Shown here: positions 1-64,000 of the stretch, one piece after another
How positions within the stretch are numbered: the first letter of the stretch is position 1
Layout: each line of letters begins with the position of its first letter
DNA from: Azolla caroliniana
Taxonomy: Eukaryota > Plantae > Polypodiophyta
Direction: 5' to 3'
Length of the DNA stretch: 64,000 nt
Assembly (NCBI GenBank): GCA_043228905.1
Contig: JBHGNT010000001.1
Coordinates: 1,116,001 to 1,180,000 of the forward strand
Translations under genes and position numbers: made by a program
The notes under the pieces: model-generated
What the model saw: only the letters and a program-made list of their open reading frames with translations
Databases searched by the model: none
Told to the model about the DNA's origin: nothing

Positions 1-482
1 TTTCATAAAGTCATGTGCTAAGGTTTATTGGCGCATGAAAGTCTATTAAGTTAAACATGATGTCCAACCAATCACCATAATCACCACTTGAAAAGATTAT
101 AACAAAGACTGGAGACTTCTTTGCAGCATTTGGCTGATACACATATATACCTTTACATATATAGGTCTCGGAAAATAATCATTCTACCATTTAAAAAACC
201 TGAGGAGAAAAAGCAAAAATATTCAACGATCAAGACTACTTTCGACAACAATTTGATAGATTTTAACATTTGGCTGATATAAATACACATTTGTATATAG
301 AGATCTCTGAATTCAAGGCTTTTCATCCGCCATAATTTTGATAGATTTATATCTGTATATAAGCCCTCTTCAATGAGTATTATCACTAATACTAAAATCT
401 CTAGACCTCTTAACTCAATACTCTACTAAAGCAAAACCTCTATACTTGAGATTGACCGCCTTTCAATGAATTTGGTCATTCA

Positions 483-3399
483 TCAAACAGCATATACTTT
501 TACTACTCTCTCAATGGAGCCTCTACACACAGGGCAACCCCATAGTTTGGATTGGATTTCAGTGAGACAGATCATGCATCCTGCCAAATGCCCACAAGGT
601 ATACATACCCCTTCTGCACTAGCATCCAAACATACTACACACAATCCACCCTTCATCATATCCATCTGATCTCCTCCATCTTTGATTAGGGGGGGAGCTG
701 ATGGAGATGCTAATAATTCGTTAGAAGCACTACTCTTCATTACTTCTTGGTCATTCATGCCCCAACCATTGCTCATAGCACTCTTGACGGCTTCTTGCTC
801 GCTCAGGATCCAATCATCACCACTACTCTTCATTGCTTGATCGTTAGACATCAACACGATACTACTACTCTTCATTGCTTGATCACTAGAAATCCACTCG
901 ATACTATTACTCTCCATTGTTTGATGACCAGAAACACAATCAATACTTGATGATATTGCTCTCTCGGCCTCTACTCCTGACCATGATACATTGTAGCATC
1001 CCTGTAGTTGCTCGTTAAAATCATGGAAACCCAAACTCATGTACAAAGGTCCACCTGGAATGTCATCACCATATTCCCACGCTTTATATTGATCCACGTT
1101 ACTTGAATATATGGTTGGTGATATAGAGATACCCTCCTCCCTTGCAGTCCTAATGGATTCATCCAGCGCGAGTGCCAACGCTACCCCTTCAGATATTGAT
1201 TCCTGGTCCATTGATGCCTTTGACTTGCCTTGAAGAACTGAATCATTCAGGACACTTACGGGATGGATTTGTGACAAATTGTTCCCTTGTTGATATATTC
1301 CTCCTATAGCTACCGGATGAGGATTTGCATTATACTTCACCTGAATGCCAAATTTTGTATATTGAAGCTTAAAAACTGCAGGTAAAAACATTTAAGTAGC
1401 AGCAACAATCATGGAAGATACTGATATAAGATACATTCTTCACTCACTAAACAAATTCCTTGACACGTTTCATATAGTCTCCTTAATTGGTGACTATCAC
1501 CCTTAGTCCCGGATAGAAGCTTATGCTTGGTTTCTGTCATAAACAATACATGACGCATACAAAGCAAGTATGTTAAGTAATTAGCATTTACAAACTAAAG
1601 CTAATTATCTACTAGAGTAGTTGAGAGAAATGACTAACTTTGAACTTTGTCGGTTATGAACAGGGCAGGATCAGGAAGGGTGAAATTGGGCTCCACAATG
1701 ATCGCATTTGTTAATTGTATCACTATTCGAGGCTGGGCAACCTAGTGTCATCATCGAGAGATTACAACTCTATATTTAAACGCAATCGTCTGAATACTTC
1801 ACAGGTTAAACCTCTACATTGCCATAAAAGAAACTCCATATAACAACAAACTTTCTTAAAATAACTGATAAATAGATACCAACATTGCATAACCCAGACG
1901 GATGAGCTGATGATGCTGGGACACCGTTCCACAAATTGACCTGTGAAGCAACTGATCACTTAATTTCATCTTATGAACTCATTATTGGCAGATAGCGGTA
2001 ATTAAAGCATGGAGAATCAACCTTGGGAGAATCATATATAGCAAGTTCATAAGCTGGAGCCCTGCCTGGAATATAAAATTTGGATGGCAGTATCACTGCC
2101 CAGCTACAATACACAGAATTAAAAATGATGAGTTTAATTTAAAAAGTAATACCATTCAAACTCATCATATCAAATTAGGCAGTGAATCAGAGCACAGTTA
2201 CATTTTTCTGGTGATCAAATTCGGTGCCAGTGATTCAAATATGCCGAATCCTGAAAGCTCTCGCAATATGCCACTGAAAATGCATATCTTTTCCTGCACA
2301 AGAAAGACCATTTACTGTTCTAGTCGGAGAGAAAGGGAAAAACATTATTTATGATGCAAACATCGTTTAGAGACTGACCTCCAGTAAGCGCACCACTGGA
2401 GTATGACCCTTGCTTCTTGCCATCTCAAGAGCTGTTTGGCCATCATCATTCACAGCCAGAGGATTGGCTGAAAAAAGCCAACCCAGAAACATGGAATCCT
2501 TATAGAGATTAACCAGAAACGCTCCAGAAAGCCGGACTATATTCCTTTTAATATTTATACGAGAACTAACCTCCACAAGAAACAAGTAAACCAACAGTTT
2601 TCTCAAGGCCCCTTTTTGCTGCGTGGTGTATTGCAAAACCTCCGTGTGATCCTGGACATAATGTTGCAGAATCTACTTATATCGGATTGTAATAGAACTT
2701 ACTTGCCCTAGCACATTATTAAAATACTATATAACAAATTACAATCAGGAGATTCACTTACCTGATCTGAATGCATCCATATTAGCACCTAATTGCAGCA
2801 ATAGCACAACCATATCAAAGAGATCCCCATGTGAACATGCCACCATGAGGGGTGTTCTTCCTTCTTTATCAACCCACTGATTAAGAAACGTGGAAACATC
2901 GTTATACTAATGCTAGTTATTAATCCCCCATAACAGAAGAATGAGGTGGTGTACACTTTCAGCGTGCATTTTTTCAGCAAATGTATAGCCAATGAATTAA
3001 TAACCATATACATTACAGATCTTAATTCATGAATCAATCAGTTCAATCATTAACATCTAGAAATCAGAGCATTAAAGAAGATAAATTATGTATGTTAATG
3101 AGGCTTAGAATAACACAACAGAACTCATTGAGTGATATAATTAAGAGTAAAATAAACATACACCAAAAAATGATCGTCACATCCTATATTAATTTTGTAA
3201 GCTTCTTACCTCCCACCATTATCCACACAAACATGATTGAGTTAAGAAATACAATAAGGGAAGTGAATTATTGATGGAGGTGGGGGAACAGACGTACTTC
3301 CAAAGAAGTTCCCTCTCTATGGAGAGACTTAACAGTATTCTGGTTGCCGTTTTGAACTGCCTGATAGAGAAGTTCTTCTTTTGAGCTCGAAGCTCCCAT
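483..3399 (-). CDS. XBAT35: Ankyrin-repeat + C3HC4 RING E3 ubiquitin ligase, XBAT34/XBAT35-like (~535 aa, 9 coding exons)
   Basis: Exons 3298-3399, 2762-2876, 2571-2651, 2379-2467, 2202-2293, 2022-2103, 1639-1741, 1448-1533 and 483-1340 join in frame with GT-AG sites. The protein starts MGASSSKEELLYQAVQNGN, has ankyrin motifs (GRTPLMVAC, AIHHAAKRG, GQTALEMARSKGH) and ends in a RING (CVVCLD...CIPCGHLAGCMICL...CPVCR). Confidence 0.9.
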
Positions 3400-5031
3400 G
3401 ATGATTCTGATACAAGTTTGAAAGCCTCTGCAAATGAGGAGGGAAACGAAGGAAACACGTTAATTTGAGCATTTCCATTAAGCTTATTTCGGGAGATACC
3501 ATAAAACCTAAAGTTTTTCATACTCCTTTGTAGTTGTGACGATTTATACACCAAAAAGAAGGAGAATTGATAAACTCAAGGCAAATTCCATAAATATTAT
3601 ACCCTAAAGCAAAAAGAAGAGGAAATCTTAAACGGATCTCAACTGTGGATCAAATCAAGGCAACTTCCATACGTATTATACTTCCCTAAAGCTTCAAGGT
3701 GGAGACTCGAGAGAGACAGCTGGAGGAATAGAGACACCTTCGTAAGTTAATTCCATTCTAGAGCTAGTAAGTTAATTCCATTAAAGGAAACTCTGATTAA
3801 GGTTTTCCTCGAAAAAAAATAGTAAACGAAAGAAAGAAACCTGTGCAACTTTGGCGCACTTAGAAAGAACAACGCAAAGAAATTGAAAGTCTAAACTTGC
3901 CTACACAGTAAAACCTCACGTTTAATTCCATTAATGTAAACAACTTCCATTTATGTATGCAACCTTCAACATCCATATATAGTATAGCTTAACGAGTTAT
4001 TGCCGAATTAATCAAAGCAAAGAAATGTATACATATCGTTCTTTACATTAGAAAGAGTCGATTTTATATTAGCGATGATGGAAACGGATCGAACAATTTG
4101 AAATATAGAATTTCACGGGAGAAAACCAATAAAAAAGTTTGAAAGAAAATCAATGAATTTCTTATTATCATGAGCGGCAGATCGTGGAGTTGTTACAGTA
4201 TAACGAGATTAAAGATCCTGGCTCTTTCAAGATGAAGGAATGATGGATTAACCGGCACAAGCATATAATAATAATATTAAAAGAAGATGATGACGACTAA
4301 GAACAATCATAACCTACTTCTGTATTGTTTGGTGTGGTTTCTATATAATACCAAAAAAAGAGCCTGTCAGAACTGGAAGAGTTAAGAACATTATACATAA
4401 GAGGAAAAAATTAAAAAAGACTGAGAAAGAGAACACTCATCTATGGCTTAAATGTTTTTTGAGCAAGATCGAGAAACGACATGCATGACGAAGGAAATAT
4501 ATCTATCTATATCAGAAGATCATGGAGTATATATATTAGAAGAAACCATAGCCAGATAATCGTGCACTATTGCTTGGTCTGTTCAGCACGAAAAGAAAGA
4601 AGGTGATTAATGTGTGTTCTCGTGACAATGTTGATACGACGACGGAGAGAGACAGAGAAATCAAACAGTTCCATGTTTCTGAATTTTATAGATAAGACGA
4701 GGAATGATGAAGATAAAGAAACTCCATGGATTGGATTGGATGTAAATCTGAGTACAAGATAAATGCTTACACGAGGAAGATTAAACGTCCTGTGGAGAAT
4801 GACGGGATCGATATTATATCGACATAGTGAAATTTAGCAGCATCATTTCAGCAGAAGAAGTAACAATCCAAAGTACACGACATCGTTCATATAAAAGAAT
4901 GAACAAGAAGAAGAAGGCCTCGTCCTAGCCAGGTAAATTTTTACTGTGCTTGCCTGTGCAATTTTAGTGAGGCGAGGGCCTTTGGAGCGATGGTGATGAT
5001 AAATGGCGGAGGAGAAAACGATGAGGTGGGA

Positions 5032-5078
5032 CAGAGAGAGAGAGAGAGATAGAAGAAGAAGAAGAAGAAGAAGAAGAA
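5032..5078. repeat. (GA)n/(GAA)n microsatellite in the probable 5' leader region of the XBAT-like gene
   Basis: agagagagagagagagatagaagaagaagaagaag...; CT/CTT-rich on the minus strand, typical of plant 5' UTRs. Confidence 0.8.
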
Positions 5079-5202
5079 TAGCGGCAGCAGACGAAGACGA
5101 TGCAAACCCTAAATCTGCGGATTCACCATTGATTCTCTGTGGTTCTTTCCCTCTTTCTACAAAAGAAGAAGAGCACACGCAGAGAGAAACTGCCGCCAAC
5201 TC

Positions 5203-5303
5203 CTGATGACGCGGCCGCTCTTTCAGACGTGGCAATCAATTCGCGTTCCACGTCAGCGGCCACGCTGTCCTGCTCGCTGTCGTCGTTGCACCGATGACGT
5301 CAT
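5203..5303. promoter_or_regulatory. Cluster of ACGT/TGACG bZIP-type elements upstream of the XBAT-like gene
   Basis: TGATGACGC, AGACGTGGC, TTCCACGTCAGC and the palindrome GATGACGTCATC lie within ~100 bp of a GC-rich island. Confidence 0.45.
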
Positions 5304-5523
5304 CTTCTTTCCCTTTTCTCTCTCTCTCCCTCTCTTTCTTCTTTTGGATTCTTCTTAATTTGTATTTTCATTTTATTTTTCCTGCTCGTTTTTTATTTTC
5401 GTTTAATTAATGGTCGATTGATCGTTTTGTTTATTTTCGTTTTCCGTTTGCAGGTTTTTTGGGGGTTTATCTTTCTCCGTTGCGTTCTTTTCTTTGCGTT
5501 TGAACTTCCCATAAAAAACGTTT

Positions 5524-5591
5524 ACACACACACACACACACACATGCACGCCCACTCACTCACTCTCACACACACACACACACACACACAC
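5524..5591. repeat. (CA)n microsatellite
   Basis: Two (CA)n runs separated by a short interruption. Confidence 0.85.
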
Positions 5592-6382
5592 GTGTGCACG
5601 CCTGGCTAGAGTCGATCCTTCGCACGTTTTCTACCAACTTACCATGTAAACTCAATCAATTGATTCCTAACGATATGTTAGATCCACGGGTCGACCCTTA
5701 CCTTCCTTTGACACTCAGATATGGCCACTTCTAATAAACTAGGTTTCGTAATTGATGTTAAGCTTGCTCGTATACACAAATTGATTTCTTCATTTAATTT
5801 TGACAAGGACAATAACAAGGGATTGTTGTCAATTCCCAATGGTTCAATGTTTTTAAATGAGATTAAGAGTTCATGAACTACGAATGTAATGGTTCCATAC
5901 ATTATTTAGTATTTTGACACAATAATGTCGTTGTCTATGTCATATCGTGATGACTATAATACATGTCGGATACATAGTTTTTGAGTATTGGCATGGTCTC
6001 TTGTATGTTCTAGATGTTCCATCATGCCTTCACATCCTCTCCACTTGTTCATGTTCTCCTTCCATAGGACATTTTGAGGTCTCTAAGACAACCAAGTTTA
6101 AAAGTCATGATTACTAGTGGCTCTCTCTTTGGACAATAATTGAGGTTTTTTTTCATTCCTATGAAATTTGCAACACCTGCCCAATCAAAAGCCCATTGTC
6201 TAAAATTGTATGTGGACTATTCCACCCTTTACCAATACCAAATGCAAGAGCATCTCAATCAGCTTCATTTCAAGGCTTTCTTGAGCACAAGATCATTATA
6301 CCATTTTGACAATTGGGGGTCGGTTTTCAAATATGACACATTTCATCCCCTGCTCTTCCTCCATCTTGAATGAAGTTGCATC

Positions 6383-6907
6383 AAGGGATCGACAACGGTT
6401 TAGGCTAATCTAAACCGTTTTGGGGATCTCAAACTTAGAACCGAACCGGTTCACAAACCGGTTTAGCCTAAACCGGGTTGTGAACCGGTTTGGTAAACAA
6501 CTGAGAAACCACTTTCCAAACCGGCTTCCCTCCCTCTCTCTCTCTCTCTTGGAGATGATCCACTATATAGTATACATTGTACAAGCTCTCCCTCCCACAC
6601 ACTCTCTCACGTCTGTGTGGTCTCAACTCTCTCTCTCTCTCTCCTCGTTTGTGTAGTTCTCCCTCTCTCCCTCTCTCTCTCTCTCTCTAAAGTTACTAAC
6701 GGGCTAAGCTCTCTCTCTTTCTATCTCTCTCCCTCTCGCTCTAAAGTTTCTAACTGGCTTGAGCTGGTTTGGCGAGGCTCAAGCCGAGCATAGCTGAGCT
6801 CAAACCGTTAAGGCAAGTTCAAGCCTAAACTGAGCCAACCCGCTAAGCCGTTTTAAGCCGGCTAAGCCAAACGGTTTGGGCTTGAGCCGAGCAGTTGCCA
6901 ATCCCTA
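6383..6907. mobile_element. Non-autonomous hAT-like MITE, copy 1 (older, degenerate ends)
   Basis: Ends AAGGGATCGACAACGG ... GCAGTTGCCAATCCCTA, subterminal AAACCG/AAGCCG repeats and an internal (CT)n; homologous to 55899-56330. Only a partial flanking duplication (GCATC) remains. Confidence 0.8.
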
Positions 6908-7247
6908 GCATCCATGCTTTATACTTCATAAGGTCTTTTGCATCCATGGTCTTCCATAAAATATTCATGGTAGGGTTTTGGGAAGGCCTCTTGAAGCTCT
7001 TAATGATTAATGGATACTTGCCCTTTGGGCAATATCACCGAGAAAAAAATGGATAGACTAAGCAAACCAACCAAACATTAGGGCAAATATGATTGGCTAC
7101 CCATGGTTGATTTGCTAGTTAGGGACGTACATTAATATTTTGAAAAAAGTTTGGGTAATTCTCAGAAGTGATGTATTTTGGTGCCTTTACATTTTCTTTA
7201 TTAAACATAATTGAAAATTTTGGGAACAAATTTACTTACGACTATAG

Positions 7248-7411
7248 AGCAATGTCCTAAGCACTTAAAATCATGTAATGATGGCTTATGGATCTAGAGT
7301 TTCATCTTATGGTCATAGTTCAAAAATATGAGCAATGTCCTAAGCACTTAAAATCATGGAATGATGGCTTATGGATCTAGTGTTCATCTTATGGGCATAG
7401 TTCAAAAATAT
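7248..7411. repeat. Tandem duplication, ~83 bp x2
   Basis: agcaatgtcctaagcacttaaaatcatg...catagttcaaaaatat occurs twice head-to-tail. Confidence 0.85.
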
Positions 7412-7939
7412 TGTTAAGTATAACACACAAATCATGTTCACCGAAGGCCTTACTCTTTCAAACCATTGAAACATTCCAAGTTTCTAAATAGATAAAAAAA
7501 TTTACTTGTAGAGTTCCATTTCAATCTCTATTTCTTCCATGGATTGCATCCGGTCTCCCCTGGACATTAAAAGTCTCTCTCTCTCTCTCTCTCTCTCATT
7601 GCCATTAACATATGTATGAGTTTAAGCCATCCTCAATCTATCACTACCTCTGTATCCTACTCTAATTGTTCTAAAAGGAGACAACTTTCACTAAATATTA
7701 TCAACATCATTTATTGCCACAAAGTGTCAATTCATATATGGTGCCAAAATACAAAATACCTCATGAATATTCAACATATTTTTTGAAAAACAATGTAAGG
7801 AATGCTTTGAATTTATTATTTTATGTAGTGTGCATGTATGTTCCAATGTATGTCCTTAGTTCCTTTCAGTGCAATAATCTTTCCAACATTATTGTTTTGA
7901 AAAGTAACAACTCTTTAACAATATAGAAAGGAGTTACAA

Positions 7940-8044
7940 AAAAAATGGTGCATGTTTCATATGGTTAGATTGTATGCATATCTACATCTTACACAAAAAT
8001 GGTGCATGTTTGATATGGTTGGATTGTATGCATATCTACATCTT
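7940..8044. repeat. Tandem duplication, ~54 bp x2
   Basis: aaaaatggtgcatgttt.atatggtt.gattgtatgcatatctacatctt occurs twice. Confidence 0.8.
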
Positions 8045-11000
8045 GTTAGTTATTCGGTAATAAATCAATTTTAGAAAGAGCATATTAAGGGTAGACAAAA
8101 GGTGGGAAACTTGCTTGTTATTTTAAGACTTTCTCTAATCATCATGTGAGGAAACAATGCTTTTGAAGGGCACATCTTGCTTTAAAATATGCTTCTAAAT
8201 TATTGATGTAGATAACTAAATTATCTCCTTGTAATGTCTGATCTAGATAGGTTTAAACAATCTTTAATCCAACACATGTCTTCCTATTTGTGATTGGTAT
8301 CCTTGTCTCTAGCACTTGGCCACTCTTTGACAAACAAAAAGATAGCAACCAATATCTCACAATTACCTTTTTCCACCAAAATATAGGTAAACCAAGAAAT
8401 GCTAGAGTCTATTGTTTGATTATTTATTTTAGTTGTATGAGCTTTGTGCACAAAATGATTTTCCTAGGGAAACCTAGAGTCTATTGGTCCTTCCATTCTT
8501 CTGGTGTCTTTATACATCAAAATGAAGAATGCAAACTCATAATTTCTAAGTAATTTTGATCAAGGTTTTTTGGTTCATTTAAGCTCTACATAGAAATTTT
8601 TTCCCATCCAATAAAGTGGTGGTTTGCTTCATCTCATGTTATCACTTGTGCATGCATTATGTAGTTCACATGTGCGCAACACAATTTGAAACTTATGGGG
8701 AAATTCAAACTATAGTTAGTTTCTAATGTGTAAGAAATGTTCATCCATAACACAAGCTAAAACATTACTATTTGTTTGCCACATATTATAACATTTCTAA
8801 TGGACATGGGGTCACATTTTACTTTTTAAGTAAAGGCTTCGTAAACGAATACCTCAGTAATGTGTCAAGCAATATTTGGAAAGACACTTTAAGTGGCATT
8901 ATTCCCTCATGGATAATATTGTTCAATATACAAAGGAAGACCTGACTTTAGCGATACACAATTACTTTATGGTTCCTCAAAAAGTTTAAATTTGAAGTCC
9001 TATGCGATAACCTTCAAAGGCCTTTGAAAATATTAAACCATTCTTGCACTCATCTTGCCAAAACTATATCAATATTATCTGTGTTGCACTCATTTTCAAA
9101 GCAAAATATCATGAAAACAATGTTTTTGTAAAAAGACAAGTATAGTAAAGTGCAATGTGAAAGCATTTTCTTTCAAAAAATTCTTGAAAAAAGGCTACAT
9201 GCAAGTATGCGACGGTGTAGTGGTATAGCATTTGCTTTCTACCTTGAAGATCATGGGTTCACCTGAAAGAGTGCGCCTTGTTTAATGTTCACTATAAACT
9301 TCATCATTACACTAATGAGTAATTGATTCTTTGTTTGTAACATATGGCCTTAGAAATTTACAAAAATCCCTTTCTAAAACACAAAGTTTGAAGATTTTAG
9401 CATACTCTTACAACAAGCAACTTTTTGGCTCTTCGTAATTCTTCTTCATCTCTTGACTATCCATCTTCTCAATTCCTAATCAAATATTAGGTTCTCTAGC
9501 TTATGAGCATCGGTTTTTTGTATCAAGTTACTTAGTTGATTGTAATTAATTGAATTGCGTCGTTTTTACTTCTTTTTATTCACAAAGTTTTTGATGACAC
9601 TTGTACCTATACATTTATCTTGCCTTGTCTAATGATCTTGACAAAGAGATAGTGCTCCATCAAGGAAGAAGTGTGCTCAAGAAGAACTCCTATGAGAACC
9701 ACACATGTGGGAACTATCAAAAGTTTAATGCCATTGTGATTCATGACCCATTCTCACTACCCTTAACAGTTCACTGATGTAATCTTAGAGATTGTGAAAT
9801 GCCAACAACATATAGCTTACACCGATGAGGGAGTTGTATCCCAAAGCTTGGAAAGTGAAACCTATACATTTAGGAAGAACTCCTAAAATAATCACACATT
9901 TGTTGGTGTTATTGATGGGGCAATAGATCGATGGTCGAAACTTTTGATAGAGCCTTTAGAAACCTCATGGAAACAATCGCACCTGGATTAGGATCAAAAT
10001 GTTGCAAGCATCTCAATAGTGTGGACCATAGTACATAAAATTCGTGTTTGTCTAGCATAACATTTGTTTTCCTATGTTGGAAAACGAATTCGAATGTTAT
10101 TCAAACATTCTTGTGTTTTGTTTTTGTTTTTTCACCCTTGTTAAGTTTTTTTTTTCCCCTTTTTTTAGGTTTATTTACCTCATAATAAATAGTTAATCCA
10201 AAAGTCTGGTATTTACCATTCTTTGAGGGTTTTTACCACCTGGAACATTCACGAATGCAAATGCACGTAAGGTACTATGTGGATAGGAATCCAAATCATT
10301 GGGCTTAGACCACTCTAATGTCAAATTTGTCTTACGTTAACGGCACAATCTTTTTAATTACGTCTTAATATGTTTGATTACTCACTTCTCATTTTAATAT
10401 TTTAAATTTCACTAATCACTGCCTAACAACGATTAGGACCAACCTAACGAGCACATCAAATACTTGTGAAAAATTGAAGTAATAACGTTAATCCTTAAAT
10501 TCAGAAGTTGGAACCTTGTCTTCTGATGTGCTTCTTTTGCAAGTAAAGCCAAATCGTCTTTAGCGAATCAAGAGAAGTGATTCGACATGCCAATCCTCTT
10601 GCTTCTCTCTCTCTACCTCCGAAATAAATAAAAGATCAATGGAGCCACTTCATCCAGGGGAGTAGTTCTTCACTGTTGAAGCTTTGACCAATGGAAGATC
10701 TTTCGAGGTAAGTCTCACTTAACAGTTGGTTGCATCCTTCATATTGCTCCAAGGAGGCGGAGGCAAGATACCTCCCCTCCCCATCCTGCCATGGTCTTTG
10801 CCCAGTTAGGGCCATGAATCGCTTCTATGAAGGTTTCTGACTCGGGGATAATCACTCCCATCACCATGAAGGCGTAGTGTTGCACCATGTAATTGTTATA
10901 GCTGAAACAGGTGACTTGATTCTTCTCTGGGGGTCAAAGTGACATGTTTGATTCACTCATGCTTGTGGTACGAATTTTCATTACTCTGGTGTCCACATGA

Positions 11001-11449
11001 CTACCACACCAAACTCTGTCATCTAGGGGATAGATCCAATCTTTCAAAGTTGTGGAAGTGCCATTTCATTGCCTCATCATTGGAGATATGACTCTCTTCT
11101 TCATGCTCAAGCATCTTCACCTTTCCTTTGTTGGAAGTGAGCTGGATTGAGCAACGTCTTCATTGTAACAACCTATAAATGCATTCTAATGCATAAAATA
11201 TGATGTGTTATGGTTCTCGTTCACATACGCCGTCCCTTGTTACCGTAAAAAATGTATTACAAGGGCTTAACAATTTGCCCAATGTCAAGGTGCGAGATCT
11301 CCAAGATTTCAAGTATGAAATGTTCGAATGGATTAATACTCAAACATATGCCTGGAAAGATGAGATATTTAATCATGCATTGCAACATGGCATGCCCCAT
11401 AGATTGGAGTTACAAAGTAGATCAAATCTTCACATGAAATGGAAAATAT

Positions 11450-11820
11450 AACCAATATAAGTAATGATAGGACAACCTAGTCAGTTCTCTTATGCCAAAG
11501 TTATTTGGATATGTAATTGAAACAAAATTACGTGCAGAGTTACAAATAATCAAGTTTTCAATTATCATAGGACCATTGATCACCTTGTTCCTTGTCAAGT
11601 TTTTAATGGAGGAAAGTCATTACTTGAAGCAAGTGCTCTTTACATTCACAGCCTTGCTTTCCATCCATATGAAGCTACGTAACTCATTGACATAGAAAAC
11701 CCCCACAAATCAAGCACTCACCACATAATAGAAACCTTAATTGTAAAGAAACAAAGATGAATGTGCTATGGGAAATTTTAGGTTCATCATCTCTCCACAT
11801 TACAAGACCCTATACATTGA
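11450..11820 (-). mobile_element. Degenerate Ty1/copia integrase remnant
   Basis: The minus strand reads in fragments as DLWG, FYVNELRSFIWM and IKNLTRNKV, resembling copia integrase DxWGP...FIDDxSRxxWV...VENxxGxKIK, with stops and frameshifts. Confidence 0.35.
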
Positions 11821-12459
11821 GAAAGACCATTCAAACCATTTCAACTAATTGTCTCCTCGATTGTATCTTGAATCATGTACTCCAAACCATTGTGGAAGAA
11901 TTAATGACCAAAATCAAGAAACATCGATTGTGAGAAACCAACTTACACAAACTGTCTGATTATTGTTTCAAACAAAAATCATTACAGTGGCTTCATATAT
12001 AGCCGCATTAGTTCAGCCAATCTTTTCCATCGGAGAATATTCTTGTTATAAGATCCACTATGATTGTCAAGAATATGCAAATCTATGAAAGATCTTATTG
12101 TCAAGGAAAACTGGCTTTCAAGAGAGTTGTTTTATTCAGACAACAATATTGACAACGCCACAACAGGAAGCACCTTTGACAGAGTAGAAGACAATAATAT
12201 TTCTATTGCAAGACAGCTTTAGTCAAATGCTCTAATTTTCAATATAGCAATCGGAATGTTTGACTCACGGTGATCTGGAAGTTTTGCTTCCACAAATCAC
12301 CATGCTGAACATGCATAACCTATGAAACTTCCAAAGACTCTACATATACAAGAATCATCCGTGTAAGTTCTCAAATAGAACGATGACTAGCATATATGTC
12401 CAAAAATGATGATCCAAGTTCACATGTTTTTTTTTAGTTTGAGCAAAGGGATAGTTTTT

Positions 12460-13824
12460 TCAGTTGACTCTAGTACCTGGAAGGTACATGGAAGCAAATG
12501 CGAGACATAAATTCCAATCCCTTTCATCGCCCCAGCCGCCCCATCCTTTGAAACCTCGATTATAACCACTGATGGTATTATATCTAACATCCCAATGTGG
12601 ATTAATGTTAAGTACCTTATCTTCATCTTCTACAGGAGGGAGATTTCCTCCTTCGTCCAGACATGTACCTTGCCCACTCATTTTCCCCTGATGAAGACCA
12701 CATTTCCCAAAGTGCTGGGCACTTGTCCGTGGTCCTCTTAACGAATATATCTGATCAGCCCATTCAGGATACACGACTGCCCACATGGTTATATCCCAAT
12801 TATAATCATCAAATTTGCAAAATTGTTCCGAATAGGAATGGATCTTTCTCCAGATTGTTCGATTAAATGCATACCCGATGTTCCCAACCTTATCTGCGAT
12901 GAGGCTTGGGATTCTTTCTCCTCGCGACTGAACATTGGCAGGGGCAAGATTCACCATATAGCAATTTGGACATTTACAAGCCTTAAGAGCAGTTAAGGTT
13001 TGTATGTTGAGAAGAGCATTTGGGAGGAGATAATGGTCTTCTTCAATGAAGAGGATATGTTCATGATGTGTCCTTGTCTCGACCAAACCATCCCATACAG
13101 TATTCATCATCCACCACCAATGATGCTTTAGAGAGACTATATGAGGAGCTCGATGGTTTCCATATTGGTCGGGTTTACCATTACAAGTCCGAGGATCTTC
13201 CTTATTTTGACAATCTCCTGGACTAATTCCAGGAAAAGAATCGGTAAATATATGTGGTGAGAAAGGTGCGAAAATTTGTTTAACGCGGCAAAACCGAATG
13301 CTCTCGATGATTGCGTTCATTTCTTCAAAGAATCCATCATGACTAACGATAAGGAGCGACTCCGAGATGCCAATAACCTTAGAGAGACCTTCTATGGCGA
13401 CTCGTAGATATGATGGTCGATTGTGAACATAAAGGACTATGACCATATGATAGGCAGGTAAATGCGGAAAAAGGTCGACATTCCGGGCCGAGAAACCATT
13501 GCGGCGTTGAAGAAGCTTTGACAGAGTGTTCTCTTGGGGAAGAGTGATGTTGGGTCCTCTTTGGATCCATGGAAAATGGTTCGTATCTATGTGTAAATGA
13601 GAAGATTGCTTTGGTTCTTTGACTTCATCTTCCTCTTTCAAAAGTGGGCACAGTTGTTTTAGAAGAGGGTTACCTTTGTTAATGCTCTGCTGCTCTGATT
13701 TCTTGCTGAAGAAAAAGAGGTGAAGGGTCAGGAAGGAGCATACCAACAAGATCTGCAGTGAGAGAGTGATGATGCATCGCTTTGACCTCAGGCGCTTATT
13801 CAGAGATGAAGCTCCAATCCTCAT
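12460..13824 (-). CDS. MGAT2: Alpha-1,6-mannosyl-glycoprotein 2-beta-N-acetylglucosaminyltransferase (GnT-II, GT16), intronless, 454 aa
   Basis: Single ORF with a type-II membrane anchor (IITLSLQILLVCSFLTLHLFFF) and GT16 motifs YVHNRP, SHDG, KHHWWW, EEDHY, FDDYNWD, HFGKCGLH, GWGGWGD. Confidence 0.95.
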   Translation of the reverse strand: MRIGASSLNKRLRSKRCIITLSLQILLVCSFLTLHLFFFSKKSEQQSINKGNPLLKQLCPLLKEEDEVKEPKQSSHLHIDTNHFPWIQRGPNITLPQENTLSKLLQRRNGFSARNVDLFPHLPAYHMVIVLYVHNRPSYLRVAIEGLSKVIGISESLLIVSHDGFFEEMNAIIESIRFCRVKQIFAPFSPHIFTDSFPGISPGDCQNKEDPRTCNGKPDQYGNHRAPHIVSLKHHWWWMMNTVWDGLVETRTHHEHILFIEEDHYLLPNALLNIQTLTALKACKCPNCYMVNLAPANVQSRGERIPSLIADKVGNIGYAFNRTIWRKIHSYSEQFCKFDDYNWDITMWAVVYPEWADQIYSLRGPRTSAQHFGKCGLHQGKMSGQGTCLDEGGNLPPVEDEDKVLNINPHWDVRYNTISGYNRGFKGWGGWGDERDWNLCLAFASMYLPGTRVN

Positions 13825-14165
13825 CTCTGTTCTTTTCTCTTCTGCTTCTTCTTCTTCTTCTTCTCTCTCTCTCTCTGTGCGTGTGTTTTTCTACTTATTT
13901 CTTCTCCCCACGTGGGCGATAATTCAGACACGACAGAAGAAGAAGAAGAAGAAGAAGAAGAGGTGGAGGGGGAGGGGGAGGAGACGAGAGAAAAAATGAC
14001 CCAACTAAAACGTAAGCGTAGAGAAATTAAAGGCTTTGTGTTATTATTACACAAGCTGAAGCTGACCTCCTTCATTGATATGCATACACCGTGTGATCAT
14101 CACATTTGACCCCAACGCACTTCATCTACTCCTTCAAATTCGCGTGTCTCTTGCGCCCGAGCTCC

Positions 14166-14256
14166 TCACTATTCCTCCTGAAACATGCCTACCTCTTCAT
14201 GTCCGCTTTTCATACTCGGACAACAAGAGGTAGGCATGTTTCGGGAGGAATAGTGA
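14166..14256. other. 91-nt inverted repeat / stem-loop
   Basis: TCACTATTCCTCCTGAAACATGCCTACCTCTT pairs with AAGAGGTAGGCATGTTTCGGGAGGAATAGTGA (32 bp, one U-G wobble), plus an inner TGTCCG/CGGACA stem around an 11-nt loop. Confidence 0.85.
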
Positions 14257-16392
14257 TTATCAGTTCTTGTTGACCACGACTAACTTAATGGTTTTTTGTA
14301 AGGCGCTTCCTCATTCATAAATCGTGACTGCTTGTTTGTCTCACTTTGGCCCCCCGGTCATGGCACTATCAAAACGTTTGATTTGGGCCATTGATGTTTC
14401 TTCTTGAGAAGTCCGGGTTATTTCGTTCCAAAAGTTGAGGCTTTATTCACAGATTCTACATTTTGTCTCACTAATGTTATCTCTAGGGAGAGTTGTGTCT
14501 AAGGATTGATGTTCACCCCAAGGAAATTGGGGTTGTAAGGACAATACTAATGTGTATGTGACCATTGGGCCATGTTTTCTGAAGTAGTGAGAACCGGTTG
14601 AAGGGAATAGTCTATAGATTTGTGAACCTTGAGACAAAGGATAGGCCTAGAATGATTTGAACATAGGCACGCTAACTATTGCTTGGTCTAGAAAACAATA
14701 GATATGTGGGATGCTATTGGATAGCAAGGCAAAAAAGTGGGCATTCTATCTCCGTCATTTGAAATTAGCAACACATGCTTGGCTGCTTTGGCCTCAATGA
14801 CATTGATTACATTGAAGATCTCTCACTCTGATGAAACAAAATACAAATCTAGTGAGCCAACACACATTGATTGAGTCTTATTACCAAAAATCTAGCAAAG
14901 GATGAGGATACTAGAAATCTAGAAGTGCCATTGAAGGCAATTGAATGGTGCATATGCTAGCTTCGCATGTGTGATCTATATTCAAGGACTTACCAAGAAG
15001 TATCGGGGACCATCAAGGTCGTAATGGCGGACAAAGCTATATAGATAGAATATTATAAATTCACTCAAGTGAGGGATCAAACGAGGATAGTTGAAGCCAA
15101 AATGTGTAGATGTTGTAACGTGTATTTTTCAATTAAAAGTCAATTGTTGGAAAATACTTTGAGAAGTTGAAGTTTGAATAAAGTTTTTGAAAGGATTCTA
15201 ACCAATTCTTTGTAAAGTCATTCTTGCCTTACAACTACATTAAAAGACACACAAGAAAATTGTGTTACCTTGTCAAAATCCACCACACTACATAAGTACT
15301 CATTGTCAATGCATTTTACCATCTTGTCACCATGAGTATTATAGGGAACATAGGAAAATAACAAGGTCCTATATATTTGTAACGAGGAAAACGTACTTGT
15401 AAATACTCTATATTTGTTCACATTTCCCCAAGGACTCCTACGTTTTTCATTATCAGCCAAAGTTCTTTCTAAGTTCAAGTTAATTTCTTGGTACCCCTAT
15501 CAATCCTTCAACTTTTCTCTCTTTAACCATGTCCTTCTAAACCCTACTTTTTAACACACTTTCCTATAGTCTTCCATTTATGTTAGAAGGCTTTTAATTC
15601 AATATGAGTTTGACCAATTGAAAACTATGGTTGCATGTCTTTTTTATGTTTCTTGATTATGACATTAACGACAAATTCTGTTTGGCATTTGTTTGAGCAT
15701 TACACATTCTGATTAGGCTGTTGATGCTTCACTTGATTCCTTGAGCATGGTAGACCATGTTTGAAGGGGCATTATATAGAAATATATGTTGGGATAGCAT
15801 AGGAACCCAAGATGAATTTGGTAATCTAAATGCAAAATCTATAAGTCACAGTAACTTCAACCAACATGATGATGCCAAGTGGCGTCATATAGCAGAATAG
15901 ATTAAGAAGTTCACATATTGCCCACAAAAAATGGTTGGGCAAGGTATCTGGTCATAAGGGAATGGGGGCTGGTACTTCCATCCAAAACTAATAAATTGAA
16001 TTATCTCTATTTAAACCCATAGGGGTCGCAAATCCATGAAATTCAAATTAATTGCACAAGTGGGGTTCACATTGCATCTTCTTATTGCTTTCTCTCATTT
16101 ATTGAATGAGAAGCAGTCAAATGGCAAAAGTGAAAATTTGGGTCACTTCTAAGTAGAAAAGTTGTAGTTGTGACAAATCAATCTACACACCCATGAACTA
16201 TGGAAATTATGTGGGAATTACACACGTTCTAAAGTACTATCACTTACCGTTCCAACATCGGATCCATTCTTCAAAAGTATTTGAAGTTGTCATTTGGAAA
16301 ATACAAAACAACAATTTCATTAATAATCCTAAATAATATACACATTTGACTTGCAACCTATACCTTACTAATAGAATTCTCCTAGCATATTC

Positions 16393-19300
16393 CTATTCCA
16401 GTGCACTAACAGTTTTACACTTCGGCTTCTTCATCCCTTCTTCAAGGGAGACACCATCCACAGAACATGAAATGTTGTCACAATAAATATACATACGGGA
16501 ACTTGCACCGAATTCAATGACGTCCCCGACTCTTAATGTTCTAGCCATATTCTTCAATATCTTAGCTCCATTTACAAACGTGCCATGAGTAGAGTTGTCC
16601 ACGAGCTGGAAGACCGTCGAACAAGGTGGAGAATCCTTTTCTTGTTCTGGCACGTTTGTCAACAAAGCATGCTGTTCCAAAACGTTCATTCATTCATTCT
16701 ATCTCCCTCACATTCTTGAATCTTCGTTTCCATTAGTTATGACAGTTCTTTCCCATGAAAACTCGATACGACTTGAAGATTTTTAGTAACTCAGACTCAT
16801 TTTCATAAGAATACAAGCTTATTCTAGAGTGTTATGATGAATTTGGATTTGTATACATGTCCTACTCTCTTTTCTAAGAATATTTGATATACTACTAAAT
16901 AGTAATAATAGCCCTTTTTCTTGCCCCTGTCTGCTTATTATGTGTATGTTTTTATAAATATTTTGATAAATGCTAACAATTGTCATTTACATTAAATTAA
17001 GTTCTTTGAAGGAAAATAAAGGACAATATACATACATGACGGGATATTGAAGCATGATCAAGGATCACATTACAGTCTTCTCCTCGACCAAAAGATATCT
17101 TGTTCTTATTGAAAGGAATATTACCGATGCATTGTCCATCCTGGTCGAAATCATATAATTCTGCTTTAGTTTCCTGTTCCATATAGACCAACTATAAAGT
17201 AACTAAATATAATCACCTTCATGATATCGAGATGCAAAAATATAGTTCTATCCAGAATAGGAACGGCAGTAGATTTTAAGATGGAGGAATTAAATCCTGA
17301 TGCAGATGAGTACTCATGCAACGCTGATAAAAAGCCTGGGTTTGGATTGACTTTACTTCGCTGCTCCCGGAGGAACCTTCATTACAATGGAGTAAATTTT
17401 AAGTGACGAAAAGTGAAACATACAATTCAGTCAAACTTCTTTATCCATCTAGCAGATATTTATATCTAAATACTTCATAGAAAATAATGGAATTTGCAAC
17501 TATAACGTGCACATATCTTTTGATACATATGTAACAAATGCATTTCAAAGATGGGAAAGGAATCAAAATGGTCATTCCATGTTATGGTGCGAGGGAACAT
17601 AACAAGAAATGAGAAGCTAATATTTACCACGACTATGATGTGGAAAGGGGGAAGACCATATACAGATGCATGGTTTTACCCAGTTGAATAGTTCTCAATT
17701 TGCATACAAACACTAAATGAAGACATTCATAATTGCAGTTCCAGTCAAATTGTGCCAGAAAGTTCTTCTAGCAACTGATTTTATTCCCAGTTATCAGTGA
17801 GAATATCATTGATACTTGAGATGTGCATTTTCTACTTTTGAAATGAGCATACTTTTCATTTGAAATGTAATTATGACAAAACCATTTGTGGTACACAATA
17901 TGCTCACCATGGCAATGTGCAATCTCTAGACAGGTAGATGCATTAACCTTAACCTGCAGCTGCAGGAAAAGATGTAAGCTTTCTGAAACCTCTAAAAGAT
18001 GAGGTGGCTATGATACCTCAAAATGCATGTTTATATAACATGAATCCAGAAACCCCAATAGCCAGATAAAAACCCTAAGTTTGTGACCATTTACTTACTT
18101 CAATGCATCCTGAACACACCAGTAATTGACGCGCATCAAATATGCAGCACATAATGTGGCAGATCTACTGACTCCAGCACCACAGTGAATTAGAACTCTT
18201 CCCTTATCCTTCTTCGCTTTCTCCACAATCTCATATGTAGGCTCAAAGTACTGTTCAATATCTGCAGATGAAGAATCTGAAAATTCCAAAAGTCCATGGC
18301 ATAAATTATTGGCAATCAGAACTCTTTACATGATATGAATAGAAATTCAGATACACGGGCGATTATCTTATGTATGCTAGTGGTATATACTCATCCATAC
18401 AGGACCCAACTTCCTTCATCTGAAAAGTTATTCACATATTTGAGCATAAAAAATATATCCTTACAGTTAAAACTATATAAATCCATAGATACTTTAATCA
18501 TGATAAAAATATATGTTGTCAGTCAATCTTAACAAAAGTAAAACGCTCCTTTAGTTGCATTATCTATCTCAGAGGTAGCCTTCACTGCTTATCTACTCAA
18601 GCAACATATCTACTCGATGTGGATCAGATTGGAACATAATGAAAAGGACCTATAGCAGATTAATGCTTGGAATAGATTTCTTCAACACACTATTTGTAGA
18701 ACATTTCCTCAATTTGCAGTAGAAAGTAAGGAATATAAATCATAAAAATTCAAGGTTGATGCAATACGTACCTTCTAGTTCGAAGAATGTGTGCTTGAAG
18801 GACTTTGGCAGCTGCAATTGTTCTGTATGTATTGTTAAGACATGAGAAATGTGGAGATTTTTCAGACAGTTTTGGTCTGTAGCATGAGTTAAATCACCTA
18901 GATACAAGAGGCCTGGAACTACCTGCACAAAATTTGTTTTCTCCATAATTTGAATCACAATCCATTTGACCATTGAAAAGAGAATAGTAAATTAAAAGTT
19001 TGAACCCAGGTTACCTCGGTTGGATGGTTCTTAATTTCAGACGATTTTGTTGATTTTGTGATAATAAATGGGTATTCTCGTGCAAATACTGTAAATGCTT
19101 CATCTTCACCTAATGAAAAGATGAAGAGAGAATCAGAAGAAGTATAAACGTTGGGAAGGTTACATGAAAATTCACCTTTTGCTATAAAGGATACAATGCA
19201 ATAGGACAGTTCAGATATGGTTCAAAAAGTACAATATGTCTTGGACAAGAAAATGCAAAAAAAGGAAGAAGAAGAAAACTTGCATTGACGCTTCCGTCAG

Positions 19301-19692
19301 ATATGTTACAGGAAGCACAAAACGAAGGCAGAGAAAGACTTACCATCATCAGAATCATCATTCTCGAGCACATGAATTGATCTAACAAGTCCTTCTTCTT
19401 TCAAGAAGGTGAAGACAGGATGCAACGAGGAGGAAGCTATTGCCTTCTTCCTCTTTCGCGTTGAGCGAGGAGGAGGCAAAACAAGAAGAACATCGCGATC
19501 CCACCAACAGTTAGGATACCATGTAGGAGGGCCAGGGCCAGCAACATAGCAGAGGGACTGTTTGTGGCCAAGGTCAAGGTGGATGCAGACCGAACCACGG
19601 ATATGTCCGGCTGCGTAGGATGCAGAAGATCGAGTGTCGAGGACGAGCACACGAGGCTTGTCCATCAACAGGTTGTAGCTCCGCCATGCCAT
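16393..19692 (-). CDS. Rhodanese/CH2 + dual-specificity phosphatase + FHA domain protein (~438 aa, 7 exons)
   Basis: Exons 19344-19692, 19015-19109, 18772-18922, 18099-18276, 17217-17376, 17036-17140 and 16393-16671 join in phase (1317 nt). Rhodanese motif LVLDTR...YAAGHIRGSV; DSP motifs PTEVVPGLLYLG, ELED, HCGAGVSRS, AYLM, NPNPGF; FHA motifs FGRG, ISRHHA, STHGTFVNG, GDVIEFGASSR. Confidence 0.88.
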
Positions 19693-19899
19693 AGCTCTGT
19701 GTCTCCAGGCTCAGGCTCAGGCTCAGGCTCAGGATCGGCCCCTGCCTCTTGCCAAACCAATATGGAGAGACAGACAGACAGAGAGAAACAGAAAGAGCAG
19801 AAGGTCATGTGTTCAACCCCTACATTCCACATTGAGTGGCATGAATCTAATAAATTAAGAGAATATCTATGAAATACATATTATTCGAGAGGTGAGGAT

Positions 19900-19963
19900 A
19901 AAGTTGGGTTTCGAACACAAGACTTAGGGTTGGTAGTCTAATTAACTTACCACTAGCATGCCT
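19900..19963 (-). other. Possible degenerate tRNA-derived (SINE-like) head
   Basis: Minus strand GGCATGCTAGTGGTAAG...GTGTTCGAAACCC has A-box-like and B-box-like motifs at tRNA spacing; no complete cloverleaf. Confidence 0.3.
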
Positions 19964-21918
19964 ACAGGGCATAATCGCACACACTTCTTACCACCCAATG
20001 CGTGCACAAACATGCCCAAGTGTATATACATTTTGATGATTACACCTAAAATTGATGAACAAACTTGCACTCAGTATGATTCATGACAAATCTCCCAAAG
20101 ACCTCAACATATGAAATTCCTTTTTTCTCTTTCTTTTGGATTTGAGGTTGTCGCTCAATACAAATGGTGGGTTGAATATTCGACATTCTCTTAGTGTAGA
20201 ACAACCCTGTTATGCTCTAACATAGGCCTTCCTAGTCTCCAATGAATACGTCTACCATCTAAACCAAACCCTTTGTCTCTAGTTATCTACAAAAAGACAT
20301 GGACAACATGCCGGCTTTGTAACATGACCATGGTGGAGACATACGAGTGGCAACATCAGATCAAGGGTAACTTCTTTGGGTTACTTTATAGTTATGTGAA
20401 TCTCAAACAAGTTCTACCAAATGATCGATCCCTGCCTTAGGCATTGGGAGTATGCCTAAGCCAACTATTTTGTTATGAAGACCACAACTTTCTTTACACG
20501 CTTACTTCTCTAGGACATATCTCCATAGTGTACATTAATTTCTCGTCACCTTTTGCTACTCTCATGAAAGTTGCAAATTAACGGTAGGAACAATTGTTTT
20601 CCTTTTTTCTGTGTTGTATCCATTGCTTTAGGAAAGATCCATTGCTTTAGGAAAGATTGTAATGCCCACAATGTCAATATTTAGAAAAGGGTGCAAGAAA
20701 CCTATGTGGACAACGCACCTGCAAAGATTACTACCTCCAAGTGGGAGAAACATGTACTACAATTCTCACCCATGTACCTCAACCTACCAAGTTTGTTTAT
20801 GCATTAATAATGGAAGATTGTGCATCCTATATGAATGATTATTTCTCCATTTCAAGGGCTACATTGATTGTCTCAAGAGATTGTTGGGCATGTTTTAATG
20901 AAAGATCCCCGAGTTGGGAGTTTTCCAGCTCCTCTTGAATAGTCAATCTTATTTTTATATTTGAAGTGGATCAAGCTTGCAAATTCTTGCACTCGTTTAC
21001 CTTGCCTCACCATAAGCTTGATAACAATGGGCGCATTTAACCCACCACAACAAGCTTGCTGCTGGAGTTCTGCCTATACAACTAATAGTTTGTGATCCCC
21101 AACTGTCTATGAACAACTGAGTTTGCAAGTTATCCACCAGCACTAAGCAAGATTAGGATTCTTAATGCATGTCTGAAGTTAAACTCACTAATGAAAAGGA
21201 GTATGAAGATATGAATGCTTCATTTATTTCTTCCAGCCATTCTAGACATTGATCTTCGCACATCAACAACGAGGTGTCTGCAATTTAAATGATGATTCCA
21301 AAACCTATAAATAAGTACAGTAAGATCAATTCAATAAGAATACAGGATTCGCTTGTAATCTAGCAACTAAACAATTTACTGCCTTTATTACAAGAATCTG
21401 TGTGACTACTTTATTCACATTGTAATTACATTTGTCAATTTTGACCAACACCTCTCATGTGCACCTCTTTAACTTCATTGTTTCCTTGATCATGCTTCCA
21501 TCCTATCTCGATTATTATCATCATTGCAAAAGGGATATTTCTTGTTCTTTTTCCTTTCCATGGCCATAGCTGTTGCTTTTCTACATATATTACACTGCTG
21601 GGGAAACCCCAATTGCCTACGGAAAATGTAAAATACATATGGGATTCATTAAAACTTATATCGAAGGAGCTTTCTTCCCCTATACTTTTCATGTCAGGGA
21701 AACAATATAATTCAGCTTCTCCATCCCTGACGAGACATCAACAAACTGGCTTACCCCGATTATTTTCTTTTTTTACAAAGAGGAATAACCTCAGGAAATC
21801 GACAAGAATGTACAAATAACAAATGCTGATGATGTCTGACAAAAGTTGAGCTGCATCGCACTGATGATAAAATCAGACATCTGTACAATTATGCCTCCAT
21901 TCTTTACATGGTATGGCA

Positions 21919-24900
21919 TCATTCATTTTCTTCATCCGATAGTTCTGGTTTCAATGTATTTTGAAGAGGATTATGTGCTAATACAGGATGGACCAAAGAC
22001 ATCCTCTGAGCTGGAGCAGGAAGTGCATATACCAAAGACCCTGATGACCCTTCAATAAGGCCAGCAACACCTGCTGCAGCCGATTGAGCATTCGTAGGGA
22101 GAAAGAGATCATGCCTTTGATCTTTGTATGCAGACCATACCTATAATCCAACACAACAAAACACACATATCCTTGTGAGACCCAGGCTCATCAAGCATTT
22201 TCCCCGAATACTCCAAAAGTCTGAGTTAGTTCTAGGCCAACACCCAAAACAGTATACCCGATTTGTTTTCCAAAAATCACCAGAATACCCCCCCCTGCAA
22301 TACAAAGTGTAGTACCGCATAGGAGAGGGATCATTCAGGTGCTTTTGAAAACTTGCGGGTATTTTGGTGTTTTCCCATTTCATTTATATACATACATCGG
22401 ATGAATTCAATATATCTCGCACTCTAACTGAATGAGCACCGTCACTTGCAAAAGCATGCAACACCTACACACGAATAAGAGATCTGGTAAGAAATGAAAC
22501 ACAAACGGCTTATTAAGTGTGCATGGCAACATATAAAGAGCTATGAAGCTAAACCTCAACAGCTAATACTCTTCCAACGGAAGCTTCAGACTCATTCCAC
22601 TTCATTTGTGCACAAAGACCAGTGGTACCTCCTGCTCGCCAATCAAGCAGCCCTAGAAGCACCTGCACTAACCCTGCCCTGTACATGATATGACATCATC
22701 AGATGAATCAGATGAATCTCAAACACTTCTGTCTCAAAATCGATCTGTATGTCAAAGTGTAGAATATTCTCACTTTAACCCTTGTGCAACCAAAGCGTCC
22801 CTTGCACGATTTCCAGCAACTACTACCCTTTTCAGTGTCTCCAGAGCAAGAACGCTGCCACCTTGCCACCCTATTGCTTTCATCAATAGTGGAACCACCT
22901 GTGAATAAAAGATATTCAATAATTAATTTAGGAGTTTCAAGAGAATTCTCCTTAGTAGAGTGAGAAAAATAACCTGAGGAGACCCAATGCCAGTTGTTGC
23001 CATGGCTTCAGCACAAGCAGTGCTAGCAGCCAGCTGATGCAAGACTCTCAAACAGCTTAATCTCACCCTTTCTTGCGAGGTTTGATTTGTTGACATCCCT
23101 CCAACCTCTGACAGTAATAAATCTTCAGAACATTCTCTGGCTACTGCCTCTCCAGATGACATATTTTCTCGCTTGCTTTCATTCGCTGTCGATGCAACTA
23201 GCTTTGGTATATAGCCTAAGTGGGCAACATGATCTGCTAATGATGGATGCACTCTCAATAGAGATACAAGGGCAGCTGATAAAAGCAGTGCGAGCTCAGG
23301 ATCAACAAGCCCATTTCCTTTCACATGAGTCGCTGCCACTGCCGAGGCATACTGATCCAGAAGACCCTCGAGAAAACGCTTCGGATTTCTAAGAGGGAAT
23401 TTCGGATCTTTGAGAAACAATCTTACATAAACACCGCCAACCTGCAAAACTGAGCTAAGTCAATTCACCTCTACAGTGGATAAATACATGTGGCACGTCA
23501 GGAGTTATAGTTTGAACTTCGAAGATTACCTGTGGTTCATCGCGCATCTCCTGATGACCAGATATTTGTTCAGGTAAGTCCCATTCCGCTATACTGCCTT
23601 TACCTTGTTCTCGATAAAGATCAGATGCCATTGTCGAGACCTGGGCACTGAGTGTTGATGCCATGGCTGGACTCCATACAAGCTCTGGGGTCTCAATTGT
23701 CTGTTCAAGTGCTGCAACTACAGCTTCCCCTGGCCCGTCACGTATAGTAGAAACCAGGCCATCTGGAAGGTATCGAGCAAGAGTAATTGCCACCCGAGGA
23801 CCATGCATTGGTTGACCAACAAGCTTTCCCAGCAAGGAAGCGGCAGCTGCTCTCTGCTGGAGAGGTATCTCATCTACAAAATATAAAGCAAAAATTTAAT
23901 GTACTTCGCAACATTACAACTTAGCAATGATATAAAAGATGGGGACGAATGAAATATACTTTGCATGGGAAGTAGAAGTTGAAGTATGTAAATAAATCCT
24001 CCATGCTTTGCAGTAACCCAAGCCAGCTCTGAGGTACTTGCCAAGGCAGACAGAACCCTTAAAGCCCCTGGTCTGCAAGAAGGTGTGCTATGCAAAAGTT
24101 TAAGTACGTGCATCAAACTAGAACGATCAGCCACCATGGCCTCAACACTAGGAGCATGTATTGTTAAGATAGACAGGATATTCAAGCATAATTCTGGCAC
24201 CTCCCCACTAGAACTAGTATCGACAAGACATTCAAATAGTGGTATTAATTGCTCTTTAGAACTGAAGGTTGAGGCAAGGGTTGGAATACTCGTAAGGAGA
24301 TTCTGCAGCACCAAACATGTATATCTGCTGGTCAATGCAAAGAAGTATAGTTGAAATAGAATCAAGCACATTAATGTTTTGAAACGCACCTGAAGTGCTG
24401 TAAGCCCAATGATCAGATCTCTTAAGAAAATTTCTTCTGGTGCCAAAATCTCATGTGGGATCTTCCCACAAGAATCTTTGTCTGCCTCCACTTCGCTTTC
24501 AACTTCTGTCGATGATTCAGAACAAAGTTCTGGCTCATTTGGTACTTCTACGGCAGTATCTTTTGCAATATTCAGCTTTTTTCTCTCCTCTACTAGCTTG
24601 CAGATGAATTTCAGAAGGGACTCACAAAAGAAATCAGCCTGACTAAGTTCATAATCTGGCTGCTCATTGTAAACTCTTAAGTACACTTCACCCACATGAA
24701 GCTCTTTTGCAAGAGATTTATATTTGAAATCCTGTGCCGCTTTCATCTCATACGTACCATCCGGACACTGAGATGCCCGCTGCTCATCCACAAACTTTAA
24801 GAGCTCGCCCCGTGTGGATGAATTCCAAATTACCTACAGGGTTAACCAAGAATTTACTAAATTAAATAGTAAACACTTGAAGGCCGACAACTCAATATCA

Positions 24901-27900
24901 CAGAACTACTAACCTCTGGGGTTTCCAAATTAGCATTGAGGTTGCAGAGCAGCTCTTTTGGAGACTCAATATTAAGCATAGCTGCTAACTTTGGAGTTAG
25001 TAAAGATTTCAGAGACTTGGATGCAGTATCATTGTATGGTGATGGGCATTCTTCAGTTTGAGAACCCTGCAAATGGCTAAGAGCATGTGCTGCAAGAACA
25101 GCATGCGTGTTTTTGGCAATCTGAAATCTTCTTCCAACGCCACGAGGTTCACTTGCGCTACTTTCTTCTGCTGTCAAATCATACTGCAAAAGAAGAGGAA
25201 GAAGATACCTACACCACAAAAAATAAGAACACAGTCAGTACATCTCTTGCAACACGCCACAATATAACTAATAAATTAATGGGCATTTACCATATGACTC
25301 CAGTCTTTAACATGCGATCTTGCATGTCCTGTGATGCAGCCACATTACTAATAGTTTGAAGAGCAGAGTCTACGGCTGCATGTGCATGCTCTAGCTCTGA
25401 GCAATGTACCACATCTTCAACAAACCCAGGACATTGCAGCATTTCTCCCCACGAACTTTTGAATTTGCTCAAACCAGAAAATGTAAGCATGACATTTGTC
25501 ACAATCATTGCTGCTGGATCTGTTGCAGGAGTGCTATTTTGTACTACATACATGCACCTTGAGAGCAGCGTTGCAAGTAAAGATATCCCACCATCTCGTA
25601 CCAATTCCTCACCATTAAGGGAGGAAGAAGCACACCTGTTGCAAATTCGAAAGAAAATATATATCATGCATTATGAAATAGATACACATCTGATTTAAGG
25701 AAGGGTAACTCTTACGTTAGCCACACAAGCTCTGATGCTGCAATAAGGAGTGGCGCTCTTTCTAGAGAGAGAAAATTATTATCATCTTTATCAACTGTGA
25801 TGCAACTGAATAGCATCTGATATCCTGCATATTTAAATGGCTCCAAAACCTTTCCATACCGCCTATAAAGAATGCATTGCCCTTTTAATAAGAGTAGCAA
25901 CCTCCAGGGCTGTGGACCTTGGAGACCATGCAGAGTAGCCTAAAAAAACCAACAAGACCATATACAAATTGCAATAAGCAAATATAATATCAGGAAATTC
26001 ATGACGATTTTTAAGTATACGCATATGTTTATGTGCAGGTATGTGTGATGTGATCAATTAGAACTTGAAATACCTCCATGAAACTTATGATCTGTCAGCT
26101 TTTTTATTTAATAATGAATCTATATATTTTTATTTGATTATGATTTATATATATTGTTTCTTAACAGTAAATAAGGCTCATTTCTCTTTTGACCTATCAA
26201 AGGACCAGTATGGTTGTTTCTGCATATGAAACGACCAAATTGGTAATCCTCCTAATTTTAGTGTCCTTCCTAGCATATCAACAATGTAGAATAAAGGACT
26301 CTATACAGAGAATCTGAATCGGTAATACTTCTAATTATAATTCCCTTCTAATGTATTCACCATGTAGAATAAAGGATCTTCCACATTCCAGCAAACTCAG
26401 TCTTGTATTCATGTATTATTTAATGCAAAGCATTCTCTACATCTATAATTAATGACAAATAAATGCAAGCACTGGTCCAAACCTGCAAGCATTCATAAGC
26501 TTTCTGGACAGCCACAAACTTCTCTCTTCCCTCTGGATTCTTGTCTGGGTGATACTTCATCGCAAGCTTCCGATACTGTCTCTTGAGCACCTCTTCATCA
26601 ATTCGACCAGACAATGGCTCTGTATTTTTCCTGTCATCTTCAGAGGAATTACAATCATTGTTATTGCATATATCCTCTTCAAATGGTATCTCCAATATTT
26701 TACAGGCTTCCTCCTCAGAAAGATCCATTGGTCTTCTTGTTAATTCTTCACGCCACATTGTAAGCAAAGATTGGAGAAACTCAACATGCTCTACAATGGG
26801 CCAATCTGGGAACCTTATCTCATCACATAAATTCCTTAGATAATAACGATGGCACCACATTTCATCATGAAGTTCTGGGTATGTAACGGGAGGCATGGGT
26901 GCATATTCATATAAAGAATGGCAATGCTGGGATAATTTCTGAATAAAATCTCCAAGATGTTTGAGTACCTGTCACAAAAGACATTCAAACAAGAAAACTA
27001 AATGAAATATAATTAGAGATAAACGTTACTACCTGGGAAAGCAAGAAATAAGGTTCCATTAAAAATAACCTGAACTGTATATAGTGTTGCATGAATACAC
27101 TTTTCTTTCTACGGACTAGATGAAGAACAAAATACCTGATCAATTAGTCGCTCTGCTCTCATCTTATGTGTCCATATGATTTCTGGCGTATCTGAATCAG
27201 CAACCATTGCTGCAGCAAAGGCGGCTGGGCCACTCCTTTCTAACACATAAAGAAGTGACTCAGGTAAAAGTCCACCAAGAATGCTTCGTTTTGCCAAAGG
27301 AAGAGATGAAGATAAAGCTGCTTCTGCTCCTCCATGGAAAGCTTGAAGCGTATGTGTAGCAGCCAGAAGGTTGGCCGCAGAATTCAAGTTTGATCCTGCA
27401 TAGGCTAGCAGAAAGTAGAAAGCACCTGTATTGTAAAGACGAGCCATAGCTTTAGGGTTCCTTGTCACCACAGCTTTCAAAAGTGATGCTGCACCATCTA
27501 CAATAGCAGGTTCTCCTGATAAAATTGCCTATATAACACAAAGACAACTTCCTTATCAAATTTCTAGAATTTTCTCTTTTTGCAATGACTATAATATTAA
27601 GACTCAGAAACAACCCTAATCAACACATGTACAGGTGGTATCGTAGTGAAGGTAGAATTATGTATAAATCATTAAGTACAATCATTCTTGGAAACACAAA
27701 CCCCTTTACAGATGTTTGGCTACTTGGACACAGCAAGCATCAATAAGCTCCAAGCAGATGTCAAAACAATATCAATAAGATGGATCCCTGGTAAGAAGTG
27801 AAAGTGCTTATAAACAAGGACCAAAGAGAAAACGATGCATGCTGAGAAGCAACCTGTGAAAGTACCTCTGGACAAAAGAATATTTAATATATACATGGAT

Positions 27901-30900
27901 GACGAGATATACAATTAACCAGTCAAACAAAATACCCAACAACTACATCAACTAAATGAGGTAACAATAAGAGAATTTCTTGTGGGAGTAGCTCAGTCAG
28001 CTTTATCTATGTGCTACATAGGATGAAAGAGCAGTCACCTGTGCTATATGAGGAAGACAGTGTGAGCTGGACAAGATGCGCTTAACTCGTGGAGTAGGAG
28101 TTACAAGCTCACCAGCATCATCTAAATCTGAATGAACATTCACCATACTATGCAAGATCGATAATGCAACTTCTCCAACCTGATCAACAGTGAGCAAATG
28201 AGTTTAGGGACACATATAAACCAATACAGATAAACAACAGTTCTAAATCATAAATCAAGCAGTGTCTCAGGAATGAAGGCATATATGAATAGAATACAAA
28301 TTATAAATGTGCATATGCTTTATTCAAAAATAGAACTTATATGCTGCTAATAAACAGAGAACATAGTATAGACAATATGGTAGGTTAAAAAGGTGAAAAC
28401 ACAACTGCATGTTGCTAATATCATTAAACTTGTAAATTTAATGGGTCACTATTTGAATGTTAGACCTGAAGTATTCATAAGGTCAAAGGAAGGTGGAACA
28501 TATTACATACCAGCTGGTATGGCCACATCCCATTAACACAATTAGGATATAAAGAAATTAACAGTAAATAAAAGAAAGTGTATATATTATGTACACTTCC
28601 TAGTTCCTAAAGCTCAATCAAGACTTTCCACATTATCTACAACCTCGAATTAGAAATTAAAACTCAAGTTCAACGTTGCATACCTGTGTCGGTGTGAGCA
28701 CTGGAACACGAGAAGCTAATGCCCATCGCAATTCTCGAAGATCACTTAATTTTCTCCACTCTGTCATGCCTGACGCCCAGCATTTTGTGTTCCAATCTAT
28801 CTCCTGTTTTGACCATGCTCTTCTAATACCATCTTTTTCCATGGGACCAATCTGCACTCCATCTTTGTTAACATAATGCCATTCCTTCTGTGGCTCTACA
28901 AATGCAGTTGATGCTATAAGATTTGACTGCAGTGGAATCGAAGTTCGTTCTGCTGTTTCATGTGCTGTTGTCAAAAGGTCTACAGCTAGGACACACCCTC
29001 CTACAGACACACAGGCCTCTGCATTTGAAGGCACCTTCATGAGAACCTGCCCCAGGTATAAAAGAGGATAGATAAGATTAAACAAATAAGAGATTTTAAA
29101 ATAACAATACAACAAACAATAACGCATCACAACAGCAATTATCTTATTATAAAAAACAATCTAAGCTGGCAGTCCATATCTGGGAAACTATTATGACAAA
29201 AACATAAATATTATGGAAAATGACAATAGCAAAACAAGAGAAAAGCAGGAATGAAAGTATGCAGAGCATAGTATCTCATCAGCATGTGTCACAAAGCGGC
29301 CAGAGAGGGAGAGCCTTTGAATCACAGTCTAGCCAATTCTTAGCCTGATGAGATACGCTTGTCTATCAAGCTAGATATTTCGCTACATGCAATTGCTGCA
29401 TGGCCTGGGATTACACCCTCTTCAAGTCCTTAGGCTTTTGGGCTCTCCTCATCCTGATCCCCATATGCAAGTATATGCATAGCTTGAATCATCAGGTTTC
29501 CTAAAGTTTCAGGCAAGGGATGATCATGGATAATATGACCATGATCCATAGGGTGGGTGCAGGCATCATTCATAGATTACCATGCCCCCTGCAGCAGTTG
29601 CAAGAATTTCTTCTAACAGTACAAGTTTCCATGGATGCAGCAGTGTCAAATCAGCTCATCAATAAGTTTTACAACTTAAATACTTAGTTTGTCAATCAGG
29701 TCTATGAAATCTCAAATAAAGATTGTGTGCTAGTGTAGTTATTTGCAACATATATCGTGATTATTGTGTGATGTGACACGTCCAACAAAGTAGGCCACTT
29801 AGAATTTACATATGCAAAATTAAGATAAGATGCCTTTTTTTTTTTCAATCCTTTCCAAGACAGAAGTTTCAGTCCACCTAAGTTCCGATTGTTAAGTGGT
29901 TTGCTAAAACGAAACCTTAGACGTATTCAAAACAAGAGCACAGAATTCCCTTCCTGACTATTGGACATGAATTATTTATATCAAAACCTCTTGAAATAGA
30001 GATTCACCCACTAGTTCAGCCACAATAGGAATGTGTTACAAGTATGATATTGACCCTCTCTATGTTTCTCTATGATGGGATAAGGACATGGGGTGGTTGC
30101 ATAACCACATTATTTAACTGCCAAAGTCCTGGCCTTACCAATTGAAATAAATGGATATTGCAATCCTCAAGCCCAGCAAGATTGTAACAGAAAACCCCTA
30201 TTTTTTTATGCTGATATACATCCTAGCATTAATATATTCGTATGAACTCTGAATATGAACCATCAATAAGTAGTTCCATTACTTAAGACAAGTGGCAAGA
30301 AAAATATTCACCTTCGAGAGCAACAGAAGTCGATGTCGAAGAGTTCTATCATTTGTACGATCCAGTAAAACAGTAATATGAGCAGTTCCATCAAAAGCAC
30401 CTATTACAGAGAAATGTTGTTCATAGACAATTGACATTGCTCTTGCACATAACTCCCTTACAGCAGGACCACCTCCACCTCCAAACCCATCAAGTTTGCC
30501 AACATCACACCACTCCTCTGATGTACCCATTTCATCCCAATTTGCTCCTTCAACAACTAATCCCATGTCAGCATCACACAAAAAACGATGGTATAATGCC
30601 CTAAAAAAAGCAGAAGGATCTCTAAGAGGGAAATCTTGTGCCCTGCCTCCCATTCCACCACCATCAAGCAGAAGCCTCAGATAATACTGACCGACACACA
30701 CTTCCTTTGAAAGGCTAGGATACCTCACCCTAAACTCCAAGTAGTTCCAAGAAAGCTGGCTGGAAATCTGTTGTCCATGTCTGTCAGCAGTTTCATATGT
30801 GGTAACATTCACATCTTCAGTGCGCTGCTTCTCCACATTTAGATGGTGAACCTCAGATTTCAATGCTTCTTTTAATTCTTGTCTGGTGCGCTCATTCCAG

Positions 30901-33900
30901 ATTAAATCTGCACGGCTGTGGTCCAGTTCAAATTCTCGCCAAAACTCTGGCCAGTTACAAAGTAATCGACCAGATCCCACAGGAGTACTTTCAGTCACAA
31001 CTTGTGCCGGGGCTGGAACATTTTGATAAGAAGAGAAGGCAGGGCTTGAATCACCAGTGCTGGTATCAACACCGTTTTGATTTGTAAAACCAGTGGATGA
31101 AGGACCAATATGAGGGTCCAATGAAAATGCCCCATCAGCTGTGGGAGAGCATTCAGGATGTGGGACTGCTGAGGCATTAGTAGTTGTAGGACTATTTACC
31201 GGTGCCTGTGAATTTGATGTTGCTATTCCATTCTCATTTATTGTATCTGGATGAGAGGTTCCCTCTTTCTTATTCACTGGTTCACCAGCATTCTTCGTGT
31301 GAAATGATCTTCCTCTTCTACGTTGAAGAATGCGCCGTTGACTCCTTTTTGTAGAGACAGTTGCCTTGGTTTCGAGATCCAGGCCATCTTCATCTTCATC
31401 TTTCGGAAGAGTATGAAGGTATGCTACTAGACCTGGTGGTATCACACGTGAGAGGAGTTCAAGAGCTGGTTGATATGAATCCGCCCATAGAGCTACAAGT
31501 TGTCTGCTGACCTCACGACGCTCACCAGCTGGGAGGAAACAAGCACTTTCCAGATGCCTCAAAAGTGCTCCATCACGCAATGCAGCATCTCTCATTGATT
31601 CGGCAGCAATTGCATCCTCCTCTGCAATAGTTCGCATAATTACCGCAACAGTCTCCCTTACACTCTCTGCAGGGTGCCCAAACAGAATAAACAACCGCCT
31701 TCTTAAACCTGCCACCTGCCTTAGCATTTCCACAAACATAGAATGGTCTGTCGTCTCACTTTGAGGTTCACAAAGCATTGCCTCTAATACTTCCACCACT
31801 GCCATGGACAACAAAGGGGATACGGACATTGATTTTAACCGATTGACCAGGATAGTTATATATGATTGTTGACCAAAAAGGACAGATTTTGCATGCATCA
31901 ACGCTGCATGCCTTTCTCCTTTTGTGTTGAGAACATAACCATTCTCACCAAGGCCACCTCCAGTAAGTACAGCAATAAGACTCGCACCTTCTGCAGCCAC
32001 CCCTTCAGACCCACTTCGCACCAAGCCTAATATTCGCTGCACAGCAGTAGCATTTGAGATAACAACTGAAAATGCGCTCGTGGAACTAAGCAACCTTCTC
32101 AGACAAGCAATGAGGCCCATGATTGTTGCAGATGCTTTAGGCGATGGAGATGGTGGTGGAGGGGCTTCTGGAGGCAAATTTGGTGGAGCAGGAAGTAATG
32201 ACAATAAAGCAATTAGAGCAACCTCTGGCACTTCAGTATTAGATTGTATTCCACTATATGGAATACATGCATTAAATTCTCTGACTCTGCGCCAGAATTT
32301 TGCCTTTGATCCAGGAACAGCGCCACCTTCAGCTACAGCATCCTTCGCAGCTGCAATAAGATGTTTCAAATGAAGAGCCTCCCCCTCAATGTCAGCAAAT
32401 AAGCGATGATGCAAGGAGTTTCCAAGTTGGGGTAGTTGTGGAACCTTGCCACATGGAGGATCAAGATGGTGACCTGGAAGAGTTAATCTTGGCAAAACCG
32501 CTATAGAACGCTGCCCCTGAATGTGAGAGTAAGTTTACATATAAACTCAGAATCTTGCATCCAAGAATTCAATTTGCGCTAAGTATTTATGCCTCACCTC
32601 CATCTGCACAACATCCAGTACGGCAACCAATAAACTGTCACGGGACGTACTTGAATATACCTGCATAATAATCCTTCCTTTATAAACCACAAACACATTA
32701 CAGATAGCCACCTAGCTATTCAATTAAGGACCCATACCAATAAAAAAGTTCACCTAATAAAATCAATATTGCACAAATGCACTGAGAACTTACATGAATT
32801 GGACAACCATCATTGAACTCTATAGCAAAAAGCTGTGGCTCCTCCACAAAACGGACAAGAGCAGCTACTGAAGATAATGGTCTAACAATAACTGCCTAGA
32901 TCAACACAATGTCCAAACCAATCATAATAGCACCTCTTTCACTTCTCCTTAAATTTTCAAGGGTTAGACTTTGGCATGAAATTACCTCATAGTTATCTGG
33001 TCTACGTTCCACAAGGGATACCCTTGTCAAAACAAGTTGCCTTGGTACAGAGTCACCATTCTCATCTAATCTCGATTTTCCTCCAAAAAAGAAATTTGTG
33101 CTTAAACTATTCACAGTGCCATGCCCAGCAGATCGAAACCTAATCACAGACCATTCTCCATATCGTGTTTCCTCAGCACCAACTGCTACCATAGCTGTTC
33201 CATTTCAATCAATAGAGACTAGATCAGATTTGCATGATCAGAAACATGAGTGCTGAGATCAATTTTGAGATGCGAACCATGATTACTAGCATATCTAATT
33301 TTACCTCTTTGTTTCAAGAACTCTGTTGCCCCAATTGTTTGAGAGCTATCGATCAGCAGTGTTAAGCCCAACTGTGTCTTGGCAACGTTTGTCTTCAAAA
33401 ACCATGAATCTTTATTAGCAATATTTCCTTGAATATGAAAAACAAGTTTCGCAAGGTTAAGTGTCCAAGGGCCCACCATTCTAACTGCCATGATAAGGGT
33501 TTAAGCAGCAATAAAAAGAACAAAACTGATCTACTTACTCACACCAGTCGGGCCACAGAGAATGACAAGTATTTCAAATAGTCAAGTTTACTCATTTAAC
33601 TTACCATTTTTGACAGAATGGCTGAGTTTGATACACCTGAAGCTGCTATAAATGCTTTACACTTCCGACCATATAGGGGGCACAAAACAAATCCACCTCC
33701 TTCAACAGCCTTCCTGCCATAAGCATCCGCAAGAAGTATTATACCAGGAGAGTCCATATCCCGAAAATCCAAACACCATCGCAGATCTCCTGTCTTTGGC
33801 TGTCTAATTTCAACTCCAACAGCTGTAATTCGTAGAGTCTGTACCCATGATATAAAAAAAATGCATAAGAGTCTCTAGCCACAATGTTAAATGACCAAAA

Positions 33901-36900
33901 CTGGAACCTATCATGCAGTTCCTCCAATAATAACGTCTGGTTTAGATTTAAATAAGGATGCTCATGAGAGGTGTTAAGTTTTCTTAAAAGATACGATTAA
34001 AATCATTAAAGAGCAACAATATTATGCACGGCTGTTCCAATAATAACTTTGTTTTCAAGTTGATGATATGTATAAAGTATTATAAAAACAGGTAATAAAC
34101 TGAGATGAAGATTTTTACCAGTGGAACCCAGCTTGATGTTTTACGCCGTAAGTGGAGAATCATGAATTCAGTGACAAGTGATGAGGAAAGCTGCTGACCT
34201 GTAGTTTTGCTCCACTTTAGCTTATAGAGCTCTGTCAAAATTGCTACACGATACCTAACAACAAAAAGACATCGATAGTGCAGATTTTAAACCATACTGG
34301 AGAAACAAAGGATAAAACAAATCAAGGTTGTTTGGGTACATGTATTTACCATTTAGGTACGTACAACACCTCATGAATGGTACTATAATTACTCTACCAA
34401 ATTCCTCATCATTTTGTTTAATACTATACTAATGTGCTGACACAAAAAATACCTACTCACCAGGGAAAACATCCAAATGTAATAATTATTAGAAAAAGGT
34501 CCAAATGTACCCTAAAATTCAAAATGATTCAAACCATAATTGTTTTCCATTTCCTTTTTTTGCCCACTTCCATTTGCCCTAAGCAAAACCAACAACGCTC
34601 GATGTAATTACAGGTTACAAGCTCTTGATTTAGGTATACACTCTAAGAAGTTGAAGTTAAAGAGTAAAGTTAACAATGAAGACTATTGCCCATTTTCGTT
34701 GAAAAAGTAATTGCATTTCATCCTTTTTAGCTGGGGTTTTTGGTGCATTTTCATAAGTAGTTTCAAAGGTCCGCATCCATAATAAAAGTTGTGGACTTCT
34801 TGCATTTCTGTTTAATACCTTAATGTTGTTACAATGTTAGTCAATTCCCTAATATTATAGATCCTGTAAGAAGTTTGTTGCTGACATTATTATAAAGGTT
34901 GCATGATTCTATGATTCGAGGTAAGCCTTATTCAGTGTTGGTCTTCTGAAAAAATTTATGTTTGATTCCAAAACTTAATTGCTACTTCTGAAGTGAAGCA
35001 AAGATTTATTGTATAGACTTGAGAGAAATATATTATGATCTGTTATTTAAAATTGTAACTCAGCAGTAGTTGCAACTATTTTCAACTGCTATCTGTTTTT
35101 GAAAATGTCCTGCAGTATTTAACATACTATATATAAAGTGTGTAATTTATGAGCATTTAACAAGTACGAAACACATTTCTAAAGTACTTTTTGTTTCTAA
35201 AGTACTTTTTGTTTGGAAAGTACTTGATGTGTATTAATATATTACATACATAGCCGTACTATACCTGACAAACATGAGACCAATCTAGTTTCAACACACT
35301 AGGATGCTTACCTAGATTTCTATTGAGACCGGGTTTAGGAGACATTTAATTTTGCAAATGCCACAAGATTTCCTTCTCCTTTCAGGTTGATATGACCTCA
35401 GGAAAAAGATTTATTGAGTAATTCTGGTATCTAAAAGTTTGTGGCAAAAGTTCAATTTTTTAAGAGTTTATTTTATTACTACCAACCATTACACCATTCT
35501 TAAGAAGAGAGCTGCAGTAGAATGCTCAGTTTCAAGCATCTCCTTATCTGTACAGGTTCAAGAGCCTTGTACCAAATTAAGGCACGTAAAATATAATGCC
35601 TAAAATTTCATAGAGAACTGTGAATGGAATCACATGCATAGGCCTTGTATCATAATAATTTCTTTACATCATTATGTTGCATCAGATGTTTAAACTGTTA
35701 TTCCAGAGGTAGAGCTTGATTGCTAGAATATATTCTACTATCATCTATGGCAGGTTCAAGAGCCTTGTACCAAACTAAGGCACTTAAAATATATTGCCTA
35801 AAATTTCATAGAGAACTGTGAATGGAATCACATGCATAGGCCTTGTATCATAATAATTTCTTTACATCGTTATGTTGCATCAGATTGTTTAAACTGCTAT
35901 TCCAGAGGTAGAGCTTGATTGCTAGAATATATCCTACTATCATCTAAGAGATTGTGAAGATGCCACTGCCTTTTCAACAGATCATAAACTCTACCTTAAG
36001 AATCAAAAATATTTGGGATCAATTGTTAGTGAGCCTCACAATAGTCCTGGCATATCAGTAGCATATCCACCAAGCAAGTCATATTAATTGAGTTTCTGCT
36101 TCCACTTCCTTGCACCAATCATCCATACACTTGAATGATGGTTTCCCCACTATTTTCTACATTGGTAAAAGTTAAAAATATGGATCATGAATCATTGTTT
36201 GCCCACTACTTTGTAGCCTATTATGAGTTGTCTCTGTATGCGACCAAATTTTCAACTTTGAATCCAGTCATCGATCCAGAGATAGTGATAATACTTATTT
36301 TTGCCAATGTAGTTTGAAGACAGTAGAAACAGTCGTCTCCAATGGAGAATCTATCTATGAGGCAAGGATGCTACAATTACCAATATAAACAGTGAATGAC
36401 GTTGTTCCCTTCCTATCTGCACCTTGACATCCCTTCAATATTATCCAAACACAGATGCACAGCAATGAAGGCATACCTACTTAATTCTCTCCAAGGCAAC
36501 TATGTGCAAAGGATTGTTCAATTGCCTAAAACAGTTTAAAATGTGTCCGTACATCACACCCCAAAGTTTAAATGACATTTAAAGCTATCCAAAAGATACA
36601 TTTACCAACAATAAAAACAGATGTAGTCAGTAAGTAAACCTGGATGAAAATTTTACTGCTTTAAATTTGCCTCGGCCGTCGGTTCTAACGTTGATTATGA
36701 ACTCCTGAGCATGGTGAACCTCAGGATCATCCTTTCCAATGACAGGGGCAGCCGTTTCAAAATCCAATAGAACATCATATGAGTTTGTTACAACAAGAGT
36801 GGCAGGGTCAAGGGTTATAATCGATGTTTGCGAGATGCACAAAATTCTTCTATACTTTCCTCTCCAGGAGTGTTTTGTAACCATGTATCGAGCAAGGTAT

Positions 36901-37004
36901 TCGGGCTCTTCGTGCACATAAGGTTCATGTGTAGATGGTGATGACACCGACTCAGATGGTATGGATGATACCGGGTTCAAAAGGCGGTTAAGAGAAGATT
37001 CCAT
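21919..37004 (-). CDS. GRV2: DnaJ homolog subfamily C GRV2/KAM2 (RME-8/DNAJC13 orthologue), ~2595 aa, 23 exons
   Basis: Exons 36640-37004, 34119-34254, 33605-33838, 33305-33392, 32986-33194, 32794-32895, 32598-32660, 30312-32516, 28684-29046, 28039-28179, 27136-27528, 26483-26968, 25716-25939, 25291-25635, 24914-25208, 24390-24833, 23960-24302, 23530-23873, 22974-23441, 22774-22898, 22555-22678, 22396-22464 and 21919-22140 sum to 7788 nt in frame. Motifs [13 protein letters not shown] repeats, a GYF-like WHY...GP domain, J-domain KYHPDKNP and terminal [14 protein letters not shown]. Confidence 0.95.
35553..35946. repeat. Tandem duplication, ~198 bp x2, in GRV2 intron 1
   Basis: caggttcaagagccttgtaccaaa...ctactatcatcta starts at 35553 and again at 35751 with few substitutions. 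Confidence 0.9.
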
Positions 37005-38199
37005 GGTCAGAGAGAGATTGAAGGCATTCAATGGAGGAGGCGTATTCGGGTGGAGAAGCCACCAGCTCCACACTGCCGCTTCAGTGCGGCCCCCTGACTG
37101 ACTCGCCCCCAGTTCTTCTTGCTTCTGAAGAGGATCCTTCTCTTGATTCCGCCAAATATATTCTCTTCTTGCTGAAAACCGAAAAGAAAATAAAGAATAA
37201 CCCTAGAAGCACTATTCCTGGCCGCTGTCTTAAGTCCAAAAAACAAACCCCAAGAACACCATCATTCTTGTTCCTTGAAACCAATGATATTTTTGCTGAC
37301 AACCCAGAAAACAAATCCCTGCTCCTCAAATTCCCCCAATCATTTTTGAAACCCAACGAAACAATCTGTAAGTACTATCCTCCTTGCTCTTCAAAAGCTT
37401 CGAATACCGGAAAAAAGAACTCGAAATGAAGTACCCAAGAATCAATATTTCCTTGTTTCCAGGAAGTTCCAGGTCTTTGCCAAAAATACTGGAAGAAAGC
37501 CCTAGGATCACTTTTCTCTTGTTTCCTGAAAGCACCAATCTTTCACCGAAAGAACCCTAGAAGCACATTTCTCTTCTTTCAGAGAGTTATGTGTCTTTGT
37601 CCACAATCTTTGTCCAAGAATCTCTATTTCTCATTATAATTGGAATGTCTTCCAAAAATCTTCCCACTGAAGAACAAACTGAGAATTTGTGTTCCTCAGT
37701 TGATCCAATTATACCTTCATATGTTTTGATGATCAAACAGACCTCATCTTTCTTCATTGATCATCAAAAGCACTATGTATCTCTTCTCTAACTCTTAGAG
37801 ACTTCACTGATACGTTGACGAAGAAAGACAAAAAGAAGAGTTTTCCACCCGATGGGCGATCTTCGAGAGATCAAAAAAAGATTATACAGAGAAAATGACA
37901 AAGATTTATACACCGAATGGCGTAAATAATAAATAAAAACCTAATAAAGTCTGCGGTGATGGAGATCGATGGTCAGCTTGAAATCGCGAGAAAGAGACAG
38001 AGCAATGCTTGTTGATGAGCAAATTTGTGTCCATCTATCTTCCGATGTGTATGTAGATACAGACAGAAAGACAGAAAGACATACATAGTACATACATACT
38101 TTGCTGTAGGAATGAACGAATGTGTGAGATTATTAGTTAAATATGTATGTTAAGAACGCAATCTTTTTTTTGGCTCCCAATTTTGACTCCTCTTCCATA

Positions 38200-38248
<49 letters not shown>
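38200..38248. repeat. (GAT)n microsatellite
   Basis: About 16 perfect GAT units. Confidence 0.9.
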
Positions 38249-41172
38249 GGTCATTGGCCACCCACATGGAATAGTAGCTTCCAAGGTCTCTCTCTCTAAA
38301 GTCTAAGATTTCATACACGTTCAATGCAATACATATGTACATGTGCCTCTTGGCATTGCTCCCCACATAACATACTCATGATCCGTCCCCATCCCATACG
38401 AGTTTGGAATCCATGTCTCTGCGTGTGTGAAGACATTGGTCCCATATACATGACATTGAAGATTTATATGGGTTTCGATAAGTATGCGCATGTGGGCATT
38501 GCTCCTAGATGTATAGCATCAAATACCTATAAGACCTTGATGTGTGTGTGTACGTTGTCCTTGCTAGATAGCATTGAAGATCTTTAAGATGTTGTTAAAT
38601 GTGTGTATGTGTACATTGCTACCATGTAGATAGAATCAAAATCTATACAAGTTTGATATGTGCGTGGTTGTGTGAATATTGCTCTCATATAGAGAGAGAC
38701 CATTGACTATTTGTAAGAAAATATCAAGAAAAAAGTAGTTTGATACATATGTGTACAGTATAATCTCTAATGAGCTATATCACATACGCTAGGAAATTAT
38801 CAATATTTAGCCGTGTTGCCTAGGCTCCATGGTTGTTATGCATGGGTGCCATGTTGGCCTAGCCCCGTGTATATGTAGGGATGATCGAATATTAGATGGT
38901 TGGGTGGAAACTCATTGCCATGCCTCCCTTGTGTGAGGCTACTTGTGAAGTCGAGGTAAGCATCCACGTTGACCAAGAGCCCTATTAGATGATGTTCTTA
39001 TGCAAAACATTCTTTTCATAAAGGTAATAGAACGGACATTTGTTTAATGACTCCAACAAAAGAAAGTTTAGTTGACCTACCCTACCAAGAAGTGAGATTA
39101 TCTAGCAATTATAATTGGGAATAGTTGGCATAGTTAGGATGGAATATATTCCCTTTTCTATAAGTCCTTGCTTATGATTTTTTATTCTTTGACGAATGCT
39201 AAATATATTTTAATTACCCATTGTTCGACAATATAAATGATTAAAGGATTCTCTTACCTCTCCCAACCAAAAGAGAAGAAAGATTAGTGCAAGTGACTAT
39301 TTCTAGTGAGACCTTTCTTAAAAATAAAATGAAAACCCCCTCAACGAGTGATTGTGGCGATAAAAACACAAATGGTTGGACATGAGAATGTGAAGAAGAT
39401 GAAAATATTGAATGGTTGCTTGGACATCAAGATCAAGGATAATATGGTTTTCATTCATAAAAAGTTGCCATGGTCAGGAGCACCATGCCATTCGTCAGAC
39501 AATTTAGTCAAAGACCACGAGGAATTGTCCAATTGAACTATGACCTTGGTAATATCATTTGGGTGGCGTAGAAATCTTGCCACAACCAACACCCCTCAAG
39601 TAGATAAAAAAGGTAGGTTTCATCCTCACCTCTCAAGGATGGTAGACAAACCTTTGACAAAATTTGACCTTGTGAAAGGGGTTGTCGATAGATTGGAGAT
39701 ACTATGATGGTTGCCCACCAACAAATTTGTCAACAGGTATTTGACTTTGTTATACCATATTCGAGTCTTGGACATAAGTGTTGTTCTAAACTAGGCATGG
39801 ACTCATCGACGTAAATAACAGGAAACAATAGGTGATCCACATGTTGCTTGACTTTCTCAAGGTATTATTGATATAACCTACTTAGGATGAATGGCAAGTC
39901 ATAAATGGCTAATTTCCAAGGGATTAGATGGCACCCATTGAATGGGTGAAATCCACCTTCTTGTTAACAAGAAGGCATACAAATGATCTACCTTTGAAGA
40001 GCAACAATTTGGTGACAATGTTCACCACTCATATAACCAACATTCCTTGCTTTCTTTTGAGGATTTTTGAACATTGATTCAAGAGGAAGAGTTGCGAACT
40101 CAATAGTCGAATACAAACTCCACATTCTTTATTATATCTTATTGAAAGAAAGGAAAAACTTTATCTAAAAGATATAGTGGAGGAGGTAAATAATGTCAGG
40201 TTCGCTTGCCTTACATAGCTGCACTTAAGTTTGGATGAACCAGAATACACCTATCTCCTAGATAGTGGAATATGTTGACAACATGATTAGTTAGAGGAAG
40301 TAGTTTTAGAACTTAAGGGATGTTGAATATATGTTTGTCAAAGTGGGGAGCAATTAAATACATGTGGCCAATGAAGCAAACCATTGTCAACAAAAGGTGG
40401 AACAAACAACATGCATTGGGATCCAAAGATCTTTATCACATAGAGAACTCGGTGAGCCCCTAGAAATTCAATTAAGATGTAGACGCCACTTCCAAAATGG
40501 GAGGATGGCTCTTCACTAATAGATAGATGGCTTTCACAAATGGAAGCTCAAATTTAAGAAGGCTAGAGAAAATAGCGATGTAAACACAATGGAAGCATAT
40601 GCAAGAAGTCATGTTATCAACCCCTTCCTTATCAATGTTGCAAGTTTCAGTTGCACCCTTGACCTTGCGCTCAGGAAGATTCATTTAATATAACCTACAC
40701 AAATATTAGCTACCAACTCAATAATTAGTTTACCCAAAGGACACCTCAAATAGTGACGTCATCGAGAGGTATGTAACGGCCACCCAAGCGACATCTTTCT
40801 TGATAATCTACTCATACCTCTCCTTCTCATCACGCTTCTTGCACTTGTATGAATCACATCGGGGTGATCCATGCATGAGGTACAAACCAACTCCCCCACC
40901 ATCCATACCTTCTAACAGGGTTGTGCTTTCCATACGGAGGAGGGTAGTCATGGTCGGATCTCGGGGCGAATGTAGAGTTTTTGACCTTCATCTTGCCCCG
41001 ATGGCGAGACACGATCTTATTAATGGGGCGGTCGATGCGTCACAGCACGTGCTTGAGGAGAGGAGAGGCTCGGGTGGGTTTATTGGGGGGGTTTAACGAT
41101 TCGAGCCCAAGACCTCCCCCCCCTCAACTAGCGTCTCCATTTTGTGAGTTCTTCTTCTTCTCTGGGAAAGAA

Positions 41173-44100
41173 ATGCTCAGATCATCAGAAATGGCGAGAC
41201 TATACGGCCGTTTCTTGTTGCAGACTCGAGGATTTGTAAACTACGAAGGAGTGGGTAGAGGTAGTGGTAATGGAATAAGAAGGCCACCATCACCATCACC
41301 ATCACCATCATCATCATCCCCCCTCCCTCCTGCTGTTGAGAAGGAAGAATGGTGGGCTGTGGATGGAGAGCTCTTCAGAGCGGAGAAGTTTGACCCCAAG
41401 CAGGTCCTCTCCCCCCTTGAGAATGAACATATCCCCAACAAGAAGCGAAGGAAGGATCGAATGAAGCACCTTGCTCAAACCCGCCTCAAGTTTAGAAACC
41501 AAGTAAGCTAAAACTACAGTTATTCTTCTTCTTCTTTATGGTGATGGGTTAGCGGTACATATGTATTACATTAGACTAATTCTTGATGATGATTATGACT
41601 ATGTACGTGCATTAATTGAGTAAAAAAAATGCTTTTTCTTGACGATGATGATGCTGTGGATGTAGTTATGCATTTTATGATCATGATATATGTGCATTAA
41701 AAAAAGACTTATTTTGGATGGTGATGTGATAGTGAATTGTGTGGCAATTAATTGAGTAAATTAAAAACAGATTTCTTATTGATGATGATGAATATGTATG
41801 TGTTTCTAGTCTAAAAAATAAGGACGACTACGTCTAGATGGTGAATATCTGTATGCAAATTTTATAAGAACTTTTGGCTAGCTTGGTTTGATGTAAATGA
41901 ATCTGCGTTGTGATAAGTCAGGAGGAGGTTTGAGTGCTTAGTTTTTTTCTATGATCATTTGCATCTTTATTCTGTTTCTTATGTCTCGTGAGTGCATATC
42001 ATAAGATGCAAACAAGAAGAGGCAGGAGTTCTAAATAAAAGACATTTAAATAATCTAAGTGTGTTGCCACTTGGCTAAAAATATAAAGAGAAAATATATC
42101 AGAATTAAACTTTTTTAAATTAAATGTTTTATTCAGGATGCTTGCCATGATTAGTTTGATATATCCGTAAACTATAATTTGCTAGGGTCAAGAAGCATAT
42201 TGGGCTGCGTACATGAGAAGATATCAGATACTGAGAAATGAGTGGGAAAAGCTTGTTTGGGATCCAAAACCAGAACCAAAACCAAAGTCCCGCAATCCGT
42301 TGTTTGTAGCAGAAGAGACCGAGAAGTATGTTTGGAGGGACCCTCGGCGGGATGCATACAAGATGAATAATCAACCACTTGGAAGGTTGGTACTACTAAA
42401 TTCTAATGACGTGAAAGCGATCGAATACAGAAATTTGATTAAATAGGAAATAAGTAGATGATTTGTTGTTGTAAACCTACATTTAAAATCACTGTTAGTG
42501 AAGGGAGGTGTTCTAACAACACGGGGTTGCGCCTATTTTTTAGCATTGCTAACAACATTCTATGCTAATGTGGCATTCAGAGACCAAATTTCGTAGTTCA
42601 TCACATTATTTACTTTTTACTGAAGGAGACATAATATACCTTGAGGCACATACTAACTTTTGTTTGTAAATGCATGCAGGATGGATAAGTCTTTGCCCAC
42701 ATCAAAGTTTGACACAAAGGTTTGTAACTATAGACTTTACATCTGTTTTTTCCCCATGATGATAAGATGGTCACTTTGTGCTTATATTCTTTAAACAATA
42801 AAAAAAAATATCATGCACAATTGTTTACTGCGTGTAGTGGTATTCAAGCTCGAATACCAACAATGGAGAGTTTTTAGTTGTAAGTAAATTACTTATGAAT
42901 GATCAAAGAAATCTTAGAAGAATGATGTTCCAAAAAGAAAAACCAGGAGAGAAATATGGCTATATAACCACATTTAATTATAGCGTATAGGAGGGTCGAT
43001 ATTGTTTTAAAAACTTCAGTTTCCTAGAGCTTTAGATTCTTTATTAGGGTTCTTTGATCCTTGGATAGTGAAAAAGCTTGTGTTTGCTCAATAGATGTAA
43101 GCTTTTATGAGAATATGAAAATCTATTAATAGAGCGTTTCCAATCTTTCCCTCAAGCAATCCTTTGAGATATGATCTTCACAAGGGGTGATCCAAGGTGG
43201 AGAGGCCGCTAAACCGGAAAGAAACATGGACTTTAATCTCACAATGATTGGGAGATTGTAGATTGGGTTAAGAAACGATGAAATCACTGCAGAGTGATGA
43301 TTCCTTGGTGCACGATTGAAACCTCGATGACTTGATAAAGTAATGGACAGGTCTGAGCATGGTAAAACGTTGACTGAGACAAATGTACATTCTCATGTGG
43401 ACTTTTTCCGTTGAATTGCAGTTGGATTCTATAGGTATTAGGCACGTGGTTTAGAAATGGAATCACATCAAAGTTCCCAAGTCCGTGAGAGAGAACATTT
43501 GGTCGTCTAAATATGACATATAATCTTTGTTTTACTTTTTGATGGTATATCAGTCCTTCATGGTCTAATAGCAATAGGGATATTGCTAAGTTCCTCGAAG
43601 AATCCTTAAGTTTGGTTAATTGATTAGTGAGCCAACTCAAGGAGATGAAGATCAGCTATTGCAGGAGAACATCTCAGGTTGAAGTCATTGTGATGTCGTG
43701 TTGTGTTATTACACTATAAAGTGATTTTTGCTCTCTTCTGATCTCTCTGGATCTCTTTCTGAATGTTGTGTTTTATTTAATGTTATGACAATCCACACCG
43801 GTAACTTCTGTTTGCTGTAATACATTCAAATTTAATCATGAAGTACATTGGTCTCTTGGCAACTCTCAATTCCCTTGTGAGAGATCATCTACTTCGAAGA
43901 AATCCTCCACTTATTCATAAAACTGTGGAGACACTATGTTTGTTATGCTTCATCGAGAGAAGATGCCAGTCAATGCAAGTGAACAACTGAGCAATGGTTG
44001 CATATTTCTTGGTCAATGTAAGAAGGATAATTCTCACTGGGAGGTCTCATGGTAGAGATTTTCCAAGCACCAAGGTAGATCTGCCTATGTTATTCTTGTA

Positions 44101-45292
44101 GTAGTATAGATGCTCAATCCAAAGAAAAGCAGATTGCAGGCTTCACGAGCTTGTGAATGTTCTATTTTCTTGGTTCATAATTCAACTTATAATGTCTACT
44201 CATGAAGGCCTACATGTATATATCTACTCATAAAACAACAGCGTGCATACTCCTCACATTGACATGTTTTTTTGTTGAATTACTTTCCAGCCACATTTAA
44301 ATTATCCTAATATTCATTAAATATCAAAATTTTTTGCTGGTGGGTATTTGCAGAATGCAGTCAAGGTACAAAACATGGATAGGTATCCGTTCGCATGGGA
44401 AAGGGATACTGGTAGTATTGTCTCTTATGTGTTGCATTCTTGTACTTAAATCTCCCTTTTAAAGATCAGCACAAATAGCCATACATGTGTCTACGCATAT
44501 GTTAATGTGGCTGGATCTCACATCTCGCTTATTTGGGTTTGCTCTTAAATATAAAGGTAGAAATAGAAGCCAAGGACAAGGACATGGAATGGAACATCAA
44601 TCTCAGAAGCATCGGGATGATGTATCTTCCTTTGAAACTGATGATGAGCTTGACGGATTAGATTTCAATTGGGATGAAGAGGAAAGTGAAAGTGGAAGTG
44701 AGAACGACGAAAATGAAACCGAGAATGAAAGAGAACATAAATCAAGCTTGGGAAAACCTCTTTCATGTATATAAACTCTTTTACTAGATATGCCTTTTTC
44801 TATGTTTTCACTCTTACAAGCATATACAACCTGAACTTTTATCAACTCCGTAAGGCATATGTATATGCTTACAATATGTTAACAGTGATCCATTCACATT
44901 TGTTTGGTTTTTCTTTAGGTGGATCAAGTGGGCCTGGAAGACCTACTAGTCATAGGACCGACAACCATAGAACCAAAGACTACTTTAAGAAGCTAGATGA
45001 GGATTTTGATGGTGATTACAATATTAAAAAGGGTTCTAAAAGCAAAGTAAATGGAATGGATCATCTATCCCGACATCGACATGATGTATCATCTTCTGAA
45101 AATGATGATGAAATTGGAGGTCTAGAAAGTTGGGATGAAGATGAGAGCGAAAGTAGAAGTGAGGATGAAAGTGAAAGTGAAAGTGAAAGGGAAGTTGCAA
45201 GTGAGCATGAAAGTGAACAAAAATCAGGTCCGAAAAGAAGAGGTTGGTATGGCCATGAGGATGACCTCTTTAAAGACACTGATTCAGATTAG
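41173..45292 (+). CDS. Conserved plant protein of unknown function, probably mitochondrial, with acidic low-complexity C-terminus (5 exons)
   Basis: Exons 41173-41502, 42186-42385, 44354-44382, 44557-44766 and 44919-45292 are phase-compatible. Arg/Leu-rich presequence-like start (MARLYGRFLLQTRGF) and a conserved-looking core EEWWAVDGE...IPNKKRRK...TRL...W...Y..Y..LRNEWEKLVWD. The last three exons are less certain. Confidence 0.7.
42900..43670 (+). mobile_element. Degenerate Ty1/copia pol remnant in intron 2
   Basis: Fragments resemble the integrase tail (RVL..P...KLVF..DVSFYE) and RT (DDL), with many stops. Confidence 0.4.
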
Positions 45293-46054
45293 GTAGTGGA
45301 AGAAGCAAAATATCCATGTGTAAGTTTGATATTGAGTAAGTGCTCATATTTATATATGTTTTGATGTAAAGGAGTATATGCTCAACTCACTATACCAAGT
45401 TTTGAGCCATGATTTAATCATTTAGGAATCGAAAAATCAAACTGTTTGAAAGGCTCTTGGAGGTATACGCTCCCAAAGCTTTACAAAGATATAAACAGAG
45501 AGTAGAACCTACTAATGTATCTTTTGGAGTCAGAATTAGCTTGAATGAGTATTGTCTGTCAATTACTACGAAGAAAAAGACATTCATGATGACATTTCTC
45601 CTTGTCACAGTTCTGTAAGTCCTGGTTGAAATTATGCCAACCAAATTGTGTTGGTGAATTTAGATAGAACATTTTTCCAACAAGATAATATCATTTTTAT
45701 TGTATGAAATATGTAACTTTTGTGTTTATGTTAAAACTAAATTGATATCGTTCCACTAGTATGATGAAATGACATACATGATGACATTTATCCTCTTCAT
45801 GTATCAGTAAGTACTGATCTTAAAAAATCAGAATTCAACATGCATGATGAAGTAAATGGTTTTGACAAATTTAGACAAATAATTTTTCCATCAGTACAAC
45901 ATTTTTATTCTGTAAATGTGGAACTTCATTCATTGAATCATGCCTACTTGTTTATGGGACTAAGCATAGGACTGAAGCAAATTGTTTTAAATTTGGATAA
46001 ATTACTATTTTTCTATCAGTATAACATTTTTATTTGATAAACATGATATTTCCA

Positions 46055-46166
46055 TAGTTCTCTCTCCCTACTTGGCAGGGCTCAAGCTGAACCAAACCGA
46101 GGTCAAACTGTTTAAGCAGGTTTAGCAGATTGGTTTAGGCTTGAGCTGAGCCGTTGCCAATTCCTA
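46055..46166. mobile_element. Truncated right end of the same hAT-like MITE (copy 3)
   Basis: ttggcagggctcaagctgaacc...gcttgagctgagccgttgccaattccta matches the right arm and TIR of the copies at 6383 and 55899. Confidence 0.75.
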
Positions 46167-46669
46167 GTTGTAAGTTACAGATGGTATCTCTGAAAAGTGA
46201 GCATAAAGTTAAGGAGCTAATTTAAAAAAGGTATTTTCACATGTCCATGAAAGATATAGCAATATCATATGTCCATTGTCAAGTCTAATGTAAAACCAAC
46301 ATATCCACTTGTATACAATCTTTTAATTTTCTCCTTGGTTTCTGATGAATTATATAAAGTGTGCTTTTGTTTTTATGAAATTGCCATCCTATGTAAATGT
46401 ATGTCATTCTACATGATCACAGTGAGCAGTAGTCAAAATGTATATGTTTTGTAAATCATGATTTCAGTGCTCATAAGTGGCTGCCAAATACAAAAAAACA
46501 ACATATTCCATTTCAGAAACAAACAACAGTGATTATAATGATATACATTGTATTATGTATGTATTATGATATACATTGTACATAAAAATCAGTTGGAATA
46601 TTCATTATGCATAAAAATAAGTTAGAACATATAAATTCTTCACATGCCATTGCGTATTTGCCTCATTCC

Positions 46670-49526
46670 TTAATCACTCCTAGGCCGAACTCCCAACAAC
46701 TCAATGTCAAAAATGAGTGTGCCAAGGGTTGACCCTTCGCCATTTGCGAGTCGAGTCGGATTGAATATTGTTGTGTATAGTCTCTGCCTATCAAAGATCT
46801 GCAAGAAGTTACGGAAGCGTTTTCATTTTCACTTTACTTTTGTCATTGCTACCTCTTATCTACCAACTAAAGTCAAATTGTCTTCTTATAGAAACCATTC
46901 TATCAACTTAATAATTCTCTTTCAGCTTTCAGCAATGTTGTTGCATGCACCAACATAAATAAAAAATGCAATTATTAATTAGATTAGTAAAAAGAGTCAC
47001 TGTGACCCCATGTTGATATATTTCCTTACATTAGGTGGAATTGGACCTTGTGAAGTGTTTTGGTAGCCCTTGGAAGGAGGAATGATTACACGGCGAACAC
47101 CACCTTCCTTCATTGTTTGAACCGCTAAATCCAGCCCTTCAATCACCTTCAATATACATCATCAAATACGTTTTTTTATTCATTTTATGGGGCTATCTCT
47201 AGTGGTAACCCATGTTTTTTACTAACACATAATGTAGAAGTGAGTTGAATCCCAACAATGTACGGGCTGAATATATGAAATTCTGGTATTTGGCAAGAGA
47301 CAGGACCCCACCAAAAACTCTCCCTTACCAAACTTCAGTCACGGTTTTTTGTATTTGAAAATTTCAACCTATCAAACTTGACCTATTTGCACTAAAACCT
47401 TTGATGAGAATCACAATCTGTTAAGTTGGGCATCTTGACCAATGATACATGGATGGCCACTGTCAACTGTTTTTGGTGAAAAATCGGCAATCTGAGTAAA
47501 GAGCAGATTTATAATTATTTGCCACAAATCATTCAGAAAATAGATTTCTTTTACCTTAGCTATGAATTTGTTTAGCAAATATATATTACCCAGCACTGTT
47601 AGAAGAATAAAGTACTCAATTATGTTACTTGCTTGCCTTGCACAAAATCAGATCCTTAATCTCACAATGAAGTACATTGGTTAGTAATTGAAATACCAGT
47701 AACTTCTCCTAATGGAGCAATCATGTACCCACTTTAGTAGAGCAATCTTAAGATAGCGCACCTAAATATAGAAAAAGACATGGAAAAGGGTGAAAGAGTT
47801 CCATATCTTACAGTGCCAGATCCAATGATAAACACATATGGTACTGGAGCACCGGTCTCATCTTTGTGATCGTACGTTGAATCAAAGCGCCAACCTTGCT
47901 TAGCTGCAAGTCTTGCGTAATAATGAATCTCTACCTGAGAAAAAAATGGATGAGCAGGTTTTTGGAACAACTCATATGTACCTATACCTATACATATAAA
48001 AGAACTTCAAAAACAGAGTTTGCATGATATGGGTAACTTTACCTTCTTTCAAAGCGCATTGTGCACACATATGCACCATAACCTTAATCAGGAGTCAGGA
48101 AATTAGGCTGTAGATACAAGCAAGGGGATGGCTTTGTCTGAACATTTATAGTTTAGGCTTGAAAGCTATGGCCCAGACAACAAGGACAGGGTTTATGGAA
48201 TATAAAAGGCTAAGTACCCTCTTGTGTACTTACATTGAGATATATTTTGTAATCACACGTTAGATGTCCCTATAGCCAACTGATGCACATTGGGTTGGAG
48301 GATTATGGTTAGTGACAGTTAATCTAAGTTTTTCAACTTATTGTTTACTTGAGTTTGTTTTGATAAATCACATTATTTTAAATCATGAAACACAATCCTA
48401 ACATAATGAGTTGGTGGCACTCTATGCTTTTAGTGTCATCCTCGTTTCTTAATCATCATGACATGCAGAAGGCAAGAGCAACCACTGTTTTTTAAGACTT
48501 TTTTTTATGACAGTATCTGCACTACAATGAGCATTTAAAACTCATGGAAAACGAGTCCACTTATGAGGAAATCTGTTATGCAACCATTTAAACAGTTTAT
48601 TTGTAACAGATTTAATTATGCAAATATATATGGCTCATGATGTCCAATGCACTATATAGCATCTTCCACTTATCTCTTGATTTCTTTTACTTTTTGAGTT
48701 GTCCTAACTTTTGGTAGATAACCAGTAAAGAGACATTATACATACAAAGGATACTTATCTAATGATTGTTGTACATTATTTAAACACCAATGGTTAATTA
48801 CATTGTTTCAATTACGATCCAAGCCCAATAGCTAGCATTATCCTTTAGCCTTAATTAAATAGTAATAATATAGTTACGTATATGAGCATAACAAAATCCT
48901 TCTAGATGATCACTTTTTGATCGAATAAATTCTATACATAATAACCAAAATCTTGCTTTCTCTCTGTCACAAATCTCCCACTAAACCAATTTAATTTTTG
49001 TTCACCACACATCTGCCTTAATCTCCACCACACACAAAAGGAGGCATTATATCATTTCTAAACCATAATGTTAACCCTATCCCTAATTGCATTATTCAGA
49101 ACGTGATCCCTAAACAGATGAATTGCAAACGTCATTTTATGCATTAAATGGTGTTCAGTCCAAACAACACACACACACACACACCCAAATGAGATGATTC
49201 AAAGTATTAACCTTGTCACCAGGTCTAGGGGATCTCCCAGAACCTTCCCGAATGTCGAGCGCTTTGACACTGTCATTACTGTCTTCCAAGTCATGGAACC
49301 GGGGTCTTTCATCCGAAGCAAAAGAAATAGAGGAATCCACATGAATGAGAGAAGGTAATCCAGACCCAAGCAATATAACAGAGAGAAGCTCTCTTCTTCT
49401 TGTTCTTCTTCTACCTCTGTTACAAATTCTTGTTGTGCTGGGGGTTTGAAGGCTATGGAGTGATATTGATTCTGGGCATCTTACTGTTTGTGAAGAAAAG
49501 CTGCAAGTTGGAAGCAGAGCTGCCAT
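46670..49526 (-). CDS. FKBP16-1: Chloroplast thylakoid-lumen FKBP-type PPIase FKBP16-1 (~227 aa, 4 exons)
   Basis: Exons 49212-49526, 47812-47934, 47030-47146 and 46670-46798. Ser-rich transit peptide, twin-arginine TRRRELL, and motifs IHYYARLAAKQGWRFDSTYDH and FDRQRLYTTIFNPTRLANGEGSTLGTLIFDIEL. Confidence 0.92.
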
Positions 49527-50842
49527 GCCTTCCCTAACAATGAATGAAGAAGAAGGAAAAGCCGATTTCTTGTTTTTTTTGTTTGCATTTGTGCTTGGCC
49601 ATTTGTATTCTGCTTTTTTGCTTTTACCTTTGCTTTTCTTCACTAGAAGTTACATAGAGATTGTTTGTGGGCTTTTTTCTCATTTCTTTGTCTCGGGCAG
49701 AGTCGTATTGGTCAACACTTGTCTTTTGGTTTTACGCCATCTCGATATATTCGCTCACCGACTTCTGATATTGATCGGTCATAGAACTGACATTCCAAAA
49801 TTTCTTGAATCCACCCGAACCAGAAAAGCATATGGTTGATTGACTTGTGAATGCTTTGTGCAAAGCGAAGTTGATGATTCACACCAAAGTACCTTTTCCA
49901 GGTAGAACTAGAACTAACGATAATCCAAGCAAACCACATTTGGTGAAGGTAGTGTATCCTCCATTTACACAACTTGAAATACCACTATAGTTCTTTTTGG
50001 CCTTTTGACTTTTGCGTTTTTGGTCTTGCTTTCCTTCATTTGGCGTTAGGATGGATGCTCCTCTTATGTGCCCAACTTGGTGTTAGGATCATGACTCTTG
50101 AGAATCCGGCATCCTGTAGGGTTCAATGGAAATTCATTGGGAAAAAAATGATCTCCTATAGTTCTATCTTCAATATGACTCAATTCACATTCTCTTCTAT
50201 GTGAGATGGGAGATCGAGAGGACACTTATCAATTGGTGCATAACTTGTCCCAAACAAGTTTATGAGTCTTCAAAATAGAGATTAAATTTTGAACTATTTT
50301 TTTGGAAAATAATAAAAAATAAAAAAAATAAAACTATTTACACAGGGTACTTAAACGCTTATCTCGTTAGGTTATTTCTGGATCTATATGGTTCCTGATA
50401 TTATAGAAAAAAGATAGCAGAAAAGTAAAACATGCACCTGAGATAAAAATGAAAGTGCCAATTTTCTTGTAACTTCGATATCCAACAACTCCAAATGTTC
50501 ACAGTTTCCTTTCTCTAGATTTGCATACAAATGCAATTTTCTAATATACTTGAATATTCTTTTACCTGATAATTTGCATATAAGCTTCTGCATGGCCAAT
50601 GCAATATTGATAGGCCCTTTTGTTACAAATTTGCACACACGCAAAAGTATATACCAAACAGTACACTTGATCGTGCATTTAGAGACCCTGCTTTACTTTT
50701 GTGTAAAACAACTCACTAAATAAATAAAATGTTGTGTTTCAAATTGGGAAGCATACAAAAGAAACCTGGATGTAACTGAACATTTGAGCATCACATTTTT
50801 TTATGCAGGTATCAAAACTAACAATAGTTATGTAAGAGGGAT

Positions 50843-50992
50843 TGTGGAAGTTAAACCATAATTAGCTAAGCTTGGCGAAACTGAGTATGTTTTTTAACAG
50901 TATTATAGTAAAAAATTGCACAAGTATACATCAAAATTGCTTGTGGAAGTTAAACCATAATTAGCTAAGCTGATCAAAGTTGAGTATGTTTT
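50843..50992. repeat. Short tandem duplication (~99-bp period)
   Basis: tgtggaagttaaaccataattagctaagct...tgagtatgtttt occurs twice. Confidence 0.7.
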
Positions 50993-51326
50993 GTTTTTTG
51001 ATCATATTGTCGTAACAAATCACATAAGGATTCTTCACACAGGAGAATCATCATCACTTCGAGGCATGTCCTTCTGCTTTTACAGAGGAATCTCTCATAA
51101 GAGTTAACAGATGTGAGCACATTCCAGTAGCTCAGCCAACCAAATATGAGAACCTCATATGAAGGCTACCATAAAGCACGGTCAAAAATCATAATAAGAA
51201 TACCACAAAATTCCATGAAATAAGCATCATAGTGTCAGTAGACACAAGAGCATCACCGCAATCTTAATCATCATAGTTTGCACATAATTTCGTTATGGTC
51301 AAGGCTCCATATGTTTTGTTGCACTT

Positions 51327-52216
51327 TCAATCTTGTCTTTTTGCATCTGCATTTCCCATGCTTTCTGACCTCAGATTTTGCACTTCTAGCCTCAGCTCTT
51401 GATTTTGCACTTCTGGCACCTTTGAGCTCATCTTTTGGTTTTTCAGTGTTTCAACATCATGTTTATCTTTTCCAGAGCTTCCGTCCTCTGTGTTTGTATC
51501 CCTCTCAAGATATATTGTGTATTTGTCAGATAAACCCTTGCATTTCTCTATAGGGTATTTCTTGGAGTTCTTTTCTATTTTCTTAAGCGAAGCTTCACCC
51601 AAGTTCACATTGCAAATGTCAGCGAGCCGAACCAAATATAAGAGCACATCAGAGAGCTCATCACCCAAATGCTCTCTCTCCTCGGAACTCCAACCAGGGA
51701 GACCTTTCTGAACTTCTCCCTTCCATTGGAATATCTCAGCAAGCTCCCCAACTTCTCCAACCTTCAAAAAGAAAAAAACACAAAAAAATAACTAATTTGG
51801 CCTAAACATGAAGAGAACAGAATCTCAAACCCCTAAAGACGAAGAAAACCTCATAGACAAAGATGAAGAAAGTTACACAGAAAAAAATTCCTCACAACAT
51901 TAAAGATGAAAAGATCCTTTACAAGAAAAGAAACATTCACACACAGAGAAAAAAGGAACTTTCGACCTAAATCTGAAGAAAGAATGAATTTTTTTAGAAG
52001 AAGATCAAACAGAGCCCGGAAACCGTAAAATTGAAGAGCCAGCGGAATTATCTCAGAAATAAAGACAAGGATTTTAACAAATACCAAAGCAAGCAGGAGG
52101 TTCCTTGGGCTATGGAACTTTCCCCAGTCTCTAACATTCGCAAAATCCTCCATCTTCGTCTTCAAGAGAGAGAGAGATACTGACTTCTCAGCGCGAGAGG
52201 TGTCCTCCTCTTCCAT
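51327..52216 (-). CDS. DCTPP1: dCTP pyrophosphatase 1 (MazG-like all-alpha NTP pyrophosphatase), ~188 aa, 2 exons
   Basis: Exons 52085-52216 and 51327-51761. Motifs FANVRDWGKFHSPRNLLLALVGEVGELAEIFQWKGE, EHLGDELSDVLLYLVRLADIC and KNSKKYP. Confidence 0.92.
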
Positions 52217-52352
52217 TGGGCGATGCCAGAAATGATGGGTTCTCGAAGCTTTCTGCAAGGGCTTGCAAGAAGCTTCACGGGTCAATGTTTGGCGACACTT
52301 CGGTTTTGAGCGCAGGACCTTCTCTTAAACAACAAGACCTTTGTCCAGCTTC

Positions 52353-52620
52353 TGGATAGATTAGATTGATAACATACATATACATATGTGTAGATTGATC
52401 ACCTCGGTCTCACTTGTATATATTAGATTGATAACATACATATATGTGTAGATTGATCACCTCGGTCTCACCTGGATAGATTAGATTGATAACATACATA
52501 TATGATATATGTGTAGATTGATCACCTTGGTCTCGCCTAGATAGATTAGATTGATCACCTCGATCTCACCTGGATAGATTAGATTGATAACATGCATATG
52601 TGTGTAGATTGATCACCTCG
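52353..52620. repeat. Minisatellite, ~58-62 bp x4-5, immediately upstream of the DCTPP1 start
   Basis: The unit ggatagattagattgataacatacatatatgtgtagattgatcacctcggtctcac is repeated with length variants. Confidence 0.9.
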
Positions 52621-53951
52621 AACTAGGGTGAGACCTGTGCCAAGAGGAATCAAAGATGATATGCACTATTATGTTATAGCTGGAGAAGTAGATTTTGTTC
52701 TTCTCAAGGAGGACAACATAACATTGTTTCTGATTTGAGTGTGTCGCACTAAAGGGTGTTTCACATGTTCTGAGGTTATGTTGATTAGGGACCATCTAAT
52801 TGGGAGATTCCCATCAATTGCACAATTATTGAGATCATATCAATAACTTTGGAGTTAACATGATAGAAAAGCATTCAAATGTATGACAACTTACAAAGTC
52901 TTCATTGTCAACCACTCGAACTCTGTATGATTTCATACCATGATAAGTTCATGATTGTCTTTGTAGCATGCCATCTTTGGGGGGACGACACTCCCTTGTT
53001 ATTATAGAAGTCTTTTGAATGTATTGTGCGTTGCCATAGGTCTTGCAATAATCCATTGTTCCATTCATCATTTTGAATAGGTATACAATATATAAAAGGT
53101 GGTAAGTTCCCAATGCTTCAATTTGTGAGTACCATGATCTTTCTTCGTATACTATTATGGCCATTTTCTTTGATCCTTTGAATGTCGCATATATAAAGTT
53201 GTTCACTTCCAATGGATAAAGTTCATTATTTGGAATAACAGTTGTACCATCACAAGTGGTGTTGCCACTCCAGTTTGGATAATCTTGTGTGGGATAGAGA
53301 CTTTGTTTGTGTTCAAGTGTATATAGGGAGGCATGGGACTCTCTATTTGTGTCCAATTGTACATGGGGAGGCACGGGACCCATACATTTGCCCCATACAT
53401 GGATATAGCAAGGGTGTTAAAATGCCACTTTGATACATGGTTCCAAGAGTTCCCGGTGGTATTGTCATTCCAACATGGTTGTGGCTACTAATAGCCTTAA
53501 GTGAGTTTATCAGTGGTATTGTATTTTCGTAGAGAAGCGACCTTTTGTGCATGTAAATGTCACTCCTAAATATAGGTATCCAGCACGTAAATGTCCCTCC
53601 TCGATACAGGAATCCACAACTTCAACTTGCTGACAAATTGATGTGAGGATTTTCAGTCCTCTGGTCTACCAACTGAGAGCCTTTTTTTGCCATAAAAATC
53701 ATCTAGCCATTGACATGACGTTATAGATATGCATAAGATTCAAAGACCAAGATTATGTCATCAATGTAAAGAAGAACATGGATGACCATACCTAATCACC
53801 TCCGTATGTCTTGTACTCCCCTATTTGATGTAGAGTCCAAATAGGGTAGGTGAGTAGCATCCTTGCTTCACACTGATGGGCTTGTGATGTCCTCTAGTAA
53901 ACCCATATACACCCAACTCAACCTAACACTTGCTTATATCACCAATGGAGA

Positions 53952-53963
53952 CACACACACACA

Positions 53964-54016
<53 letters not shown>
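53952..54016. repeat. (CA)n(GA)n compound microsatellite
   Basis: acacacacacacaaagagagag... with ~25 GA units. Confidence 0.9.
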
Positions 54017-54021
<5 letters not shown>

Positions 54022-54533
54022 AGCTAAAATTTAGGGGATTTCTTGAAAAAGCAAGGCCTTTGAGATGCTAAAACATAAGAGACATCCAAATAAGTACAAA
54101 CTCTTCATATTCTAAAATTGAATGATGAATAAATATCACAAGAGAACAAATTTGGCTATCTTTTCAAAGTTATCATTGTGTATAATTAAATAACAAGTGA
54201 CTCCCCTTTTGCTCCATTCACAAATTCAGGTTGCAATGGTTAAATATAGAGAGAGCTGATGGATAGAAATGAATGAGAACCAATAAGTGAACGAGAAATT
54301 ATTTAGCATGTGTGCACACATTTGTAACTATATAATAGTTCGGTCTAATGTGTACCCAGACTCGGTTACATCTATACATTGTACAAGATACCAGGATATA
54401 TTTGTCTTGGAAAGAATTCTCCTACAAAGAATCATCGTAGTAAGGGTAGGTACACTACTAATATTTATAGTAGTCCTGGAAAGAATGGTCTTATGAAGAA
54501 TCATTGTAGTTACAATAGGTAGACTAAATATAT

Positions 54534-56127
54534 CTAAACCATGTATGTCATTCCTACTTGAATCAGGCGAGTATGAGGAACAGCGAGAGCTTCACTAGTG
54601 GCTCGGCAATTTCGCGACAAGAAAGAATAAAAGTAATTGATGACAAGCTTCTTGATGAACCATGACTGTTTTTTGGCTCGGACATCCGCGTGACTAAGGA
54701 GATAAACCGCCCCTGACTCTTCTGTATCCCGTACAGCTTCAAGCTCCATGACAGCATCATCATCAAGATTTATGGAGCTTGGTGCATCTGATGGAAAGTC
54801 TGAAAGCAAGCTCCCCACTGAAGGATCAGAAAGTGTTTCAAGATCCATGTTTTGAAAATTCTCAGCTGCTAAGAAAGGGCGAATAAATGTATCTGACATC
54901 AAACACAGTTCAGACGGGGCTGCAATCTCCGTTTTCTCTCTATCATCACTCTCTATTCCATGAATACCGGATTCCGATGCATACTCTTGCACCTCTTTCT
55001 GAACGGAAGTTTCAACACTCTCCATTCTATCACTATTAAATTCTAATGCATAATCTTGTGCCTCTGTCTGAATGAAAGTTTCCAAGCTCTGGAGAAGTAA
55101 CTGTTCAAATATATAATGATTCTCCTTGCGGACATCCTTGTAACCATATCTCACGACACATCTAAAGAGATGATAAGCACGAGGACCAACACGCCGGAAA
55201 TGGAAGCGATCTGATTGTGGTACGACTGCAACAGGCACATATTTTATACACACGAAAACTATGACTGAATGTATGGCTGGAAGGTTTTTCATTAAGTACC
55301 CAAAGATTGCAGGAACACCATGTACTAGCTCATTATAAAGAAGACCTATACCAGGAACTCTTATGGTTCCAAGATTTGCACCGAGCTCTAGCATATAATC
55401 CATCGAGATCTTCTGTTCAATCTCACACTGATATTTCATTCTTGTGCCATAATGCCAAATGAACATAACAAGGACAAAAACGAATGCTAATGCAAGAGGT
55501 ATCCATCCACCTTGCTCAACTTCCAAGAGTACTGCTGACAAGTAGGCCAACTCCACAGCTCCGATTATGAATACAAATGTGAGGGCTACACAAAGTGATG
55601 TCTGCCAAACCAAGACCATGATTAATGTGACAAATGCTGTAGTAATGAGCATGTTTCCTAAGAGTGCAACACCTGTCAAAAATTCAGAGTTTAGGCTAAG
55701 ATAAAAAAAGATAAGGGCAAATGTTTCATGACACTTAGCTCTCTACTTATACATTCTCTGAATGGGGTTTGTTCTATGGCTTCATCCTAGTGATAAGCCC
55801 ATAGCACAACCAGATTAATGCAATCCCTTAAGCAATGGTTCCTTTCAATGATCAAAATTCCTACTCATCATAGACTTGTTACTTTGTATACCCAAACCTA
55901 GGAATCGGCAACGGTTCGGTTTAGGCTTAGCCGGTTTGGCCTGATCCAAGCCAAACCGGTTAAGCCTAAACCGGTTTAGGGGTTCTCAAACCTGAACCAA
56001 ACCGACCCCTAAACCGGTTAGTGAACTGGTTTGGTAAATGGCTTATAAACCGGTTTGGAAACCTCTCTCTCTCTCTCGGTCTTATAGGCCATTTTGGCCT
56101 CTTAAAAGACGTTAATATATCTTTCTT

Positions 56128-56200
<73 letters not shown>

Positions 56201-59200
56201 TGTGTAGTTCTCCCAACCTCTCCCTCTCTCTCACGTTTGGTAAACGGCTTAACCGGTTTGAGCCGGTTTGGCAAGGCTCAAGCTAAGCCGAACCAAGCTC
56301 AAACCTGAGCCAAGCCGTTGCCGATTCCTACCCAAACCCAATGCACACAGGTTAGTCACTTATCATAAGCACGCTTTAAGCAATGATGTGGGAGTCCTCT
56401 AATGATCAAAATTACCCATCCATCATCGATGCGTTACCTCATAGTATACCCAAACCCACAATACACAAGGATTGTTCTCACTTACCATAAGCATGCCCAA
56501 TCAGGTGCATTTCCCTTAATGAAAGTGTTATGATCACACACATGATCATAAAAAAACAATTCATGACAGGAATATAAATCTGTTCCATAACGCGCCTTGA
56601 TGTGTGAATTATCTTCAGTCGTGGAAAGAAATCTAATGCCACTGCCATTTTGATGACAGAAAATGTAGCTAATATCACAGACCGACTTGCTATCAATGCA
56701 GCGGAGACTGCAAGCAATAAAAGTGGCCATAATAATGCTCCTGGAAAAGACAAAGATGAATCAACTACAGAAAAACCATTACTGGAACTTTAAAAACTCA
56801 ACAAGGTCCAGCACCCCATTAATAAGGATACAGATACTGAGAAAACGAGGTAAATATGCATGAGCACATACCCAAGGTTAATATTGAAATTACAGACAGT
56901 GAGTGAATCAATCTAGGATGTGCTTACTTACAGGCACATTCTAATGATCTAATTCTGTAATGTCTCCGACTGCATGAGAAGAAGATTCCAACAATTGACT
57001 TGTCATGATTTATGTACCCATGACTGAATACTCTAAAGCTTCTAGGAAGAATAAATGCAACTATAAGAAAGAATTTCCTGATGAATGGCAAGCGTTCATC
57101 AATTGAAAGGCTTCAAAGAACAGAATGAAGCATCCGATGGAGAGTGATAATGTGTTATCATCCTTACTACATGCATTTAAACAATCAACATATCATAAAC
57201 CTCAAGTCACAGCTAGAATCTTTCTTGGGTGTCAAGAGAGGGGGTTCCTCATAGCCTCTTAAGAGCTAAGAAATGCTATAAAATCAATTTAAATAGCTTT
57301 GCTTTGTGCCCTGAAAGTCGCTCTGAAATTTTGACAGTGTTTTGACTGAGGGAAATAAAACCCACTAGATGAATAGCTACTAATATTTCCTCGTTGTATA
57401 TATTAATTCATTCCAAACTTAAATCCCAAGAAATTAAAACAAAAAATCAAATCAATTCAAGCAATTTGTACTTGTATTTTGCAGCCTTCCTTGTCTGTTC
57501 TCGATATTCATGGTAATTTCTAGGCCTTCACGCAGACAATCAAAAAGAATGCATGCTCTGTAGTAGTAAAAAATGGGTTGTAAGAGGCAGCCTTTCTGCT
57601 GTGTGTATGGTTGTAATGAATTCCCCATGAAGGGATGGTGTATGCATGCACATTAGGCAGACAATAAGCCTGCCCTGGAAATTCTGGCCATAATCTGTAG
57701 TTTTTTTTTTCCAAGAAAGATATTACATTAGTATTAAGAAACGCCCTAAGGCTGTATATTAAGTGTGTACATATAGGTAATGACCCCCATGGTAAGTTCT
57801 CACTGGCGGCTTAAATAAATACTTCAGTGTCGAGTAGAACCACTTTACCTTGTCAGAAATATGCCTATAAAATATTCCTTTGTCTCATATGCCATGAAAC
57901 TCCAATCATTGTAACTGCCCGTTGCGTACTACCTTTTATGTTATCCAAAGGACCTCTAAGATTATGCACAATTTCTGTCCAAATTCCGGAAATTATCTGT
58001 GCAGGTCATTCAATCACATTTTTGAAAACCTTCAAACATCAGGCCTTCCAAATATACCAAAATGTGATACTATTTCCAAATTTGTAGTTTATCTGGATGA
58101 AAAAGTTTAATGCACATGAGAGAAGACACTCTTTGTTATGAACGTATGTCGCCTGTGGGATCAGGTCAGGGGATCTGCTGGATTTCTATCTAATGTGCCA
58201 ATTTGTATACCTCGAGACGATCAGACTTGAACTGATAATGTTAATACATACTACTCATTGAACTACACCCCCATATGGCCAAACATTGTTTCCTTTATCT
58301 TGCAATAGAAGCTTTGTGCATAGGTGCATGTATATGTGTGTGTGTTCCTCCTTTTTCAGTGTTTAGGCTTCATCTGAAACATGTATCATATGGCCCAACA
58401 TTGTTTCCTTATGTTGCAATAGAAGCTTTGTGCATGTGTGTGTATGTTCTCTTTTTTTACAGTGTTTAGGCTTCATCTGAAACATCCCTTGCGGTCAAAA
58501 CTGTCATGCATGAGATGTATTATTGGCAGGTTCATGAAGTTTCAGTTTTGATTTATTGGCATTAGAGAGTAGTCATTTTCTTCAGAGCTAGCTATCTTAT
58601 CATCTTGAAACTTCATTACCTCTCAGGCAATGGAGTGAATGGATTTACTGAGGTCAAAGCAGCCACATTTTCCAATCTTGAAAGATTGACAAACTTTACA
58701 AATAGCTACACCTGATTCTGGACAAACTGATGTGGATATAGAGGAGCAGGATATGCTACTCACCATGGATAGCATAGTTTGATCAACATTGAGCAGAAAG
58801 GTATGACTGGAGTGCAATGACTTTGTTGCCCTGCAAATAGAAAACACATTCCTAGGGAGTTTTTTTTGCAGATGTAGCAAGACAAAAAATTAGCTCAACT
58901 GCTCTTTGATTATTTAGACAGAGATTTCACCACCTGCCACTAGTGGAATGGCAAGGTTCTGCCAGGACACCACCCATCTGCAAGAAAACCATTTGTGAAA
59001 GAAAAGGCAGGGCCAAATGATAATCATCCACTTAGCTAGTGCAGAGAAGTCTTCTCTTTTGGGAAATACTTTTTCTACTCCAGTCATAGGCAGCATTATT
59101 ATGTGTAGTGTGGGCCCAAGCTCTTCTCACTACAGTTTTCCCTACAGAATTCCTCCCCTTTTTTGGAAGTGTCAGCTAACTCTTGGAATTGGTTAGATCA

Positions 59201-62200
59201 CTGCAGACCAATGTTTCATTCCACTGCAGCTGGAAAAGCTGCAAATTTTGTCATTGACTGGAGGGTGGGAACAACTCACTATTACATAAAGTTTTTGCTA
59301 CAATACAATAATTGTAATCTTCAATTTTGATGATTCGAAAACATACCATACCTATTTACGCACAATAAATAGGAAAAGATTGCAACAAACCTAATCTTTA
59401 CAATATAAAACTTATGACTGCAATGCACTTCCCCAAGTTATTTGAAAGGAGCTTGCCTGGAATTGAGTTGTAGAATACATTATTTACTCTTTGAGGATTT
59501 TCCATCAAGTATGCAGCTTGACCAATGTATGTTAACAATAAGCAAGGATAAACGATGAATGAAAATGCAATCTGTAAAGAGAACATTTGGCATATTAATG
59601 GATCACTACTCATAATGTTAATTAGTGTTGAAACTTTAAATAGAGCAGTTATCAACATAATAAGTGGGTTATGGAAATAATGATAAAAGCTGCAGTCACA
59701 AGCTCCAAACATATAAAACCAATACAGAATTCCCAAAATAGTTCCAGATTCCAAACAATCTCAAATGGTCTCTCCACGAGCTCCAAACATATGAAAACAA
59801 TACTGAATTCCCAAAATAGTTCCAGATTCCAAACAATATCAAATGTTCTCTCCTCCACCAAAAGATCTTGGTGTCCCAATTTTCTTTCTCTAAAACCCAA
59901 TCACACATTATATTATGTATGCCGTGCCAAACTACAAAATCATTTTTGACCCTGAATGAGCGAACCACAATCAACCATACATGAAAGATCATATCCTTAT
60001 ATCACTTCAGTCAAAATCGAATTCCAATTCTAATTTATCAAGTAGTCAGATCAATTATGGACTTCCCCAACAAGAAAGTTCTGATGTTTTGGATTATCTA
60101 CCTCAATTCTGTCAAAACGATCTATCGAGTTACAAGATCCGTAGGTTAGATCCTCTGGAGAAATCTTATATTTTCACCCTCCAAAGAAATCTTCTATTTT
60201 CAGCGACAGAGAGCCATTCTAGGTATGCCATCCCATGACATATCTCGCTCGAATCAGGTTATTACCATCTGAGGGAACTCCATTAGTAGGACCCATAAAC
60301 ACTGGACGATCTTCCATGATTAGGAATATAGCATCCAATTCCTCCTTTCAGTTGGTGAGGCTACCAATAAGAAAGTTGGTATACGATTGATCATATCTGC
60401 ACCATCTCTTCCATAAAACTTAGATCACATCTATTTGATGTGTTATGGCATGTTGATGCTCCACCAAGGAGATTCATCAACTATGTATGTTTCAATCATG
60501 AGCTATCCCCACATATTTCTCTCTCAGTCACAATGTGCACTCTCAATTGCAATATTCATTGGTAAAATTCTTGAACATTGAACACTTATCTAACCCACAC
60601 ACTACATGAAAATGCCTCACCTTTATCCCAATGGTCATATTTGACCTCCCACATAAACAATAAAATCTCTCTTATTATGTTCTATTCTCCCCATGGGTTT
60701 ATGATCATGCTTAGTAATCACCACAGCATTCAATCTGACCGTTGCTCTAATGCAACTCTTTTTCGAAATAGGATGAAACTCAAATTTATTTCTCTAATTG
60801 AGCTTCATTATCTCCGCTCTTTTCAATTTCCAGCACAACCCTCCTAGAATACAGCCACTCTCACGTTTTTGGCAAAAAAAACATTCTAAATAACAACACA
60901 TTGAATTGTTGTCTCTATTGATACAATTATAATTATTATTAAGGGAAATTGACATTGATAAGTTTTTTCCAATTATTACTCTTTTATATGAATTTGACAT
61001 TTCCTTGCTTATTAGGGGAAATTTCCATTAATACCATTAGTCATGATTATTAAGGGAAATTGCTATAATAAAGATTCTTCCAGATAATACTCTTTATATG
61101 AATTTGATATTTCGTTGCTCAACCCACAAAAAAGATAGTGGCAGCTCAATTACCTGAATAGAGCTTGCTGGGAATTTTCCGAGATCTGCAAATAATAATT
61201 CTCCACCTACAAAACAAAATGCAGTTATATCTGTTTTGAAAGAAAAATAGATTAGGCACTTTGAATCTTTATTGAAAATATTTCATTTTCCTGATACAAA
61301 GTACCGCAAATAGATTAACCCTTCTAAACATTGAAGTACTACTTTCAATGGTTTACTCATTTCATTTCTTTAGTTCTCATTGACGAGGAAACATAAACTC
61401 TGATGAAACCTTATAGGATATTCCATCTTTTAGAGCTTTCATTAATTAGTTCTATGTCCATGGATTGATTGATGTTATTGATGCAATACTAACTTAGTGA
61501 ATAGAGGCATAGAAGAAACAATGATTATATTAGCTTCTTTTAAGACAACTATAACACCAAACAAGAGATCACATCTTAAAATGTTGACGAACGTTTTAGG
61601 CATATCTAATATGATTCTAAGTGGATATGTCATCTAGACCATTCTGTATAAAGTAAAGACACTTTGTTTGATACAGGTTATGCAAAAACTTGACACACAA
61701 TTGGGCTTCCCAATCAGAACTCCAACTCATAAAGAGAGACAAAACCTTAACGTCCCCACCTCAAGGCCTGATTAACCTCCCTCCAAATGATCAGCAATGA
61801 GAATAGTTTATGTGGAGGCTGGAGCGCCAAGAACTTCAAGGTTGATGGAAACAGGCTTCAAGAATACTTTCTACACCACATACATGAGATTCAGCGCATA
61901 GTCTCAGGGACTTAGGTACTCTCAGGAGGAATAGAAATGGGGATAAATTGGTGATTCAATGTCACGACAGGTTGAGATGGCACAAGGTTGTCTTGGTGTG
62001 ACTTGTCATGGGGACAGACGGTATGGTAGGAAAACAAGGGATGGCCACCCTAATGCTTAACAAACCTTATCATTTTGTTTGGTTGTTTTTTTACTGTAAA
62101 GAGCTGTTTTCATATCTTTTTTCTGTCAATTTCTATTATCATTTGTACTCCATTCTAATATATGCAGGTGCCTACGAACAATTATTCCGCAAGATCCTTC

Positions 62201-63061
62201 AAACTTTACCTCATCAACATTCTGTCATTGTTGAGACCTGGTTTCCATAAATTTCCTAATAGTTGAATCTTCTATTCAATACTTCTAATATATTGTATCT
62301 TAAAGGAGTCAAAAGAAAAATGCATCATCCTCTGAAAGTGGTCAATGTGGGCTGCAGCCAGCGATCTGCAGTAACTTGTGCATCTCCCGCGCGCACGGTC
62401 ATAGATTTGTTAATACACTGCCAGGACGACACAATATTTGTTTTTTGGACTTTCAAAAAATACTTCCAAAAGCTAGGTGCATTCAGCATAGTTTGTAGGC
62501 TAGTGATAGCTTTAAGGCAATCAAAATGCAATTCCTGTTTGTAAGGCCGTAAATGAGTGCAAAACAAATTATTATTTCAAAATTTACGTTAGATGGCTAA
62601 ATACATTTGAATATTAATAAACAAATTTATTGCTAAAGAAAAACAAATGCCTTACCTGAAATACAAAGGACAAGGCCTCCAAGAGCATGCAATGCATTTG
62701 ATCCATTCTTTTGAAAGAAGTAGTATACAAACATTGGATTGATAGCCCGAAAAACACTTGAATCATATGCCATTATATTGTATATACCAATAGCTGCTAG
62801 AGAAAAAAACCACACACACATGATGGGAGCAAAAATACGACCAATCTTCCCCGTTCCAAAACCTTGCATCACAAATAGCAAAACCAGTAGCATAATTGTA
62901 ACTCCAACAACCGTATCTGTTGCAAAGAAAAAAATTTAGAAAATAAAATATTATTCTCAATATGAAAATGGCCATCTGATGTATGATGTTAATACATATT
63001 GACTACTTGCCTTGTGATAGTGTGGGTATTCCTACTTGAAACCCACTGACTGCAGCTGTAA
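54534..63061 (-). CDS. KUP/HAK/KT potassium transporter, KUP5/7/12-like clade; 5' exons not found in this window
   Basis: Exons 63011-63061, 62656-62916, 61154-61206, 59457-59571, 56486-56740 and 54534-55672 join in phase. Motifs FGTGKIG, FADLG, YPCLLLTYIGQAAYL, FPRLKIIHTS, QIYIP, GGWIPL, RVPGIGLLYNELV, RYGYKD and the terminus WFIKKLVINYFY...QVGMTYMV. Confidence 0.92.
55899..56330. mobile_element. Non-autonomous hAT-like MITE, copy 2 (intact), in the last KUP intron
   Basis: Perfect 16-bp TIR TAGGAATCGGCAACGG/CCGTTGCCGATTCCTA, 8-bp TSD CCCAAACC on both sides, AAACCGG subterminal repeats and an internal (CT)n. Confidence 0.92.
58273..58484. repeat. Tandem duplication, ~116 bp x2 (KUP intron)
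   Basis: atatggcc.aacattgtttcctt...gcaatagaagctttgtgcat...cagtgtttaggcttcatctgaaacat occurs twice. Confidence 0.85.
58620..59280 (-). mobile_element. Degenerate non-LTR (L1-like LINE) ORF2 remnant
   Basis: VVSWQNLAIPLVAGG resembles the plant LINE motif VxWxxxxxPKxxGGLG; broken frame. Confidence 0.4.
59701..59845. repeat. Tandem duplication, 78 bp x2 (KUP intron)
   Basis: agctccaaacatat.aaa.caatac.gaattcccaaaatagttccagattccaaacaat.tcaaatg starts at 59701 and 59779. Confidence 0.85.
60940..61119. repeat. Diverged tandem duplication, ~110-bp period
   Basis: aagggaaattg...tactctt(t)tatatgaatttga.atttc.ttgct occurs twice. Confidence 0.6.
61800..61880 (+). mobile_element. Ty3/gypsy (Athila/Tat-like) integrase C-terminal fragment
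   Basis: aac ttc aag gtt gat gga aac agg ctt caa gaa tac ttt = NFKVDGNRLQEYF, resembling the FKVNGxRLKxY motif. Confidence 0.4.
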
Positions 63062-63499
63062 CTGTAACAAATAAGTAGATATTAAACCAGGGATTGGATT
63101 TGCTGGACATGTGATCAACAAGCCAACAATTTTATTGATGAGATTACAAGGCCAAAATAAACTTTATGTATATGTTCAATAAATCATCTTCATCAACAAT
63201 TTAGAGCTTCATGTATGCCCTCAAGAATAAGAATAGGAGGCCAATCATGAACTCTGCGACCAAATAAACATATACACTTGTATGTGACGCTTTAAGAAGG
63301 GGGCTGATTACTTTGTGGTTAAAACTGTCTATGTGAAAATAATGCACACACATACGTGCTCACCCTTCTTGGTGGAGATTTGAGTGTGAATTGAATTACA
63401 GTGCCCGTCTAGTAAGCCATCATACTTCTCGTGAATTATCTTATATGTTGAGCATGCGAGAAGTGATATTCATCCTCCACTAGGTTTGCATTGCATACC

Positions 63500-63800
63500 T
63501 TGCATATCTTCCTAACTGAGTGATGACGTCATTATACTACCTCAACACCTAACTTGTGTGAGTGAGTTTGAAGAATGATTATTGCTCTTTGAGAACCAAG
63601 GTTCATGGGGGTAGTAAGATGCAGTTGGATACATTCTAACATTTTTGCATTGTATCGGGACCAGAATTGAGGTGTAAATTTTGAAATATAATATTCCAAT
63701 TTTGACATTTTCAAATCTTTCCATTTCATCATTAGTGCCTCCAATAATCTATCCTTGAAGATGACATACCTCATAGTATGACCTAAGAGGTCCAATAGAT
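63500..63800 (-). mobile_element. Possible degenerate gypsy integrase core remnant
   Basis: KFTPQFWSRY and an adjacent TASYYP resemble the FTSxFW...STAYHP integrase motifs; frameshifted. Confidence 0.3.
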
Positions 63801-64000
63801 CTTTTACTCACCATCTTTTAAACCATTTCAAAATGTCATGCACCGATATAAATGAGAGGATTTTTCTCTTATTAGTGAGGTAGTGCCACCCCACATTTCC
63901 ACTCCATAAAGCAACACTTGGACCACCATAGCATTCAATAACATCAATCTCACTTCCCGTTCTCGCGTATTGATTCCCGAACATATAATAACTATTCCAA

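What the first reader, a model, noticed from the sequence alone, without database searches (positions are those of the whole stretch)
16393..19692. Animal-MKP-like rhodanese-DSP phosphatase fused to a C-terminal FHA domain
Seen: seven phase-consistent exons give one 438-aa ORF with three domains. The rhodanese/CH2 domain has both halves (LVLDTR..YAAGHIRGSV and IHVLE..AFTVFAREYP). The DSP domain has an intact general-acid Asp (ELED), P-loop HCGAGVSRS, AYLM and NPNPGF. The FHA domain has its phospho-Thr-binding residues (GR, SxxH, STHGT..NG). Known: the CH2+DSP layout defines metazoan MAP kinase phosphatases (DUSP1/6 type), whereas the Arabidopsis MKPs (MKP1, MKP2, DsPTP1, IBR5, PHS1) lack a rhodanese domain. 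I know no characterised DSP with an FHA tail. Inference: a phosphatase with two targeting modules (kinase docking plus pThr reading), possibly kept in non-seed plants and lost from angiosperm models.
Basis: partly seen in the sequence, partly recalled or inferred. Interest (0 to 1): 0.85.

Follow-up and report, generated by a model that had tools for sequence, protein, structure and literature searches.

The report
Green-lineage phosphatase with phosphothreonine reader
This fern-type gene is spliced into one protein that joins a phosphatase to a domain of a phosphate-tag-reading family, a layout found from green algae to mosses and ferns and apparently lost in flowering plants; it likely finds its targets by reading that tag, because it lacks the kinase-docking motifs of the animal enzymes it resembles.

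Summary
The gene is real. Seven GT-AG exons give a 438-aa rhodanese + dual-specificity phosphatase (DSP) + FHA protein. Single contigs from two relatives span all six junctions, and a Sphagnum-type locus has the same six introns. It is the fern member of an old green-plant family: chlorophytes (Chlamydomonas 'MAP kinase phosphatase 5', Cre07.g316600), streptophyte algae, bryophytes, lycophytes, ferns and probably gymnosperms. No flowering-plant hit was seen, on moderate negative evidence. The 'animal MKP' reading needs correcting. The family lacks both MKP docking signatures (the basic KIM and the FxF motif) and has a 21-residue rhodanese-DSP linker. Its predicted two-domain core best matches the ciliary pseudophosphatase STYXL1, yet it keeps the catalytic Asp, Cys and Arg. 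The FHA is closest to NIPP1 and kanadaptin, and NIPP1 reads pThr-Pro. Likely mechanism: an active phosphatase recruited by its FHA to Thr-Pro-phosphorylated targets in a MAPK-family pathway. The ERK8-like kinase, present in this genome and reported lost in flowering plants, is an untested candidate. My paper searches found no description of this architecture.

The parts
19344..19692 (-). Exon 1 (aa 1-116): start codon, rhodanese/CH2 first box, family W..CWW(D/G)R motif where animal MKPs carry the KIM, basic loop
19444..19458 (-). Basic patch RKRKK (aa 79-83) in a variable rhodanese loop; candidate nuclear localisation signal (inferred). Present in land-plant and one streptophyte-alga row, absent from the chlorophyte rows
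19015..19109 (-). Exon 2 (aa 117-148): second CH2 box and the short rhodanese-DSP linker
18772..18922 (-). Exon 3 (aa 149-198): N-terminal half of the DSP domain; the general-acid Asp199 codon is split by intron 3
18099..18276 (-). Exon 4 (aa 199-258): P-loop His229-Cys230-X5-Arg236 (18187-18161) and AYLM
17908..17959 (-). Alternative 52-nt cassette exon in intron 4 (AG/GT ends); stop at aa 269, 283 nt before the last junction; likely poison exon, seen in one run
17217..17376 (-). Exon 5 (aa 258-311): end of the DSP domain (PNPGF, no FxF), flexible linker, first strand of the FHA
17036..17140 (-). Exon 6 (aa 312-346): FHA with Gly329-Arg330 and Ser342-x-Ser344-Arg345
16393..16671 (-). Exon 7 (aa 347-438): rest of the FHA (His347, STHGT..NG, FGAS), short tail, stop codon

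Best explanation
This is the fern ortholog of Chlamydomonas MKP5, a three-domain protein with an intact dual-specificity phosphatase site that likely picks its targets through an FHA domain reading phospho-Thr-Pro marks, not through animal-type kinase docking, and likely acts in a MAPK-family pathway. Shown: gene structure, splicing, domain order, conserved catalytic and FHA residues, family membership, absence of the KIM and FxF motifs. Predicted: rhodanese and DSP pack as one rigid STYXL1-like unit, with the FHA on a flexible tether. Inferred: catalytic activity; pThr-Pro preference (from likeness to NIPP1 and kanadaptin); recruitment to a target already marked by a proline-directed kinase, followed by removal of a second phosphate, most simply from a MAPK-type activation loop or from a protein in the same complex; nuclear entry in land plants through the basic loop.
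For: Catalytic residues in the family rows of alignment A3: Cys 61/61, Arg 60/60, Asp 56/57; FHA Gly-Arg 56/56, Ser 56/57, His 56/57. The DSP domain of the ortholog model superposes on DUSP5 at Z 26.8, rmsd 1.2 A over 144 residues. The best FHA matches of the family profile in the PDB are NIPP1 (E 8e-19) and kanadaptin (7e-17); pTP is the one common determinant of NIPP1 FHA ligands (PMC3553949, passages). KIM and FxF are absent. The DSP-FHA linker is the only stretch under pLDDT 50 in a model of mean 90.8 and varies from about 21 to 112 residues across the family. MAPK link: Chlamydomonas mkp3 x mkp5 double mutants lose the BCI-induced phospho-MAPK signal and fail to regrow cilia (PMC10011610, section 10).
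Against: No activity or binding assay was run or found for any member. The mkp5 single mutant had no significant regeneration phenotype, and the double mutant shows less phospho-MAPK, not more, which is opposite to the simple expectation for a lost MAPK phosphatase. The passages and the one supplementary file searched give no gene id, so mkp5 = Cre07.g316600 rests on the database name. Lacking FxF argues against a MAPK substrate at all (PMC4802042, passages). The window's own exon-7 piece hit nibrin first and kanadaptin second, all weakly. The fold was made for an ortholog 61% identical (P0004), not for the window's own protein.
Confidence: 0.45

Rival explanations
1. Nuclear phosphatase for non-MAPK substrates: a one-chain analogue of NIPP1-PP1 whose FHA captures CDK-phosphorylated Thr-Pro proteins of splicing, chromatin or the cell cycle.
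For: The FHA is closest to NIPP1 and kanadaptin. A basic patch is present in 13 of 14 streptophyte rows that have the loop at full length and in none of the chlorophyte rows (first 33 rows scored; fragments set aside). Both MAPK docking motifs are missing. Structurally similar FHA domains occur fused to a rotamase in green algae.
Against: The only genetic data touch phospho-MAPK and cilia. Chlorophyte members lack the basic patch. That DSPs of this fold prefer pTyr/pThr activation loops is recalled, not tested.
Confidence: 0.25
2. Flagellar protein related to STYXL1: a structural or regulatory part of the axoneme or of tubulin folding, kept where sperm or zoospores swim.
For: The top Foldseek hit is STYXL1 in the bovine sperm axoneme (9fqr_Xs, E 1.9e-16, TM 0.70 by target, 290 columns, 19% identity) and rank 4 is a chain of mouse radial spoke 3. 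The Atlas model of the Chlamydomonas member matches two clusters named STYXL1 and one similar chordate cluster at TM 0.83/0.78/0.66, against 0.41 or less for the DUSP8/9/10/16 rows. STYXL1 also lacks the KIM and is needed for sperm flagella (PMC10761714, passages). The double mutant has a cilia defect.
Against: In the hit list these were the only entries aligned over both domains; classical MKPs appear only as single domains, so the ranking favours STYXL1. The short linker is shared by many unnamed rhodanese-DSP proteins (21-34 residues in 12 of the 13 that could be measured, of 21 rows), so it may be ancestral. Members occur in Auxenochlorella and under a Spirogloea-style id, lineages I recall as lacking flagella. 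Chlamydomonas lacks the distal part of radial spoke 3, and STYXL1 sits on the RS3 stalk (bioRxiv 2025.05.19.654877, passages). Spliced contigs occur in several studies of unknown tissue.
Confidence: 0.15
3. Classical animal-type MKP that docks a MAPK through its rhodanese domain, with the FHA as an extra.
For: Same domain order; DSP sequence closest to DUSP5/1/4/10 among solved structures; the AU test does not reject grouping with animal MKPs (p 0.27); the RKRKK patch is basic.
Against: KIM and FxF are absent. RKRKK lies in a different, length-variable loop and is missing in chlorophytes. In the best tree the animal MKPs form their own clade (SH-aLRT 100) among other rhodanese-DSP proteins, apart from this family.
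Confidence: 0.1

Closest known systems
Chlamydomonas reinhardtii 'MAP kinase phosphatase 5' (XP_001700990.1; CHLRE_07g316600, A0A2K3DIQ6)
   Same: Rhodanese + DSPc + FHA all above Pfam cut-offs; same P-loop; same clade in both trees.
   Different: About 100-residue DSP-FHA linker and no basic loop. Studied only as a presumed DUSP6 ortholog; 'FHA' and 'rhodanese' occur 0 times in the main text of that paper.
Animal MKPs (DUSP1/2/4/5/6/7/10/16, insect Mkp3)
   Same: CH2/rhodanese followed by an active DSP domain of the same fold.
   Different: No KIM, no FxF, linker 21 against 42-70 residues in the 5 of 9 that could be measured, extra FHA.
STYXL1 / MK-STYX
   Same: Compact rhodanese-DSP unit, no KIM arginines.
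   Different: STYXL1 has Phe-Ser in place of His-Cys and is inactive (PMC8907265, passages), and its clusters list no FHA; 19% identity; orthology not tested.
NIPP1 (PPP1R8) and kanadaptin FHA domains
   Same: Best FHA matches of the family profile; Arg, Ser-x-Ser-Arg and His spaced like the NIPP1 pTP-contact residues R53, S66, S68, R69, H92 (mapping inferred from spacing).
   Different: NIPP1 recruits a separate phosphatase, PP1; here reader and catalytic domain are one chain and the enzyme is Cys-based.
Arabidopsis KAPP (recalled, not examined here)
   Same: Plant phosphatase carrying an FHA domain.
   Different: PP2C-type metal enzyme, FHA N-terminal to the catalytic domain, acts on receptor kinases (recalled).

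Membership tests
Green-plant MKP5 family (rhodanese-DSP-FHA) | Three domains in this order on one transcript | tested here: met
   21 of 74 hits carry all three Pfam domains and 11 more carry DSPc + FHA
Green-plant MKP5 family (rhodanese-DSP-FHA) | One clade that follows green-plant descent | tested here: met
   quick tree, SH-aLRT only: family 83, land plants 98, fern group with the window 99; six shared intron positions with L017
Classical animal MKPs | DSP domain with Asp, HCX5R(S) | tested here: met
Classical animal MKPs | N-terminal CH2/rhodanese domain | tested here: met
   Pfam Rhodanese 28.5 bits against cut-off 22.2; fold
Classical animal MKPs | KIM: consecutive arginines after the first CH2 box | tested here: not met
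   present in 5 of 5 animal rows; 5 of 43 family rows have any adjacent basic pair in the segment, 1 matches the KIM pattern, inside an insertion
Classical animal MKPs | FxF motif starting helix 5 of the catalytic domain | tested here: not met
   8 of 8 animal rows, 0 of 59 family rows; alignments; definition from PMC4802042
Classical animal MKPs | Descent within the animal MKP clade | tested here: inconclusive
   separate in the best tree, but AU p 0.27 for holding them together
Classical animal MKPs | Dephosphorylates the MAPK TxY loop | not testable with these tools
   only indirect genetics in PMC10011610
STYXL1 / MK-STYX | Compact rhodanese-DSP unit without KIM | tested here: met
   (predicted models on the query side)
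STYXL1 / MK-STYX | Loss of catalytic His-Cys | tested here: not met
   His and Cys 61/61
STYXL1 / MK-STYX | Orthology by tree | not tested
   no row named STYXL1 was among the proteins fetched
FHA domain, NIPP1/kanadaptin type | pThr-binding Gly-Arg, Ser-x-x-His, and best matches to NIPP1 and kanadaptin | tested here: met
   the Asn of the last motif is variable (26 of the rows, Asp 14, Gly 9)
FHA domain, NIPP1/kanadaptin type | Binds pThr-Pro | not testable with these tools
   needs a peptide-binding assay

The most novel reading that the evidence does not exclude
Green plants carry an ancient, catalytically live counterpart of the pseudophosphatase STYXL1 that uses a fused FHA domain in place of MAPK docking motifs and is the dedicated off-switch for the ERK8/MAPK15-like kinase. 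Kinase and phosphatase were lost together on the way to flowering plants. Basis: ERK8-like kinases are reported in algae, including Auxenochlorella, and in lower plants, are lost in flowering plants, and have a substituted docking site (PMC6411719, passages); this genome encodes one (L015). No physical or genetic link was tested, and many unrelated genes share this distribution.
Probability: 0.17. Interest if true: 0.78.

Novelty: new variant of a known kind. Interest (0 to 1): 0.52.

Why it matters
The usual picture, recalled and not checked in print here, is that plant MAPK phosphatases lack the animal rhodanese module. This family shows that a rhodanese-DSP enzyme is old in green plants and apparently was lost only late. 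It adds a targeting design for Cys-based protein phosphatases, a fused phospho-Thr reader in place of docking motifs, that my searches did not find described. It offers an active enzyme with the shape of STYXL1, whose rhodanese function is poorly understood. It is directly testable: a Chlamydomonas mkp5 insertion line and a synthetic cilia phenotype already exist.

Tried and rejected
Separate genes or a mis-joined model: rejected by single contigs over all junctions and shared introns. Testing absence in flowering plants: one search named none, but scored only the 7996 candidates sharing most words. One search (gymnosperm-like rhodanese region) returned only 3 close relatives and missed known fern and moss orthologs, so it failed its positive control and carries no weight. 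One search (metagenomes, 23 loci) gave Sphagnum-type, one fern-type and unrelated DSP loci, a weak blank. One search lists unnamed 50% clusters that could hide such members. No named hit from Physcomitrium, Marchantia, Selaginella, Chara or Klebsormidium appeared either, which shows these searches miss or lack lineages. No run was on record as RNA. First fold with 6 rows was poor (pLDDT 57.5) and was not used. Atlas feature searches for P0012 and P0113 were blank. A relative's exon-1 protein found no PDB sequence match. The wide VIA search was not run; the VIA second look covered only the DSP domain. Pattern searches for an ERK8-like kinase first returned 7 group D MAPK-type sites and 2 CDKA-type copies. 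No complex prediction was run: enzyme-substrate pair, and no intron-free kinase sequence was at hand. Kerk et al. 2008 (Plant Physiol 146:351), the survey most likely to list the algal protein, is not held; it or its supplement may already note the FHA. Earlier-findings look-ups were empty.

Full report
1. Observation. Joining the seven minus-strand exons at GT..AG introns gives 438 codons and a stop. Pfam finds Rhodanese in exon 1, DSPc in exon 4 and FHA in exons 6-7. The window lies at G000:C1:1116001-1180000 in a 523-Mb genome, and the gene is single-copy by two exon searches. Contigs from runs guessed to be RNA skip exactly the predicted introns. X9 and X12, from relatives, each hold one contig from exon 1 to exon 7, and the flanking intergenic bins have no cover. 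A Sphagnum-type locus has introns at the same six places. The fusion is real and is not an artefact of gene modelling.

2. Splice variants. X1, identical to the window on its listed pieces, shows a 52-nt exon inside intron 4 that ends the frame at residue 269, 283 nt before the last junction. This would remove the end of the DSP domain and the whole FHA and is a likely decay target. X2 and X3 also show skipping of exon 5, which shifts the frame, on short sides of 29 letters. Contigs show presence only, so the share of productive transcript in X1 is unknown.

3. Family. Exon 1 alone retrieves 7 proteins, 6 with all three domains, from Adiantum, Sphagnum, Diphasiastrum and unnamed transcript contigs, 48-61% identical to the model; the seventh (P0006) diverges after its N-terminus and was left out. 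The profile search gives 74 hits: 21 with all three Pfam domains and 11 more with DSPc + FHA. Named members come from Ceratopteris, Calypogeia, Volvocales, Haematococcus and trebouxiophytes, with partial Cymbomonas. Cluster look-ups add Chlorokybus, Trebouxia, Auxenochlorella, a pedinophyte, Neomeris and Tetraselmis. Two ids, Gb_32022 (a 230-aa partial) and SM000006S19385, I read from memory of id styles as Ginkgo and Spirogloea. Three unnamed full-length clusters (P0011-13) are closest to the Gb protein (P0012 72% identical) and are taken as gymnosperm-like. The Chlamydomonas member is labelled MAP kinase phosphatase 5 and equals CHLRE_07g316600. None of the 74 rows bears a flowering-plant name. 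Because a 19-residue P-loop stretch is nearly invariant in land plants and proteins at 43-45% identity were recovered, that blank has some weight, but the follow-up search failed its control and several expected bryophyte and lycophyte genera were not seen either. I put loss in flowering plants at about 70%.

4. Trees. A DSP-only quick tree of 173 rows puts all 51 FHA-bearing rows on one side of a branch (SH-aLRT 92) with 11 rows lacking a detected FHA, many of them fragments (28 near-duplicate cluster members were dropped beforehand). A rhodanese+DSP quick tree of 62 rows recovers the family (83), streptophytes without Chlorokybus (98), land plants (98) and a fern group holding the window (99); animal MKPs form a separate clade (100) among unnamed rhodanese-DSP proteins. 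Holding family and animal MKPs together is not rejected (AU p 0.27), so the deep relation is open. A long-branched sister group holds a Chrysochromulina protein without FHA and unnamed FHA-bearing proteins, so the fusion may reach beyond green plants.

5. Anatomy. Catalytic Asp, His-Cys, Arg and Ser are almost invariant, as are the FHA Gly-Arg, Ser and His. Two MKP signatures are missing. The KIM arginines seen in 5 of 5 animal rows are replaced by a segment ending in a conserved W..CWW motif. The FxF motif that PMC4802042 (passages) reports as essential for MAPK recognition is present in 8 of 8 animal rows and 0 of 59 family rows. The rhodanese-DSP linker is 21 residues in 9 of the 10 family rows that could be measured (of 11), against 42-70 in animal MKPs. 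An AlphaFold model of ortholog P0004 on 86 rows reaches pLDDT 90.8, pTM 0.70, with only the DSP-FHA linker under 50. Foldseek ranks STYXL1 from the sperm axoneme first, aligned over both domains; the Atlas model of the Chlamydomonas protein also prefers STYXL1-type clusters. The DSP domain alone is closest to DUSP5/1/4. The FHA profile is closest to NIPP1 and kanadaptin, and NIPP1 ligands share pTP (PMC3553949, passages). Land-plant members add a basic loop that could be a nuclear signal.

6. Mechanism. The simplest reading is an active DSP on a rigid rhodanese base, with a tethered FHA that replaces docking motifs as the address reader. The FHA would bind a Thr-Pro site already phosphorylated by a proline-directed kinase and bring the catalytic domain to a second site. 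The MAPK link comes from one paper: mkp5 alone showed no significant regeneration defect, mkp3 x mkp5 failed to regrow cilia and lost the BCI-induced phospho-MAPK signal (PMC10011610, passages and section 10). The direction of that signal is not what loss of a MAPK phosphatase predicts, and the gene id of the mutant was not found. I give this 0.45, a nuclear non-MAPK role 0.25, a flagellar STYXL1-like role 0.15 and classical docking 0.10.

7. Candidate partner. PMC6411719 (abstract and passages) reports ERK8-like kinases in algae and lower plants, lost in flowering plants, with an altered docking site. G000 has one such locus: L015 carries the activation-loop motif of that paper's ERK8-like rows inside a kinase gene. 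The shared range and the shared lack of canonical docking make it a good first substrate to test, but this is correlation only.

8. Novelty. Searches for DSP + FHA + rhodanese, FHA + DSPc + algae and the gene id returned no paper; two searches returned 6 and 2 listings, none on this family by title or abstract start; MKP5 + Chlamydomonas returned 3. A plant PTP review has no FHA or rhodanese in its text (PMC4765517, passages). The library omits most subscription journals and Kerk et al. 2008 could not be read. Other papers seen as passages: PMC10761714, PMC8907265, PMC12399478 and bioRxiv 2025.05.19.654877. The domain string is already visible in public annotation and the algal gene has a name, so this is an undescribed variant of a known kind, not a new class. 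Interest 0.52.

Noticed in passing
window 17959-17908 (-): 52-nt cassette exon with a premature stop, in the only intron-4-spanning contig of the closest run (X1); absent from five runs of relatives.
   Followed up: partly
window 17376-17217 (-): Exon 5 skipping (958-nt joint) in X2 and X3 gives a frameshift and a stop at aa 283; support is only 29 letters on the short side.
   Followed up: partly
window about 16660-16615 (-): The window's FHA has a 9-residue insertion between two strands that the six orthologs lack.
   Followed up: no
L015 (G000:C10:5836246-5839268): ERK8/MAPK15-like kinase gene with a TDY loop, the MAPK type reported lost in flowering plants.
   Followed up: partly
L006-L012: Seven sites with the group D MAPK activation-loop motif; stops or intron-like sequence just before it suggest a shared intron there.
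   Followed up: no
L013 and L014 (G000:C4 and C377): Two near-identical CDKA-type loci; C377 may be a redundant haplotype contig.
   Followed up: no
L002, L003, L004: Other DSP genes in G000. The P-loops of L002 and L003 look like PHS1 and MKP1 types (labels recalled), so this fern seems to keep flowering-plant-type MKPs as well; L004 was not examined.
   Followed up: no
P0033, P0127, P0255, P0167: A long-branched group with a different P-loop holds a Chrysochromulina protein without FHA and unnamed DSP-FHA proteins; possible haptophyte branch or transfer.
   Followed up: partly
window 486-2672, 12463-13890, about 21400-37200, 51330-52324, 54537-62935 (all -): Neighbours by Pfam: ankyrin/RING ligase, MGAT2, RME-8/DnaJ, MazG-like pyrophosphatase, KUP/HAK potassium transporter pieces. 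No functional link seen.
   Followed up: no
window 19700-19835: Simple repeats (CT-type and a hexamer run) just upstream of the start codon, in or near the 5' UTR.
   Followed up: no
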